Positions 1 to 64,000 of a DNA stretch of 64,000 nucleotides are shown in pieces. This DNA comes from Sphingopyxis sp. (lineage in GTDB: Bacteria; Pseudomonadota; Alphaproteobacteria; Sphingomonadales; Sphingomonadaceae), in NCBI GenBank assembly GCA_035685745.1, contig DASSAA010000004.1:45662-109661 (forward strand), given 5' to 3'. The notes beneath the pieces are model-generated. The model was not told the DNA's origin, searched no databases, and was given only the letters and a program-made list of their open reading frames with translations. A program made the translations under genes and the position numbers. Numbering within the stretch: position 1 is the stretch's first letter; every line of letters begins with the position of its first letter.

Positions 1-1467
1 GGCGCCAAGGCCCGTGCGATTGCGTGTCAGCAAAGATTTGGTCTCTTCCGTCCAGCGCAGACCCGCCGTGATCCGCACGGTATCGGTCAGGCGATAGTTC
101 CCCTGCCCGAAAAAGGCGAGGCTCTTGTTGGTGACGTCACCATCCGAGATGCCCGGATTAAGCTTGGTCGGCGATGGCAATGTGGTGGTCTGGGTAAATT
201 CATTGCCGGTTTCCTTGGAATAATAACCGCCAAGGATCCAAGAAAAGCGCTCAGCCGGATCGGACAGCAGTTGCACTTCCTGGCTGAACACTTCCGATTT
301 GGTCATGTAACGCGGTTCGAAGAGCACGAATGGCGTGCCATCGAAATCGACCGCACTGTCACGATCAGCCCAACGCTTGGCGGTGATCGATTTTATGCTC
401 AGATAATCACTGATGTCATAAGCGATGGTGCCCGAGACGCCATAGCCCTTATATTTATTGAACTGGTTCGACGATGTCGGCGCATCGTGGAACGCACCAT
501 TGCCGATCAACGCGCTTTCCAGCTGTTCATAGACCTGCTGACGCAGAACGGGATCGGTGTGATCCAGCCCTTGCGATTGCAGGATAGAGTTCAGCACACC
601 TGTTGGAGCTTTAAACGGCGAATCCGCATCCGGATTCAACGGATTGATCCATGCCAGACGGGTGATGATGCCATCGCCATCAATCTTTTGATAATCACCG
701 GAAAGGTTGATTTTCAAACGGTCCGTTGGGGTGAAAGCGACATTCAGGCGGCCTGATTTGGAAACATCGCCGCCGATCCGCTCACCGCGCAGATTTTTGC
801 CATAACCGTTGACGGCCGAATATTGCACCACGCCGCGCACAGCCAGCACATCTTCGATCAACGGCACGTTCAGGGCGCCAGTCGCTTCCATGCGACCATG
901 CTCGCCCAAGATCATGCTAGCAAAGCCGCCGACTTCGCGCATATCTGGCTGACGCGAGGTGATGCTGACGGCACCGCCGGTCGTGTTCTTGCCAAACAAT
1001 GTGCCCTGTGGACCACGCAGCACTTCCACCCGCTCAATATCGACCATGGCCGAACGCAGACCGATCTGGCGTGGCAGATAGACGCCGTCCAGATAAACGC
1101 CAACGGGGCTGTCGAGTGTCATCAACGCATCAGTGGATGATTGACCGCGCATCGAAATCAGCAGCGCCGAAGGGTCGCCGCTAGAAACCTGTGTATAGAA
1201 GCTGGGGGTCGAGGCGGCGATGTCAGTGATATCTTTCACCGAACGCTCCACCATCTGATCGCCGCTTACTGCGGTGATAGCGACCGGCACGTCCTGAACG
1301 CTTTCCGAACGCTTACGTGCGGTGACAACAATATCCTGAATGCCGGAAAATTGCTCGCTGGCGCCGTCCTCGGCTGCCGTAGCGCCCCCTTGCGCCGCAG
1401 CGGGCATGGCAATAGCCATTCCTGCAATGGCGATACCCGCCCGCAGGGTCATTTTCATTGTCTTCAT
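1..1467 (-). CDS. TonB-dependent outer-membrane receptor (N-terminal 489 codons; 3' end lies outside the window)
   Basis: Absent from the ORF track because it runs off the left edge. My translation from ATG 1467 gives MKTMKMTLRAGIAIAGMAIAMPAAAQ (signal peptide), then plug-domain motifs DIVVTARKRSESVQDVPVAITAV and VEVLRGPQGTLFGKNTTGGAV. GGAGG lies about 8 nt upstream of the ATG. Confidence 0.85.
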   Translation of the reverse strand, partial: MKTMKMTLRAGIAIAGMAIAMPAAAQGGATAAEDGASEQFSGIQDIVVTARKRSESVQDVPVAITAVSGDQMVERSVKDITDIAASTPSFYTQVSSGDPSALLISMRGQSSTDALMTLDSPVGVYLDGVYLPRQIGLRSAMVDIERVEVLRGPQGTLFGKNTTGGAVSITSRQPDMREVGGFASMILGEHGRMEATGALNVPLIEDVLAVRGVVQYSAVNGYGKNLRGERIGGDVSKSGRLNVAFTPTDRLKINLSGDYQKIDGDGIITRLAWINPLNPDADSPFKAPTGVLNSILQSQGLDHTDPVLRQQVYEQLESALIGNGAFHDAPTSSNQFNKYKGYGVSGTIAYDISDYLSIKSITAKRWADRDSAVDFDGTPFVLFEPRYMTKSEVFSQEVQLLSDPAERFSWILGGYYSKETGNEFTQTTTLPSPTKLNPGISDGDVTNKSLAFFGQGNYRLTDTVRITAGLRWTEETKSLLTRNRTGLGA

Positions 1468-1550
1468 CTTGGTAACCTCCCATGGTTATACAGCGCCTAT
1501 AAATAGACGACATAATTAAAGAATTATTTGTTAAATCAGTGCTTTAATGC

Positions 1551-2807
1551 TTATTCCGAAGCATCTTTCCAGTCTGGGTAACGGCCCAGAAATATAATGA
1601 AAGGCACGGCCACCAGCAGCACCGACGCCACCATCACAAAATAGGGGGCGTAGCTGCCCGAACTGTCGTAAATATATCCGGCAACAACAGGTCCTAGGCC
1701 AAAGCCGATGGAATAAAATCCAAAGCCGATGCCATAGAGAAAACCGTAATTTTTCTGTCCGAAATAGATGCTGATCAAATAGGCAATGCCTTCCAGTTCA
1801 GCGCCCAGCGCACATCCAGCGAGCGCCCCTGCCGCGACCAGCCAAGCCATATCGCCATTGGCAAAGTAAAAGATGGTCGCGGCCAGCGCTGGCAAGATGA
1901 ACGCCGCCCCGGCCACAAAGGGCGCGTGCAGGCGATCCAGCAACACGCCTGTCGCCACCCGTCCGGCAAAAGCGAAGGGACCGAAAGCCAGTGCAAAAAC
2001 CGTCGCCGCTTCAGCTGGCGTCGCCCCCACATCACGAACCATCGACGGCAAATGCACCATCAAACCGCCAAGCGACATGGACACGAAAAATCCCGGGATT
2101 AGAATTTGCCACAAGCGCCGATCGCGCAATGCATCGCGCACTTCCGCGCCATGGCCCATCACTTTTGGGATCGCAGCCTGCACGACCTCGCCCGCCTGCT
2201 GGGCCTGACGGCGCAGCAGGTCGCGTTGATCATAAAGGAAGATCAGCGCCAGCGGCAACACAACGCATAGCGCCGAGACAGCCAGCACCGGATAAACCGC
2301 ACGCCAGCCCATCGAGGCCATCGTGACCGAGGCCGCAAAGGTAAACACGATATTGGCAATGGGTAGCCCCGTCATCGTGACGGCAAGGGCAAGGCCGCGC
2401 TGCTTAGAAAAGCGCCCAGCAACCGCTTTCGTCCAAACCACCAAACTGGCCAGCGGCGCGGCAATCGCCACAAATGTCCACGCCAGATACCATGTCCAAA
2501 TCTGCGATGTTGTTAGCGACACTGTTGCCAGTGCAATCGCTTTCAACAACAGCCCGACAATCGCAACGCGCCGGGTTCCGACCCGATCGAGCAGCGCCCC
2601 GACCAAAGGGCTCAGCAGCAAAGCCCCTAGGGTCGTGATCGTAAAGCTGACAGAAATGGCCGCTCGCGACCATCCCAGCTCCGCCGAAAGAGACGGAATA
2701 ATCAGGCTCAGTGCCACTGTCTGGATCGACGATGTCGCAGCACCAGCGACGCCGACAAGCACGACCGGCCAGCCGGATTTCCATTCGGCCAAGTTAGAGC
2801 TTTGCAT
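1551..2807 (-). CDS. MFS transporter
   Basis: ORF 1551..2810, about 12 hydrophobic segments, MFS-like loop LLDRVGTRRVAIVG. The first ATG is at 2807 (2810 is TTG). Confidence 0.85.
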   Translation of the reverse strand: MQSSNLAEWKSGWPVVLVGVAGAATSSIQTVALSLIIPSLSAELGWSRAAISVSFTITTLGALLLSPLVGALLDRVGTRRVAIVGLLLKAIALATVSLTTSQIWTWYLAWTFVAIAAPLASLVVWTKAVAGRFSKQRGLALAVTMTGLPIANIVFTFAASVTMASMGWRAVYPVLAVSALCVVLPLALIFLYDQRDLLRRQAQQAGEVVQAAIPKVMGHGAEVRDALRDRRLWQILIPGFFVSMSLGGLMVHLPSMVRDVGATPAEAATVFALAFGPFAFAGRVATGVLLDRLHAPFVAGAAFILPALAATIFYFANGDMAWLVAAGALAGCALGAELEGIAYLISIYFGQKNYGFLYGIGFGFYSIGFGLGPVVAGYIYDSSGSYAPYFVMVASVLLVAVPFIIFLGRYPDWKDASE

Positions 2808-2849
2808 CAATTTATTCCGTCTCTGGGGTGCGAGAGCCGACTGACGCCG

Positions 2850-3227
2850 TCAGGCGTCAGCGTTATCAAGCTCGGCATAGATTTCGTTCGCGGCCCGAAA
2901 GGCCCCAAGCGCAGCAGGAATGCCGCAATAGACAGCGCTGTGCAGGATCAATTCCTTGATCACATCACGCTCCACACCATTGACGAGCGCAAAACGCAGA
3001 TGCAGTTTAAACTCATCCAAATGCCCGCCAGCCAGCGTCATCGACAGCGTTAACATCCGGCGCATATCAATATCCAGGCCCGGACGGCTCCACACATCGC
3101 CAAAAGCATAGCGAATGATCAGATCGTAAAGATCCTCATCAAGGCCCCCGGGGCGCGTGACAGGACCCGCGATACGCTTGCGCATCGCCATGCCGCGTTC
3201 AAATGCAGCGTCTTCGGTCTTTGGCAT
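2850..3227 (-). CDS. Carboxymuconolactone decarboxylase (AhpD-like) family protein
   Basis: The C-terminal 125 aa of ORF 2850..3365 match the CMD family (FGDVWSRPGLD..R.MLTLSMT, HSAVYCGIPAA). The long N-terminal extension overlaps the upstream gene, so the start is probably M47 (ATG 3227) or M41 (ATG 3245). Confidence 0.75.
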   Translation of the reverse strand: MPKTEDAAFERGMAMRKRIAGPVTRPGGLDEDLYDLIIRYAFGDVWSRPGLDIDMRRMLTLSMTLAGGHLDEFKLHLRFALVNGVERDVIKELILHSAVYCGIPAALGAFRAANEIYAELDNADA

Positions 3228-3279
3228 AGTAAATTTCCCAAGCATCCGGAGGCCCTTAGCCTCCGGATATGGCCCCTGA

Positions 3280-4197
3280 TCAGTCGCGGAAATGGTCCGG
3301 CATATCGCCGCCCCACTGCATCCCAACCGCTGGGCTGCGCTGATGATATCCAGTGGGATATTCATCGTTTAGCAGATCACTGTCCGTCACATGCTCAACG
3401 CGGAAATCGGACGGATCATACCAATAATCGGAAAGCGCGCCGCCAACGGCGTGACGCAGAACGCCCCATGCCGGGCGATAGCCTTTGTCCAACAGATGCT
3501 GATGGCCGATATGAACGGCATCGACGTCAATGGTTTCAAAGCAGCTATGCTGCACCGTATTGGCCGGACCATGGAACACCGCGACACTATGGTGATCGAC
3601 ATATTCCGAACCGCGTGGGAAGCGAATAAACGCACCACTGCGCACTTCGCCAGCCAGAATTTCATCGGAAATAAAGGCGCCCAGATTATCGACATACCAA
3701 TCCATCAAACGCCCCGGATTGGGCGTGTTCTGAACGACATGGGCCAAACGCAGCACCGGCGATGGCCCGCGTTCAAAAATAGGGAAACGGCCGCGACGCT
3801 GCACCAGATTGCCAGTATTTAGCGGCACCGCTTCGCGTGGCAGGGGAATTGGATCGAGTTGCTGAATGCCATAAACCAGCTCGATATCATTGCCATCGGC
3901 ATCGCGAACATTGATCTGCTTGCCGCCCCATGGGGTGGCACCGTCCAGAATCGGGGCATCAAAGCGCTTGGCCAGCGCCTCCAGCGCCTCTTCGCTTTCA
4001 ACTTCATATCCGATGCTAGCAAAGCTGCGCGGACCGCGTTCCGCGACATAAATAAAGGGACGGCTTTCATACCCCCGAAAATAGACTCGCTTTTCGTCCT
4101 CGTGGGAAACGAACATGCCAAAATCACCGAAGAAGCGCTTAATCTCCTCCATGTCGCCTTCGTGGCGGAATATCACATGGTTGATCGTGCGAATCAT
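3280..4197 (-). CDS. Two-domain VOC / type I extradiol ring-cleavage dioxygenase-like protein
   Basis: ORF 3280..4509. The recognisable protein starts at MIRTINHVIF. HHSVAVF and HAVGGALSDYWYDPSDFRVEH resemble extradiol dioxygenase metal-site motifs. GGAG sits 6 nt before ATG 4197. The upstream 100 aa of the ORF look like non-coding read-through. Confidence 0.65.
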   Translation of the reverse strand: MIRTINHVIFRHEGDMEEIKRFFGDFGMFVSHEDEKRVYFRGYESRPFIYVAERGPRSFASIGYEVESEEALEALAKRFDAPILDGATPWGGKQINVRDADGNDIELVYGIQQLDPIPLPREAVPLNTGNLVQRRGRFPIFERGPSPVLRLAHVVQNTPNPGRLMDWYVDNLGAFISDEILAGEVRSGAFIRFPRGSEYVDHHSVAVFHGPANTVQHSCFETIDVDAVHIGHQHLLDKGYRPAWGVLRHAVGGALSDYWYDPSDFRVEHVTDSDLLNDEYPTGYHQRSPAVGMQWGGDMPDHFRD

Positions 4198-4221
4198 CTC
4201 ACTCTCCATCAATTGTTCATT

Positions 4222-4239
4222 TGAGCAATCGATAGCACA
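4222..4239. promoter_or_regulatory. Candidate LacI-family operator (imperfect 18-bp palindrome TGAGCAATCGATAGCACA, central CG)
   Basis: Half-sites TGAGCAATC / TGTGCTATC match 7 of 9. It lies 13-25 nt upstream of the dioxygenase start, in the 214-bp divergent region shared with the LacI gene. Confidence 0.35.
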
Positions 4240-4411
4240 AACATGCTTATGCGCAACTACCGGATGATAGCAGCTGGTTGCACCTGCCCTGCCCATGTGC
4301 CTATGATGGACAACGCAAAAATGCGGGACGATGAAATGATGCTCCGGCTTCCAGTAAAAGGCCGGACCAGGCTTCATTTTTTCGCCACGGGAGGATGAGA
4401 ATAGGTCGCGC

Positions 4412-5425
4412 ATGGTTACCACTAAAGATATTGCAATAAAGCTTGGTTTTTCAGTGTCTACTATCGGAAGAGCGTTGTCGGGAGACCCCCGGATCAGCGA
4501 GAAAACCAAACTGGCCGTGCGCGCTGCTGCCGAGGAACTCGGCTATGTTGGCAATATGGCTGCTCGCATGATGCGCGGCGGTTCCAGCAACCTTATCGGC
4601 CTGATCTTGCCGGATATTCAAAATGATTTTTTCGCTTCTATCGCACAAGCCTTGTCGCAAAGTTGCGACCGTCAGGGCTATCGAATTGTGCTATCGATAA
4701 CCGGCGACGACCCAGAAACCGAAATGCGCCACATTCACGACTTTGTCGGTGCGCGCGTTGCCGGCATTATTTTGGTTCCCAGCGCCGACATGAAAAGAGA
4801 GAGTATCGCGCTGCTGCGGCAAGTGCAGCATGTGCAGTTGCTACGCTATGCATCGGGGCCGGATGATCTTTGGTTTGGCATTGATGATGGCGACGCCATG
4901 GAACGGGCGACAAACCATTTGTTGGATCTGGGCCATCGCCGCATTGCCTATGTCGCTGCGTCAGACCGCCTATCGACGGGCCGGCGGCGTTTGCGGGGTG
5001 TGCAGGAAGCCTATCGCAAGCGCGACCTGCCCCTTTCCGATCTGTCCGTGTTTCTCGATACGCCCACTGCCACGTGGGGCGAACGCGCCATTAACGAAAT
5101 GCTATCCATTGCCGATCACCCAACCGCCATCCTTTCAGGATCGGCGCATGTCACCATGGGCATGATTGCGTCGTTGCGACGGGCCAAGGTGGATATTCCG
5201 GGTCAAATGTCCGTGATCGGCTTTGGCGATCCCAATTGGTGCGAATGGTGGCAACCTCCGATCACCGTCATTCGCCCGCCGATCCAATCCCTCGCTACCA
5301 GCTGCGCCCTTTGGTTTATGGATCGGCTGCGAACGCCAGAAGACAGGCTGGTTTCCTCTTATCACGCGACCAGTTCTTCAGAACTGGTGCTGCGCGATTC
5401 CACGGGGCGCCCAGCCAGAAGTTAA
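4412..5425 (+). CDS. LacI family transcriptional regulator
   Basis: N-terminal HTH MVTTKDIAIKLGFSVSTIGRALSG, followed by a periplasmic-binding-protein-like sugar-binding fold. 337 aa. Confidence 0.9.
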   Translation: MVTTKDIAIKLGFSVSTIGRALSGDPRISEKTKLAVRAAAEELGYVGNMAARMMRGGSSNLIGLILPDIQNDFFASIAQALSQSCDRQGYRIVLSITGDDPETEMRHIHDFVGARVAGIILVPSADMKRESIALLRQVQHVQLLRYASGPDDLWFGIDDGDAMERATNHLLDLGHRRIAYVAASDRLSTGRRRLRGVQEAYRKRDLPLSDLSVFLDTPTATWGERAINEMLSIADHPTAILSGSAHVTMGMIASLRRAKVDIPGQMSVIGFGDPNWCEWWQPPITVIRPPIQSLATSCALWFMDRLRTPEDRLVSSYHATSSSELVLRDSTGRPARS

Positions 5426-5483
5426 GCGCCATAGATGAAGCAAGCGGCGACAAAAGGCGGAAAACTATTTTCCGCCCGATCAC

Positions 5484-6077
5484 TCAGGCCAGCCGGTTAA
5501 ACCGTTCAAAATCGGGGCGCGGGCTGCGATCAAAAATGCTGGCTGGGTCGCCATAGCCAAGGGTCGCGATAAAATTGCTCTTCACGCTCGGCTGATCGGC
5601 GAAAAAATGCCGATCAACAGCGTCATGATCAAAACCAGACATTGGGCCTGTATCTAGCCCAAGTGCCCGTGCCGCCAACAGAAAATACCCGCCTTGCAGG
5701 CTGGAATTGCGAAAAGCGGTGGTGCGGACCAATTCTTCCTTGCCCACAAACCAGCTGCGCGCATCGGCATGTGGCAACAATTCAGGCAGATGCTCGTAAA
5801 ATTCATGGTCCATACCGATAATCGCGGTCACGGGTGCACTGTGAATTTTTGCGACATTCCCCGGTGCCACCATTGCAGCCAGTTGCCCCTTCGCCTCTTC
5901 GGATACGCACCAGATGATCCGCGCTGGCAGGCTGTTGGCACTGGTGGGACCATATTTCATCAGATCCCAAATGCCGCGAAGCTGCGCTTCCGATACCGGC
6001 TTATCCAGATAGCCATTATAAGACCGCGCGCTGCGGAACAATTGATCCAGACTTTGGTCCGCAACAGGTTGCTTCAT
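5484..6077 (-). CDS. Nitroreductase family protein (RutE-like malonic semialdehyde reductase type)
   Basis: 197 aa. LFRSARSYNGYLDKPVSEAQL, GPTSANSLPARI and the C-terminal SPRPDFERF are typical of the RutE/YdjA-like nitroreductase subfamily. Confidence 0.75.
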   Translation of the reverse strand: MKQPVADQSLDQLFRSARSYNGYLDKPVSEAQLRGIWDLMKYGPTSANSLPARIIWCVSEEAKGQLAAMVAPGNVAKIHSAPVTAIIGMDHEFYEHLPELLPHADARSWFVGKEELVRTTAFRNSSLQGGYFLLAARALGLDTGPMSGFDHDAVDRHFFADQPSVKSNFIATLGYGDPASIFDRSPRPDFERFNRLA

Positions 6078-6257
6078 GGATTAATCACCTAATTATGTTA
6101 AATGGCGCCAAGGCGATAAGGCCAAGTCCGCAAGATGACGCGTCCTTAGCATCAAAAGCGACCTCACGAAAAGCCGATACCGAACAAAGGCATCAACATC
6201 CCGCGCTGCATCCATCAACGCAGCAGCATCTTCCTATCTCGTCGCGACATGGGAAGA

Positions 6258-6950
6258 TCAGCTATCCAGAAATTCAGCCAGCATTGGAATGACGATTTCG
6301 GGAGCCTCGATGGTTGGCAAATGCCCTGCCCCCGGCACTGTCGCCAGACGCGATCCTGAAATTTCCGCTGCAATTTCATCATGATGAGCACGACTGGTGA
6401 TGCCATCTTGCTCGCCCCAAATCAGCAGCGTGGGAATGGAGATTTCATGCAGACGCGGGCGACTATCGATACGGGCCATGATCGCCCGCTGCTGCGCCAG
6501 AAATGTTTCGGCGCCCGTATCCGCTGCCATCTGCCGTGCAATCGTGAGCAAACGCTCATCATCGCGACGCTCTTCCGGGAATAAAATGGGGATGCGCTCT
6601 TCCACCACCCGATCAAAATGGCCACTTTCGACCAGATCAATATAGCCTTGACGTCGCGCCGTCTGCGCTGGACCGTCAGCGGATGCCAGCGTCGAAATCA
6701 GCGCCAGCTTGGCGACCCGCTCTGGTGCCCGGCGCAGCACATCAAAGGCCACAAAGCCGCCCATCGCATGGCCCACCAAAGCAAATTTTGGCGGCGCTGC
6801 ATCCAGCAAGCGCTGCGCAAAATCTTCCATACGGTCATCGCTTTGATTGTCCGCGATGATGATATCGCGATCAGGCCAGGCGTCCAGCAGTGGCTGCCAG
6901 ACGGCATCGGTCAACAATTGGCCCGTCATCAAAACAATGGGAAGAGTCAT
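6258..6950 (-). CDS. Alpha/beta hydrolase
   Basis: 230 aa. Nucleophile elbow GHAMGG, with a C-terminal GAGHLP motif carrying the His. Confidence 0.8.
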   Translation of the reverse strand: MTLPIVLMTGQLLTDAVWQPLLDAWPDRDIIIADNQSDDRMEDFAQRLLDAAPPKFALVGHAMGGFVAFDVLRRAPERVAKLALISTLASADGPAQTARRQGYIDLVESGHFDRVVEERIPILFPEERRDDERLLTIARQMAADTGAETFLAQQRAIMARIDSRPRLHEISIPTLLIWGEQDGITSRAHHDEIAAEISGSRLATVPGAGHLPTIEAPEIVIPMLAEFLDS

Positions 6951-7092
6951 GAAAACACCTAAGAAAAGGGCGGCTTGCCAATGGCTTGCCTGATAAAATC
7001 ATTTCAATATCGCAAATATACGTCCGTCCACGCCCGGCTCCGGACTGCCCCATAGTGGTGCGGGCCGAAACGGAGCTGAGCGTGGAAAAACA

Positions 7093-8391
7093 TCATGCGT
7101 AGGCGGACGCAATCGTCGTCGTGAAGGCCGAGAAGCCAGCGAATTCCGCATCGGCGCCCATCAGCTCTTCAATGCGCAGCATCTCATTCCATTTCGCCAT
7201 GCGCTCCGACCGGGTAAAGCTGCCCACTTTAAGCTGACCGGCATCCCAGCCGGTGGACAGATGCGAGATCGTGACATCTTCGCTTTCGCCTGAGCGCGCC
7301 GAAACAATGGCGCCCCAACCACGAGTGACCGCAGCATCAAGCGCAGCCTTCGCTTCGGTCACGGTGCCCACTTGGTTCACCTTGATCAGCGCCGCATTGC
7401 AAACAGCCGCTTCGGCTGCCCGTTCAACGCGCCGCGCGTCCGTCACCAACACGTCATCGCCGATGATCTGCACCCGATCCCCGATTGCAGCGGTTACCGC
7501 AGCCATGGTCGCCCAATCATCCTGACCAGCGGGATCTTCGATCGAAAGGATCGGATAACGCTTGGCCCATTCGATGATGCGCGCGCCCATTTCTTCGCCA
7601 GAAAGGCGGCGATCATCCAACGCCAGACGATAGCCATCGGCATCGCCCAATTCATTGGCCGCAATATCCAGCGAGATGAACACATCTTCGCCTGCACGGT
7701 GGCCGCTGGCTTCAATCGCCTTGGTCAGCGTATCCAGCGCATCTTCGTTGGACGAGAAATTGGGCCACCAGCCGCCTTCATCGGCCACGCCGGTCAGCGG
7801 GCCTTTGGCTTCCATCAAAGTGCCTGCAGCGCGATAGACTTCCTCGGTGATTTCCAAAGCGCGGCGGAAGCTGCCAGCGCGGGGGCACATGACCATGAAA
7901 TCCTGCACATCGGTGCGGCGGCCAGCATGAGCCCCGCCACCAAAAATCTGAATTTCTGGCAGAGGAATACGGACTTTTTGGTCTTGCGCCAAATAACGCC
8001 ACAGCGGCTGGCCCGCTTCGGCAGCGGCAGCGTGGAGCACCGCCATCGACACAGCAACCACGGCATTTCCGCCCAACCGCGCCTTATTGTCCGTGCCATC
8101 CAACTCGCAGAGGATTTTATCGACAGCGGCCTGATCGCGTGCATCCACGCCCACCAATGCTCCGTTGATTTCAGCGCCGATGCCAGCAACAGCGGCGTTG
8201 ACACCAAAGCCACCAAATTCAGCCCCACCATCACGCAGATCAATGGCTTCATGCGCACCGCGCGATGCCCCAGCCGGCGCAATAGCCCGGCCAATAGCAC
8301 CGGATTCCAAGGTCACTTCGGCCTCAACAGTGGGCCGCCCCCGTGAATCCCAAAGCTGGCGACCAGAAACGGCGGCGATACGCGAAGTCAT
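7093..8391 (-). CDS. Divergent enolase-family protein (enolase paralogue)
   Basis: Enolase motifs DSRGRPTVEAEV, ADEGGW, SLDIAANE, LSIEDP, IIGDDV, LIKVNQVG, RSGESED and QLKVGSFTRSERMAKWNEMLRIEE. Start chosen at MTSRIAAV (ATG 8391), which overlaps the upstream kinase stop as ATGA. Confidence 0.85.
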   Translation of the reverse strand: MTSRIAAVSGRQLWDSRGRPTVEAEVTLESGAIGRAIAPAGASRGAHEAIDLRDGGAEFGGFGVNAAVAGIGAEINGALVGVDARDQAAVDKILCELDGTDNKARLGGNAVVAVSMAVLHAAAAEAGQPLWRYLAQDQKVRIPLPEIQIFGGGAHAGRRTDVQDFMVMCPRAGSFRRALEITEEVYRAAGTLMEAKGPLTGVADEGGWWPNFSSNEDALDTLTKAIEASGHRAGEDVFISLDIAANELGDADGYRLALDDRRLSGEEMGARIIEWAKRYPILSIEDPAGQDDWATMAAVTAAIGDRVQIIGDDVLVTDARRVERAAEAAVCNAALIKVNQVGTVTEAKAALDAAVTRGWGAIVSARSGESEDVTISHLSTGWDAGQLKVGSFTRSERMAKWNEMLRIEELMGADAEFAGFSAFTTTIASAYA

Positions 8392-9413
8392 GCAATAATC
8401 CTTTTCCATGAAGCAACAAGGGTGTCGATCGAAGCTGGCGCCAATAACAGCGCACGGGCCTGATCGCGCACAATGCGCTTATGTTCATCATTGGTAAGAT
8501 AGGGCGCGGGGGACTTCCCCTCCACCCGTGCCAGCAGCAAGGCTGCTGTCAATTTTCCGGCCCGCTCCAGCAGGTCCGCAGAGGCTTCCCAGTCCACGCT
8601 GGGCACATAGGCGGCGACCAGCGCGGCCGCCGATTCCGATAGCCGGGCATCGTTCAGCCACACCGCTTTCAACAGCAAATGGGTGATGCAAAAAGCAAGG
8701 TCGAAGGCGGGATCGCCATAGACGGCGCATTCCGCATCCAGAAATACTGGGCCATCAGCGCTGACGAGAATGTTTTTCGGGCTAACGTCGCCATGAACCA
8801 GCGCCGTTTTCCGCGACGATAAATCCTCGGCTAGCGCCAACAGGATTGGCGATAATTCGCTATCCTTTTCTGCTACATAGAGCAGGAATGGATCCACCCG
8901 CAGAGCGCGAAACATGTCATCATTTGGAAAGGCTTCCCGGTCGGCATCGCTGTTAGCAGTCGCAGCATGCACCGCGCCCATGGATCGGCCAACAGCTGCG
9001 GCAAAATCCACATCCACCCGGCCTTCGGTCAGCTCATCCTTCCACACCGGGCATCCGGGCAGAAAACGCATCGCAAAGGCATGATCATCAGGCAATTGGG
9101 CCAAAACCTCTGGCGCGATACGGGCATCGACCCCGCGCGCGCGCCGAAGCCAGCGAACCTCGGCCTCGCCCCGTTCCACAGGCGCCAACCATTCAGCGGC
9201 GACACGCAGCTGAGCCAAGGGCCGCTTGACAACAATCGGCCCGCCGGGTGTTTCTACCTTCCAAACGTCGCACGAGACGCCGCCGGTCAGCGGTTCAAGG
9301 GTGACATCACCCTCGCCCACCAGACCGGCGTTGCGCAATCCCTCGACGATCACAGCATCCCCTGCCACGTCAAAGCTTCTCGCGGATCCATGCGCCGACC
9401 AGATCGGCTGCAT
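8388..9413 (-). CDS. APH / choline-kinase-fold phosphotransferase (small-molecule kinase)
   Basis: Catalytic loop HGDVSPKNIL and metal-binding DAECAVYGDPAFDLAF. The start is ambiguous: ATG 9413 overlaps the upstream gene by 44 nt, and GTG 9368 lies 1 nt after its stop. Confidence 0.8.
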   Translation of the reverse strand: MQPIWSAHGSARSFDVAGDAVIVEGLRNAGLVGEGDVTLEPLTGGVSCDVWKVETPGGPIVVKRPLAQLRVAAEWLAPVERGEAEVRWLRRARGVDARIAPEVLAQLPDDHAFAMRFLPGCPVWKDELTEGRVDVDFAAAVGRSMGAVHAATANSDADREAFPNDDMFRALRVDPFLLYVAEKDSELSPILLALAEDLSSRKTALVHGDVSPKNILVSADGPVFLDAECAVYGDPAFDLAFCITHLLLKAVWLNDARLSESAAALVAAYVPSVDWEASADLLERAGKLTAALLLARVEGKSPAPYLTNDEHKRIVRDQARALLLAPASIDTLVASWKRIIA

Positions 9414-10503
9414 TTTGGCGCTCTTCGATGGAATCTTCGAAATAATGCGCACCCGGGATCAGTTCCAGACGCTTGTCCTTGGATCCAAGGAAATCAAAGA
9501 TTTTTTGTGCGTCGCTTGGGAATACGCCGGTATCCGCCGTGCCCTGCACCACCAATGATGGCGTCACATGCTTGGCCAGATGTGGCTGGCCTTGGCATGG
9601 GGAGGTTTCAAGGCTCCACATATTCAACCAGGTCTTGATCGTATTGGCACGGCCGATGCTAGGCGTGCGATTGGCGATAGCCGGAACGCCGCGATAGCAA
9701 AGATTGGGCTGACGATCTGATGGATCAATCGTAGGATCGACGCAGCGAATATCGCCCCACACGCGGAACAAGGGGAAAATGCGATCCGGAATGCCAGCAT
9801 CATTCAAACGCTTCAGTTCGGCCTTGGCCCAATCGGTGATGCGCTGGTTACGCGCCCGCTGTGCCGCACGATATTTAACAATGAATTCAGCCGAATATGG
9901 TGGGCCATTATCAGGATTGAACGGATCCAGTTCCGGATCGGTGGCCACGGGATCATTTTCATCGATCACCGATGCATCCAGCCAATCGGTCAACACTTCA
10001 GGGCGGCCCTGATGGGCGTTAAAGCTGATGTACAGATCGCCCTTCACCAATTGCGCCAGTGCATCCTGCCCAGCGGAGGACAAACGGTCCGTCAGCGTCG
10101 GCGCGATGGCTTCTGCCTGATAAGCCCCCATCAGCGAGCCGCCGCCGGAATTGCCAAGGATCACAATCTGCTCGACACCAGCAACTTCTTTCAGCCACTT
10201 CATGCCCACGCCAATATCCAAAATGGCATGTTCCAACAGGAATTGATCTTCCATGCCGCGATAGCGGGTGTTCCAACCTAGGAAACCAAAGCCCTGACGC
10301 GCAAAATATGGCGCAATATAATGTTCTGAAAAATCAACATTATAATGGGTCGCGATAATCGCAACTTTCGGGCGGGTGCCCGATTTCGTCCAATAAATAC
10401 CTTGGCATGGATGGCCGCCCGCCTGAATGCGCGGCGCCGTTGGCGATACCAACCCGACAAATTGCGCGTCCAGCCCTTCATTCCCATTGGGATTCATCAT
10501 CAT
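9370..10503 (-). CDS. Alpha/beta hydrolase (377 aa, uncharacterised subfamily)
   Basis: Nucleophile elbow ILGNSGGGSL, acid VVQGTADTG, His IPGAHYFE. Three consecutive ATGs lie at 10503, 10500 and 10497, downstream of AGGAG. Confidence 0.75.
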   Translation of the reverse strand: MMMNPNGNEGLDAQFVGLVSPTAPRIQAGGHPCQGIYWTKSGTRPKVAIIATHYNVDFSEHYIAPYFARQGFGFLGWNTRYRGMEDQFLLEHAILDIGVGMKWLKEVAGVEQIVILGNSGGGSLMGAYQAEAIAPTLTDRLSSAGQDALAQLVKGDLYISFNAHQGRPEVLTDWLDASVIDENDPVATDPELDPFNPDNGPPYSAEFIVKYRAAQRARNQRITDWAKAELKRLNDAGIPDRIFPLFRVWGDIRCVDPTIDPSDRQPNLCYRGVPAIANRTPSIGRANTIKTWLNMWSLETSPCQGQPHLAKHVTPSLVVQGTADTGVFPSDAQKIFDFLGSKDKRLELIPGAHYFEDSIEERQNAADLVGAWIREKL

Positions 10504-10523
10504 TTCTCCTGCTTATCTATAAT

Positions 10524-12158
10524 TTAGCGGGTTGCTTCAAACGGCAGTTTATAGCCATCTAGCCCGGCGCGGATCGCTTTTTTGTCGATTTTTCCAGTTG
10601 GACCAAGCGGGATATCCGCTACAAACAACACATCATCCGGCATCCACCATTTGGCGATCTTGCCATCCAAATAGGCTTTGATTTCATCAGCGGTAGCCGA
10701 CGCGCCATCTTTCAATTGGCACAGCAATATCGGGCGCTCATCCCATTTAGGATGCGCAATGCCGACCACGGCGGCAAGCGCCACAGCCTGATGACCCACA
10801 GCGATATTTTCAATCTCAATCGAGCTGATCCACTCGCCGCCAGATTTCACCACATCCTTGGCGCGATCAGTGATTTGCATATAGCCTTGCGCATCGATGG
10901 TGCTGACATCGCCCGTATCGAAAAAGCCCTCATCATCCAGCACATCGCCGCCATCACCGCCGAAATAACCGCGGGCAATTGTGGGGCCTTTAATCATCAG
11001 GCGGCCCGGGGTCTTTCCATCATGTGGCAGGCGTTCGCCCGCATCATCGACCAGCTTCATATCCAAGCCGCACAGCAGCCGCCCCTGCTTCAGCTTATAG
11101 GCCATTTGCGCATCATCGGGCATGGCCGCTACCGCAGCATTGGGCACAGCGACAGTCCCCAGCGGCGACGTTTCCGTCATCCCCCACCCCTGAATAACAT
11201 CAACACCATAATCATCGCGAAAAGTGCGGACGATGGATTCGGGGCAAGCAGAGCCGCCGATCGTCACCCGCTCCAGCGTAGTGAAGCGTTTGCCATTTTC
11301 CTGCATATATTGCAGCAGCATCTGCCACACAGTTGGTACGGCGGCGCTATAGGTTACGCCTTCCTGCTCGATCAGATTATAAATGGATTCGCCATCCATC
11401 CGCTGGCCCGGCAACACCAGCTTGGCGCCAACCGCGGGCGCGGAATAGACAACGCCCCAAGCGTTGGCATGATACATTGGCACAATCAACAACACCGTAT
11501 CACGAGCCGACAACCCCAACGCATCGCGTTGCAAGGTCATCAAAGCATGAATATAATTGGATCGGTGCGAATAAAGCACACCCTTAGGATTGCCCGTTGT
11601 GCCAGAGGTGTAACACAATCCGCAAGCCGAATTTTCATCAAAATCGCCCCAGATATATTCATCCGAATGATCGGCAATCCAATCATCAAAAGCGACGGCG
11701 GCAAAGCTCGTCTTAGGCAGTGAGGCCTGATCGCAAAAGAAAATCACCTTTTCAATGCTGGGCACTTGCGGCAGCAACTCTTCCAACAACTCAGCCGTAG
11801 CAAGGTCGGCAATCAGCAAACGATCATTGGCATGATTGGCGATATAGGCGATCTGCTCCACAAACAGGCGCGGGTTCAGCGTGTGCAGCACCACGCCCAT
11901 TCCGGCAGCGCCATACCATGCCGCCAAATGGCGTCCGCTGTTCCAGCCCATGCTGGCAACCCGGTCGCCCGGCTTCATCCCTTCTGCGGCCAGAGCATTG
12001 GAAACGCGCTTCGCATCGCGATGGATATCGGCATAATTGGTCCGCGTGACGACACCATCAGCGTCACGCGATACCACGTCGCGCTCGCCATGCCATGCTG
12101 CGGCATGATCGATGATCCGATCAACCGTCAGCGGAACATTTTGCATTAAACCGTCCAT
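10524..12158 (-). CDS. AMP-dependent acyl-CoA ligase (long-chain fatty-acid-CoA ligase-like)
   Basis: AMP-binding motif YTSGTTGNPKGV, plus GWGMTE, TGD and KSGGEWIS. The ORF extends to GTG 12167. ATG 12158 has AGAGGTGG 5 nt upstream. Confidence 0.9.
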   Translation of the reverse strand: MDGLMQNVPLTVDRIIDHAAAWHGERDVVSRDADGVVTRTNYADIHRDAKRVSNALAAEGMKPGDRVASMGWNSGRHLAAWYGAAGMGVVLHTLNPRLFVEQIAYIANHANDRLLIADLATAELLEELLPQVPSIEKVIFFCDQASLPKTSFAAVAFDDWIADHSDEYIWGDFDENSACGLCYTSGTTGNPKGVLYSHRSNYIHALMTLQRDALGLSARDTVLLIVPMYHANAWGVVYSAPAVGAKLVLPGQRMDGESIYNLIEQEGVTYSAAVPTVWQMLLQYMQENGKRFTTLERVTIGGSACPESIVRTFRDDYGVDVIQGWGMTETSPLGTVAVPNAAVAAMPDDAQMAYKLKQGRLLCGLDMKLVDDAGERLPHDGKTPGRLMIKGPTIARGYFGGDGGDVLDDEGFFDTGDVSTIDAQGYMQITDRAKDVVKSGGEWISSIEIENIAVGHQAVALAAVVGIAHPKWDERPILLCQLKDGASATADEIKAYLDGKIAKWWMPDDVLFVADIPLGPTGKIDKKAIRAGLDGYKLPFEATR

Positions 12159-12307
12159 AGCGCCCACCTCTTTGCACTCCCCAATATAGATAGTAAACTA
12201 AGCATTTTATTTTGGCAACGCCGCTTTGCTTGCTTCGACCTCATCGCTCCGCTAACTTAGGGCAGTCGGCATATTGCCTTCCCGCTGAGGTATATCGTTC
12301 GCCACCC

Positions 12308-12787
12308 ATGTCCACGCAACAGCTTATTATCGCCTTATTTCAGCGCTTTTGCTGGCTAGACGAAGGATTGCAAGCGCGCCTTCACAATCGTGGATGGCCA
12401 GATATCAGCCGACCCCAGTCAATGATCATGACCAATATCGTCAGCAATATCACCCGACCATCCGATATTGCGCGCAATTTAGGCCTTTCACGACAAGCCA
12501 TCCACAACACCATCAACCAGATGGTTAAAATGGATATCGTTCGCCTCACCCCCGACCCTGACGATCGCCGACACATGATCTTGTCGCTTACCGAAGCGGG
12601 CGCAAGGATGCGGCATGATGCGCAGCAAGCGATGGATGCGTTAACCGGTCAAATCGCCGAAAAGCTTGGGGCTGAGCAATTGTCAGCCCTGATGCAAATG
12701 CTTGAGGCCGACTGGGGCGATAATATGGAAAACCATAGTCCAGCCGACCCTAGCCCAGCTTATCAAAAAGCCGCCGCGCGCCTATAA
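12308..12787 (+). CDS. MarR family transcriptional regulator
   Basis: Winged-helix core PSDIARNLGLSRQAIHNTINQMVKMDIV.L.PDPDDRR. Start taken at MSTQQL (ATG 12308). The longer ORF from 12212 is probably leader sequence. Confidence 0.85.
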   Translation: MSTQQLIIALFQRFCWLDEGLQARLHNRGWPDISRPQSMIMTNIVSNITRPSDIARNLGLSRQAIHNTINQMVKMDIVRLTPDPDDRRHMILSLTEAGARMRHDAQQAMDALTGQIAEKLGAEQLSALMQMLEADWGDNMENHSPADPSPAYQKAAARL

Positions 12788-12859
12788 CGCCGTACCAATT
12801 GTAACGCCGTGTCAATTCGCGCGGTCGATTAACGCAAAAATCTCGCCGCCGTCGGATCC

Positions 12860-13435
12860 TTAGGCCGCAAGCGCGCGGGTAACCGCAACCATGCGAGCCG
12901 CTGTCATCTCGATCAGTGATGCCGGCAGCGCGTCGACCAGATTTCCATCCTCGTCAAATGCCGTATGTGCAGCGGGAATCAGCACCTGTTCCGGAATAAC
13001 CAGGCTTTGAACGGTGGAGAGAATCTGCCGCAAATGCGTCGCCGCACGAATACCACCAAAGGGACTGAGCGATGCCGACATCACAGCGCTGACCTTGCCG
13101 CGATAGGCTGCTAGCGCCACCAGTGATTCGCTGCCGGTGGGGCGCGAAGCCCAGTCGATCGCATTTTTCAGCAGCGGCGTGATGGAGCCATTATATTCCG
13201 GGGTGACAAACAGCAGCCCATCCTGCTCGGCAAATAAAGTCTTGAGCCGCTCGGCATCGGCAGGAAAATTATCCGCCTCAAGCGCGGCCGAATAGAGCGG
13301 CAAATCAAATTGTGCCAAATCCACATGGGTGACCTTGGCACCCTGTACTTCAAGCGCACGGATCGCCAAATCACCAAGCTTCCGGTTAAAGGAGCCTTCT
13401 CTCGTGCTTCCCACTATGACCGCAATTTTTGTCAA
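12860..13435 (-). CDS. NADPH-dependent FMN reductase family oxidoreductase
   Basis: MTKIAVIVGSTREGSFNRKL and FVTPEYNGS motifs. TTG start with GGGAGGG 4 nt upstream. Confidence 0.85.
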   Translation of the reverse strand: MTKIAVIVGSTREGSFNRKLGDLAIRALEVQGAKVTHVDLAQFDLPLYSAALEADNFPADAERLKTLFAEQDGLLFVTPEYNGSITPLLKNAIDWASRPTGSESLVALAAYRGKVSAVMSASLSPFGGIRAATHLRQILSTVQSLVIPEQVLIPAAHTAFDEDGNLVDALPASLIEMTAARMVAVTRALAA

Positions 13436-13505
13436 TCTACCCTCCCGATATAATGATTAGCCTCCTAAGCTATCAATCGGAAGTGGTGCAAGCCCCTTGG
13501 TGGTG

Positions 13506-14012
13506 TCAGGCCTTGATATCTGACACCACCGTCAATTTTTCCGTTTCATCGGCCAGATTGTCGATCACCCGCCGCATCAAGGCCTGCAAGCTTTCTACCT
13601 CATCATTGCTCATGCCGCGCGTTGCAATTTCATGCACTTCGGCGTTCATCGGCGCGAGGATCAATTCCAATTCCTTGGCGTGCGGCGTCAGATATATGAA
13701 TGTTTTCCGGCGATCTTCATTGGTTTTCTTGCGGGTGATAAAGCCCGCTTTTTCCAAGCCTTTCAGCGCCACCACAGTCGTCGGCTCACGCATCCCCACA
13801 CGCTTGCTCAATTCGCGCTGGGTGATTCCATCTTCGCGCCACAACTGCCGCAGAAACCGCCATTGACCCGCGGACACCGAATGGGTCAGCGTTCCTCGTT
13901 CCAGCAGGGTAGAGAAGGACCGAAAAACAATGCGCGCCAGATAGCCAATACTATTTGTCGGGTCCGTATAATAATCCGCCGGATGCCGAAGTTTCTGGTT
14001 GTTTTTTATCAA
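13506..14012 (-). CDS. MarR family transcriptional regulator
   Basis: GITQRELSKRVGMREPTTVVALKGLEKAGFI.R....DRR. 168 aa, TTG start preceded by GGGGAGGGG. Confidence 0.85.
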   Translation of the reverse strand: MIKNNQKLRHPADYYTDPTNSIGYLARIVFRSFSTLLERGTLTHSVSAGQWRFLRQLWREDGITQRELSKRVGMREPTTVVALKGLEKAGFITRKKTNEDRRKTFIYLTPHAKELELILAPMNAEVHEIATRGMSNDEVESLQALMRRVIDNLADETEKLTVVSDIKA

Positions 14013-14109
14013 GTCTCTTCCCCTCCCCTCAACCCCTAGAGTCCAATGACTCGGGCCGCAACAGGCTTTGGCTCTTTGATAGCAGTAGACAAAAGCGGTC
14101 CACCAGCTT

Positions 14110-14125
14110 ACTTAGCATACTAAGT
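14110..14125. promoter_or_regulatory. Near-perfect 16-bp palindrome ACTTAGCATACTAAGT upstream of leuD
   Basis: 14 of 16 positions are self-complementary. It ends 16 nt before the leuD ATG, in the divergent MarR/leuD region. A related box lies at 16307..16326 upstream of leuC. Confidence 0.3.
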
Positions 14126-14140
14126 TATTGGAATAGATAT

Positions 14141-14731
14141 ATGCAAAAATTTACCCAACTGACGGCCGTTGCCGCTCCACTCGCCATCGCCAACATCGAT
14201 ACAGATATGGTCATTCCGGCCAAATATATGCAAGCGCTCACCCGGAACGGCCTTGGAAAACATCTGTTTCAGGAAATGCGCTATCATGACGATGGCACGG
14301 ATCGTGCGGATTTCATCCTCAACAGCGAAGCCTGCCGCAAGGCGCGGATTTTAATTGCTGATCGCAATTTCGGATGCGGCTCGTCCCGCGAACATGCCGT
14401 TTGGGCGCTGACCGATTTCGGAATAGCCTGTGTTATCGCGCCCAGCTTTGGCGATATTTTTTCAAACAATGCGCGAAAAAATGGCCTGCTGCTGATTCGT
14501 CTGGCGGATGATCTTTGCGAACGCTTGCGCGCTGAGATGGCTTTATCGCAATATGCGCCCATTACGGTTGATCTAGAGGCGCAGCAAATCCGCTTAGCAT
14601 CTGGCGAGATCATCCCCTTCGATATCGATCCCGATGATCGCCACACGCTGATGGAGGGGCTGGACGATATCACCCGCACCCTGCGCCATGAAGCCGCGAT
14701 CACGGATTATGAAGCGCGCGCGCTAATCTAA
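14141..14731 (+). CDS. leuD: 3-isopropylmalate dehydratase small subunit
   Basis: MQKFTQLTAVAAPLAIANIDTDMVIPAKY ... NFGCGSSREHAVWAL is canonical LeuD. The ORF-track start at 13955 is an upstream extension that overlaps the MarR gene. Confidence 0.9.
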   Translation: MQKFTQLTAVAAPLAIANIDTDMVIPAKYMQALTRNGLGKHLFQEMRYHDDGTDRADFILNSEACRKARILIADRNFGCGSSREHAVWALTDFGIACVIAPSFGDIFSNNARKNGLLLIRLADDLCERLRAEMALSQYAPITVDLEAQQIRLASGEIIPFDIDPDDRHTLMEGLDDITRTLRHEAAITDYEARALI

Positions 14732-14812
14732 AGCTGCTCCTTGAAGCTGAAAGCAGCTTCAGGCGGAAGATACCTCTCCGCCCATTTCCCTACCACCATC
14801 ATGGCGGGCCAA

Positions 14813-14839
14813 GCCCTGCCCCGGCAAACGGGGCAGGGC
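14813..14839. terminator. GC-rich hairpin between convergent leuD and leuC (11-bp stem GCCCTGCCCCG / CGGGGCAGGGC)
   Basis: Perfect inverted repeat with a 5-nt loop in the 118-bp convergent spacer. Neither side has a strong U-tract. Confidence 0.45.
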
Positions 14840-14849
14840 ATAATTCCCG

Positions 14850-16280
14850 TCAGCCGGGCAGTTGAGCAAGGCTGGCGGGATCGGTAATATAGCCCGCAAT
14901 CGCGCTGGCCGCGGCCAAGGCCGGGCTCATCAAATGGGTGCGCCCGCCCCGCCCCTGTCGATTTTCAAAATTGCGGTTGGAAGTGGCGGCACAACGCTCA
15001 CCCGGCTGCAATTTATCCGCGTTCATGCCGACACACATAGAACAGCCCGGCTCGCGCCAATCAAAGCCTGCGGCCTGCAAAATCTGGTCGATCCCTTCGG
15101 CCTCAGCCTGTCTTTTCACCAACCCCGAACCCGGCACGACCATAGCGCGCACATGCGGCGCAATCTGCCGTCCCTTCACAATATCCGCAGCGATCCGCAA
15201 ATCTTCAATCCGGCTGTTGGTGCAACTGCCAATAAACACCCGGTCCAGCCGCGTCCCCGCGATGGGCGCGCCCGCCTGCAAATCCATATAGGCCAAGGCG
15301 CGGGCCGCCGTGGCGCGGGCTTCATCATCCGGCAGCGCCTCTGCCATCGGAATATGACCATGAATGGCAACCACCTGCGACGGGTTGGTTCCCCAGCTCA
15401 CCATCGGCGCGACACTCGCGGCATCAAGCGACACTTCGCGATCATAAGACGCCCCCGCATCGGAAGGCAGGCTGCGCCAGCGCGCCACGGCCTGATCCCA
15501 TGCCTCCCCCTGTGGTGCGGCGGGCCGCCCTTTCACATAAGCATAGGTTACCTCATCGGGCGCAATCAGCCCGGCCCGCGCGCCCATTTCGATGCTCAAA
15601 TTGCACAGGGTCATCCGCCCTTCCATGCTGAGCGCGCGGATAGCCGCGCCGCAATATTCGATCACATGCCCCGTCGCACCATCCACCCCGATGATGCCCA
15701 GCAGGTGCAAAGCCAGATCTTTGGCGGAAACATGAGCAGCCAATTCGCCATCCACCAGCACCCGCATATTTTTAGATTTGCGCTGGCGAACGGTCTGGGT
15801 TGCCAGCACATGCTCCACCTCGGATGTGCCAATACCAAAGGCCAAAGCACCAAAAGCGCCATGGGTGGAGCTGTGGCTATCCCCGCAAACAATGGTCATG
15901 CCCGGTTGCGAACGCCCCTGCTCCGGGCCGACCACATGGACAATGCCGCCGCGCGGATCGCCCATCGGGAAATTCTCCACCCCGAAACGGCGGGTATTTT
16001 CCACCAGCATTTCCAACTGCGCCCGCGCCGCAGGATCGCGAACGCCTGCAGGCCCGGCCGCCTGCCCTTCGGTTGGCACATTATGATCGGATAAAGCCAG
16101 CGTCAGTTCGGGACGGCGCACTGGCAGACCCGCTGCATCCAAGCCAGCGAAAGCTTGCGGCGACGTGACCTCGTGCAGCAGATGCAGGTCGATATAGAGC
16201 AATGTTTCCCCATCATCGTCCGCCACGGCGTGCGCGTCCCAAATTTTATCATAAAGCGTGCGCGGATTTGCCACTGTCAT
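14850..16280 (-). CDS. leuC: 3-isopropylmalate dehydratase large subunit
   Basis: [38 protein letters not shown] and CSMCVGMN (aconitase-family Fe-S ligands). ATG 16280 ([12 protein letters not shown]) is preferred over the TTG at 16298. Confidence 0.92.
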
Positions 16281-16515
16281 CGAAATGCCTAGCCTCAAAG
16301 CGAAAATACTTAGATAGCTAACTTATAAGCTGGATGTTCGAGATCGGGCAAGGCTTTTCAAGACATTGGTCGCAAGCAATTCGGAGCATCGCACGATCAT
16401 AAGGCTCAATATTGGATATAATTTTCGTAAATGCTCGGTAAGCTCCCAGCCGCAAGGCGCCTTCTTTCGTGATGGCGCGCCACTGTTTCAAGCGGCTTGA
16501 TCTTGCACCAGCGCA

Positions 16516-16540
16516 TTAATTTGCTTAGCAAGCTAATTAA
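16516..16540. promoter_or_regulatory. 25-bp near-palindrome TTAATTTGCTTAGCAAGCTAATTAA
   Basis: 20 of 25 positions are self-complementary (outer arms TTAATT/AATTAA, inner GCTT/AAGC). It lies in the 350-bp non-coding region between leuC and the DMT gene. Confidence 0.25.
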
Positions 16541-16646
16541 ATAATTACTGCCGGCGCAACCGGTGATTCTATGCAAGGGAAAGACGCATGATATCGCAAA
16601 GGCTGGGGTTCCAGACCAACAGTGAAACCATGCGGCGCTGCCCGGC

Positions 16647-17558
16647 ATGAACATCATCTGGCTTCCTGCATCGCTGCTAGGCGGTCTGCTGCAAGCATGG
16701 CGCACCGCGCTGCAACAAAGGTTGCGGGCCGAACTCAGCGTCAGCGCAGCCGGGTTGGTGCGCTATCTATATGGTCTGCCCTTCGCCTTTTTCATGGCGG
16801 CCCTATGGCTGACGATGAACGGCACATCCGTCCCAAGCTTCACGGGTGATTTTTATCTCTTCTCCACCATCGGGGCGCTCACCCAAATGGCTGGCACCAT
16901 TTTGTTGATCATGTCTTTCGGGCATCGCGGCTTTGTCGTGGGAACCGCCTTTTCCAAAACAGAGGCTATTCAAGCCGCGCTGGTCACCGCCATTTTCCTG
17001 AATGAACATCTGCCATTATTGGCATGGGCGGGCATCCTCATCGGGGTCGCGGGCGTTCTGACACTCGCCTTGGCGGGGCAAGGGCTTGGATCCCGCCAGC
17101 TATGGCAATCCTTAAGGCAGCCAGCCGCACTGTGCGGCCTTGGCGCTGGGGCGATGTTTGCCTGCGCAGCCATTGCGGTAAAGCTGGCAACTGCCGAAAT
17201 ATCCAGCGTCGGCCTCATCGGATCGGCGCTGGTGACACTGGTGGTGGTGATGGCCCTGCAAAGCGCGCTGCATCTCGGCTGGATGGCGTGGCGTGATCGT
17301 GACGCCCTCCCCGGCGTCTGGAGCAGCTATCGCACCTCCGGACAGGTGGGGCTGCTCTCGGCGCTTGGCTCTGCCTGCTGGTATATCGGCTTTGCCGCTG
17401 CCCCGGCTGCGCTGGTGCGCATCGTCGGTCAGGTCGAAGTGGTTTTCACGATCATCTTTGCGCGCTTCTATTTGCGCGATGTCGTGCGCTGGCCTGAAAT
17501 CATCGGGCTGATGCTGGTCGCCATTGGCGTGATATTGGCATTGTTCGCAGCCCTTTAA
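16647..17558 (+). CDS. DMT (EamA-like) family transporter
   Basis: 303 aa with about 10 TM segments, duplicated EamA-type architecture and Gly/Ala-rich helices. Confidence 0.8.
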   Translation: MNIIWLPASLLGGLLQAWRTALQQRLRAELSVSAAGLVRYLYGLPFAFFMAALWLTMNGTSVPSFTGDFYLFSTIGALTQMAGTILLIMSFGHRGFVVGTAFSKTEAIQAALVTAIFLNEHLPLLAWAGILIGVAGVLTLALAGQGLGSRQLWQSLRQPAALCGLGAGAMFACAAIAVKLATAEISSVGLIGSALVTLVVVMALQSALHLGWMAWRDRDALPGVWSSYRTSGQVGLLSALGSACWYIGFAAAPAALVRIVGQVEVVFTIIFARFYLRDVVRWPEIIGLMLVAIGVILALFAAL

Positions 17559-17615
17559 AACCTCGCTAAATCTCGATCAGGCAATCACCATCATCCGGCT
17601 GAGGTCGCCGGATTG

Positions 17616-19250
17616 TCAGCGTTGCGATCCTCCAACAAAGGCTTGCTGTGCGGCGGTTGGTTCAAAACTGTGCGCATCGGCCATTTTCCACGCTGCGCCG
17701 TAAAAATCCCGATCCTGCGCTCCATCCAGCAATTCGCCAGTCTTCAAGAACACATGCATTTGAGAGAATAAGCGAATTTCCGTCTCGCTCACCCGTCGCA
17801 CCAGATGATGCGGCCCAATATCGCTGGGGCAGGCAATCCCAGCGGCGGCCAGCATCTCTGCCAGCGCATGGAGGCTGTTGTGGTGAAACTGATGCACCCG
17901 ATCGGCCTTATCGGGCACCACCAGCGCCCTTTGGCGCGCCGCATCTTGCGTGGCCACGCCCACCGGGCAGCGATTGGTGTTGCAGCTCAGCGATTGAATG
18001 CACCCAATCGCAAACATAAAGCCGCGCGCGGCATTGGTCCAATCTGCGCCAATGGCCATCAGGCTGGCAATATCAAAAGCGCTCACCACCTTGCCGGCAG
18101 CGCCAATGCGTATCTGATCCCGCAATCCCACGCCAACCAACACATTGTGAACAAATAATAAACCCTCACGCAGGGGCAGGCCCAGATGATTGGAAAATTC
18201 CAGCGGCGCTGCGCCAGTGCCCCCCTCGGCCCCGTCGACCACGATGAAATCTGGCCTGATGCCGGTTTCCAGCATCGCTTTGACAATGGCCATAAATTCC
18301 CAAGGATGGCCCACACACAGCTTAAACCCAACCGGCTTTCCACCCGAAAGACGGCGCAAATCGGCAATAAACTCCATCATCTCAATCGGTGTGGTAAAGG
18401 CGGTATGCGCGGATGGAGAGACACAATCCTGCCCCACAGCCACACCGCGCACCGCCGCAATTTCCGGGGTTACTTTGGTGCCGGGCAATATGCCGCCATG
18501 GCCCGGCTTGGCGCCTTGGCTCAGCTTGATCTCAATCATCTTCACCTGCGGTGCCGTCGCTTGGGCAGCGAAGCGATCCGGATCAAAGACCCCGTCCTTG
18601 GTGCGGCAACCGAAATAACCGCTGCCAATTTCCCACACCAGATCGCCGCCATGCTCGCGATGATAATCGCTGATGCCGCCTTCCCCGCTATCCTGATAAA
18701 AACCGCCCATTTTTGCGCCGCGGTTCAGCGCCCTCACGGCATTGGCGCTGAGCGAGCCAAAGCTCATCGCTGAAATATTAAACAGCGAGGCGGAATAGGG
18801 TTGGGCACATTGATCACCACCAATGATAACGCGAAACTCAGCCGGATCCGCAATCGGCACCGGCCGGATGGAAGGCGCCATAAATTCATAGCCATCGCTA
18901 TAAACATTCAATTGCGTGCCAAAGGCTCTTTCGCTGCTTTCGCTTTTGGCGCGGGCATAGACAAGGGAACGCTGGCTACGGGAAAAGGGCGTTTGCTCTT
19001 GATCGCTTTCAATCAAATATTGCCTGATTTCCGGCCGGATCCATTCAATAAGCCACCGTACATTACCGATCACCGGATAATTGCGGCGAACCGCATGGCG
19101 CGTCTGCATCAAATCAAACAGGCCCAAAATCGATAACAGGCTGGCGATCACGAACCATGGCCAAAGGCCGGGGCGCCAAGCCAGTGCCACGCCAAAAGCA
19201 ATGGCAGCGATCAGACACAAAGCCAGCACGGTAAATCGACTAAGGCGCAA
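17616..19250 (-). CDS. FMN-binding glutamate synthase family protein (GltB domain-2-like, membrane anchored)
   Basis: MSFGSLS, KLSQGAKPGHGGILPG, VVDGAEGGTGAAP and Fe-S-like CNTNRCPVGVATQD. The ORF runs to 19337. I prefer TTG 19250 (AAGGA 9 nt upstream), giving an N-terminus of RLSRFTVLAL plus two TM helices. The start is uncertain. Confidence 0.8.
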   Translation of the reverse strand: MRLSRFTVLALCLIAAIAFGVALAWRPGLWPWFVIASLLSILGLFDLMQTRHAVRRNYPVIGNVRWLIEWIRPEIRQYLIESDQEQTPFSRSQRSLVYARAKSESSERAFGTQLNVYSDGYEFMAPSIRPVPIADPAEFRVIIGGDQCAQPYSASLFNISAMSFGSLSANAVRALNRGAKMGGFYQDSGEGGISDYHREHGGDLVWEIGSGYFGCRTKDGVFDPDRFAAQATAPQVKMIEIKLSQGAKPGHGGILPGTKVTPEIAAVRGVAVGQDCVSPSAHTAFTTPIEMMEFIADLRRLSGGKPVGFKLCVGHPWEFMAIVKAMLETGIRPDFIVVDGAEGGTGAAPLEFSNHLGLPLREGLLFVHNVLVGVGLRDQIRIGAAGKVVSAFDIASLMAIGADWTNAARGFMFAIGCIQSLSCNTNRCPVGVATQDAARQRALVVPDKADRVHQFHHNSLHALAEMLAAAGIACPSDIGPHHLVRRVSETEIRLFSQMHVFLKTGELLDGAQDRDFYGAAWKMADAHSFEPTAAQQAFVGGSQR

Positions 19251-19404
19251 GTCGGCAAATCCTTTTCTATGGGAGCAAAGCCTCACACCGTCCTGACAGC
19301 ACGGCAAAACAAAGGAATAGCGCCCCGCCAAAGCCAAGGCCAGCCTTGTAACAGGATCAAGACGAATAGCCGGGCCTGATCAGAAAGAAGAGTGTAGTGC
19401 GCCC

Positions 19405-19779
19405 TCAGATCAGCGGATAGCTGATCCCATAATAGCCATAAATGGTTCGGCCATATTCATCCGTATATTCCGGCGTCTCTTCGGTCGCATGGCGGGGCGC
19501 GTCGGTCAGCCGCTGCTTGTCAATATCCACCACATAGCCGCCCTGCTCCACATCATAGCTCAGCATATCCCAAGGGATAGGATAATGATCCGTGCCAAGC
19601 CCCAAAATGCCGCCAAATTCCATGACCGCATATTCGCTGCGGCCGGACTTCTTGTCGATCATGATATGCGCGATGGAGCCTAATTTTTGTCGCTGTATAT
19701 TATAAACCAGCGTTCCCTCGACCCGGTCCGATGCGATTAAGCGATTGGCCCCATATCCGGTCATTTGGCTATCCATCAT
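19405..19779 (-). CDS. PRC-barrel domain protein
   Basis: LIASDRVEGTLVYNIQRQKLGSIAHIMIDKKSGRSEYAVMEFGG is a PRC-barrel signature. AGGAG lies 5 nt before ATG 19779, and the ORF extends to 19857. Confidence 0.75.
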   Translation of the reverse strand: MMDSQMTGYGANRLIASDRVEGTLVYNIQRQKLGSIAHIMIDKKSGRSEYAVMEFGGILGLGTDHYPIPWDMLSYDVEQGGYVVDIDKQRLTDAPRHATEETPEYTDEYGRTIYGYYGISYPLI

Positions 19780-19941
19780 CCATCTCCTTCGCAAAAGAGC
19801 CCCGATGGAAGGCATGGCGCCAATCAAGGGGCTCTTAAGCAACGGCTCGGCAGGCATGATGTTCCGAAAGAAAGGGCGTAGAATATCCTATCCGATATTG
19901 CCTAGGCAGACTGTTTCGTCAGCCGAAATATCCTCAAGACC

Positions 19942-20613
19942 TTAACGCACACCCCGTCGCTCTACGGCATGGCGCTCGGCAAAACGCATCAACGCTTCAA
20001 TATCCTCGCGGCTAATATCAAAACTATCGTGCATATCCTCAATCGCAGCATCAATGTCTGACATATTGAAATAGGGTTCCACCGGCGTCTTCGGCAGGAT
20101 CGCCGCGCGGTGGGGATAGCTATGCTCCGTCATCTTGTGAAACAGGATCGCCAGCGCCACGAGCAACATGGAATTGATCGCCACTGGCATGAAGGCAAAG
20201 GCATAACCCGCCTCATGCACCCCTTGGCTGCCGATAACAGCGGTCAGTGCCGCTGCACCGCCCGGCGGGTGCAGACAGCGCAGCAGCGACATTAAGATGA
20301 TCGCCGCGCCCACAGCGGTGCCAGCCGCAACATAGATATTCGGTATCAGATGATAAATCTGCACGCCAACCAGCGTTGAAATGACATTGCCGCCGATCAC
20401 CGGCCAAGGCTGCGCCAAGGGACTGGCAGGCACGGCAAAAACCAACACGGCAGACGCCCCCAGCGGCGCCACGATGAAAGGCAGGTCGTGCATATCTGTC
20501 GGCACGAACGCGCAAACCGCCGCCGTCACCGCAATGGCAACCAGCGCACCCAATCCGGCAATCAGGCGGTCATAAAAGCTTCCGCCTGATAAAATAGACC
20601 TGAAAACAGCCAC
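19942..20613 (-). CDS. HPP family membrane protein
   Basis: The eponymous CLHPPGGAAALT motif and 4-5 TM helices, with a soluble C-terminal tail. Confidence 0.8.
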   Translation of the reverse strand: MAVFRSILSGGSFYDRLIAGLGALVAIAVTAAVCAFVPTDMHDLPFIVAPLGASAVLVFAVPASPLAQPWPVIGGNVISTLVGVQIYHLIPNIYVAAGTAVGAAIILMSLLRCLHPPGGAAALTAVIGSQGVHEAGYAFAFMPVAINSMLLVALAILFHKMTEHSYPHRAAILPKTPVEPYFNMSDIDAAIEDMHDSFDISREDIEALMRFAERHAVERRGVR

Positions 20614-20842
20614 TTAAATATCCATATCTTTCCGCAAATCGATCTGCACGCCTCGATCCCCAATATGCGGCATCTCGTGGCCCCTTCCCCATCACTTGCA
20701 AAGCAAGACATAATTCGTCCAACCATAGGCTGGGTTTATGCACCAGCGAAGGGAACGCATCAAAATCGGGAACGACGGCCAGCCACCCCCTGAGGCAAAT
20801 TGCCCGCTTTCACAAGAGCGCCCGCCGGCCCATAGCCAGCGC

Positions 20843-21340
20843 ATGATTTTTGCTTTCCGCCAGTTCCGGCCTCACCCTTTGCGGGCCTCAGCCGCCATGG
20901 CCACGGGACTGTTGCTCGCCTTTGCGCTTTCCGCATGCACCGATGATCGGCGACAGGAAAGATTGGCGCTGGCCGGGCCGACCCCCAATCTGGCAAGCCT
21001 CATGGCGGTAGCGGACGCCGAAATTGGCGCCCGAAAATTCGGCCAATGCGCCGCCTGCCACCGCATCAAGAAAAATGGTTCCGATCTGGGCGGCCCCAAT
21101 TTATATGGCTTTCAAAACGCGCCCTTCGCATCGCTCAGCCATCGCTTTGGCTATACCGCCGCACTGCGCGACGCCGGTGGCCGATGGGATGATGAAAATC
21201 TGGATCGCTGGATCCGCAATCCCAAACAAATGGTGCCGGGCACCAGCATGAATTTTGCTGGCGTCGCAGATCCGCTCGATCGCGCCGATATCATCGCCTA
21301 TATGAAAAGCATGTCCGGTAGCGATGCCGCTGCGCGATAA
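20843..21340 (+). CDS. Class I c-type cytochrome (lipoprotein-anchored, cytochrome c2-like)
   Basis: Heme motif CAACH, distal Met in MVPGTSMNF, and lipobox LAFALSAC. Start taken at MIFAFRQF (ATG 20843). Confidence 0.8.
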   Translation: MIFAFRQFRPHPLRASAAMATGLLLAFALSACTDDRRQERLALAGPTPNLASLMAVADAEIGARKFGQCAACHRIKKNGSDLGGPNLYGFQNAPFASLSHRFGYTAALRDAGGRWDDENLDRWIRNPKQMVPGTSMNFAGVADPLDRADIIAYMKSMSGSDAAAR

Positions 21341-21378
21341 GGCCAGCCGCCATTGCCTCTAAAGCCGCTAACGGATGA

Positions 21379-21708
21379 TCAATGGGCACTGACGTTAGAA
21401 AATAGGTTGATCACAACCACACCGGCAACAATCAGGCACATGCCCAGTATCGCAGGCATATCCAGTTTCTGGCCCAAAAACAGCCATGCAACCGCGGATA
21501 TCAACACAATGCCAACCCCCGACCATATCGCATAGGCGATGCCAATGGGCAGCGACCGCAGCGTGAGAGACAGGAAGTAAAAAGCAATCCCATATCCCGC
21601 TGCGGTCACCAAAGACGGGCCAAGACGGCTAAATCCATCAGACGATTTCAACGCAGCGGTGCCAATCACCTCGGCCAAAATTGCAATCGTTAGATAGATA
21701 TAGGTCAT
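21379..21708 (-). CDS. SMR family multidrug/quaternary-cation efflux protein (EmrE/Qac-like)
   Basis: 109 aa with 4 TM helices and the essential Glu in [11 protein letters not shown]. Confidence 0.9.
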
Positions 21709-21748
21709 AATATTTTTCTCTTTTTATCGGCCTGAACCCAACCGCTGA

Positions 21749-22321
21749 TTAGCCAATCAAACCAGCGGTTTCCGCAATCACCCAAAGGCCGATGATCAGG
21801 AATAATCCAGCTGCGACGCGGCGCACCGTATCCAGATTAACCCGCTTCAACAATTCATGCCCCAGAAAAATTGCCGGAACATTGGCGATCATCATGCCCA
21901 AAGTCGTGCCCGCCGTGACCATCACCAAATCCTGATATTGGGCACCCAGCGCAATGGTTGCCACTTGGGTTTTATCGCCCATCTCCACCAGAAAAAAGGC
22001 CACCAAAGTCGTCAGAAAAGCCCCCCAGCGATTTTTGGGCGCATCATCATCGTCGAACGTGTCCGGGATCAATGTCCACGCCGCCATCGCCACAAAGGCC
22101 GCGCCAATGGCATAGCGAAACCACAGACTATCTAGCAAATAAGCCGCCTTCACACCCAGCAGCGCCGCCAACGCGTGATTGGCGATGGTCGCAAATAATA
22201 TGCCCAAAATAATCGGCATTGGTTTTTTGAAGCGGGTCGCCAATAAAATGGCCAAAAGCTGAGTTTTGTCACCAATCTCCGCCAAACTGACGATGGCGGT
22301 TGACGTTAAAAAAGCTTCCAT
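21749..22321 (-). CDS. GDT1/TMEM165 (UPF0016) family cation (Mn2+/Ca2+) transporter
   Basis: Two copies of the E-x-G-D-K-T motif (LAEIGDKTQLL and LVEMGDKTQVA). Start at MEAFLTS (ATG 22321). The longer ORF to 22471 runs through the riboswitch. Confidence 0.85.
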   Translation of the reverse strand: MEAFLTSTAIVSLAEIGDKTQLLAILLATRFKKPMPIILGILFATIANHALAALLGVKAAYLLDSLWFRYAIGAAFVAMAAWTLIPDTFDDDDAPKNRWGAFLTTLVAFFLVEMGDKTQVATIALGAQYQDLVMVTAGTTLGMMIANVPAIFLGHELLKRVNLDTVRRVAAGLFLIIGLWVIAETAGLIG

Positions 22322-22399
22322 GAAATCATTCCCGGGCCGGGCGGCAGATAAACCAATAGACATCGCTCCTCGCCGCCCAGCCCGGACAGAAAGGATGAT

Positions 22400-22517
22400 G
22401 TCATTGGTCTCGCCCAAGCGGATCGATCCGCTTCCACTGCACCACGGCCTCTCGACCGAGTATGTTGACACAATGGCCCGCCTTTTGAAAAAGGCGGCTG
22501 GCTACTCCCCAGATGAC
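22400..22517 (-). promoter_or_regulatory. yybP-ykoY (Mn2+) riboswitch aptamer in the GDT1 leader
   Basis: The minus strand reads GTCATCT-GGGGAGTAGCC-(hairpin GCCGCCTTTT/AAAAGGCGGGC)-CATTGTGTCAACATAC-(hairpins incl. AAGCGGATCGATCCGCTT)-GGGCGAGACC-AATGAC. The GGGGAGUAG, CAACAUAC and GAGACC blocks are present, with a GTCAT/ATGAC closing helix. A 14-bp hairpin (22332..22385) follows and encloses GAGGAG. Confidence 0.7.
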
Positions 22518-22810
22518 CCGGCCTCCTTAGCCAGCATCCCCTGCACTGGCAAGCTGAACTTGATCGGTGGCGCCTTTGCATCGGCCTCGCCCTTAGCCCT
22601 CTGAGCGCCGTTAGCGCCGTTGACGCCCTTGTCTGTCGCCTCCGCTTCCATCACCGCAGCGTCCAGCGCCTTAACCCGCGCGTCAATTTCCGCGCTCGCC
22701 TTCTCATAACGCTCGTCAAAGCTCGGCTGCTTCGAACAGGCCGCAAGCGCAGTTAAAAAAGCGGGCACCAGCAACAAAGGCTTCAAGTCGCAGGGAGAAG
22801 ATCGCATCAT
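22502..22810 (-). CDS. Small lipoprotein, translationally coupled to tamB
   Basis: Lipobox LTALAAC, followed by a coiled-coil-like DERYEKASAEIDARVKALDAAVMEAEA and a low-complexity tail. ATG 22810 shares its A with the tamB TGA (TGATG). Confidence 0.6.
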   Translation of the reverse strand: MMRSSPCDLKPLLLVPAFLTALAACSKQPSFDERYEKASAEIDARVKALDAAVMEAEATDKGVNGANGAQRAKGEADAKAPPIKFSLPVQGMLAKEAGSSGE

Positions 22811-25800
22811 CAATAATCCTTGCGATAGCGAACGCTGAAATTGGTCTGCCCCGATCCGCCCGCTTGGCTGAGGATCGATAAAGCCTTGGTCAGACTGATT
22901 TCCAGCTGCGTCGCCGTATAGCCCCGACCATCGGTGATGACCTCCAGATAAATATCCTTCGAGATATATTGCCCAGCCGCAATCGCAGTGCCGCGCCCCT
23001 CTGTATCATCAGCGCCGAGCACGCGCAGACGGTCGATCCCCGCCGCCGATTGCAAAGTGCCAAGCGGATTCAGCCCGCCACCACCGCCGCGCAAGCTGTT
23101 GAGGGAAGCCGCCAATTGCACCGCTTGAATGGGCGACAAATCGGTGATGCTATCGCCAAACAAGATACGAGAGACGATCTCATCCTGCGGCAAGCCCGGC
23201 GTGCTGCTAAATGCGATTTGGGGATTTTGTGCTCGCCCTGTCACCGTCAGGGTGACATCCACCGTCTCAATGGTTTCCGTCGCGACCAAGCGGATCGCCG
23301 GATCATAGGCATTGGCCGTTGGAAAGCTGATCCGGCCTTCCTCCAATTTGAAAGACCGGCCCGCAAAGCCCAAAGTGCCCCGAACCAATTCCACCTCGCC
23401 ATTCACACGCGGGACATCCGTCGTGCCCTGTAAGCGAATATCCGCCTTCCATTCGGATTCCAGCCCCATGCCGCTGACATAGATTTGCTCTCCAGCGCGC
23501 AGGCGAATGTCCAGACGGATCAGGTCAAACAGGCTGCCGCCAACATCGGCCAAACGCTCACCCGTCACCCGTGCCCGGCCCGGAGCTGGCTTACGCCGCA
23601 CACCGCTAAGGCTGGGCACAACCGCCGCCCCTTCGCGCACATATTTATAGCGCGCCTCTGGAATGCGCAGATCACCGGAAATAATCGCCGTCTGCCCCAC
23701 CGATTTGGTCAGCTGCAAATCACCGGTCGCCCGCGCTGCCAAATTGTCGCTGCGGGCCAGCCGCGCATTGTTCAGCTTGGCAGATATGCTCATGGGATAG
23801 CCCTGAGCGGACGCCAGACTGATATAGCCCGATGCCGCAATATCCCCGTCACCCGCCGTCGCAGTCATCTTTTCGATCAACAAACGGTCGCCATTGAAGC
23901 GGCCCGTTACGGCCATATCCGTTAAGCGCGTGCCGAAGATCTGATTTTCATAAATCATATCCTTACCATGCACCATGCCTTCCAGGCAGGGGTTGCCCAG
24001 CACACAGCTGAAATCAGCCGCCACCGCAATCGGCCCGCTCACCGACTGCTGCGCTGGTCCAAAAAAGCTATAGAGCGTTTCGGCGGGGCCATTGTAACGG
24101 AAACCGCCACTGAGCGGCGCCGTCATCAGGCGGCTCGCCCAATCACTGCCACTGCCCAGCGGGCGCAGACCGGCCTGCAAACGGCCAACCACCGTCCCGC
24201 GTTTGCGCATGACGGCGCGCATATCGCCGCCATCCGTCGCCAATTGCCCCACAATATTCACATCCACTGGCTGGCTGACCGCCGCAGCGGTGGTGCGGGT
24301 GAAGTCCGAAATGGTCAGCCGGATATCCCCCGTTGGCACCGCATTGGCACCGGCCTGCACGATGTCCACGCTGCCTGTCGCTCTGCCGCCCAGCCCCATA
24401 TCGGGCATCAGACCGTTCAGCAGCGCCATATTAACTCGATCCAACCGGCTTTGCAGCATCATCCCATCATCGCCATAGCGACCCGCTATCCGCGCCTTGC
24501 TGCCGCGCCCCAGATCCACCGTTGTCGGCAGCAATTCATATCCGGCCTTGGAAAGGCGGATGCGCGCGGGATTATCTGTTCGGAAACTGATCCCGCTGGC
24601 GCGGCCATTCAAGGCGATGCGCCATAATTCTGGTGTCAGATCAGCATTGGCGGCGATACGAAATGGCACGCCGCTCTTGCCTTCCAACATGGTCTGCGCC
24701 TTGCCTTGGCCGCCGCGATAATCCACTTTCGCGCGGCCCACAGCGATATGATAGCTTTGAAAACGCATATCCGCGATCTGAACATCCGCCACTATATGGG
24801 GCTGTTCAAACAGCGTCGCATCCGCATCGATAATGGCTGATCCGATGGACAAATTGGCCGCCCCGGGCATCGCAATATGGTTGGCGCGAATATTCGCCTT
24901 CACCGCCTGATAGGCGCCATCCGCCGAAAGGCGCACGACACCGCCCAAGCCCTGACCATCGGCATCAAGCTGCCCCTCAAACGGACCAGCAGCATTTTGC
25001 ACCAGCCGTCCGCTAAAGCCCAAGCCCGCCAGATCGGCCCGCTCAATATCAATCGTCAACGGGCCGCTTTGCATCAGCAACAGCACTTCAGCTGACAGCG
25101 GTCCATAATCGCTCTCGCCTATCGCCGACAGATGATAGCCGCCCTGCGCGCCGGTGACCCGCGCTTCCAAATTGGCAAGGCCAATGCCCAGACCCGGTTT
25201 TTCGGCCCGCAAAATAGCGCGCGGATCGGTCAGCGTTCCGGTGACTTCCACCGCCAAGGGGCCATAATCAACGCTTTGCGCCTGCGCTGTTAGGGCCAAT
25301 TGCCCATTGGGTGCATAGCTGCCCTGCCCACCCGTTACGCGCAATTTCGGGGCCGTCAGCCGCAAGTTGGAAAAGCGCACTATGCCATCCGTTCCATAGC
25401 GCACCGCGCTGGATGCCGCGGCCTGCCCGCCCAGAAAATCCTCGACCCCGCTGTTAAGCAAACGCGTCGATCGGGCCCGCACCTGACCCGCCAGTTCAAA
25501 GCCGCCATTGGCCGCGCTTTTCAGGTCCACATCCGTATCAATATTGAAAATTCCAACGCTATCAATTTGATAACCATTGATCTTTCCATCAATCGCGCCG
25601 GTATAAATCGCCTTATTCAGATCCACGACCAAGATAGCACGCGCATCGATACGGGGCGAACGCAGCCGCATATTGTCGCTCAGCAAGCGGCCATCCTTAT
25701 AGGCCAGATCACCGTCCAGCCGGATAGCCTCCAACTTGCCGCCAGCCGCCACATCCAGCCCACGGATAGCAGCGGCACGCCCCGCCACCGGCACCAATAT

Positions 25801-27087
25801 CTGATCGGCGTCCACCCGCGCCTTGCCCGCCAAAGACAATGTCTCAATCACAATGTCATTCACCATCAGGCGGTTGGCATGGGCCTGATAATCCACCAAC
25901 GGCATGGCAAAGGCGCCATCCAGCTTGGCGTTCAGCCGAATGCCGTCGCCCCGCACCTGCGGCGCCAAAGCACTGGGCTTTAGCAGCACCATAGCAAGGC
26001 TCAGCGCCTCATAGCGATTTTCGCCCAGATCCACGCCGCCATTCACATTCAGGCGAAAGGCATCTGATCCCAGACGCCCAGCCAGTTCCGCCTTGCGCTC
26101 TTGCAGCTTGGCAGAAAGGTCGATCTGGATCACCGGCGCCAGCAAATCCTTCATCGCTGGCGGCGCTACCAGCCCGATATCCGCCGTGCCTTTGGTTGCA
26201 AATAGGCCGTCACGCGCACTCAGTGTCAGGTCCGCCAAGGGCTGCGCACCCAGCCGTGCGGTAAAAGCGCCATCCCAGGCCTTCCAATCACCGCGACCGT
26301 CCAATTGCACCGCCATTGGTGCGTTCAAGCCCGCCATGGCAGCCACAACACCATCGGCTGGCGCTTGCAAATCCATTTTCATGATCAAGCGATTGGCTTC
26401 GGGCACGGCATCCAAAACCAACTTCAACTGATCGCCCTTAATGGCACCTATACTATTGGCATCAGCTGATATTTTGGCACGGCCATCGGCAATCTCAACC
26501 TTCCCGGCCAGCGATAATTCGCGCTGCTCGCCGGTAATCGCTTTGCCAATGATGAAGCGATCCACCTGCAAGGTGCCGATGTCGATATCAAGATCCGGCA
26601 GCAAAGGCTCATCCGTATCGGCGGTCGGTTTAAACTCCGGCATCCGATCCAGCCGGATCGTTTCCGCCGTTGCGGATCGAATATCCAAATGATTGCGTAA
26701 ATAGGAAAAGGGACGCCAATCCACCCGAACCTCAGGCGACGATAAAAATACGCCCTTGGGATCGCTCAATTTCAATTCGCGCAACACCATCGCGCCATAA
26801 AGCGACCCATCCAATCGACCAATGTCGATCTTCATGCCATTTTCAAATTCGATTTTTTCGATCTGTGTAATCACAAATCGGCGACCAGCATCGCTGTTCA
26901 GCCCCACCACCAGCAACGCGATCAAAGCGATCAGTCCGGCCAAAGTGATGCCCAAGCCACGGGCTATTTTCCATCCCCACGACGCGGCGCGGCGCTTTTC
27001 ATCTCGTCCATCGCGCTGCACAGCGCCTTCGGGTTCGACATGTTCCGACGCGGCACTCAAGCCATTATTCTGCTCTTGCTCGCTCAT
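22810..27087 (-). CDS. tamB: Translocation and assembly module protein TamB (DUF490)
   Basis: 1425 aa with an N-terminal signal-anchor and a long beta-rich body. The C-terminal DUF490-like end is GRGYTATQLEISLTKALSILS. Its ATG overlaps the tamA stop (ATGA). Confidence 0.9.
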   Translation of the reverse strand: MSEQEQNNGLSAASEHVEPEGAVQRDGRDEKRRAASWGWKIARGLGITLAGLIALIALLVVGLNSDAGRRFVITQIEKIEFENGMKIDIGRLDGSLYGAMVLRELKLSDPKGVFLSSPEVRVDWRPFSYLRNHLDIRSATAETIRLDRMPEFKPTADTDEPLLPDLDIDIGTLQVDRFIIGKAITGEQRELSLAGKVEIADGRAKISADANSIGAIKGDQLKLVLDAVPEANRLIMKMDLQAPADGVVAAMAGLNAPMAVQLDGRGDWKAWDGAFTARLGAQPLADLTLSARDGLFATKGTADIGLVAPPAMKDLLAPVIQIDLSAKLQERKAELAGRLGSDAFRLNVNGGVDLGENRYEALSLAMVLLKPSALAPQVRGDGIRLNAKLDGAFAMPLVDYQAHANRLMVNDIVIETLSLAGKARVDADQILVPVAGRAAAIRGLDVAAGGKLEAIRLDGDLAYKDGRLLSDNMRLRSPRIDARAILVVDLNKAIYTGAIDGKINGYQIDSVGIFNIDTDVDLKSAANGGFELAGQVRARSTRLLNSGVEDFLGGQAAASSAVRYGTDGIVRFSNLRLTAPKLRVTGGQGSYAPNGQLALTAQAQSVDYGPLAVEVTGTLTDPRAILRAEKPGLGIGLANLEARVTGAQGGYHLSAIGESDYGPLSAEVLLLMQSGPLTIDIERADLAGLGFSGRLVQNAAGPFEGQLDADGQGLGGVVRLSADGAYQAVKANIRANHIAMPGAANLSIGSAIIDADATLFEQPHIVADVQIADMRFQSYHIAVGRAKVDYRGGQGKAQTMLEGKSGVPFRIAANADLTPELWRIALNGRASGISFRTDNPARIRLSKAGYELLPTTVDLGRGSKARIAGRYGDDGMMLQSRLDRVNMALLNGLMPDMGLGGRATGSVDIVQAGANAVPTGDIRLTISDFTRTTAAAVSQPVDVNIVGQLATDGGDMRAVMRKRGTVVGRLQAGLRPLGSGSDWASRLMTAPLSGGFRYNGPAETLYSFFGPAQQSVSGPIAVAADFSCVLGNPCLEGMVHGKDMIYENQIFGTRLTDMAVTGRFNGDRLLIEKMTATAGDGDIAASGYISLASAQGYPMSISAKLNNARLARSDNLAARATGDLQLTKSVGQTAIISGDLRIPEARYKYVREGAAVVPSLSGVRRKPAPGRARVTGERLADVGGSLFDLIRLDIRLRAGEQIYVSGMGLESEWKADIRLQGTTDVPRVNGEVELVRGTLGFAGRSFKLEEGRISFPTANAYDPAIRLVATETIETVDVTLTVTGRAQNPQIAFSSTPGLPQDEIVSRILFGDSITDLSPIQAVQLAASLNSLRGGGGGLNPLGTLQSAAGIDRLRVLGADDTEGRGTAIAAGQYISKDIYLEVITDGRGYTATQLEISLTKALSILSQAGGSGQTNFSVRYRKDY

Positions 27088-29432
27088 CAGAAAGCCTGTC
27101 CGATAGAGATATACACACTCACTCGGCTTTCACCCGGTTCGCGCTGAAGCGGGGTAGCCACATCCAGCCGCATCGGCCCGAAATTGGTATAGAAACGGCC
27201 GCCAAGCCCGACGCCATAGCGCATATCCGAAAAATCGGGCGTGCTACTGCGATAGACTTGCCCGGCATCGACAAATCCAACAATGCCGAAGCTACCAAAG
27301 CGATAACGCGCCTCCACGGCGGCCTCATTCAGGCTACGACCACCAATGGGATCATTATTGGGATCTTTCGGACCCAATTGTTGATAGCCAAAGCCCCGCA
27401 CCGATCCGCCACCACCGGCATAGAAGCGGCGAGATGGAGCCAGTTTTTCGCGCTCTGCCCCCATGATGCTGCCGATACGAATACGGCCCGCTATCACCAA
27501 ATTGTCCATCACGGGATAATAAGCACTGCCATCAATCAGCCCGCGCGCATAGGGTGTGAAACTGCCGGAAAGCGAGCCTTCCGGCTGCACCAAAGCCGTC
27601 AGACGAAAGCCTTTGGTCGGATTCAAAAGATCATCGGATCGATCAATGCCCAACTGTCCCGTCAGACCCAAAATCGTGTAAAAATCCTTAGACCGCGCTC
27701 CCGTGGCGAAATAATAATCATCTTCCCGCGTCGCCAGCAAATCAGCGCCAAAAGCATAGGTCAGCTTCTTTTGCCATAAAGGCGTGCTATCCCGGCTGAC
27801 GCGAAAGCCCAAACGGCCCGTTACCGCTTCAAACGCATCATAATTGCTGCGCAGCACTTCAGCCACAATCTCAAATGTGCGGTCACGCCGCCCGGCATTG
27901 CTGCGCCGCATCGTGACACCCAGCCGCTGCTCTTTCGTGCCCGCAACGCCGCTGACGATCAAGGCCCCTTCCGGTGGGAACATGTTGCGATGCGTCCAGC
28001 CCCCCTGCAATCTTATGCCTTCGCCGGTGCCATAGCCAAGGCTCGCAGCGATGGTGCGCGGCGGGCCAGCCTGCTGGGTGACCATCATGGTCACCAATTC
28101 CGTGCCATCCTCGGCCAGTTCACCCGAAGCAATGGGCTCCGCCGCCACATTGGATAATAAGCCCGTAGCCACCAGCGCCTGCCGCAAATCATCGACCTTG
28201 CGACTGTCATATAAATCGCCCGGCTCAAACCGGGCGAGCAGCGCCACATGATCCGCGTCTACTGCTAAATCGCCTGTCGTCTCCATGCGACCAAAGCGCG
28301 CCCGTGGGCCAATTTTAATCGGCAGCTTATAGGCACCCTCGCCGGTTGCGCCATCCAGCAGAATGTCCCGCTGGCCCACTTCGGCAAAAGGATAGCCTTC
28401 TTCAGGCAGCTTCAGCGCAATGCCGGCCTCGGCACCCTGCACCCGCTCAGCGACGATGGGTTCACCAATTTTCAGCGGGAAGTTCGCCTCGATCAATCCC
28501 ACCGGGATGGTTGGCTCTGCCTCGATTTGAATATCGGAAAAGCTATAGCGTATGCCCGGCACGACATGGATGGTCGCATTCATCGGCTCCGTTCCGCCCT
28601 GCCTTTCCATCCGTGTGTTAACCAGCGCATCATAATAGCCTTCGGAGGCCATGATCCGCTGAACCAGTTCGCCATCCGCATTCAATCGCGCGCGCAGCAT
28701 CGCCACATTATCGGCCTTGCCCTTGCCATCATGCAGGGCGGACAATTCCTTAAACAGGCCCATCATCGAGATTTCGCTGGATTGCTTTGCATCCGCAACA
28801 CCAGTGACGACCACTTTGTAGCGCACTTCGCGGTTGCGATCCTCATCCTCTGCTTCCGCAAAGATCACCGGAGCCACATCAAATGTATCGAGCGGCGGCA
28901 AGGGTTGAACCAGTTCGGTATCACCGATCAAGTCCGCGCCTGTGGCGATGGCTTGGGCGTCATCCACCGCGGCAGCGTGAACACCATCGATCGCCGCGCC
29001 CCCTCCGCCACTTTCATCGCCCTCTCCCTTGGCAGCCACTTGCTCTTGCTCAGCCGCCAGCGCCTCCATGCGCTGGCGCCGTTCAAATTCGGCGATACTT
29101 TCCAGCGGACGGTCAAGCTCGACATCATCCTCGGCGGGAATTTTCGGTATGGTGCGGCGAAACTCCACATCATCAATGATCGGCTCGACAATCGGCAGCA
29201 TCACCTCTGGAGGCGGCGGCGTGGGAGCCGCGATCATTCGGCTGTCGACAGGCTTTTCTGGTGCACCTTGCTCCACAGATGTCGGAATCGACGAAAGCGT
29301 GCCCTCCGCTTGTTGCGCCTGCGCCTCCACGCTCAAAGACAATGCCAATACAGGAACCGAAGCGGATAAAATCAGCCCCCACTTCGCCGCTGCCATCGCT
29401 CCATGCCCAGCTCTCGCCTTAGCCAATAGCAT
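27087..29432 (-). CDS. tamA: Outer-membrane Omp85-family protein TamA
   Basis: 781 aa with a signal peptide, a Pro/acidic linker, POTRA-like repeats and an Omp85 barrel (RFYAGGGGSVRGF ... ISIGQAF C-terminus). Confidence 0.9.
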   Translation of the reverse strand: MLLAKARAGHGAMAAAKWGLILSASVPVLALSLSVEAQAQQAEGTLSSIPTSVEQGAPEKPVDSRMIAAPTPPPPEVMLPIVEPIIDDVEFRRTIPKIPAEDDVELDRPLESIAEFERRQRMEALAAEQEQVAAKGEGDESGGGGAAIDGVHAAAVDDAQAIATGADLIGDTELVQPLPPLDTFDVAPVIFAEAEDEDRNREVRYKVVVTGVADAKQSSEISMMGLFKELSALHDGKGKADNVAMLRARLNADGELVQRIMASEGYYDALVNTRMERQGGTEPMNATIHVVPGIRYSFSDIQIEAEPTIPVGLIEANFPLKIGEPIVAERVQGAEAGIALKLPEEGYPFAEVGQRDILLDGATGEGAYKLPIKIGPRARFGRMETTGDLAVDADHVALLARFEPGDLYDSRKVDDLRQALVATGLLSNVAAEPIASGELAEDGTELVTMMVTQQAGPPRTIAASLGYGTGEGIRLQGGWTHRNMFPPEGALIVSGVAGTKEQRLGVTMRRSNAGRRDRTFEIVAEVLRSNYDAFEAVTGRLGFRVSRDSTPLWQKKLTYAFGADLLATREDDYYFATGARSKDFYTILGLTGQLGIDRSDDLLNPTKGFRLTALVQPEGSLSGSFTPYARGLIDGSAYYPVMDNLVIAGRIRIGSIMGAEREKLAPSRRFYAGGGGSVRGFGYQQLGPKDPNNDPIGGRSLNEAAVEARYRFGSFGIVGFVDAGQVYRSSTPDFSDMRYGVGLGGRFYTNFGPMRLDVATPLQREPGESRVSVYISIGQAF

Positions 29433-29579
29433 TAAAATGACGTCACCCTTTCCGTCTGGCCAATTTCAATGTTGGAGCCACAGCCCATCGCAAGCAATAG
29501 ATTTCTATACGCCCTGAACTGCGTTCCAAGATGCTGTCCTGTCTCAACCCTCGCTTCGGAGAGAACCTCCACCCTCGGC

Positions 29580-31055
29580 CTAGGTTCCGCAAAAGGTTCG
29601 ATAAGCTGGCGCATCCAAGCCATCCGGCAGAGCAAACTCCTCTAAACCTTCACGTTGAACATAGGGATCGCAAACAATGCTCAGCAGCCGTTCCCAACGC
29701 CCCATGTCGCTCGCTTCGGCTTTTTCGAGCGCGGATTCAACAAGATGATTGCGCGGGATATACAGGGGGTTCACCTGATCCATCGCCTCTGCACGGGCCA
29801 AACGCTGGCCCTCGCCATATTCAGCATCCAGCCGAGCTAGCCATTGCACGCGCCATTCACCCCAAGCAGCCTCGTCCATAGGCGCCCCGGAACGCTGAAA
29901 CGCATGATCGCCTTCGCGAAGATGCACGGCAAGGCCGCGGAAAAAGCCGGTAAAATCTGCATTTTCTGCTTCCATCATCGCAAACATCGCGTCAAACAAC
30001 GCTCCGTCCCCCTCTTGCGCGACACCCAATCCCAATTTCGCCCGCAGATTTTTTTCCCACTGCTCTTGAAAACGCGCAGGAACCTCCGCGATCAATTGCT
30101 TCGCTTTTTCGACATCTTTTTCATCCACCGCATGGATGGATGGCAATAAGGCTTCGGCTAAGCGCGCCATATTCCAGTGAAGAATATGCGGCTGTTTTCC
30201 ATAAGCATAGCGCCCATTCCTATCGATCGAGCTGAATACAGAATTCATGCGGAAACGATCCATGAAGGCGCAGGGGCCATAGTCAATCGTCTCTCCGCTG
30301 ATGCTCATATTGTCGGTGTTCATCACCCCATGAACAAAGCCTACCCCCATCCAGTCCGCGACCAGCTTCGCTTGCCGATCGATCACGCGATCCAGCAAGG
30401 CCAAAGCGGGATTTTTCTCAGCCGCAATCTCAGGATAATGGCGGGCAATCGCGTGACGCACCAATTGGCTGACAGGCGCCTCACCATGATGGGCGGCGAA
30501 ATATTGAAATGTGCCGATGCGAATATGGCTCGCCGCGATCCGGGTTAACACGGCGCCCGGATGCGCCCGTTCCCGCTGGACCCGGTCTCCGGTCGCCACA
30601 GCGGCCAAAGCCCGCGTCGTGGCAATCCCCATTTTCGCCATGCTTTCCGAAATCAGATATTCCCGCAACACTGGGCCAATCGCCGCTTTGCCATCGCCAT
30701 TGCGCGAAAAGGCGGTGCGCCCCGATCCTTTCAGTTGCACATCAAAACGTTGCCCAGCCGGGGTGACAATTTCTCCCAACAGAAGCGCGCGCCCATCGCC
30801 CAGTTGCGGCGAAAAATGACCGAATTGATGCCCTGCATAGGCGAAAGCCAATGGCTCTGCCCCTTCCGGCAAAATCGCGCCAGAAAATAGGGCTGCCAAT
30901 TCAGCCTCCCCCCCCTTCTCAAGGATCAGCCCCAGATCCGCCGCTAGCGCGTGATTAAACGCCAGCAGTTTCGGCGCAGAGGGTCGCTCCGGCTCTGCGG
31001 GCGCGTAAAAACCTTCCATTTCGCGGAAAAACAGATTGTCGAAAGGGAATCGCAT
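29580..31055 (-). CDS. selO: Protein adenylyltransferase SelO (YdiU/UPF0061)
   Basis: GDGRALLLGE, LKGSGRTAFSR, HGVMNTDNMSI.GETIDYGPCAFMD. Start taken at MRFPFDNL. Confidence 0.9.
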   Translation of the reverse strand: MRFPFDNLFFREMEGFYAPAEPERPSAPKLLAFNHALAADLGLILEKGGEAELAALFSGAILPEGAEPLAFAYAGHQFGHFSPQLGDGRALLLGEIVTPAGQRFDVQLKGSGRTAFSRNGDGKAAIGPVLREYLISESMAKMGIATTRALAAVATGDRVQRERAHPGAVLTRIAASHIRIGTFQYFAAHHGEAPVSQLVRHAIARHYPEIAAEKNPALALLDRVIDRQAKLVADWMGVGFVHGVMNTDNMSISGETIDYGPCAFMDRFRMNSVFSSIDRNGRYAYGKQPHILHWNMARLAEALLPSIHAVDEKDVEKAKQLIAEVPARFQEQWEKNLRAKLGLGVAQEGDGALFDAMFAMMEAENADFTGFFRGLAVHLREGDHAFQRSGAPMDEAAWGEWRVQWLARLDAEYGEGQRLARAEAMDQVNPLYIPRNHLVESALEKAEASDMGRWERLLSIVCDPYVQREGLEEFALPDGLDAPAYRTFCGT

Positions 31056-31115
31056 CCACCACACTCCTTAAGCTGGCCATAATCCAGCCCCAAGGCGCGC
31101 AAGTCTACCCGTAGC

Positions 31116-32309
31116 TCACCCGTCGAATAAAGCATATGCTCGCTGCGACGGATCTGCCATTCCTTCTTTTTGCCACCATTGCCGGATCGCCTCGACAATT
31201 CTGGCTGATGAATGGCCATCACCATAGGGGTTATGGGCAAAACGCATCGCGTCATAAGCGGCCTGATCATCCAGCAACTGCGTGACATGCGCGACAATAT
31301 CGGCACGCTCCGTTCCAACCAGCCTCACCGTTCCAGCGGCAATCGCCTCTGGCCGCTCTGTTCGATCCCGCATCACCAACACAGGCTTCCCCAAGGATGG
31401 GGCCTCTTCCTGAATGCCGCCCGAATCCGTCAGAATCACATGCGCCTTGGTCATTAAATAGACAAAGGGCAGATAATCCTGCGGCGGCAGTAAATGCACC
31501 TGAGCATGGCCGCCCAGCGCAGCCTCCACCGGCCCTTTCACGCGGGGATTGAGATGCACCGGATAGACAATCTCCACATCGGGCCGGTCTGCAATGTCTT
31601 TAAGTGCCCGGCAAATACGTTCAAATCCGTCACCAAAGCTTTCCCGCCGATGCCCCGTCACCAAGATCATGCGCTTATCCGGATCCAGCGCGAAACGCCG
31701 CGCCATAGATTGCGACAGTGCCACGTCGGCCGAGAGGCTGGCTTTTACCTCTAACAGCGCATCAATCACCGTATTGCCGGTGACGATGATCTGATCCTCC
31801 TTTATGTTTTCGCGCAGCAAATTCGCTTTAGCGCCAGCAGTAGGTGCGAAATGTAGGGCCGCAAGACTGCCCGTCAGCCGCCGGTTCCCTTCCTCAGGCC
31901 AGGGCGACCAAATATCACCGGTTCGCAGTCCCGCCTCGATATGGCCGACCGGAATTTGCGCATAATAGGCCGCTAAGCTTGCCGCAAAACTGGTGCCGGT
32001 ATCCCCATGAACAAGCAGCATATCCGGCTGATAAGCCGACAAGATAGGTCGCAATCCATCCAGAACCGCCCCCATCACATCAGTCAAATCCTGTCCGGAT
32101 TTCATAATATCCAGATCATAATCGGGCTGAATATCAAATAGCGCCATCACCTGATCCAGCATTTGCCGATGCTGCCCGGTCACACAGATGCGCGCATCCA
32201 TATCCGGTGCCGCTGCCAATGCCTTGACCAAGGGCGCCATTTTTATCGCTTCCGGGCGCGTGCCGAAAACCGATAGAATACGCAGCCTCTCCCTATTTTT
32301 TATGCTCAT
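31116..32309 (-). CDS. wecB: UDP-N-acetylglucosamine 2-epimerase (non-hydrolysing)
   Basis: [56 protein letters not shown]. Confidence 0.9.
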
Positions 32310-32360
32310 AGGATCCCCCAATCCTTTCACATTTTAGATTAGATACAATCTCTAATCAGT

Positions 32361-33404
32361 TCATTTATCGTAATATTCCTTATACCATCTTACAAACTCA
32401 TTCACCCCAACAGCAATGTCTGTTTGCGGCCGATAGCCAGTCAGCCGTTCCAGCAAAGTGCAATCCGCCCATGTCACCGCCACATCACCCGCTTGCATCG
32501 GCATATAATTGCGGCGCGCCGGGCGGTCCAAAGCGTCTTCAATCGCGGTTATGAAATCAAGCAGTGCGACAGGCTGGCCATTGCCGATATTCACCGTCCG
32601 CCACGGCGCTGCGGGCGAAAGACTATCCCCCTCAATGCTTTCAGCTCGTTCAGCGACCGGCACAGGCGGCACATCTATCAACAGGCGGATCGCCCGCACC
32701 AAGTCGCCAATATAGGTAAAATCGCGGGCCATTTGGCCATTGTTATAAATATCAATCGGCTGCCCATTCAAAATGGCCGAGACAAATTTATACAAGGCCA
32801 AATCCGGTCGCCCCCAAGGGCCATAGACAGTGAAGAAGCGGAACATGGTGGTGGGAATATGATGCAAATGAGCATAGCTATGCGCCATCGCTTCATTGGC
32901 TAATTTTGTTGCCGCATAAAGGCTTACGGGGTGAGCCGTCGCATGTGTTTCAACAAAGGGCATCAATTCATTGGCGCCATAAACAGATGAGGTAGAGGCC
33001 ATCAAAAGATGCTGCACACCGGCCTGCCGCGCGGCTTCCAATATCGTGAAACTGCCCACGATATTGCTATCAACATAGGTGCACGGTTCTTCCAAACTAT
33101 AGCGGACGCCCGCCTGTGCCGCCAAATGAATGATGATATCGGGTCTGGCCTCATCCATCGCCCGCGCCACGGCTTCGCTATCTTCCAGCATGGCTTCTGT
33201 CGCGGTGAAATGGGCATGTTGCAACAACATTTGATGACGCCTGCGTTTCAGCTGCACATCATAATAATCTGTCATGCCGTCTAAGCCATGGACAACAAAG
33301 CCTTCATTCAACAGCATTTTTGATAAATGAAAGCCAATAAATCCGGCTGTCCCAGTGATCAGCACACGCCGCCCGGCGCTATCATCTGTTACTCGCTGCG
33401 GCAC
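32361..33404 (-). CDS. NAD-dependent sugar-nucleotide epimerase (UDP-glucuronate 4-epimerase-like)
   Basis: VLITGTAGFIGFHL Rossmann motif, YAATKLANE (YxxxK) and FTVYGPWGRPD, typical of the GalE-like UDP-GlcA 4-epimerase group. GTG start is uncertain. Confidence 0.75.
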   Translation of the reverse strand: MPQRVTDDSAGRRVLITGTAGFIGFHLSKMLLNEGFVVHGLDGMTDYYDVQLKRRRHQMLLQHAHFTATEAMLEDSEAVARAMDEARPDIIIHLAAQAGVRYSLEEPCTYVDSNIVGSFTILEAARQAGVQHLLMASTSSVYGANELMPFVETHATAHPVSLYAATKLANEAMAHSYAHLHHIPTTMFRFFTVYGPWGRPDLALYKFVSAILNGQPIDIYNNGQMARDFTYIGDLVRAIRLLIDVPPVPVAERAESIEGDSLSPAAPWRTVNIGNGQPVALLDFITAIEDALDRPARRNYMPMQAGDVAVTWADCTLLERLTGYRPQTDIAVGVNEFVRWYKEYYDK

Positions 33405-33517
33405 TCAACCATCCCTTTCACCCCGTCCCTTCATCCAGCGTATAGACATGCGAGGCCATGCCACCTCATGCCTATGCTCAGAAACTCAGCCTGCTTGCCG
33501 CATATCCGTTATAGGTC

Positions 33518-33546
33518 GCAAGCGCAAAGCGCCTTGCCGCTTTTTT
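33518..33546 (+). terminator. Orphan intrinsic-terminator-like hairpin plus T6 tract in a divergent intergenic region
   Basis: GCAAGCGC-AAA-GCGC(C)TTGC, then CGC and TTTTTT. No plus-strand CDS lies upstream. A possible promoter, TTCACC-18 nt-TATAGA, sits near 33416..33445. Confidence 0.4.
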
Positions 33547-33684
33547 GATTGCCAGACCTTCATATTACACGGCACATATAGGCTGCTGCCCCAGCCCATT
33601 GCTTGAGCAAAGGACAATCCCGCATGCACCACCCCACCATCCCGGCCGACCGCTGCTGGCCTGATCGCAAGCCGCACTGATCAC

Positions 33685-34521
33685 ATGGCAAAGCGGCTGA
33701 CCATGAAGATGCTGGAAAAACCGTGGGGCCGGAGTGATATTTCTGAAATTTATGGCGATCATCAAGGGCGATGCATTGGGGAGATCTGGTTTGAACATCC
33801 CGATGATCCGGATTTCCCGATCATGCTCAAAATTTTATTCACTTCAGAACCACTGTCCGTGCAGGTGCATCCCGATGATCAGGCGGCGCGGTCTGCGGGT
33901 CTGGCCCGCGGCAAGGATGAATGCTGGCTGATCCTCGGCGCCCTTCCCGACGCGAAAGTTGGTGCGGGCCTCACCCGGCCTTGCTCGCTCAGGAAATTGA
34001 GCCGCACCGCGCAAGATGGCTCTATCGTCGATCTAGTCGATTGGCGAACCGTTATGGCGGATGATGTCATCTTCAACCCCGCGGGTACGATCCATGCCCT
34101 TGGATCAGGACTTATTATCCTTGAAATTCAGCAGAATATCGATTGCACCTATCGCCTTTTCGATTATGCACGGGGCCGCCCTTTGGATCTGGACAAAGCC
34201 GTGTCAGCCGCTTGTCGCACGCCGCTAGCCGCCCAACATCGCTGCCGAATGCAGCCTAGTGAAACACAGCTATTGGTCGATAGCCCGCATTTCAGCCTGA
34301 TGCATATATCGGGATCATCAATGAGCAGCGCCACCACCGCTACCACATTCGTGACCCAAGCTGGCCCGGCGCTGCTCTTTCCTTTCACCCATGGTTGCCG
34401 GATCGGTGAAGAGGCGTTGCCGATGCATGGCGCTGCCCTGATATTGGATGGAGAGCAATTGCATCTGGCGCCAGATGCCCGCGCCCTTCTCTGCTGGCCC
34501 ACCGCCGCCGCTCTATCCTGA
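33685..34521 (+). CDS. Type I mannose-6-phosphate isomerase-like cupin
   Basis: KPWGRSD, GEIWF, LSVQVHPDD and GKDECWLILG are class I PMI zinc-site motifs. Confidence 0.7.
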   Translation: MAKRLTMKMLEKPWGRSDISEIYGDHQGRCIGEIWFEHPDDPDFPIMLKILFTSEPLSVQVHPDDQAARSAGLARGKDECWLILGALPDAKVGAGLTRPCSLRKLSRTAQDGSIVDLVDWRTVMADDVIFNPAGTIHALGSGLIILEIQQNIDCTYRLFDYARGRPLDLDKAVSAACRTPLAAQHRCRMQPSETQLLVDSPHFSLMHISGSSMSSATTATTFVTQAGPALLFPFTHGCRIGEEALPMHGAALILDGEQLHLAPDARALLCWPTAAALS

Positions 34522-34608
34522 CGCACCGCTCTATGTTCTCGAACGCAAGAGCAAAGGCCTAGCCTGATCCCCCTTGCGAGCCGCCCAGCCATCTCCCATA
34601 TCGCCGCT

Positions 34609-35175
34609 ATGACCCAAATGCATGAGAATAGTGCCTCTCCCTGGCACGGAACGACAATCCTCTCCGCCCGCAATGCCCAGAAAGTCGTCATCATTGGCGA
34701 CGGTCAGGTATCCATGGGGCAAACGGTGATGAAACCCAACGCCCGCAAAGTCCGCCGCCTGCACGATGGCAGCGTGATCGGCGGGTTCGCTGGGGCGACC
34801 GCTGATGCCTTCACCCTGTTTGAACGGCTGGAAGCCAAGCTGGAACGGCATAATGGCCAATTGCTGCGCGCTGCGGTGGAACTGGCCAAGGATTGGCGCA
34901 CCGATAAATATTTACGCAATTTGGAAGCGATGATGATCGTCGCCGATAAAGAGGTGACATTGGTGATCACCGGCAATGGCGATGTGTTAGAACCGCTGGG
35001 CGGCATAGCGGCCATTGGCTCAGGCGGAAATTATGCCCTCTCCGCGGCCCGCGCGCTGGTGGATTATGAAAAGGATCCGGAGATTTTGGTCCGCAAAGCA
35101 ATGGAGGTGGCCGCCGACATCTGCGTCTACACCAACGATCAATTCACTCAGGAAATGATAGAGGTTAAGGCTTAA
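34609..35175 (+). CDS. hslV: ATP-dependent protease subunit HslV
   Basis: [11 protein letters not shown] (N-terminal Thr nucleophile), [25 protein letters not shown]. Confidence 0.95.
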
Positions 35176-35176
35176 A

Positions 35177-36478
35177 ATGAGCAAGGAACTCACCCCAAAA
35201 GCGATTGTCGCGGCGCTGGATAATCACATCATCGGCCAGAGTGACGCCAAGCGCGCGGTCGCGGTTGCGATGCGCAACCGCTGGCGCCGTCAGCAATTGC
35301 ACAGCGATCTGCGCGATGAAGTGCATCCCAAAAATATCTTGATGATCGGCCCAACCGGTTGCGGCAAAACCGAAATTTCACGCCGACTGGCCAAGCTTGC
35401 CGATGCCCCCTTTATCAAGGTGGAAGCAACGAAATTTACTGAAGTCGGCTATGTTGGCCGCGATGTGGAACAAATTGCGCGTGATCTGGTGGAAGAATCG
35501 GTGCGTCTGGAAAGAGAAAGGCGCCGTGAAGCCGTGCGCGGGCCTGCTGAAGAGGCCGCACTGGAACGGCTGCTCGATGCCTTAACCGGCAAAGGTGCCA
35601 GCGAAGCCACCCGCGCCAGCTTCCGCCAGCGCTTCGAATCCGGCCATCTCGCCGAAAGCGAGGTGGAGATAGAGGTGGCCGACACGCCCCACATGCCATT
35701 GGACATTCCCGGCCAACCCGGCGGCATTGGCATGATCAATCTGGGCGATATGCTGGGCAAGGCGATGGGCAATGCGCCGCGCAAGAAACGCAAAATGAAC
35801 GTCACCGAAGCTTGGAAGCGCCTGATCGAGGAAGAACAGGATAAAAGGCTGGATCAGGATGATGTCGCCCGTGTCGCGCTGGCCGATGCCGAAGCCAATG
35901 GCATCGTCTTTCTCGATGAAATCGATAAAATTGTCGTATCGGATGGGCGCAGCGCGTCTGTCAGCCGTGAAGGGGTTCAGCGCGATCTGTTGCCGCTGAT
36001 CGAAGGCACGACGGTCGCCACCAAATATGGCCCGATGAAAACCGATCATGTGCTGTTTATCGCATCCGGTGCCTTTCATGTCGCCAAACCCAGCGACCTG
36101 CTGCCAGAACTTCAGGGACGCCTGCCCATTCGCGTGGAATTAACGGCGCTGACCGAAGCCGATTTCATTCGCATCCTTACCGATACCAAGGCGGGCCTGC
36201 CGGAACAATATGCGGCGCTGATCGCGACTGAGGGTGTGCAGCTGAATTTCCAGCCCGACGCCATCGCACAAATCGCCAAACTGGCCGCCGAAGTGAACGA
36301 AAAGGTCGAAAATATCGGCGCGCGCCGCTTGCAAACCATCATGGAGCGCTTGCTGGAAGAGGTCAGCTTCAACGCCGAAGATATGGCGGGTGTTACGGTG
36401 GATGTGGACGCTGCTTATGTGAACCGTCAGCTGGCGGATGTGGTGCAGGATACCGATCTCAGCAAATATGTGCTGTGA
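35177..36478 (+). CDS. hslU: ATP-dependent protease ATPase subunit HslU
   Basis: [17 protein letters not shown], Walker [21 protein letters not shown], and the C-terminal DLSKYVL. It starts 1 nt after hslV. Confidence 0.95.
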
Positions 36479-36654
36479 CATGATTTCTGTTCAGGCGCTT
36501 AACCTTTGGCTAAGCGTCTGAACTTCAATGTTCATTTATCCTAAAATGATCTGCGCTGAACTATGATCATCATTTGACTTTTCCCGCCCGGCAATGCGAT
36601 GAACATGATAGCAATATGGGCGTCAGGTGAACGTTTCCCGGCACGGAGATCAAT

Positions 36655-37542
36655 ATGGCAGATGAGGAGATCGCCGCCGCGGGCGAACAGGCGATCGTGA
36701 GGACAGGGGATCGGCTTCGTGCTGCACGCGAAGCGGCGGGTTTATCCCTTGCCGATGTGGCGCAACGCACCCGCATCACCCAGCGCCATTTGCGCGCTGT
36801 CGAAGAATCGCAATTTTCTGAGCTGCCCGGCCGCACCTATGTCACTGGCTTTGCCCGTGCCTATGCCCGCGCTATTAATCTTCCTGAAACAGAAATTGCC
36901 GCTGCCGTCCGCCGCGAGTTGGACGAAGATCAATATTCGGCGCGCCCACTCTATGAAGCCTATGAGCCAACCGACCCGGCCCGCTTGCCGCCGAAGCGTC
37001 TGGCTTTAACGGCCGCCATCATCACCTTGCTGCTGGCATCGGGCTATGGCGTGTGGCGCTTTATCTCTATCGAGCCTGACGATGCGCTCCTCTCAGCCCA
37101 AATGCGCGATGCTGATGAAGCAACCGCTCCGGCTGCCACCGCTGCGCCAAAGCAAGCGGCCACTCCCGCTCAACCCATTGGTGCCGATGCGCCCGTCATT
37201 CTCACCGCAACCGATGCCGCGACAGAAGTTTGGATCGGCTTTGATGATATGTCCGGCAAGGCCCGCGACAGCCGCACCCTGAAAACCGGCGAGAGCTTTC
37301 AACTGCCGCCAGAATATATCGAAGGCTATACGCTGCGCACCAGCCGCCCGCAGGCCTTGCGGATCACCGTCGGCAATCGCGATATCGGCTCTTTGGGCCC
37401 CGCCGATATTTTGGTGAAAAATATCTCGCTGAAAATTCCCGATCTGGTTGCAAAGGCCGATAGCAATGGCGCTGGCCCTACTCCTGCCGCCCCCCCTATC
37501 GCCGCCGCAACCAATCCCGCAACCTCAGGCGCCCGCCGTTAG
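36655..37542 (+). CDS. RodZ-like HTH / DUF4115 protein
   Basis: HTH GDRLRAAREAAGLSLADVAQRTRITQRHLRAVEE, a single TM helix, a Pro/Ala linker and the C-terminal DUF4115-like VWIGFDD...LRITVGN. Confidence 0.7.
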   Translation: MADEEIAAAGEQAIVRTGDRLRAAREAAGLSLADVAQRTRITQRHLRAVEESQFSELPGRTYVTGFARAYARAINLPETEIAAAVRRELDEDQYSARPLYEAYEPTDPARLPPKRLALTAAIITLLLASGYGVWRFISIEPDDALLSAQMRDADEATAPAATAAPKQAATPAQPIGADAPVILTATDAATEVWIGFDDMSGKARDSRTLKTGESFQLPPEYIEGYTLRTSRPQALRITVGNRDIGSLGPADILVKNISLKIPDLVAKADSNGAGPTPAAPPIAAATNPATSGARR

Positions 37543-37744
37543 CGGTGCGCCCCCTGCGCCAGCCTCCTCACGTCGCTTCATTCACGCTGCTCCGCCCACA
37601 GGGCGATGGCCTACTATTGGGATCATCAGCCCCAAAATGCCGGTCAGCCGTGATCTGCGCGGGATGAAAGGCATTTGCACAGAGCGGCGCGGCGGCTCTA
37701 TGGATGGCATATTCATTTTTTCCAATTCGGGGTCTTGAGGTCCT

Positions 37745-38659
37745 ATGATCAAGCAATCTTTCCTCTATTTCGGCGCGGCATCTATCGCCTTGATGGCCGC
37801 GGCATCCCCCACCGCATCGGCGCAGAGCAACGTCGTGGAAAAACGGGTCGATAAGCTGGAACGTGAAATGCGCGCCGTGCAGCGCAGTGTCTTTCCCGGC
37901 GGTGCGCCTGCTTTTTTTGAAGGCGAAATTGGATCACAAAATGGTCAGCCTGCCCCCCAAAACACCGCCAACACGCCCTTGATTGAACTGACCACGCGCG
38001 TTGACGCACTGGAATCTCAGCTTCAAGCGCTCACCGGCCAGACCGAACAAAATGCTTTCAAATTGCGTGAGTTGGAAACCGCTTTCGCCGCCTATAAGGC
38101 CGAAATGAGCGGTCGCCTGACGGCTGCACCATCCGACGCAGGCGTCACCACGCCCACACCAACTCCCGCGACTGGCGCGCAATCCGCTACAAAGCCTGCG
38201 ACAAAACCGGCAAGCAACGCCGAGGCAGAGCGGCTGGCGCTGGTGAAAAAAGTGGATGTCCCCGTTACCGGAAATGAGGTGGATGACGCCTACACCTATG
38301 GCTATCGTTTGTGGGAAGCCAAATTTTATCCCGAAGCGCAAACCCAGCTGAAGGAAGTGGTCGCCAAATGGCCAAGGCACCGGATGGCCAGCTTTGCGCA
38401 AAATCTGCTGGGCCGCGCCTATTTGGATGAAGGCAAACCCAGTCTTGCCGCTGTGGCCTTTTACAACAATTATAAAGACCGCCCGCAAGGCGCCCGCGCG
38501 CCGCATAGCCTGATGTATATGGGCGTTTCGCTGCAACGGCTTAATCGCAAGGCCGATGCCTGCAAAGCGTTTCAGGAACTAGAAGATGTCTATGGCGCCA
38601 CCATGCCGCAGGATGTCCGCAACGATGCCAACGCCGAAAAATCCAAAGCCGGCTGTTAA
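37745..38659 (+). CDS. cpoB: Tol-Pal system protein CpoB (YbgF)
   Basis: Signal peptide, coiled coil (RVDALESQLQALTGQTEQNAFKLRELE) and a C-terminal TPR block. It lies upstream of tilS-ftsH, as is usual in alphaproteobacteria. Confidence 0.8.
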   Translation: MIKQSFLYFGAASIALMAAASPTASAQSNVVEKRVDKLEREMRAVQRSVFPGGAPAFFEGEIGSQNGQPAPQNTANTPLIELTTRVDALESQLQALTGQTEQNAFKLRELETAFAAYKAEMSGRLTAAPSDAGVTTPTPTPATGAQSATKPATKPASNAEAERLALVKKVDVPVTGNEVDDAYTYGYRLWEAKFYPEAQTQLKEVVAKWPRHRMASFAQNLLGRAYLDEGKPSLAAVAFYNNYKDRPQGARAPHSLMYMGVSLQRLNRKADACKAFQELEDVYGATMPQDVRNDANAEKSKAGC

Positions 38660-39614
38660 GTCCGAACTGTCTCTGCGCCTTGCCGCCAGTCTAGAACAAG
38701 CGGTGGGTGCAGATTGGCGGCAGCGCCGCTATGGCATCGCTGTGTCTGGCGGACCGGATAGCATGGCGCTTGTCTGGCTGATGGCGCAACTGTTGCCCGA
38801 TCAGGTCAGCGCTGCGACCGTAGACCATGGCCTTCGCACAAATTCAGCCGATGAAGCCGCTATGGTCGCCGCCTATTGCGCGCAGTTGGGCCTTCCGCAT
38901 CACATCTTATGCCCCGCCCAGCCGATCGCAGGATCGCTTCAAGCTTCGGCCCGGGCCGAGCGTTACCGCCTGCTGGAAAAATGGCGAAGCGATACCGAAG
39001 TGGATGATATCGTCACAGCGCATCATGCCGATGATCAGCTGGAAACATTGTTGATGCGCCTCAACCGCAGCAGCGGTATTTCCGGTCTGTCAGGCATTCG
39101 CCGCCGCAACGGCCATATTCTGCGTCCCCTGCTGGATTGGCGGCGCAGCGAATTGCTGCAAATTGCGCTGGATGCCAACATATCTTTCGTGGAAGATCCA
39201 TCCAATCAGGATCATCGCTTCGACCGCGCCCGCTTGCGAACCGCGCTAAAAGGGCAGCAAATTATAGACCCTCTGTCCGCCGCCAAATCCGCATCCTGGC
39301 TTGCCGAAGCGGACGAGGCACTGGATTGGGCAGTCGACACCGCTATTGCCGCATGGCCAGATCCCACCAATCGCGATCTTCTATATGACTGCGCCTATCC
39401 TGCGGAAATTTTTCGCCGCATCCTGACCCGGCGTCTGCGCCTGCATGATCCGGATTTGACCATTCGCGGATCGGCTATGCTTTCGATCATCACGGCGATG
39501 CAGAGCCGGCAGCGTGCGATGGTCGGATCGCTGATCATCGATCCGATACCCAACCAAGCCCATAGCTGGCGAATTTCCGCTGCGCCGTGCCGAAAATCGG
39601 CAAAAACGCGCTAA
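38625..39614 (+). CDS. tilS: tRNA(Ile)-lysidine synthase
   Basis: PP-loop GIAVSGGPDSMAL, plus TAHHADDQLETLLMRL. The start is uncertain: ATG 38625 overlaps the cpoB 3' end by 35 nt. Confidence 0.85.
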   Translation: MPTPKNPKPAVKSELSLRLAASLEQAVGADWRQRRYGIAVSGGPDSMALVWLMAQLLPDQVSAATVDHGLRTNSADEAAMVAAYCAQLGLPHHILCPAQPIAGSLQASARAERYRLLEKWRSDTEVDDIVTAHHADDQLETLLMRLNRSSGISGLSGIRRRNGHILRPLLDWRRSELLQIALDANISFVEDPSNQDHRFDRARLRTALKGQQIIDPLSAAKSASWLAEADEALDWAVDTAIAAWPDPTNRDLLYDCAYPAEIFRRILTRRLRLHDPDLTIRGSAMLSIITAMQSRQRAMVGSLIIDPIPNQAHSWRISAAPCRKSAKTR

Positions 39615-39695
39615 GCGACGCATTGTTATTTGGCCTAATAGCCCTATCTTAAGGCAAAGAAGCGCAAGTGCGCGAAATTTTTGGAAAGATTCTGC

Positions 39696-41642
<1,947 letters not shown>

Positions 41643-41675
41643 TATACGTCAGCGCCTTTATTTTAGCTCCAACAG

Positions 41676-41706
41676 GGGCGCGGTCCGATCTGGTCCGCGC
41701 CCCTTG
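41676..41706 (+). terminator. ftsH terminator-like hairpin
   Basis: GGGGCGCGGTCC-GATCT-GGTCCGCGCCCC (12-bp stem, one mismatch) followed by TT. Confidence 0.5.
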
Positions 41707-41711
41707 GCGTC

Positions 41712-42152
41712 ATGCCGGTGAGCCGAGCCGGATCGCGGCCCGGATCGCTGCCCGGCGCGCGCACTATCTCACGCGCCGCTTATGGCTTAATAGCCACTTT
41801 CTCTATCGCGTTGACAGCACCGGCCCATGCGGCACCATCGGGCAGCATAGAAGATTTTCTGATCCGCGCTGATCGGCTGATCACGCTTGGCCCGCTTGCT
41901 ATGGCCGCGCCAGACGCTCATCGCCTAAAAGCCGAAGTGATTGATGCCGCCCTCAGCTATAAGGCGCGCAACGATGCCCAGCGCAAAGCTGGTCAGCCCC
42001 GCCGAAGCTGCCCGCCTGAAAGCGGCGAGATGGAGCCAGAAGAATGGCTTGCCCATTTGCGCAGCTTTCCAGCCGCGCTTCGCCCGCGCCTATCCATTTC
42101 CTTCGCCCTTGAGCGTTATATGGAAAAGCGCTTTCCCTGCCCTCTGCGCTGA
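41712..42152 (+). CDS. Hypothetical secreted protein
   Basis: Signal peptide ending TAPAHA-AP. The mature part is about 105 aa, helical-looking, with two Cys (SCPPE ... FPCP). I recognise no family. It starts immediately after the ftsH hairpin. Confidence 0.45.
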   Translation: MPVSRAGSRPGSLPGARTISRAAYGLIATFSIALTAPAHAAPSGSIEDFLIRADRLITLGPLAMAAPDAHRLKAEVIDAALSYKARNDAQRKAGQPRRSCPPESGEMEPEEWLAHLRSFPAALRPRLSISFALERYMEKRFPCPLR

Positions 42153-42222
42153 TCCGACAAAGAAATTTCTCACAGAAGAAAAATCCCTTGCAGACCGGCG
42201 GATAACAGCCAGTCTCTTTTCC

Positions 42223-42858
42223 ATGACCATATATTGCGACGAATCCGGCGGCCTGAATGCCGGAGCTATGACCTTCGCTGCGATCCGGCTGGATCCCGAA
42301 GCTGTTGCCGCCATTCATGCTCGCTTTCGCGGCATCACCGGCCTTCGCGGCGAATTAAAGGGCAGCCGCATCTCTTTGGTTGAGCGCGCCTTTTTGCTGG
42401 AATTATTTGATCGCGCCGGCGGCCGGGCTTGGGTTTCCGTTGCCACCCGCGCAAATTTTGCAATGGGCCGCCAGCAAGGTGAACAAAATCATCTCGCTCG
42501 GCCGCCCAAATCGCAAAGCGACCTTGCTTATTATACGGCGCTCCTCAACCTCGCGGTCGGCAATTGGTTGCCGGAAACAGGCGGTGTCTGCACCGATGTG
42601 ATCATCGACGAGGGCCGCTATGACGCCCGCATATTGTCCGGCATTCAGGCCGATATTCAAGCCGGTCTAGGCCAATGGGGCCGCGCCACCATGGCCGACA
42701 GCAGGCGCAGCGATGGGGTGCAACTTGCCGATGTCGTGGCCAACAGCGTCTATAATATCGCCGCAGAATCCGAACGAGCGCCGCGCATCCAGCGTATTTT
42801 GGATCCCATGCTGGCCAGCGGTGCCATTCGGATTGCGCCGCTAAATGGCCTAGTTTAG
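42223..42858 (+). CDS. DUF3800 domain protein
   Basis: N-terminal MTIYCDESGG and C-terminal GVQLADVVANSVYN match my recollection of the DUF3800 hallmarks (DESG ... QxAD). The ORF-track start at 41941 is an out-of-frame overlap with the preceding gene. Confidence 0.65.
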   Translation: MTIYCDESGGLNAGAMTFAAIRLDPEAVAAIHARFRGITGLRGELKGSRISLVERAFLLELFDRAGGRAWVSVATRANFAMGRQQGEQNHLARPPKSQSDLAYYTALLNLAVGNWLPETGGVCTDVIIDEGRYDARILSGIQADIQAGLGQWGRATMADSRRSDGVQLADVVANSVYNIAAESERAPRIQRILDPMLASGAIRIAPLNGLV

Positions 42859-42900
42859 CAAAATTTGGCTCGACTAATCTCGCCTAAAGCATTGTGGATA

Positions 42901-42942
42901 AAAGAAAAAGGAGCCGCAGCGCTTATGCTGCGGCCCCTTTTA
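42901..42942. terminator. Bidirectional intrinsic terminator (DUF3800 gene / rpoZ)
   Basis: AAAGAAAAA-GGAGCCGCAGC-GCTTAT-GCTGCGGCCCC-TTTTA. The stem is flanked by an A-tract and a T-tract between convergent genes. Confidence 0.75.
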
Positions 42943-42973
42943 TCTGATCCTCTTATCGCTTTGTGGCGATGGA

Positions 42974-43318
42974 TTATTCGAAATCTGGTCCGCTGCTTGC
43001 GGGGCTGCGCGGCGGCGCAGCAGCCGTCAGACGCAAGGCCTCTGCAGAGCGCGCAATCGAGCTGATTTCATCAGGCGTGTCGTCATCATCGATGACCACC
43101 TTCTGCATCGAACCGACCAGCGAAAACTCCAAATCCTTGGGCACAATCGTCTGTTCAGCAATCTCACGCAATGCGACAACCGGATTTTTATCACGGTCGC
43201 GATCTACGGTCAGTTCCGAACCACCCGAGATTTCGCGCGCGCGGTGCGCAGACAATAGGACCAAGTCGAAACGGTTGGAAACTTTGTCGACACAATCCTC
43301 GACGGTAACGCGGGCCAT
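42974..43318 (-). CDS. rpoZ: DNA-directed RNA polymerase subunit omega
   Basis: [30 protein letters not shown] ... [12 protein letters not shown]. Confidence 0.95.
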
Positions 43319-43494
43319 ATGAATTCCTTATGCGCGGGATATGCCATCCCCGAAAAAAGGGCACGGCGGCAAGCGCTGCGCGCTATCAGAGGGCGGACGA
43401 AATGTCAAGAAAACGCTGTATTCCTTAAGCGGTAAATCAGCCAAAGCCTCGCTTAGCGCAAGCAGCTTTGTTATCTTTGCTAACCACTTGCGAT

Positions 43495-44730
43495 ATGGCT
43501 TTGCCCGCTTATGATCGCGCCATGATATCTGAGCCTCAAGATGCACCGTCAATCAGCGGGCCTCCATCATTTACGGCCATGGATATTTCAGGCCATCAAA
43601 TCGATATCATCACCAGCGGCAGTGAGAGGTTGCACAAGCTGCTGACGCTGCTGAATGGCGCGCAGCGCAGCATCGATCTGATCATGTATATTTTCGCCAA
43701 TGATGAGGCGGGCCAACAAGTGCAAGCTGCCTTGATGGCGGCTGCGGCCAGAGGCGTTCGCCTGCGCATCATATTAGACCGTTTTGGCTCCTCCACCCTG
43801 TCCGCCAGCTTTTACGAGCCCTTGCGCGCCGCAGGGGCCAGCCTCTGCTTTTTCTCCAAACGCTGGCGATCCTCTTATCTTATCCGCAATCACCAAAAAT
43901 TGATCCTGATCGACAATGAAATTGTGATGACTGGCGGTTTCAACATCGCCCACAGCTATTTGAACGATCACAGCGCTGATCGCTGGCTTGATCTTGGTGT
44001 CGTCGTTACCGGCCCCTCGGTGATCCGCGTGCGCAAATGGTGCGAACAGCTTTATGCCTATACCAGCCATGATGATGGAAAAATTCTGAAGCTACGTCGC
44101 CTGATCCGGCGCTGGCCGATAAGCCGAAGCAAGGTTTCTTGGCTGATCGGCGGACCAACGGAAAGATTGTCGCCATGGGCGCGGGCCTTAAAGCGGGATG
44201 TGTTGCAAGCCCGCACCATTGATATGGCGATGGCCTATTTCTCACCCGGTCAGGGCATGTTGCGGCGGCTTGGTCATATCGCCCGCACCGGCAGCGCCCA
44301 TTTCATCATGGCCGGGAAAAGCGACAATGCCGCCACCATTGGCGCATCGCGCTTGCTTTATGGCTATCTGCTAAAGCGTGGTGCCCGCATCGCCGAATAT
44401 AGCCGCAACCCCTTTCATATGAAATTGATCGTGATCGATGACATCACTTATGTCGGCAGCGCCAATTTCGATGTCCGCAGCCTGTTTCTGAATGTGGAAA
44501 TCATGCTGCGCGTCGTCGATCATGATTTTGCCGCCAACATGCGCCGCCTGATCCATAATGTTACCATCGAATCCGATATTATCACGCCCGAACTTCATCG
44601 CAGCCGCGCTGGCCTGCTCACCCGCCTGCGCTGGCTGCTATCCTTCATGATCGTCAGTGTGATGGATTATACGGTTTCGCGGCGGCTTAACTTCGGCCTT
44701 GGCGAAAATCCTTATCGGGATCGGCGTTAA
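43495..44730 (+). CDS. Phospholipase D / cardiolipin synthase-like protein (two HKD motifs)
   Basis: HKD-1 is NHQKLILIDNEIVMTGGFN and HKD-2 is FHMKLIVIDDITYVGSANFD. The start is uncertain (TTG 43468, ATG 43495 or ATG 43522). Confidence 0.8.
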   Translation: MALPAYDRAMISEPQDAPSISGPPSFTAMDISGHQIDIITSGSERLHKLLTLLNGAQRSIDLIMYIFANDEAGQQVQAALMAAAARGVRLRIILDRFGSSTLSASFYEPLRAAGASLCFFSKRWRSSYLIRNHQKLILIDNEIVMTGGFNIAHSYLNDHSADRWLDLGVVVTGPSVIRVRKWCEQLYAYTSHDDGKILKLRRLIRRWPISRSKVSWLIGGPTERLSPWARALKRDVLQARTIDMAMAYFSPGQGMLRRLGHIARTGSAHFIMAGKSDNAATIGASRLLYGYLLKRGARIAEYSRNPFHMKLIVIDDITYVGSANFDVRSLFLNVEIMLRVVDHDFAANMRRLIHNVTIESDIITPELHRSRAGLLTRLRWLLSFMIVSVMDYTVSRRLNFGLGENPYRDRR

Positions 44731-45365
44731 TCCTTCCAGCCCCAGAATAAAAAACAGGGCGGCACATTCACCCACTCAAAATCCTTGTCGATCCGGCGGA
44801 AATGGGGCGCCAGAAAGTCCCGCGCTTTTGCACGAAATTGATAAACAAGAAAAGCGCCGCCAGATCGCAAAGCCCGATGCGTGGCAGCTGCAATCGCTGG
44901 CCCTACCCCTTCCGGCAGCGTCGAAAATGGCAAACCTGAAAGAATATAATCCGCCTTTTCAAAGCCATGCTCGGCAATGATGCGCTCCACATCGGCGGCC
45001 GATCCCAGCACAGCAGAAAAACGGCTATCGCGAATTTCATCCTGCAAATAATCGATGAAATCCGGATTCGTATCAATAGCGATCAATTTTGCATCGCCGG
45101 GCAGTCGTTCCAGCACGGGGCGACAAAATGTTCCCACGCCCGGACCATATTCCACGAACAATTTGGTATTCGCCCAGTCCACCGGCTCCAGCATATGGCG
45201 GATCAGCACCGATGAAGACGGCACAATCGAACCAACCATGACGGGATGCTTGATAAAGCCCCGCACAAACATGCCCCAAGGCCCCAATTTGCGCTTGAGC
45301 CACCCCTTGGGTCGCAGCGACATAGCCGACAGATTGTCTTGAACCTGCGCCCTTGGATTGGTCAT
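44727..45365 (-). CDS. Class I SAM-dependent methyltransferase (phospholipid N-methyltransferase PmtA-like, COG3963-type)
   Basis: FIKHPVMVGSIVPSS, SAM motif I VEYGPGVGTF, and ILSGLPFSTLP. Confidence 0.7.
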   Translation of the reverse strand: MTNPRAQVQDNLSAMSLRPKGWLKRKLGPWGMFVRGFIKHPVMVGSIVPSSSVLIRHMLEPVDWANTKLFVEYGPGVGTFCRPVLERLPGDAKLIAIDTNPDFIDYLQDEIRDSRFSAVLGSAADVERIIAEHGFEKADYILSGLPFSTLPEGVGPAIAAATHRALRSGGAFLVYQFRAKARDFLAPHFRRIDKDFEWVNVPPCFLFWGWKD

Positions 45366-45516
45366 AATCTCTTTCGCTTCATGATCGATTTATCAGGAGT
45401 TGGCAAAATCATGGCCCCCGCGCAAGAAAAGAGTCTGTTCGTCACCTAGACACAAGTGCAATGACCGCTACTTTGGTTCCCTAAATGATAAGAAAATGGG
45501 AGAATAATCGGCGAGC

Positions 45517-46842
45517 ATGGTAGAATATAATAAAGGTATTCCGAAAGATCGTATGGCCGTTCTTTTTGCCGTGATGCTGGTCGCGGCGGCTGGCAATACG
45601 GCGATGCAATCCATCCTTCCTGCGCTAGGTGCCAAGCTAAAAATTCCGGATGTATGGGTCAGTCTGGCGTTCAGCTGGTCTGCGCTTCTGTGGGTGTTTA
45701 CCGCCCCCGGATGGGCTCGCATGTCTGACAAGCGCGGTCGTAAAGTATTGATGTCATTAGGTATCATCGGCTTTATCAGCTCGATGGCGCTATGCGGCTT
45801 CATTCTGTGGCTGGGCCTGTCAGGCTGGCTGGCGGGGGGCCTGACCTTCATCCTCTTCGCTGCCGCGCGCAGCCTTTATGGCGGCCTTGGCTCGGCGGCT
45901 CCGCCCGCTGTGCAGGCCTATGTTGCCGCGCGCACCGCACCGGAAGAACGCACGCAGGCCCTGTCCCTCGTCTCCTCCTCCTTCGGTCTCGGCACCGTTA
46001 TCGGCCCCGCCATCGCTCCCTTTCTGATTCTTCCGATTTTCGGCTTGGCTGGTCCCATGATCAGCTTCGCCGTTTTTGGCCTGATCGTTCTCATCTGTAT
46101 CCGCTGGCGTCTGCCCAATGATATGCCCCGCTTTGCCGCACGCGGCGCTGTCGCTCCCTACCCCCTGTCCGGCGGCTCTCCCGAACCAACCCAAGATGAA
46201 GAGGAAACCGCGGAAACTCTGGAAGGTCCGTCAGCAGACACGTCGCAGCAAAGCGGCGCGCTGCGCTGGACAGACAGCCATATCAAGCCATGGTTTATGG
46301 CGGGATTTCTGGGTGGTCAGGCTCAGGCCATGGTGCTGGGCATTATCGGCTTTCTCATTTTGGATCGGCTCCACCTGCGCACCAATCCTGATGAAGGCGC
46401 GGCCATGACCGGCGTTGTGCTGATGGCGGGTGCCTTTGCGACCCTACTCGCCCAATGGGGGATTATCCCCCTTCTCAACATGTCGGCGCGGTCAGCAGTG
46501 CTCGTCGGTTCCGGTTTGGCCGCAGCCGGTGTCATCGGCGTCGCTTTTGCCAATGATATGCACAGCATCGCCATCACCTTCGCCCTCGCTTCACTGGGCT
46601 TTGGCCTCTATCGCCCCGGCTTTACAGCAGGCGCCTCTCTCGCCGTGCCGCGACGGCATCAAGGTGCGGTCGCTGGCATGACCGCCTCGATCAACGGCTC
46701 TGCCTATATCATATCCCCGGCCATCGGGGTGATGCTCTACAATTGGCATGATGGCGTGGCCTTCAGCTTAATGGCCCTGATCCTCGTGATTCTCATCATC
46801 TGGGGGTGGTCCGCATTGAAACTTCCTGAAATGCAAAGCTGA
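45517..46842 (+). CDS. MFS transporter
   Basis: 441 aa with 12 TM segments, the MFS loop MSDKRGRKVLM, and an acidic central loop. Confidence 0.85.
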   Translation: MVEYNKGIPKDRMAVLFAVMLVAAAGNTAMQSILPALGAKLKIPDVWVSLAFSWSALLWVFTAPGWARMSDKRGRKVLMSLGIIGFISSMALCGFILWLGLSGWLAGGLTFILFAAARSLYGGLGSAAPPAVQAYVAARTAPEERTQALSLVSSSFGLGTVIGPAIAPFLILPIFGLAGPMISFAVFGLIVLICIRWRLPNDMPRFAARGAVAPYPLSGGSPEPTQDEEETAETLEGPSADTSQQSGALRWTDSHIKPWFMAGFLGGQAQAMVLGIIGFLILDRLHLRTNPDEGAAMTGVVLMAGAFATLLAQWGIIPLLNMSARSAVLVGSGLAAAGVIGVAFANDMHSIAITFALASLGFGLYRPGFTAGASLAVPRRHQGAVAGMTASINGSAYIISPAIGVMLYNWHDGVAFSLMALILVILIIWGWSALKLPEMQS

Positions 46843-46867
46843 ACGGATCACGAAGAACGCCAAGATC

Positions 46868-46915
46868 AAAAAAGGGGCTGCGCCATTCCGCTTGGCGCAG
46901 CCCCCTTTTCTTTTC
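46868..46915. terminator. Bidirectional intrinsic terminator (MFS / CDC48-like gene)
   Basis: AAAAAA-GGGGCTGCGCC-ATTCCGCTT-GGCGCAGCCCC-CTTTTCTTTT. Confidence 0.75.
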
Positions 46916-46964
46916 TGTCAGGATAATCCCTTGCTAAGATTATTAAGAGGCAAGATCGCAAAGC

Positions 46965-49283
46965 TCAGCCATCGCTTTCATGTTTGCGTTCGCGCACGGG
47001 CTTTAACATGCCCGGCCCGAAAAAGCCGATGGGATCAACACTCATCGCATTTTGCTTAATCTCGCCTTGAATTTTTTCATAATCCCGCTCCATCGCCTCC
47101 GTCACAGAGGCGCGCGTATCCTTCAAGGCCGCTTCAAAATCGGCTGCGGTCACCACATCGCTATCCAGCGATCGTTTCAGCGCTGCCAATCCGGCCCGGC
47201 GCACCAGATCCTCTAAATCTGCGCCGGTGAAACGTTCCGCACGATCAGCCAAATCCTTCAAATCCACATCCGGTGCCAGCGGCATCGCCTTGGTGTGAAT
47301 ATCCAATATATGCCTGCGCCCCTCGGCATCTGGCACGGAAACATAGATTAGCTCATCCAAGCGGCCCGGCCGCAACAGCGCCGGATCGATCAAATTGGGC
47401 CGATTGGTGGCGCCAATCACCACCACCGCCTGCATTTCCTCGATCCCGTCCATTTCGGCCAAAATGGTGTTCACCACCCGCTCTGTCACCTGCGGTTCAC
47501 CCGATGCACCCGATCCGCGCGCTGGCACCAGACTATCCAGTTCATCGATAAAGATGATGGTGGGTGCAACCGCCCTCGCGCGCGCAAAAAGCCGGGCAAT
47601 CTGCTGCTCGCTTTCGCCATACCATTTGGACAAAAGGTCCGAGGATTTGATCGAAATGAAATTGGCATCAGCTTCCCGCGCCGCCGCTTTGGCCAGCAAG
47701 GTTTTGCCGGTGCCCGGCGGTCCATAAAGCAAAAAGCCTTTGGCCGGGCGAATGCCCAATCGGCGAAACGCATCGGGCCGCTTTAACGGCAGCTCAATAC
47801 CTTCGATCATCTTATCGCGCGCGGCGTCCAACCCACCAATATCGCTCCACCGGGTTTTCGGCGCCTGCACCATCACCTCACGCATGGCCGATGGCTGCAC
47901 CCGCTTCAGCGCATTCAGGAAATCGCCGCGCGTAACCCGCAAATCTTCCAGAACATCCGGCGGAATCGTGCCTTCATTCAGGTTGATGCGCGGCATCATG
48001 CGGCGCACCGCATCAATCGCCGCCTCGCGCGTCAAAGCCGCCAGATCCGCACCCACAAAGCCAAAGGTGGTGCGCGAAAGTTCCGCCAGATCGACATCTT
48101 CGGCCAGCGGCATACCGCGAGTGTGAATGCCCAAAATCTCGCGTCGGCCGCTTTCATCGGGCACCCCGATCACGATTTCCCGGTCAAAACGGCCCGGCCG
48201 GCGCAGCGCTTCATCCAGCGCCTCGGGCCGATTGGTGGCCGCGACCACCACCAAATTGGTGCGCGGCTCCAGCCCATCCATCAAGGTCAGCAGTTGGGCG
48301 ACAATGCGTTTTTCCGCTTCTCCCTGCACCTGCCCGCGCTTGGGCGCGATACTGTCAATCTCGTCGATAAACAAAATGGATGGCGCGGCTTTCGCCGCCT
48401 GTTCAAAAATCTCGCGCAACCGCCCTTCGCTTTCGCCATAGGCACTGCCCATGATTTCCGGGCCATTGATCAAGAAAAACTGCGCATCGCTTTCATTCGC
48501 AACCGCCCGGGCCAACCGCGTTTTCCCTGTTCCCGGCGGCCCATGCAGCAACACCCCGCGCGGCGGATCAACTCCAAGGCGCAGGAATAATTCGGGATAA
48601 CGCAGCGGCAATTCCACCATCTCGCGCAATTGGTCGATGGTCTCACCCAAGCCACCCAGATCATCATAGGTCACGTCTGTGCGCCGCGCATCCTGCGGCT
48701 CGCGATATTCGGGCAGCAGTTCTACTTCGGTGTTTTCATCGATATAAACCACACCCTTGGGCGCTGCCGAAACCACCATCAGCCGCACTTCGGCCAAGGC
48801 ATAAGCAGGGGCGTTCAGCATTTGCCGCAGTTGCGGCGGCATATCGCCGGAAGGCAGGCGCTGTTGGCCCGTCGTCGCCACCGTATCGCCCGCGACCAAA
48901 GGTCGCCCGAAAAAACTGCGCTTCAATCCAACAGCCGAGCCTTGCAGCCGCAGATTTTCCTGTGCCGGAGCAAAGGTCACGCGAATCGCAGCGCGCATCT
49001 CTACCCGCGTCAATATTACCTGATCGCCCGCATTGGCGCCCGCATTGGCACGCTGCAGGCCATCAAGCCGAATCACCGCCAGCCCTTCATCTTCATCATA
49101 AGGCGCCATCACGCGCGAAACGGTCTGCCGTTTGCCGCTGATCTGCACCGCATCGCCCTCGGCCAGCCCCAATTCCGCCATCACAGAGCGCGGAATACGC
49201 GCAAAACCGCCGCCACTTTCTTCGGCCCGTGCATTGGCGACCTGCAACTTTACGTCTTTGTCTTTACCCGCTTCTTCGGCCAA
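46965..49283 (-). CDS. CDC48/p97/VAT-like AAA+ ATPase (N domain plus D1 plus D2)
   Basis: The N domain is VAT-N-like ([28 protein letters not shown]). There are two AAA modules with Walker A GPPGTGKT and Walker [10 protein letters not shown] / IIFIDELDS. Pore loops are GSAYGESE (D1) and SKWYGESE (D2). TTG start with GGGAGG 6 nt upstream. Confidence 0.9.
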
Positions 49284-49393
49284 GGCTTGCCTCCCGCGAA
49301 AATGAAAAGTCAGATTATCGTTGGGAAGAAGATTAGGAAAAAATTCCAGCTTTACGAGGGGGTTTCTCTAATGTTTGGCCATCATGCAGCCAG

Positions 49394-49411
49394 TCGCTTT
49401 GCGCAAAGCGA
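49394..49411. promoter_or_regulatory. Perfect 18-bp palindrome TCGCTTTGCGCAAAGCGA in the LysR / CDC48-like divergent region
   Basis: It is exactly self-complementary. It lies 54 nt upstream of the LysR ATG and 110 nt upstream of the CDC48-like start. Confidence 0.35.
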
Positions 49412-49464
49412 GCAATATATGACACTTGTTCTTTGGCGATGAAGCAAGCATAGGCGCATAGGTC

Positions 49465-50343
49465 ATGGCCCGATTACCCCCGATCAGCAGCATGGAAGCC
49501 TTTCTGGAAGTGGCTCGTCATGGCACCGTGAAAGCGGCCGCTACCGAGCTTGGCCTGTCCATGCCTGCCCTATCTCGCCGTATCCAAACTTTGGAACATA
49601 GCGTCGGTCGTTTACTCTTTAATCGGCACCATCACGGGCTGAGCCTGACCGAAGCTGGCCGATCCCTTCAGGAAGATTTATCCCCGATTTTGGATGAATT
49701 GCGCGCGGCCATTTCTAAGGTGGGAAGCCCAGATGCCAAGTTGCGCCTGCGGCTGAACCTATTGCCGCTCTTTGCTCAGCAGCGTTTATTTCCCCATCTG
49801 CCAGACTTGCGCGCGCGCCACCCGGAACTTCATATCGATATCGATACCATGTCCCATGCCGAGACGCGTCTGGGCGATGGGATTGATGCCGCCATCGCGC
49901 TGGCCAAATCCATCGACCCCGCCCTTTATGCCGCACGGCTGGATCAGGATAAGATTTTCCCGATCGCATCGCGCGCACTAACGGATCAGGGCCGCCCTAT
50001 CACCGTGCCCGAGCAATTGCAGCGGACCACCATTTTGCTGCACCGCGAAATGCCCGAAACCTTCCGGGAATGGCGCAACGCCATCGGCATGCCCTATCTG
50101 GAGCCAGCCGGAACCGATTATTTTGATAGCGGCCCGCTGATGCTGGAAGCCGCGGCGCAAGGCATTGGCGTCGCCTTCATGCTGGGCCAACATTTTGGCG
50201 ATGCACAAGACGACCGCCTCACCCGCCTGTTCGATTATGATGTCGACAGCGCCTATAGCTATTGGTTCGTCTGCCGCCCCCGCGCGCTGCGCCAACCTGC
50301 GGTGAAATTATTTCACGACTGGCTTTTGGCCGCCAATATCTAA
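49465..50343 (+). CDS. LysR family transcriptional regulator
   Basis: N-terminal HTH MEAFLEVARHGTVKAAATELGLSMPALSRRIQTLE, followed by a LysR substrate-binding domain. Confidence 0.9.
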   Translation: MARLPPISSMEAFLEVARHGTVKAAATELGLSMPALSRRIQTLEHSVGRLLFNRHHHGLSLTEAGRSLQEDLSPILDELRAAISKVGSPDAKLRLRLNLLPLFAQQRLFPHLPDLRARHPELHIDIDTMSHAETRLGDGIDAAIALAKSIDPALYAARLDQDKIFPIASRALTDQGRPITVPEQLQRTTILLHREMPETFREWRNAIGMPYLEPAGTDYFDSGPLMLEAAAQGIGVAFMLGQHFGDAQDDRLTRLFDYDVDSAYSYWFVCRPRALRQPAVKLFHDWLLAANI

Positions 50344-50435
50344 ACCCCGTGATAATTTTATAAGGCCGCGCATCATCGGCTTCGTCTTGTGATCATCCCG
50401 GACTCATCCGATTGTGATCTTAAGAGGTTTTTTTG

Positions 50436-53400
50436 ATGCGCAACACTTTGCTGGCTTCCACCTGCCTGATGACCCTGATGGCGCTGCCCGCCTACGCCGA
50501 AACCGTGATCGGTTCGGCAACCACCACGCCGGTCAAGACCTCCACTGTCAATGGTGGCGCCGCAGACGATGTCAAAATCAGCAGCGCCGGTTCGGTGAAG
50601 CCCACTGGTGGCACCGCCGTTACGATCGACAGCGACAATGATGTTGTGAATGAAGGCACCATTCAGATCACCAACGTTGACGGCAGCACCGGTATCCATG
50701 CAGAAAATGGCATCACAGGCTCGATCACCAATGGCTCCAGCGGCAAAATCATCATCGATGAAAGCTATACTCCATCCGATAGTGATAATGATGGCGATCT
50801 GGACGGCCCCTTTGCTGTCGGCAACAATCGCACCGGTATTTCCACTGGCGGCACGTTTAACGGCAATATCACCAACAGCGGCTCGATCCAGATCCAAGGC
50901 AATGACAGCGCTGGCATTCGGCTTGGCGGGCCGCTGAACGGCAAATTTGTTAATGATGGCACGATCAATGTGGTCGGCGACAATGCGGTTGGCGTCGCGC
51001 TGGATGATGTGAACGGCGATGTCCGCTTGGCTGGCTCTATCACTGCCACGGGCGAAAATGCGCAAGCTGCCGTTGTTGGTGGCAATGTCAGCGGCGCATT
51101 GGAGGTGCAGGGTTCAATAACCTCCACCGGCTATCGCTATACCAAGGCACCCGCCGATCCTTCCAAGCTCGACAATGATGATCTGCTACAAGGAGGCCCC
51201 GCTCTCTCCGTAGAAGGCAATGTCGACGGCGGCATTATTTTTGCTGTTCCGCCCAAAGATTCTGATCCCAACAACAATGACGAAGATGCCGATGGCATTG
51301 AAGACAGCAAAGAAGGCAGCTCAGCCGTTCGCTCTTTCGGCAGCGCGCCCGCCGTTCGGATCGGATCAGACACGAACGACATCCAAATCGGCGCTGTCGC
51401 TGGCACCGGCACTGGCATGGGTATCGTCAATGACGGTATTATTGCCGGAAGCGGCGTCTATACGGGCGTTAGCGCCACCGGAATGCAGATTGGCGGCTTG
51501 GGCGGAAATGTCACCGTTGCGGGCGGCATTGGCAACAATGGCACCATCGGCGCCCTGTCGCTTGATCATGCTGCCACCGCAATCCGCATTGGCGCTGGTG
51601 CAACCCTGCCCGAAATTCGCAACAATGGGAAGATTGAAGCCATCACTGGCGGCAAATCCGCCGATGCCAACGCCACTGCCATTTTAATTGAGGCTGGTGC
51701 AGATGTCTCCACCATTAAAAATGGCGGCTCCATCACGGCAACAACCGGCGGCGAGAATGGCAGCGCCACCGCCATTCGCGATACATCTGGCAATGTCTCG
51801 CTGGTAGAAAATAGCGGCACGATCAGCGCAACTGGCGCGCCGGGCGAATCGGATCGCAATATCGCCATTGATCTTTCAGCCAACAATGGCGGCGCCACGA
51901 TCAAGCAAACAGCCGTGGCCAGCGACAAAAAGGCTCCCACCATCATCGGCGACATTCGCTTCGGCAACGGCAATGATGTGCTGGATATTGCCGACGGCAT
52001 CGTCAAGGGCGACAGCTTTTTCGGTGCGGGCGACAACAGCCTGAAACTGTCAGGCGATGGTATATATGAAGGCGGGCTCAACTTCGGCGCGGGCAATGAC
52101 AATGTCACCCTCAGCGGCACATCGCAGTTCAGCGGCGAAGCGGATTTTGGCGGCGGCAATGATGTTTTGACCATCAATGACAAAGCCATTTTCTCAGGCA
52201 CTTTGACCAATTCCGATAATCTTGCCGCCACTGTAAGCGGCGGTGTCTTTAATGTGCTGGGCGAAGCGAATATCGCCTCGCTCTCTGTCACCAACGGTGG
52301 CGGACTGGGCGTGACGCTGGGCGGCCCATCGGGCACGAGCTTGGTGGTCGCCGGTGACGCCAGCTTCGATGAGAACAGCCGCTTGATCCTGCAAATGAGC
52401 AATATCAAGGATGGTGAAGGTCAGCATGTCGTGCTGTCCGCGGGGTCGATCACGGGCGGCGACAATTTGGCAACCACATCGGATCTGCTGCCCTTTCTCT
52501 ATAAGGGCACGCTCAGCCAAAGCGCCACGCAAATCACCGTCGATGTTGCCCGCAAATCCACCGGCGAACTTGGCCTGAACCGTTCAGAATCATCGGCTTT
52601 TGATGCCATTATCGATGCCGCTGCGGGCGATAGCTTGGTGGAAGGCACAATTTTGTCGATCCGCGATGGCGAAACTTTCCGCAACAGCATCGGCCAGATG
52701 CTGCCGGAACATGAAGGTGGCGTGTTTGAAACGGTCACCTCCGGCTCGCGCGCTCTGTCCCGCTGGCTGATGGATCCCACGGCGCCTTATAAGGATGAAG
52801 GCAAATGGGGCTGGTTCGTGAATCAGGCGGTTTGGGGCACGTCCAAGAGCATCGGCGACACAGCCGGCTATGATGTCAGCGGCTGGGGTATTTCACTGGG
52901 CGCTGAAATCAAAACCAACGCTGGTAATTTCGGCGGCGCCGTCGCCTTTTTGGGCGGCAAGGATGGCAATGGCGCCAACAGCAATGAAGTTTCCACCAAT
53001 CAGTGGGAAGGCGCGCTGCATTGGCGCTTGGCCAGCAATGGCTTCCTCGCCCATGCCCGTGTCTCTGGCGCGCCGATCAGCCTGCGCGGAACGCGTATCT
53101 TCAATGCCGTTGAAGGGGCCGAGGCCAAAGATAAAACGATGAAGGGCAAGTGGAACGCCACGCTTTACTCCGCATCAGGCGGCGTGGCCTATGACGCCCG
53201 CGCTGGTGGGCTGACCATTCGCCCCGCCCTGTCGGTCGATTATTATAAACTGTCGGAAGATGCCTATCAGGAAACCGGTGGCGGTAAGGCGCTCGACCTC
53301 GCCGTCAGCGCGCGCGACAGTGATGAACTGGCGGTCAGCGGCACCGTCGCATTGGGCATGCAATTTGGTGGCAATGATATTTACGACGGTTTCACCCGCT

Positions 53401-53639
53401 TTGAACTGGAAGCGGGTCGCCGTGAAATCGTGAGCGGCTCACTCGGCACCACCACGGCCTCTTTCGAAGGAGGCAATCCTTTTGAGCTGACCCCGGATCA
53501 GCGCACATCGGGCTGGATTGGCCGCCTGCGCGGCGTCGCTGGGAACAGCGCATTCCAATTTGGCGGTGAACTTTCCGCTGAAGAACAGCAGGGCCACACC
53601 GCTTGGGCGGTGCGCGCCAGCCTGCGTCTGGGCTTGTAA
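50436..53639 (+). CDS. Autotransporter (type Va) with beta-helical passenger and C-terminal beta-barrel
   Basis: Signal peptide LMALPAYAE. About 750 aa of G/N/I-rich 20-25-aa repeats (e.g. NEGTIQITN, NSGSIQIQGN, NDGTINVVGDN, NNGTIGAL, NSGTISATG). The C-terminal roughly 280 aa have alternating aromatic/Gly barrel strands. Confidence 0.85.
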   Translation: MRNTLLASTCLMTLMALPAYAETVIGSATTTPVKTSTVNGGAADDVKISSAGSVKPTGGTAVTIDSDNDVVNEGTIQITNVDGSTGIHAENGITGSITNGSSGKIIIDESYTPSDSDNDGDLDGPFAVGNNRTGISTGGTFNGNITNSGSIQIQGNDSAGIRLGGPLNGKFVNDGTINVVGDNAVGVALDDVNGDVRLAGSITATGENAQAAVVGGNVSGALEVQGSITSTGYRYTKAPADPSKLDNDDLLQGGPALSVEGNVDGGIIFAVPPKDSDPNNNDEDADGIEDSKEGSSAVRSFGSAPAVRIGSDTNDIQIGAVAGTGTGMGIVNDGIIAGSGVYTGVSATGMQIGGLGGNVTVAGGIGNNGTIGALSLDHAATAIRIGAGATLPEIRNNGKIEAITGGKSADANATAILIEAGADVSTIKNGGSITATTGGENGSATAIRDTSGNVSLVENSGTISATGAPGESDRNIAIDLSANNGGATIKQTAVASDKKAPTIIGDIRFGNGNDVLDIADGIVKGDSFFGAGDNSLKLSGDGIYEGGLNFGAGNDNVTLSGTSQFSGEADFGGGNDVLTINDKAIFSGTLTNSDNLAATVSGGVFNVLGEANIASLSVTNGGGLGVTLGGPSGTSLVVAGDASFDENSRLILQMSNIKDGEGQHVVLSAGSITGGDNLATTSDLLPFLYKGTLSQSATQITVDVARKSTGELGLNRSESSAFDAIIDAAAGDSLVEGTILSIRDGETFRNSIGQMLPEHEGGVFETVTSGSRALSRWLMDPTAPYKDEGKWGWFVNQAVWGTSKSIGDTAGYDVSGWGISLGAEIKTNAGNFGGAVAFLGGKDGNGANSNEVSTNQWEGALHWRLASNGFLAHARVSGAPISLRGTRIFNAVEGAEAKDKTMKGKWNATLYSASGGVAYDARAGGLTIRPALSVDYYKLSEDAYQETGGGKALDLAVSARDSDELAVSGTVALGMQFGGNDIYDGFTRFELEAGRREIVSGSLGTTTASFEGGNPFELTPDQRTSGWIGRLRGVAGNSAFQFGGELSAEEQQGHTAWAVRASLRLGL

Positions 53640-53848
53640 AAATCATGGCGGCGGCAGCGCTCATCCCAAAGGCCGATAACGGCCATGTGGTGGGCGCTGC
53701 CGCCCTATGCTTTGCACGCGCCCGACATGTGCGGTTGCGCCGCTGCCACGCAACGTTATATGTGGGCGCGGCAGTTGCCAAAGGCTCACCATATCGAGCG
53801 AACTATTCGCTGCGCGAGCGGCCGGATCGGTTCGCCAGAATCATTGGG

Positions 53849-54388
53849 ATGCAAAGCAATAATTCCATGACTGATGCCCCCTCTGATCCTCAGGAAAAAT
53901 CAGGCATAGCTGGCGTCTTATTGGCTCACCGCCCCCGAATTTTGCACTTTCTGCGCCTGCGCGGCGCTGCCGATGCAGCCGAAGATTTATTTCAGGAACT
54001 GTGGCTACGGCTCAGCCAACGGGAAAGCGACGATATTGCAGACCCGCTCTCTTATGTGATGCGCGCTGCCAACAATCTGATGCTGGATCGCTATCGCTCC
54101 AATCGCCAACGGGAATTACGCGATACGGCATGGGGTGAATTGCGGAGCGTGACGGAGGCAAGCGCCGAGAATCAGGTGATCGCTCAACAACAGCTTGCCC
54201 AACTGCAAAATGCCATCGCTGCGGTCGGCGCCCGCCCCGCCCGCATTTTCTATCGTTTTCGCTTTGATGCGATACCTCAAAAAGATATTGCTGCCGAAAT
54301 GGCGATCAGCCTGAGCACGGTCGAGGCTGATCTGCGCAAAGTATATGCTGCAATCGCTGCCATAAGGAGGCAGTTTGATGCCCAATAA
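53849..54388 (+). CDS. ECF (sigma-70 family) sigma factor, FecI-like
   Basis: Region 2 is AEDLFQELWLRL and region 4 is QKDIAAEMAISLSTVEADLRKV. Start taken at MQSNNSM. The ORF extension from 53603 overlaps the autotransporter's end. Confidence 0.85.
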   Translation: MQSNNSMTDAPSDPQEKSGIAGVLLAHRPRILHFLRLRGAADAAEDLFQELWLRLSQRESDDIADPLSYVMRAANNLMLDRYRSNRQRELRDTAWGELRSVTEASAENQVIAQQQLAQLQNAIAAVGARPARIFYRFRFDAIPQKDIAAEMAISLSTVEADLRKVYAAIAAIRRQFDAQ

Positions 54389-55391
54389 ATCGCGCGCCCT
54401 CCATGCGCTATCGCCCACTGAAGCGGCACGCGAAAGCGCCGCCATCGGCTGGATGATCCAGCAACGTGATCCCGGTTTTTCAAATTGGGATGGCTTCACA
54501 ACATGGTTGGAAGAGGCCCCGGAAAATAGCGCCGCTTATGATTTTGTGGCGGCGATGGATGATATTTTGTCAGACCTTGCATCCACACCCGCACCCGCGC
54601 CCATCCCTCTGCCCCCAATTGCGGCCAATGACGATCATATCGCGGCTGACACGCCCGCAACTGATAGCCGCAGGCGCGCGTCTCGCCGCTGGTTCGGCGG
54701 CGCCATCGCGGCGGCGCTGGTAGCGGCAATCGCATTGCCTTATGCTGGGGGCTTGTTCGGCGGCGATATACGCCGGATCGAGACCAGCGCAGGCCAGTCA
54801 AAAAGCATCACATTGGCCGATGGATCGCGCATAGATCTGAACGGCAGCAGTCTTTTGGAACTGGATGATCGCCGCCCACGCTATGCCCACTTGGCAAGCG
54901 GAGAGGCCATGTTTCATATCATCCACCAGAAAAACTCCCCTTTTGAGGTGGAATCAGGTGGCGCGCGGATTATCGATTTGGGCACGGCTTTCAATGTCTT
55001 GCGCACAGATGATGCCACATCCGTTTCGGTGTCCGAAGGATTGGTTGTTTTTAATCCGGATAGCGACAATGTGCGGATGCAGGCTGGCCAAGCTGTGAAG
55101 GCCGCCGATAATCGCACAACAAAACCCAAGGCTGAGCCTGTCGATATCGCCACTGTGGGGGGATGGCGCAATGGGCTGCTCGTCTATAATGGTGCCCCGC
55201 TCTCGGTGGTCATCGCGGATCTGCATCGCGCCACCGGCATGGACATCAGTGTTTCGGCTGATGCCGCAGATCTGCCCTTTCGCGGCGCTCTCACCATTGA
55301 TCCCGATGGCCAGCGCACCATAGAGGATCTGGCGACCTTATCTGGCACCCGAATGCTGAAAACGGGCCGGGGCTGGATGCTATCGCGATAA
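54378..55391 (+). CDS. FecR family anti-sigma / transmembrane sensor
   Basis: N-terminal anti-sigma region, a TM helix (GGAIAAALVAAIAL), and a FecR domain (ITLADGSRIDLNGSSLLE ... GEAMFHI). It overlaps the sigma gene by 11 nt. Confidence 0.85.
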   Translation: MPNKSRALHALSPTEAARESAAIGWMIQQRDPGFSNWDGFTTWLEEAPENSAAYDFVAAMDDILSDLASTPAPAPIPLPPIAANDDHIAADTPATDSRRRASRRWFGGAIAAALVAAIALPYAGGLFGGDIRRIETSAGQSKSITLADGSRIDLNGSSLLELDDRRPRYAHLASGEAMFHIIHQKNSPFEVESGGARIIDLGTAFNVLRTDDATSVSVSEGLVVFNPDSDNVRMQAGQAVKAADNRTTKPKAEPVDIATVGGWRNGLLVYNGAPLSVVIADLHRATGMDISVSADAADLPFRGALTIDPDGQRTIEDLATLSGTRMLKTGRGWMLSR

Positions 55392-55396
55392 CATTC

Positions 55397-57817
55397 ATGC
55401 GCCGCTTCGCTGCCCTGATTGTGATGAGTGTGCCGATCGCTGCGCCAGCGGCGGCTCAAGAAACACGCAATTTTCAGATTCCCGGCGGCCCTCTCTCGGC
55501 CAATATCGCCGCGCTCTCAAAGCAGGGGGATATCAGCATCAGCGTCGCGGAAGCAGGCCTATGGACCATTGAGGTGCGGCCCGTAAATGGGCGCATGAGC
55601 GTGGATCGTGCGCTCGCTCGCCTGCTCAGCCGCACGGGGGCACGGGCGGTTCGCCTCACCGCCACCAGTTGGCGCATTGAGCCTGCCTCGCGCGCCCAGT
55701 CTCGACAGAAGAAGGGCCGCGGCCATCCCCCCGCATCGCGCAATGCCGCGGTTCGTCATCAGGTAGCGGATCCGGCCGACGATATTATCGTGACCGCCAG
55801 CAAAGCCGATCTGCCCGCCAGCCATTATGCCGGCACCGCAACTTTGATCGGCCATGAGCAATTGAGCTTCGGCGGCGAGCGTGGCACCGAAAGCCTTCTG
55901 CGCCATGCCGGAACATTATCCTCCACCCATTTGGGCGCGGGCCGCAACAAATTGTTCATTCGCGGTATCGCCGATTCCAGCTTCACCGGCCCCACACAAT
56001 CCACTGTCGGGCAATATCTGGGCGATATTCGCCTTAGCTATAATGCACCCGATCCCGATCTGCGCCTTTATGATCTGGATGGGGTGGAGGTGGTAGAGGG
56101 ACCGCAAGGCACGCTTTATGGCGCCGGATCGCTGGGCGGCATCATAAGGCTGGTGCCCCGCGCGCCGAATCCAGACGTCAGCGAATATCAGGCCATCGCA
56201 GGGGTCAGCCTCACCCAACATGGCCAGCCCGGCGGCGATATTGCTGCCATCATCAACATGCCCATCGCACAAAATCATCATGGCGGCGGCCATGCTTTGC
56301 GTCTTGTGGGCTATATGATCTCTGACGGCGGCTATATTGATAATCCCTTGCTCGGCCAAAAGGATGTGAACCGCACCCGCGTGCGCGGCACACGCGCCAG
56401 TTTGCGCCTGCAACCTTCCGAAAAATTCACCATCGATGTCGGCGGTATTTATCAACATATCCAATCCGATGATGCGCAATATGCGGATCGCGGATCGGAT
56501 GATTTGTCGCGCAAATCCTTTGTCGTTCAGCCTGCTTCGGCACGCTATGCGATGGCCAGTCTGGTTCTGACCCGCGAATTGGGTGATCTGGAACTGCAAA
56601 GCAGCAACGCCTATATCCGGCACAAATTATCGGAACGCTTTGACGCCAGCCTCACCACAGCGACGCCCCGTGCAATGAACCAGCATAATGATACGCGCAT
56701 GTGGGTCAGCGAAACGCGTTTATCCCGGCCATTTTTCGATGGATTGGGCTGGGTCGCCGGATTAAGCTATATCGATAATCGCGCAGAGCAGCGCCGCGAA
56801 GACCGGATGCTTGCGCTCCGCTTGCCGCGCACTGGTGTCAGCAATCATGTGCAGGAATTTACCGGCTATGGCACGATCACCGCCGCCATCACGCCCCGGC
56901 TGATCGCAACCGGCGGCATACGCCTTTCGCACAGCCGGTTGAGCGGGGAAGGTAAAGATGTTGCGGCGCCCATATTATCGGCCATGGCATGGCGCGGCAT
57001 CACCGCCAACCGCAAGCAAACCGATATTCTTCCGGCCGCATCCCTACTCTATTCTGCCACCGAAAATCTTCGTTTTTATGCCAGCTATGGGCAAGGCTTC
57101 CGTCCGGGTGGACTCGCCATATCAGACGATTATGTCCGCCGTTTCCAGCATGATCGGGTGAAAACATGGGAAGCAGGGGTGCGCTTTGCGGATCATCACC
57201 GCGCGCCTGTGCAGGCGTCCTTGTCGCTCTCCCACAGCCATTGGCGCGATATTCAAGCCGATTATATCGATGCATCCGGCTTTCCCTCCACCGAAAATAT
57301 CGGCGATGGCCGTATCACCAGCCTATCGGCTTCCATCATCTATCGGGCCACGCCAGAACTAACACTGGAAGCAGGCGGCCTTTATAATCATAGCCGGGTG
57401 CAAAGCCAAATCCGTCCGCTGGGCGGGGCTGGCGGCAATGGCCATGCGAGCAGTCTTGCGCCCGAACGATTGGGCCAAATTCCCAATGTCGCCCGCTATA
57501 TGTTGCGCACATCGGCCACCTATGCCGTGCCGCTGGGCCGCCGCGATCTGCGCATCAATGGATGGGCGCAATATATCGGGCCATCACGCCTTGGTATCGG
57601 GCCAATTCTGGGGGAAGCACAGGGCAATTATCTCGATAGCGGATTGGCTCTGCGCTATGGTGATGAGCATCGCGGCCTGTCGCTAACTCTCACCAATCCC
57701 CTCGATGTTCGTGGCAACCGTTTCGCACTGGGCACGCCTTTCAACGATTTCTCTCAGGGCTTCACCACGCCGCTCCGCCCACGCAGCCTGCGTCTCGCGG
57801 TGGATATTTCCTATTAA
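55397..57817 (+). CDS. TonB-dependent transducer (FecA-like, with N-terminal STN signalling domain)
   Basis: STN-like FQIPGGPLSANIAALSKQGDISISV...RALARLLSRTG, the TonB box/plug DIIVTASK, and VEVVEGPQGTLYGAGSLGGIIRL. Confidence 0.9.
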   Translation: MRRFAALIVMSVPIAAPAAAQETRNFQIPGGPLSANIAALSKQGDISISVAEAGLWTIEVRPVNGRMSVDRALARLLSRTGARAVRLTATSWRIEPASRAQSRQKKGRGHPPASRNAAVRHQVADPADDIIVTASKADLPASHYAGTATLIGHEQLSFGGERGTESLLRHAGTLSSTHLGAGRNKLFIRGIADSSFTGPTQSTVGQYLGDIRLSYNAPDPDLRLYDLDGVEVVEGPQGTLYGAGSLGGIIRLVPRAPNPDVSEYQAIAGVSLTQHGQPGGDIAAIINMPIAQNHHGGGHALRLVGYMISDGGYIDNPLLGQKDVNRTRVRGTRASLRLQPSEKFTIDVGGIYQHIQSDDAQYADRGSDDLSRKSFVVQPASARYAMASLVLTRELGDLELQSSNAYIRHKLSERFDASLTTATPRAMNQHNDTRMWVSETRLSRPFFDGLGWVAGLSYIDNRAEQRREDRMLALRLPRTGVSNHVQEFTGYGTITAAITPRLIATGGIRLSHSRLSGEGKDVAAPILSAMAWRGITANRKQTDILPAASLLYSATENLRFYASYGQGFRPGGLAISDDYVRRFQHDRVKTWEAGVRFADHHRAPVQASLSLSHSHWRDIQADYIDASGFPSTENIGDGRITSLSASIIYRATPELTLEAGGLYNHSRVQSQIRPLGGAGGNGHASSLAPERLGQIPNVARYMLRTSATYAVPLGRRDLRINGWAQYIGPSRLGIGPILGEAQGNYLDSGLALRYGDEHRGLSLTLTNPLDVRGNRFALGTPFNDFSQGFTTPLRPRSLRLAVDISY

Positions 57818-57936
57818 AAATCCCGAATTCACGCATTCCCTAATATATCCATCTGCTTGTTATATCGGGGTTTCAGGGAAATAATGCGTCTTTGTCTCGA
57901 TCAAATCTCCGCTAGAGCTTTGGTCACGGCCCATCT

Positions 57937-59487
57937 ATGATTGCGCCTGAAGGGAAACATCCATTGCTATCCTTGGCCAAGGCCGCTCAACGCCGCATTC
58001 TTTATCCATTTGCCAGTGCCACCGCCTTGCTTTTGCTTGTCGGCAGTTGCTCGGCCTATGATGAAGGCGGCCCGGTGCGTGTGGCCGCCATTGGCGAAGT
58101 GGAAAAAAGCGCCAATCTTGCCAAAGGCAAAGTGTCCAGCGCGACGATGGTGTTGCTGGACGCAACAGCGCAGGGGCTCGTCAGCTTTGATGGCGAGGGC
58201 CAGATAGAGCCGGGCCTTGCCGAACGCTGGACGGTAACCGCCGATGGCCGCAGCTATATTTTCCGCATCCGCGAGGCAAAATGGCCCAATGGAAAAAAAG
58301 TGACCGCTCAGCAGGTCGCCGCAGCACTGAAATCCTATCTGGCTCCTCGTAGCCGCCATCCCCTGCGCGAAGATTTTGTTGAGGTGGAAAATATCCATGC
58401 GATGACAGACAGCGTGATTGAAATCCGCCTCTCTGTGCCTCAACCCTTTATTTTAGAATTATTGGCCCAGCCCGCCATGGCCATCGCCGCCCCCGGATCG
58501 GATTGGGATCGTGGCTGGGGGCCGATGCGGGTCCATCCGCGCGGCAATATGCTGCGCTTCACGCCAATCGCGGATCCGCTGGCGGAAGATACAGAGGCCG
58601 CCGAAGCACGGGCCAATGATCCGGCCCGTTCCGTCGATATGATCGCCACCACCGCCCCGCGCGCGCTGGCCCGCTTCAAAAATGGCTATGCGGATGCAGT
58701 GCTTGGCGGCAGCTATGCCACCCTGCCCTATTTCCAATCATCCGGCATTGCCCGCAACCGTTTGCTGATTGATCCGGTCGCCGGATTGTTCGGCCTCGCC
58801 TTTGCCAATGATGATGGTTTTCTGGCCGAACCCGCCCACCGGGCTGCGCTGGCCAGTCTCATTCGCGCCGACCGATTGATCAAGGCTTTTGACCTCTCCG
58901 ATTGGCTGCCGCAATCTGGCCTGCGCCCAGCTGCAACCGGCCGCAGTGCCCTGACGACGGCGCCTGTCCCCACATGGACGACCGAGGAAGAAGAATCGCG
59001 CCTGTCAGGCACTCGTCAATTGATCAGCCAATGGAAAGCAGATGGCCACAGCATGGCACCTTTGCGGATCGCCCTGCCCGATGGTCCCGGCTCGCTGATC
59101 CTCTTTGCCTATATCGCCGCCGATCTCGCACGCGCCGATGTGAAGGCCGTCCGGGTCGGCCTTGATGCGCCGGCAGATTTGCGTCTGATTGATGAAGTGG
59201 CACCCAATGATGATGCCATATGGCCGATCCGGCGCCTCAATTGCCGCGCCGACACTTTGTGCAGCGAAAGCCTTGCCGCCCAGATCGATAAAGCCAATGC
59301 CCATATCGACAATGGCCAGCGGCTGGAATTGATCGCGGAAACCGAAGCGCAAATGATGCAATATGCCGCCTTCATCCCGCTCGCCGTGCCCCTGCGCTGG
59401 TCTGTCACATCCCTGCGCCTCACAGGGCTTCGGCCCAACAGCCGCGCCCACCACCCATTGAACCGGCTGATCGCTACCCCCAATTAA
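57937..59487 (+). CDS. Family-5 (peptide/nickel-type) ABC substrate-binding lipoprotein, orphan
   Basis: Lipobox LLVGSCS, plus SBP_bac_5-like GLVSFDGEGQIEPGLAERWTVTADGRSYIFRIR. No permease or ATPase genes are adjacent. Confidence 0.75.
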   Translation: MIAPEGKHPLLSLAKAAQRRILYPFASATALLLLVGSCSAYDEGGPVRVAAIGEVEKSANLAKGKVSSATMVLLDATAQGLVSFDGEGQIEPGLAERWTVTADGRSYIFRIREAKWPNGKKVTAQQVAAALKSYLAPRSRHPLREDFVEVENIHAMTDSVIEIRLSVPQPFILELLAQPAMAIAAPGSDWDRGWGPMRVHPRGNMLRFTPIADPLAEDTEAAEARANDPARSVDMIATTAPRALARFKNGYADAVLGGSYATLPYFQSSGIARNRLLIDPVAGLFGLAFANDDGFLAEPAHRAALASLIRADRLIKAFDLSDWLPQSGLRPAATGRSALTTAPVPTWTTEEEESRLSGTRQLISQWKADGHSMAPLRIALPDGPGSLILFAYIAADLARADVKAVRVGLDAPADLRLIDEVAPNDDAIWPIRRLNCRADTLCSESLAAQIDKANAHIDNGQRLELIAETEAQMMQYAAFIPLAVPLRWSVTSLRLTGLRPNSRAHHPLNRLIATPN

Positions 59488-59511
59488 GGCGGTGCGGCCT
59501 CTCCCCGCCGC

Positions 59512-59544
59512 GCCTGAAGAAAGCCTGAAGAAAGCCTGAAGAAA
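59512..59544. repeat. Perfect 11-bp x 3 tandem repeat (GCCTGAAGAAA)
   Basis: Read directly from the sequence: GCCTGAAGAAA GCCTGAAGAAA GCCTGAAGAAA. It ends 10 nt before the DUF4112 ATG. Confidence 0.95.
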
Positions 59545-59554
59545 GATTGAGCGC

Positions 59555-59977
59555 ATGGCCCAAACGCCGCCCAGCCCCGATATGATGTTTGATGCATTGA
59601 TCCAGAATAAAAATGATCCAGCCGCCATCATGCAAAGGCTGGAAATGCTGGAATTTCTGCTGGAACGCAGCTTCACCCTGCCGGGCTTCAACCGCGCTGT
59701 GGGGCTGGATGCAATTATCGGCCTCGTTCCCATAATCGGCGATTTTATTGCAGCGGCCATCGGCAGCTATCTGGTATGGGAAGCGCGCAATCTGGGCCTG
59801 CCTAAATGGAAACTCGCCCGCATGATGGCGCATATCGGCATCGACACGGCGCTCGGCGCCATTCCCTTTATCGGCGATGCTTTCGACATGGTTTATCGCT
59901 CCAACAGCCGCAATCTCAAGATCGTCAAAGATCATATGGCAAAGCACCACCCCGCCACCATCATCATCGATCAATAA
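59555..59977 (+). CDS. DUF4112 domain membrane protein
   Basis: GLDAIIGLVPIIGDFI ... ALGAIPFIGDAFDMVYRSNSRN is the duplicated G-D motif typical of DUF4112. Confidence 0.75.
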   Translation: MAQTPPSPDMMFDALIQNKNDPAAIMQRLEMLEFLLERSFTLPGFNRAVGLDAIIGLVPIIGDFIAAAIGSYLVWEARNLGLPKWKLARMMAHIGIDTALGAIPFIGDAFDMVYRSNSRNLKIVKDHMAKHHPATIIIDQ

Positions 59978-60083
59978 ACCGCTCTTCCCTCTCCTTCACA
60001 CTCTTGCGCCTCCGCTTGCTTAGGGGCGCGGAAAAAACGGGCTGTTCAGCGGCCCGATCATCCATCATTCATCTGGAAATTTC

Positions 60084-60608
60084 ATGTCGTCTCGCAGGAA
60101 AAGCGCGCCGCGTCGCCGATCAAAACGCACCTCTCCACTGGCCAAAATGCTGGGCGCCGCCGCTGCCAGCCTGATCCTATATTTAGTCGCCGCCGCCGAA
60201 CTCCCGCCGTTCATAGCAGATCTGATGGAGCCCCATCTTCCGTCCCAACCCGCCCCTGCATCCCGCTCCGAGCACGCAGATTCCATCGACTTGCCTTGCC
60301 CCAGCCCCCATGTCGTCGATGGAGACACATTGCGCTGCGGCGAGATTCGCATCAGGCTGGCGGGCATAGACACGCCCGAAATGCCCGGCCATTGCCGCCA
60401 AGGCCGCGATTGCACGCCGGGCGATCCTTATGCCGCCAAAGCGCATCTCCAGCAGATCGTCTCGCGCGGCGCACTGCGCTGCACCCAGCAAGATGTGGAT
60501 CATTATGGCCGCAGTATCGCGCGCTGCACCGTTGGGGATATGGATTTAAGCTGCGAGCAATTGCGCTCTGGCCATGCCGTCGCCCGCTATGGCCGGATCG
60601 ACTGCTGA
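60084..60608 (+). CDS. Thermonuclease (SNase-like) family protein with N-terminal membrane anchor
   Basis: VVDGDTLRCGEIRIRLAGIDTPE ... DHYGRSIARC ... LRSGHAVARY. Confidence 0.8.
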   Translation: MSSRRKSAPRRRSKRTSPLAKMLGAAAASLILYLVAAAELPPFIADLMEPHLPSQPAPASRSEHADSIDLPCPSPHVVDGDTLRCGEIRIRLAGIDTPEMPGHCRQGRDCTPGDPYAAKAHLQQIVSRGALRCTQQDVDHYGRSIARCTVGDMDLSCEQLRSGHAVARYGRIDC

Positions 60609-60635
60609 ACGGCCAGCCTCATCCATCACATCTGC

Positions 60636-61226
60636 TCAGATCATCAGCGCCAGTGACGCCAGCAATAAGCCCGCCATCGTCCAATTAAATGCACGCAGGC
60701 GGCCTGGGGTGGAAAGCCAAACCTGCATCCCCTGCCCCATAATCGCCCACAGGCTAACTGTCGGCAAATTCACCAATCCGAATATGCTCGCAATGATCAG
60801 AACCGCCGCCATGCTGCGATCCGGCGCATAAAGGGCGATGGCGGAAAGAATCATCGTCCATGCCTTGGGATTAACCCATTGGAACAGGGCGGCTTCAAAA
60901 AATGTCATCGGTCGTCCCAGACTATCTCCACCTTGGGATGGCCCAGCGGCATTGGCGATTTTCCACGCCAGCCATAAAAGATAGGCGATGCTGATCCCTT
61001 TCAGCGCCATATTCAGCGCTGGCCAGCGATCGAATAATGCCATCACGCCCAGCCCCACCAGCAAGATCATCACCGAAAAGCCGATGGTGATCCCCAAGGC
61101 ATGGGGAATGGTGCGCTTTAGGCCGAAATTGGCGCCAGAGGCCATCAGCATCACATTGTTCGGCCCCGGGGTGATGGATGACACAAATGCAAAGGCGGTA
61201 AGCGCGAACAAAAATGAAGGCATCAT
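60636..61226 (-). CDS. LysE/RhtB family amino-acid exporter
   Basis: MMPSFLFALTAFAFVSSITPGPNNVMLMASGANFG is a canonical LysE-family N-terminus. 196 aa with 6 TM helices. Confidence 0.85.
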   Translation of the reverse strand: MMPSFLFALTAFAFVSSITPGPNNVMLMASGANFGLKRTIPHALGITIGFSVMILLVGLGVMALFDRWPALNMALKGISIAYLLWLAWKIANAAGPSQGGDSLGRPMTFFEAALFQWVNPKAWTMILSAIALYAPDRSMAAVLIIASIFGLVNLPTVSLWAIMGQGMQVWLSTPGRLRAFNWTMAGLLLASLALMI

Positions 61227-61253
61227 GCCAAAATATATCCCTAAATCTGGGCC

Positions 61254-62027
61254 TCACCCCATCAGCATTTTCACGCCGACAAACAACAGGATCGCCGCCA
61301 AGGCCGGGCGCAGAAAATGCTCCGGCGCTCGACTGGATAACAGGCTGCCAAGAATCACACCGGGGATAGAACCAATCAGCAGACTAACCAACAGCCCCAG
61401 ATCGACATCGCCATATATCCAATGGCCCGCCCCCGCCAGCAGCGCCAACGGCACGGCATGGGCGATATCCGTGCCGACAATGCGCGAGATTGGCAATTTG
61501 GGATAAAGCATCAGCAAGGCCGTCATGCCAATAGCGCCAGCCCCCACCGAAGAAATAGATACCGCAATGCCGATCACCACGCCCAGCAGGATAGTGGGGA
61601 TCAACGCTTGTTGATCATCCATGCCATCATGGGCGTGAGCAAAGGCCATCAACCGGCGCTGAAAAAAAGCGGCAAAGGCGGTGACAACCAACATGCAGCC
61701 CAAAAACATCATAATCACATGTTCCGCGCGGCTTCCGATCTCGCCAAACCATTGCAGCGCCATCACCGACAGAGCCGCCGCTGGCAGCGACCCAATCGCC
61801 AGACGACGAAAAATATGCCAATCCACCGTATCGCGCCAGCCATGAACACTGGTGCCCACCATCTTTGTTAGCGCGGCAAACAATAAATCCGTGCCCACCG
61901 CTGTCTTGGGGTTCACGCCAAATATCAGCACCAACAGCGGCGTCATCACCGAACCGCCGCCAACCCCGGTCAGCCCCACCAGAATTCCGACCAGAAAACC
62001 CGCCACACCATGCATCACATCAATCAT
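61254..62027 (-). CDS. TauE/SafE family sulfite/anion exporter
   Basis: GILVGLTGVGGGSVMTPLL and GTDIAHAVPLAL motifs. The ORF extends to ATG 62066, and ATG 62027 gives the usual N-terminus. Confidence 0.85.
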   Translation of the reverse strand: MIDVMHGVAGFLVGILVGLTGVGGGSVMTPLLVLIFGVNPKTAVGTDLLFAALTKMVGTSVHGWRDTVDWHIFRRLAIGSLPAAALSVMALQWFGEIGSRAEHVIMMFLGCMLVVTAFAAFFQRRLMAFAHAHDGMDDQQALIPTILLGVVIGIAVSISSVGAGAIGMTALLMLYPKLPISRIVGTDIAHAVPLALLAGAGHWIYGDVDLGLLVSLLIGSIPGVILGSLLSSRAPEHFLRPALAAILLFVGVKMLMG

Positions 62028-62400
62028 CGCTAGCAAAACGCATGTCTCCGGCAAACATGTGACCATGAGCCCGGCTGGCTAGATTTTCGTAGAATATATT
62101 TATCATGGCTGGGCTGCTATAGAAAACACCCATGGGCAGGTCGAGCATGGCTGGCCTCATCCTGTGCGCCGAAATAATTGTCACCACGCAACAAAAATTA
62201 TCCGGCTGAGAGAAGCGCTCAACGAATCCGAAAGAAATGGTTTCAGAAGCAGCTCTGCTTCCTATGCGCCGCGAATATATGGACCCCACATGAGCAGCGG
62301 GCAGCAACTCTAGATACTTCTAAGTTGAAGCAGGCTGAAACACGGGCCGCATCAATATAGAGAGATAGGAATATCGGTAGAAATTTTGGTTTTCAGTCCT

Positions 62401-62430
62401 TGCGGCATATGTGTTGAAACATATGCCGCA
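62401..62430. terminator. 12-bp perfect-stem hairpin immediately 3' of tRNA-Tyr
   Basis: TGCGGCATATGT-GTTGAA-ACATATGCCGCA. It begins 7 nt past the tRNA CCA end. No clear U-tract lies on the tRNA strand. Confidence 0.45.
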
Positions 62431-62436
62431 AGGCAC

Positions 62437-62522
62437 TGGTGGACAGGGCTGGATTCGAACCAGCGTACGGAAAACCGGGCAGATTTACAGTCTGCTGCCT
62501 TTAACCACTCGGCCACCTGTCC
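62437..62522 (-). tRNA. tRNA-Tyr(GTA): tRNA-Tyr (anticodon GTA), CCA encoded
   Basis: The minus strand reads GGACAGG-TG-GCC-GAGTGGTTAAA-GGC-A-GCAGA-CTGTAAA-TCTGC-long variable arm-GCTGG-TTCGAAT-CCAGC-CCTGTCC-A-CCA. The cloverleaf folds by eye with a type II long variable arm. Confidence 0.95.
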
Positions 62523-62600
62523 ATGGTGCCCTGCGGGTGACGGGCTAATGGCGTGCCCAGACTTGTCTGTCAATGCCGGTTGTGGAAAAGAAGCATTGAT

Positions 62601-63365
62601 ATGCGACAATTTTCTCGACATCGCCGTCCTGAGGGCAAAAACCTCAAGGGCCAAGTCACTCGTTTCTGGGGCCGGCACGCCGTTTTGGCTGCCCTCGCCA
62701 ATCCTGATCGCCGCGTAAAACGAATCTGGGGCACGCGCGAAGCGCTCGCTCAGATGGATGTTCCGCCCGATATTCCTATTTCCTTTGCGGAAGTTACGGA
62801 TCTGGCCCGCCTGGTCGCCAAAGATTCGCCGCATCAAGGCGTGGTGATCGAGGTTGATCCCCTCGACCATCATTTTCTTGGCGATATTTTGCAGCTAGAG
62901 GCGCTGAACAATAGCAACCGCCCGCTTGTCATTCTGGATCAGGTAACCGATCCGCATAATATCGGCGCCGTGCTGCGCTCCGCCGCAGCCTTTGATGCTG
63001 CCGCTGTCATCACACAGGATCGTCACAGCCCGCCCGAAAGCGGCGTGATCGCGCGGGCGGCCTGCGGCGCTCTTGAAACCGTGCCATGGGTGCGGGTGGT
63101 CAACCTCTCCCGCGCGCTGGAAGAAATCGCCGAAGCGCAATATTGGCGCATCGCGCTGGACGGCGACGCTGACAAAAGCCTCGGCGCAACCCTTGATGGC
63201 AGCAAGGTCGCGCTGGTGCTTGGTTCAGAAGGGGACGGACTGCGACACAATGTGATGGAACATTGCGATGTGCTGGCCAAGCTGCCGATGTCAGAGCGTA
63301 TGGAAAGCCTGAATATCTCCAATGCCGCTGCTATCGCCCTTTATGCGGTTGCCACTTCAGCCTGA
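62601..63365 (+). CDS. rlmB: 23S rRNA (guanosine-2'-O)-methyltransferase RlmB (SpoU/TrmH family)
   Basis: GRHAVLAALANP, DQVTDPHNIGAVLRSAAAF, LVLGSEGDGLR and LNISNAAAIALY. Divergent from tRNA-Tyr. Confidence 0.85.
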   Translation: MRQFSRHRRPEGKNLKGQVTRFWGRHAVLAALANPDRRVKRIWGTREALAQMDVPPDIPISFAEVTDLARLVAKDSPHQGVVIEVDPLDHHFLGDILQLEALNNSNRPLVILDQVTDPHNIGAVLRSAAAFDAAAVITQDRHSPPESGVIARAACGALETVPWVRVVNLSRALEEIAEAQYWRIALDGDADKSLGATLDGSKVALVLGSEGDGLRHNVMEHCDVLAKLPMSERMESLNISNAAAIALYAVATSA

Positions 63366-63386
63366 GGCTCCCTTCACCAACAGATA

Positions 63387-63431
63387 AAGAAAAAGGCTCT
63401 TTCCAACCCGGTAGAAAGAGCCTTTTTCTTA
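63387..63431. terminator. Bidirectional intrinsic terminator (rlmB / ferredoxin)
   Basis: AAGAAAAAGGCTCTTTC-CAACCCGGTA-GAAAGAGCCTTTTTCTT. Confidence 0.75.
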
Positions 63432-63465
63432 TCATCGCATCCTCAGGGCCATGCGGCCTCATGGA

Positions 63466-63783
63466 TTAATCTTCTTCAGCGATCCGCACGCGAATGCCAT
63501 CCAGCGCATCACTGAAAGGAATCTGGCAAGACAGGCGCGACGCACCGTCACGGGTAGAGGTGGAATCGAGAAGATCATTCTCGTCTTCGCTCATTGCTGG
63601 CAGAGTCGTCGCATCCGCGGCCTCCACATGCACATGGCAGGTCGCACAAGAACAGCAACCGCCACAAAGAGCCAGCAATTCGTCAAAACCGGCATCGCGA
63701 ATATTTTCCATAATCGTCAGGCTGGTATCGCCTTCGATTTCATGTTCCGAACCATCACGCGTCACAACAATCAGCTTGGCCAT
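63466..63783 (-). CDS. 2Fe-2S ferredoxin (adrenodoxin/putidaredoxin type)
   Basis: [18 protein letters not shown] ... [15 protein letters not shown] ... SRLSCQI (Cys ligand pattern). AAGGATGAGGA precedes ATG 63783. Confidence 0.9.
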
Positions 63784-63877
63784 TTCAGTCCTCATCCTTT
63801 TATACCAGCAGCCATATGTCGTGCGTTGCAAATCAAATCAAGCATTGCTATTCAGCAATTTGAAACAAAGAGAGAAC

Positions 63878-64000
63878 ATGCAGATGCCAAATACGGCCGA
63901 TGCCCTCAAATCCGCCTTGGATTTTATCGCCGCATCGGATGATCGTTTCGCCGCTGCGCTGGATGCGGCTGGCTATCCGGCTCCGCGCATCCAGCCCCCC
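63878..64000 (+). CDS. Partial CDS (first 41 codons), possibly a DNA-3-methyladenine glycosylase II-like protein
   Basis: My translation is MQMPNTADALKSALDFIAASDDRFAAALDAAGYPAPRIQPP, open to the window edge. The family assignment is only a weak resemblance. Confidence 0.35.
   Translation, partial: MQMPNTADALKSALDFIAASDDRFAAALDAAGYPAPRIQPP

Follow-up and report, generated by a model that had tools for sequence, protein, structure and literature searches.

An enolase gene closes a run of four tightly packed genes in a 64,000-nucleotide stretch of Sphingopyxis sp. DNA (contig DASSAA010000004.1, hereafter the window), and its start codon overlaps the stop codon of a small-molecule kinase gene. 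The locus raises the question whether this is a second glycolytic enolase in an accidental position or part of a dedicated pathway and, in the latter case, which substrate the kinase and the enolase would share. A literature search returned nothing on such a kinase-enolase pair, and no biochemical or genetic datum for any of its members.

Operon structure

A check of the open reading frames bore out the head-to-tail packing of four minus-strand genes proposed in a sequence-only reading of the window, as well as its MarR gene, transcribed divergently about 150 bp upstream. The features are as follows.

12305..12787, plus strand: MarR-family regulator (PF12802 and PF01047 matches)
12187..12225, minus strand: promoter/operator-like conserved motif 5' of the ligase gene, TTGCCA-17 nt-TACTAT (promoter scan)
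10524..12158, minus strand: AMP-forming acyl-CoA ligase of the PRK06018 subfamily, near the DmdB type (AMP-binding and AMP-binding_C)
9370..10503, minus strand: 377-aa serine α/β-hydrolase, esterase-like, with a large cap insertion (GNSGG, Asp324, His353)
8388..9368, minus strand: APH-fold small-molecule kinase of the MtnK/PsiK-like branch (PF01636)
7093..8391, minus strand: variant enolase with E168D and H373A, yeast numbering (Enolase_N and Enolase_C)
6258..6950, minus strand: 230-aa PcaD-like α/β-hydrolase downstream of the enolase (family matches)

The ligase, 377-aa hydrolase, kinase and enolase genes form one operon. Direct reading of the sequence places 20 nt with an AGGAG between the ligase TAA and the hydrolase ATG, a single base between the hydrolase TGA (9372-9370) and a GTG at 9368, and an ATGA at 8391-8388 shared by the enolase start (ATG) and the kinase stop (TGA). 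Since kinase homologues are mostly 325-327 aa long and the kinase of Sphingopyxis macrogoltabida likewise starts 1 nt past the hydrolase stop, we favour the GTG at 9368 as the predicted kinase start (326 aa) over an ATG at 9413. The same gene order recurs in other genera, so the arrangement is far from chance. In the window the operon is flanked by leuC/leuD, MarR, FMN reductase and LacI genes.

A distance of 146 nt separates the MarR ATG (12305) from that of the ligase, and the divergent MarR gene is kept in Sphingopyxis, Novosphingobium and Sphingomonas. The promoter-like TTGCCA-17-TACTAT at 12218-12190 of the minus strand is part of a motif that Sphingopyxis and Novosphingobium share, and the block GCGGCGTTGC[AC]AA..AAAT.CTTAG..TACTA upstream of the ligase is kept in four relatives. 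This motif is a putative operator that MarR may bind, probably as a repressor of the operon.

Conservation of the kinase-enolase pair

Loci were collected by a scan with the kinase profile using one genome per species, which resulted in 80 loci. An enolase gene lies close to the kinase in 63 of these; 8-9 of the 17 loci without one are truncated contigs. Kinase-then-enolase order on the same strand was found in 59/63 enolase-bearing loci, and the spacing is within ±60 nt in 54/63, usually with overlapping stop and start codons. The pair occurs in Alpha- and Betaproteobacteria, Actinobacteria, Acidobacteria and Chloroflexi, including Streptomyces, Rhodococcus and Burkholderia, as well as on a haloarchaeal plasmid. 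Of the four genes, kinase and enolase stay together (63/80); a gene of the ligase type is present in just 5/80 loci. The last two genes only are the conserved functional core of the operon.

A glycerate-dehydrogenase-like D-2-hydroxyacid dehydrogenase accompanies the kinase in 32/80 loci, and about half of the enolase-bearing loci have it. Among solved structures it is nearest to 2cuk, a glycerate dehydrogenase/glyoxylate reductase (185 bits), and to 1wwk, a phosphoglycerate dehydrogenase. Kinase and dehydrogenase occur without enolase in the two closest outgroup MAGs, L013 and L014, and the window contains no dehydrogenase gene or remnant. Most pairs lack a CoA ligase or any other CoA-related gene, an enoyl-CoA hydratase being found within 5 kb in five loci.

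Kinase family

The kinase matches PF01636 (APH) with an E-value of 3e-20, and 616 clusters at 50% identity match it at E<1e-30. By profile it is closest to methylthioribose kinase (MtnK) rather than to ACAD11: the family profile finds the MTR kinases 2olc and 2pyw at 1e-17 and ACAD11 at only 0.007. The best Foldseek matches are PsiK, MtnK and LxmK, and ACAD11 is not among the best 50 structural matches. Both AF2 models used are of only moderate confidence (pLDDT about 70). Predicted fusion proteins join the kinase domain to an enolase, UxuA or an NTP transferase; kinase plus enolase domain fragments occur in the predicted proteins P0381, P0299 and P0331.

Enolase active site

The enolase scores 466 bits against TIGR01060 (cut-off 300); in the PDB, the Chloroflexus enolase 4yws matches it best (390 bits). 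It is indeed divergent, as had been noted, with 43.5% identity to an E. coli enolase reference sequence. Alignment (E. coli numbering) shows the metal ligands D246, E290 and D317 as well as K342, E209, K393, R371 and S372 kept in 63/63 linked enolases. All 63 also carry two replacements, QEF to QDF (yeast E168D) and SHRSGE to SARSGE (H370A in E. coli, H373A in yeast), at positions known to matter for enolase catalysis. The full signature comprises QDF, SARSGE, ADEGG[WYF]WP, LKVG and AKWN, the further changes being hydrophobic (GYAP to G[WYF]WP, KTG to KVG, KYN to KWN). A motif check found E168D and H373A in nine plasmid-borne copies too, including one haloarchaeal.

Accessory plasmids with the pair were found in Burkholderia pseudomallei (conjugative), Rhodococcus opacus, Rhizobium, Paracoccus, M. 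nodulans and Halomarina. Since several copies are plasmid-borne, the kinase-linked enolase is not the housekeeping eno. The conserved Arg and Ser are those that hold the 2-phosphate of 2-phosphoglycerate (2-PG). They make a 2-phospho-carboxylate the likely substrate and suggest that the phosphate is probably kept rather than eliminated.

Accessory genes in sphingomonads

The ligase scores 865 bits against NCBIfam PRK06018 and 741 bits against the 3-(methylthio)propionyl-CoA ligase model, below the cut-off of 822. Its association with the pair is confined, within the 80-locus survey, to Sphingopyxis and Novosphingobium, to the window organism and to a single Caulobacterales MAG; in Sphingomonas, HMG-CoA-lyase-like and MhpD-like genes take its place. 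The 377-aa hydrolase gave weak α/β-hydrolase matches only in family searches. It shows a GNSGG nucleophile motif with invariant Asp324 and His353, and its AF2 model (pLDDT 70.7) is nearest to monoglyceride lipases and cinnamoyl, feruloyl and chlorogenate esterases (TM 0.45-0.6). It precedes the kinase in Sphingomonadales, one Caulobacterales MAG and one Actinomycetes MAG, and homologues with 75-78% identity are found in Caulobacter mirabilis and Phenylobacterium. Sphingomonad clusters keep the 230-aa hydrolase downstream. Relatives show the order enolase, 2-hydroxyacid dehydrogenase, 230-aa hydrolase; the dehydrogenase being absent from the window, 142 nt separate enolase and hydrolase there. 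We infer that the ligase and both hydrolases are lineage-specific feeders.

Genomic contexts

Several contexts are non-phosphorylative sugar-acid clusters. The B. pseudomallei plasmid has, in order, SDR, UxuA, SDR, SMP-30 lactonase, LRA6-like diketo-hydrolase, kinase, eno and a sugar ABC transporter. Paracoccus has LacI followed by kinase, eno, LRA6-like hydrolase, SDRs and a sugar ABC transporter. In Halomarina, galactonate and MR/MLE dehydratases, a DapA-family aldolase and glucose dehydrogenases surround the pair. UxuA from these contexts passes the D-mannonate dehydratase model. Two Rhizobium plasmids have PEP carboxylase in one gene string with dehydrogenase and kinase. These contexts fit glycerate as end product of the upstream pathways, and the PEP carboxylase fits PEP as product. 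As most of the 80 loci show the pair without informative neighbours, the sugar-acid context is drawn from a handful of annotated plasmids.

Candidate pathway and alternatives

We give about an even chance to a glycerate-like 2-kinase of new fold that feeds the dedicated enolase, yielding PEP or a PEP analogue. The MtnK-like kinase would act on glycerate, or on a 2,3-dihydroxy acid very similar to it, and phosphorylate its 2-hydroxyl; the coupled enolase paralogue would dehydrate the 2-phospho acid to phosphoenolpyruvate or its analogue, and this product would pass into central metabolism. In many relatives the D-2-hydroxyacid dehydrogenase may make the hydroxy acid from a 2-oxo acid, a gene the window organism would have lost or lacks; the sphingomonad hydrolases and ligase would presumably cleave an ester, with release of the hydroxy acid and conversion of the other half to a CoA thioester. 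We know of no APH-fold enzyme in the three known glycerate kinase classes. Three classes are distinguished (PMC2063504), a known form of glycerate kinase is present in only ~53-67% of HomK-encoding and ThrB-encoding genome sets (bioRxiv 10.1101/2024.10.14.618325), and there is room for a further one. A point against is that MtnK and PsiK, the nearest relatives of the kinase, phosphorylate an anomeric sugar hydroxyl and a phenol, respectively, rather than a hydroxy acid; another is that the two outgroup MAGs have kinase and dehydrogenase but no enolase.

The invariant replacement of E168 and H373 suggests that the true enolase substrate differs from D-2-phosphoglycerate, for which a housekeeping enolase would suffice. 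The kinase might then make L-2-phosphoglycerate or a C3-substituted 2-phospho-2,3-dihydroxy acid (from 2,3-dihydroxybutanoate, erythronate, threonate or tartrate, for example) on which the variant enolase, and not the housekeeping one, can act; we consider this somewhat unlikely. Both residues flank the C3-hydroxyl side of bound 2-PG, where their shortening or removal widens the pocket, and the replacements extend across bacterial phyla and one haloarchaeon together with the hydrophobic changes. The Burkholderia and Paracoccus hydrolases are closest to the L-rhamnonate-pathway diketo-hydrolase, which frees an L-2-hydroxy acid; the 6-hydroxy analogue of its substrate would yield L-glycerate. 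However, the D-specific family of the partner dehydrogenase and the D-mannonate model passed by UxuA favour D-glycerate, and the Rhizobium PEP carboxylase is compatible with L-2-PG, not with C3-substituted products.

It is improbable that the ligase provides a hydroxyacyl-CoA or hydroxy acid whose β- or γ-hydroxyl is phosphorylated by the kinase, after which an enolase-like enzyme takes the α-proton and expels phosphate. LvaA and ACAD10/11 phosphorylate 4-hydroxyacyl-CoAs ahead of elimination (PMC10802472, PMC11342911) and share the APH fold with the kinase, the lanthipeptide kinase LxmK among its structural neighbours is described as belonging to the 'lexapeptide dehydratase complex', a few loci do have CoA-ligase or enoyl-CoA hydratase genes, and a phosphate might conceivably fit into the pocket, widened as it is on the leaving-group side. 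However, the suggested homology found no support in a comparison covering ACAD11, a marginal match. The mechanism fares little better: CoA-related genes are mostly absent, the operon has no acyl-CoA-dehydrogenase-like lyase, the Arg and Ser that bind the Cα phosphate do not vary, a negative charge persists at Asp168, in the place that a leaving phosphate would occupy, and PEP carboxylase linkage suggests phosphate retention. Furthermore, the enolase fold stabilises a free-carboxylate enolate on two Mg2+ ions, not a thioester enolate.

A second glycolytic isozyme whose place beside the kinase has no functional meaning is very unlikely. The enolase passes the curated eno model and NCBI annotates all copies as phosphopyruvate hydratase, but the close spacing is kept across phyla, kinase-enolase fusions are predicted and the diagnostic signature is present in every kinase-linked enolase checked. 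The conserved pair and this signature support the dedicated pathway originally proposed, with a specialised enolase paralogue functionally tied to the kinase.

To our knowledge Streptomyces, Rhodococcus, Burkholderiales, Acidobacteria and haloarchaea, in which the pair is common outside Caulobacterales and Sphingomonadales, are not sphingolipid producers. A pathway to anionic sphingolipid head groups akin to that of Caulobacter cpgABC, which the hydrolase-kinase-enolase order had suggested, can be dismissed almost entirely: the host is a sphingomonad, Caulobacter mirabilis and Phenylobacterium have the hydrolase homologues and CpgD uses 2-phosphoglycerate (PMC12275187), but CpgA (PgsA-domain transferase), CpgB (LCB5/sphingosine-kinase-type ceramide kinase), CpgC (no conserved domain) and CpgD (cytidylyltransferase) (PMC9393093, PMC12275187) include no APH-fold kinase, enolase or α/β-hydrolase, a contradiction already at family level, and neither a membrane or lipid-handling gene in the operon nor spt or ceramide genes in the window flanks were found.

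The kinase and its enolase form an uncharacterised pair that recurs from sphingomonads to Streptomyces and haloarchaea. It would act as a terminal funnel, joined to differing upstream pathways by lineage.

Gene order and neighbourhood of the operon

The sequence-only reading had described four minus-strand ORFs packed head to tail, and all four sit where it had placed them. Together with three neighbouring genes they are:

10524-12158, minus strand: AMP-forming acyl-CoA ligase (NCBIfam PRK06018, 865 bits)
9370-10503, minus strand: 377-aa protein, α/β-hydrolase, weak Pfam and NCBIfam matches (hereafter hydrolase-377)
8388-9368, minus strand: APH-fold phosphotransferase (PF01636, E 3e-20; hereafter kinase)
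7093-8391, minus strand: two-domain enolase-family protein (PF03952 and PF00113; TIGR01060 466 bits, cut-off 300)
6258-6950, minus strand: second hydrolase, beginning 142 nt past the enolase gene (hereafter hydrolase-230)
13955-14731, plus strand: leuD, equivalog cut-off passed
14850-16298, minus strand: leuC, equivalog cut-off passed

Against the NCBIfam model for 3-(methylthio)propionyl-CoA ligase the ligase scores 741 bits, under the cut-off of 822. Direct reading of the sequence bore out the tight packing: a 20-nt gap carrying AGGAG precedes the hydrolase-377 start, the hydrolase TGA is followed by a single base and then by GTG 9368 as a start option for the kinase, and the kinase stop overlaps the enolase start as ATGA. 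GTG 9368 is favoured as kinase start because homologues are mostly 325-327 aa long and the one-base spacer also occurs in Sphingopyxis macrogoltabida. The divergent MarR gene, expected about 150 bp upstream, starts at 12305, which leaves 146 nt between it and the ligase ATG. The intergenic region between them holds a promoter-like TTGCCA-17-TACTAT within a block that is conserved across genera and overlaps the −35 and −10 elements; a search of this region for inverted repeats (seed 6) found none. At the enolase 3' side a weak terminator-like hairpin was seen at 7111-7096, and the gap between enolase and hydrolase-230 runs from 7092 back to 6951 (142 nt).

The two aconitase-like genes at 13955-14731 and 14850-16298 had been suspected of belonging to the pathway by synteny in Novosphingobium and Sphingomonas. 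They were rejected as members, since they pass the LeuD and LeuC equivalog cut-offs and are thus ordinary leucine genes. They are convergent rather than arranged as a leuCD operon, and two MarR genes and an FMN reductase gene lie between leuD and the operon. Convergent leuC and leuD with MarR genes beside the operon are also found in Novosphingobium (locus L006) and Sphingomonas (L088, L089), of which only L088 has an FMN reductase gene nearby. The latter gene, an FMN_red-type NAD(P)H oxidoreductase (12860-13435, minus strand), recurs near kinase and enolase genes of sphingomonads, Rhodococcus and Rhizobium (L005, L088, L090, L091, L095) and adjoins a Zn alcohol dehydrogenase gene in Rhodococcus and Rhizobium. 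Downstream of the operon, at 1551-5425, are a LacI gene, a two-domain VOC gene (extradiol-dioxygenase-like, weak matches), a PcaC-like CMD protein gene and an MFS transporter gene; on a longer contig (L001) a TonB receptor gene and a FAH-family gene come next. VOC, cupin and FAH genes flank kinase and enolase in Rhizobium, Rhodococcus, Streptomyces and Halomarina as well. Between hydrolase-230 and LacI lies a RutE-type malonic semialdehyde reductase gene (5484-6077, minus strand; 277 bits, cut-off 152), which is absent from this position in relatives. Elsewhere in the window a 1425-aa ORF occupies 22810-27087.

The G+C content of the window is about 57% and its proteins are 80-90% identical to those of Sphingopyxis; G+C in Sphingopyxis is well above 60%. 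Copies of the operon identical to that of the window were found only on metagenome contigs of one study, as were all 98-100% matches, which suggests that the contig possibly stems from an undescribed sphingomonad lineage.

Conservation of the operon in relatives

The cluster of Sphingopyxis and Novosphingobium starts with a divergent MarR gene, followed by ligase, hydrolase-377, kinase, enolase, a D-2-hydroxyacid dehydrogenase (hereafter dehydrogenase) and hydrolase-230; in some cases another ligase comes next. Sphingomonas has an HMG-CoA-lyase-like gene and a MhpD-like hydratase gene in place of the ligase and otherwise the same order. The dehydrogenase, which lies between enolase and hydrolase-230 in all three genera, is missing from the window, where tblastn found no remnant of it. 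Among Sphingomonadales and a part of the Caulobacterales, hydrolase-377 shows 75-91% identity; it is also found upstream of kinase and enolase in an Actinomycetes MAG, and upstream of a kinase without nearby enolase in a Caulobacterales MAG. In a Burkholderiaceae MAG that place is taken by another type of esterase, one of the PHB-depolymerase family.

The closest kinase relatives beyond the Sphingopyxis group (L012, L013, L014) have no enolase nearby. Two of these, from Caulobacterales MAGs (L013, L014), retain the dehydrogenase and L013 also retains hydrolase-377; the kinase of Sphingosinicella (L012) is flanked only by a MarR gene and a sulfotransferase-like gene.

Kinase and enolase form a widespread pair

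At E<1e-30 the kinase family comprises 616 clusters at 50% identity. A profile made from 50 diverse members was scanned over one genome per species and yielded 80 loci; Alpha- and Betaproteobacteria, Streptomyces, Acidobacteria and Chloroflexi are represented. An enolase gene lies near the kinase gene in 63 of these. Kinase and enolase follow each other in that order on the same strand in 59 of the 63, with 54 within ±60 nt. Of the 17 loci that lack an enolase, eight or nine lie on contigs that break off right after the kinase. The dehydrogenase is present in 32 of the 80, mostly immediately 3' of the enolase. Clustering of neighbours revealed, beyond enolase and dehydrogenase, no family common to more than about 10 loci; FAH, VOC, cupin, FMN reductase, Zn-ADH, LacI and TRAP genes, all neighbours of sugar-acid or aromatic type, occur in subsets only. 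There are also predicted proteins that join the kinase domain with enolase domain fragments. A tblastn search of plasmids with the kinase gave 33 records, and the annotated plasmid regions place the pair on accessory replicons, one of which is a conjugative plasmid of Burkholderia pseudomallei. Word searches of the literature found no description of the kinase-enolase pair.

The feature is real and coherent, and wider than had been supposed. The suggestion that this enolase belongs to a dedicated pathway is supported, and the enolase is a kinase-linked variant that recurs across phyla. The expected co-conservation of the genes holds widely for kinase and enolase but not for the ligase, which is limited to a few alphaproteobacterial lineages and is not a conserved partner of the pair.

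The linked enolases as a distinct subfamily

The window enolase and the 63 linked enolases were aligned with a manually entered sequence of E. coli enolase. Every one retains the Mg ligands D246, E290 and D317, the catalytic residues K342 and E209 as well as K393 and, as phosphate clamp, R371 and S372 (E. coli numbering). In all of them QDF replaces QEF and SARSGE replaces SHRSGE, which correspond to E168D and H373A in yeast enolase numbering. Further changes in the linked enolases are GDEGGYAP to ADEGG[WYF]WP, KTG to KVG and KYN to KWN. A second, rarer subtype has the enolase-then-kinase order and LADEGGLSP, and shows the same two key substitutions. The QDF/SARSGE signature was also found in one chromosomal Sphingomonas copy and in the nine plasmid-borne copies of which the motifs were checked, from Rhodococcus (two species), Rhizobium (two species), Paracoccus, Methylobacterium nodulans, B. 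pseudomallei and a haloarchaeon.

The window enolase is 52-69% identical to type-A linked enolases of other orders and 43.5% identical to E. coli enolase (the same manually entered sequence). Among PDB entries it matches Chloroflexus enolase 4yws best (390 bits), and the PDB search identified no solved structure from the variant subfamily. With canonical enolase (EC 4.2.1.11) the variant shares the two-domain fold, Mg ligands, catalytic Lys and Glu, Lys393, the Arg/Ser clamp and a score above the TIGR01060 cut-off; it differs by the invariant E168D and H373A, by the changes G→A, A→W, T→V and Y→W near the active site, by always being paired with a kinase and by often being plasmid-borne. The linked enolases form a distinct subfamily.

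Two residues of importance to catalysis, Glu168 and His373, are located on that side of the bound 2-phosphoglycerate which bears the C3 hydroxyl; mutagenesis by Poyner, Reed, Brewer and colleagues reportedly found both to be important. That both are uniformly replaced suggests that either the substrate or the catalytic tuning has changed, and the retained phosphate clamp points to a 2-phospho-carboxylate.

No second enolase was detected by tblastn in the 64-kb window. The homologues on accessory plasmids imply paralogy, and their location implies that the linked variant is not the housekeeping enzyme; we infer that a canonical eno is present elsewhere in the genome of the window organism.

The kinase and its relatives

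When the kinase family profile was compared with solved structures, the methylthioribose kinases 2olc and 2pyw came first (E 1e-17), followed by corramycin phosphotransferase and PsiK. The AF2 model of the kinase (pLDDT 69.5) gave PsiK, MtnK, LxmK and NahK, in that order, in Foldseek. MtnK and PsiK are hence the closest solved relatives by profile and fold, and the kinase has the HGD..N and D.E catalytic motifs in common with them. It nevertheless differs from MtnK: it scores 50 bits on TIGR01767, where the cut-off is 275, and its neighbours are enolase and dehydrogenase rather than the methionine-salvage genes mtnA and mtnB. The residues R66, R157, K234, R281 and Y290 are invariant and specific to the family, and the four basic ones would be compatible with an anionic substrate.

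Several members of the kinase family are fusions (P0313, P0374, P0278, P0310), including a 720-aa protein with a bona fide UxuA mannonate dehydratase and a 519-aa protein with a MobA-like nucleotidyltransferase (P0374); others have 270-690 aa of N-terminal sequence outside any Pfam family. The MobA-like fusion hints that relatives of the kinase may make 2-phospho acids for nucleotide activation. Such relatives would be of the enzyme type that is still missing for the supply of 2-phospholactate in F420-type cofactor synthesis.

Known glycerate kinase folds (GarK/GlxK-type, MOFRL-type and P-loop GLYK-type) were likewise rejected, as only APH-type models match. We know of no APH fold in any of the three classes of glycerate kinase, and if the window enzyme is one it would be a new, fourth class. 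Three classes are described (PMC2063504), and many genomes are without any of the known forms (bioRxiv 10.1101/2024.10.14.618325).

Earlier readings of the operon

One of two earlier proposals was that the operon follows LvaA/LvaC of Pseudomonas putida and ACAD10/ACAD11, in which an APH-fold kinase phosphorylates a hydroxylated acid and phosphate is then eliminated. The kinase does have the APH fold (PF01636, E 3e-20), and, as in those systems, it would act on a hydroxylated acid in a catabolic operon, which in this window also encodes a CoA ligase. Homology does not hold: ACAD11 (8v3v) matches the family profile at E 0.007 (18 bits), as against E 1e-17 for MtnK, and is not found among the top 50 Foldseek matches of the kinase model. 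An acyl-CoA-dehydrogenase-fold partner that would eliminate phosphate is absent from the operon and from conserved relatives; the partner here is an enolase, which probably retains phosphate. As a mechanism we therefore consider phosphorylation and elimination unlikely.

The other proposal, a sphingolipid head-group pathway as encoded by the cpg genes of Caulobacter, shares with the pair the involvement of phosphoglycerate and an occurrence in related taxa, Alphaproteobacteria that make sphingolipids, and is contradicted by protein families that are entirely different, by the membrane-lipid substrates of the Cpg proteins and by the wide spread of the pair outside Caulobacterales and Sphingomonadales. 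CpgB is a ceramide kinase with an LCB5 domain and for CpgC (CCNA_01219) no conserved domain is reported (PMC9393093). The window kinase matches APH-type models only and none of LCB5/DAG-kinase type, and neither a PgsA-type transferase (CpgA) nor a cytidylyltransferase (CpgD) is present among the annotated ORFs at 1551-19337.

Genomic contexts and a putative pathway

The nearest solved relatives of the dehydrogenase are glycerate dehydrogenase/glyoxylate reductase and phosphoglycerate dehydrogenases; it passed none of the curated equivalog models. On the B. pseudomallei plasmid the genes run SDR, UxuA, GntR, UxuA-like, SDR, SMP-30 lactonase, FAH-family hydrolase, kinase, eno, sugar ABC transporter and RraA, and in Paracoccus LacI, kinase, eno, FAH, SDR, SDR and sugar ABC transporter. 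The FAH proteins of Burkholderia and Paracoccus are nearest to 2,4-didehydro-3-deoxy-L-rhamnonate hydrolase (426 and 352 bits, under the cut-off of 500); NCBIfam naming of the SDRs in both clusters was uninformative. In Halomarina the pair lies amid galactonate and MR/MLE dehydratases, a DapA-family aldolase, glucose dehydrogenases and RraA, and two Rhizobium plasmids carry LysR, PEP carboxylase, dehydrogenase and kinase genes with the variant eno a few genes off.

These layouts are those of non-phosphorylative sugar and sugar-acid oxidation. A hexonate passing through such pathways would give pyruvate and glycerate, either directly by a diketo-hydrolase or by an aldolase followed by oxidation, and this glycerate needs phosphorylation and dehydration to reach PEP. 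The serine cycle and non-phosphorylative termini follow the same logic and order, with glycerate dehydrogenase/hydroxypyruvate reductase, glycerate 2-kinase, enolase and optionally PEP carboxylase. The loci described here match with a glycerate-dehydrogenase-like enzyme, a kinase and an enolase, plus ppc in Rhizobium, and the pair is similarly embedded among genes for aldose dehydrogenase, lactonase, dehydratase, and diketo-hydrolase or aldolase. They differ in that the kinase is APH-fold and the enolase is a dedicated variant instead of the housekeeping enzyme.

The best-supported pathway is one in which the dehydrogenase, where present, would turn a 2-oxo acid into a glycerate-type acid, the kinase would put phosphate on position 2 and the variant enolase would yield PEP or a PEP analogue, with feeder genes upstream that differ by lineage. 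We regard this general scheme as evenly poised between right and wrong. That the substrate is something other than D-glycerate seems to us less likely than not. Equally tentative is the more specific idea that the linked enolases use a 2-phospho acid closed to the housekeeping enzyme, L-2-phosphoglycerate or a C3-substituted one, and give PEP or a substituted enol-phosphate, the kinase then founding a family of APH-fold 2-hydroxy-acid 2-kinases.

As for the feeder part in the window, the AF2 model of hydrolase-377 (pLDDT 70.7) resembles, only at fold level, monoglyceride lipases and cinnamoyl, feruloyl or chlorogenate esterases; such generic esterase/lipase neighbours allow no substrate to be assigned. 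The recurrent order esterase, kinase, enolase suggests that a hydroxy acid is possibly released from an ester, and one may speculate that ligase and MarR could handle the acyl half of such an ester.

Annotation and significance

In the annotated plasmid regions (L090-L097) 'eno, phosphopyruvate hydratase, glycolytic process' is the NCBI name of each variant enolase, and 'C-terminal binding protein' that of the dehydrogenase. Both names are probably systematic over-annotations. The kinase is currently annotated 'aminoglycoside phosphotransferase', which, like the enolase name, is probably misleading, and such names reach many pair-bearing genomes of several phyla and the metabolic models derived from them.

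The variant family is a natural experiment on Glu168 and His373, in which both are replaced in each member that was checked and the other catalytic machinery is intact. To our knowledge, the enolase subgroup proper has so far been treated as single-reaction; if the enolases do act on a different 2-phospho acid, the kinase-linked ones would be the first functionally divergent branch within it. If the kinase is a glycerate-type 2-kinase, part of the gap in genomes without a known glycerate kinase would be filled, and the final reactions still missing from non-phosphorylative routes for hexoses and sugar acids would be defined for soil bacteria and haloarchaea. The pair is small, soluble and present in culturable, genetically tractable hosts, which makes these proposals directly testable.
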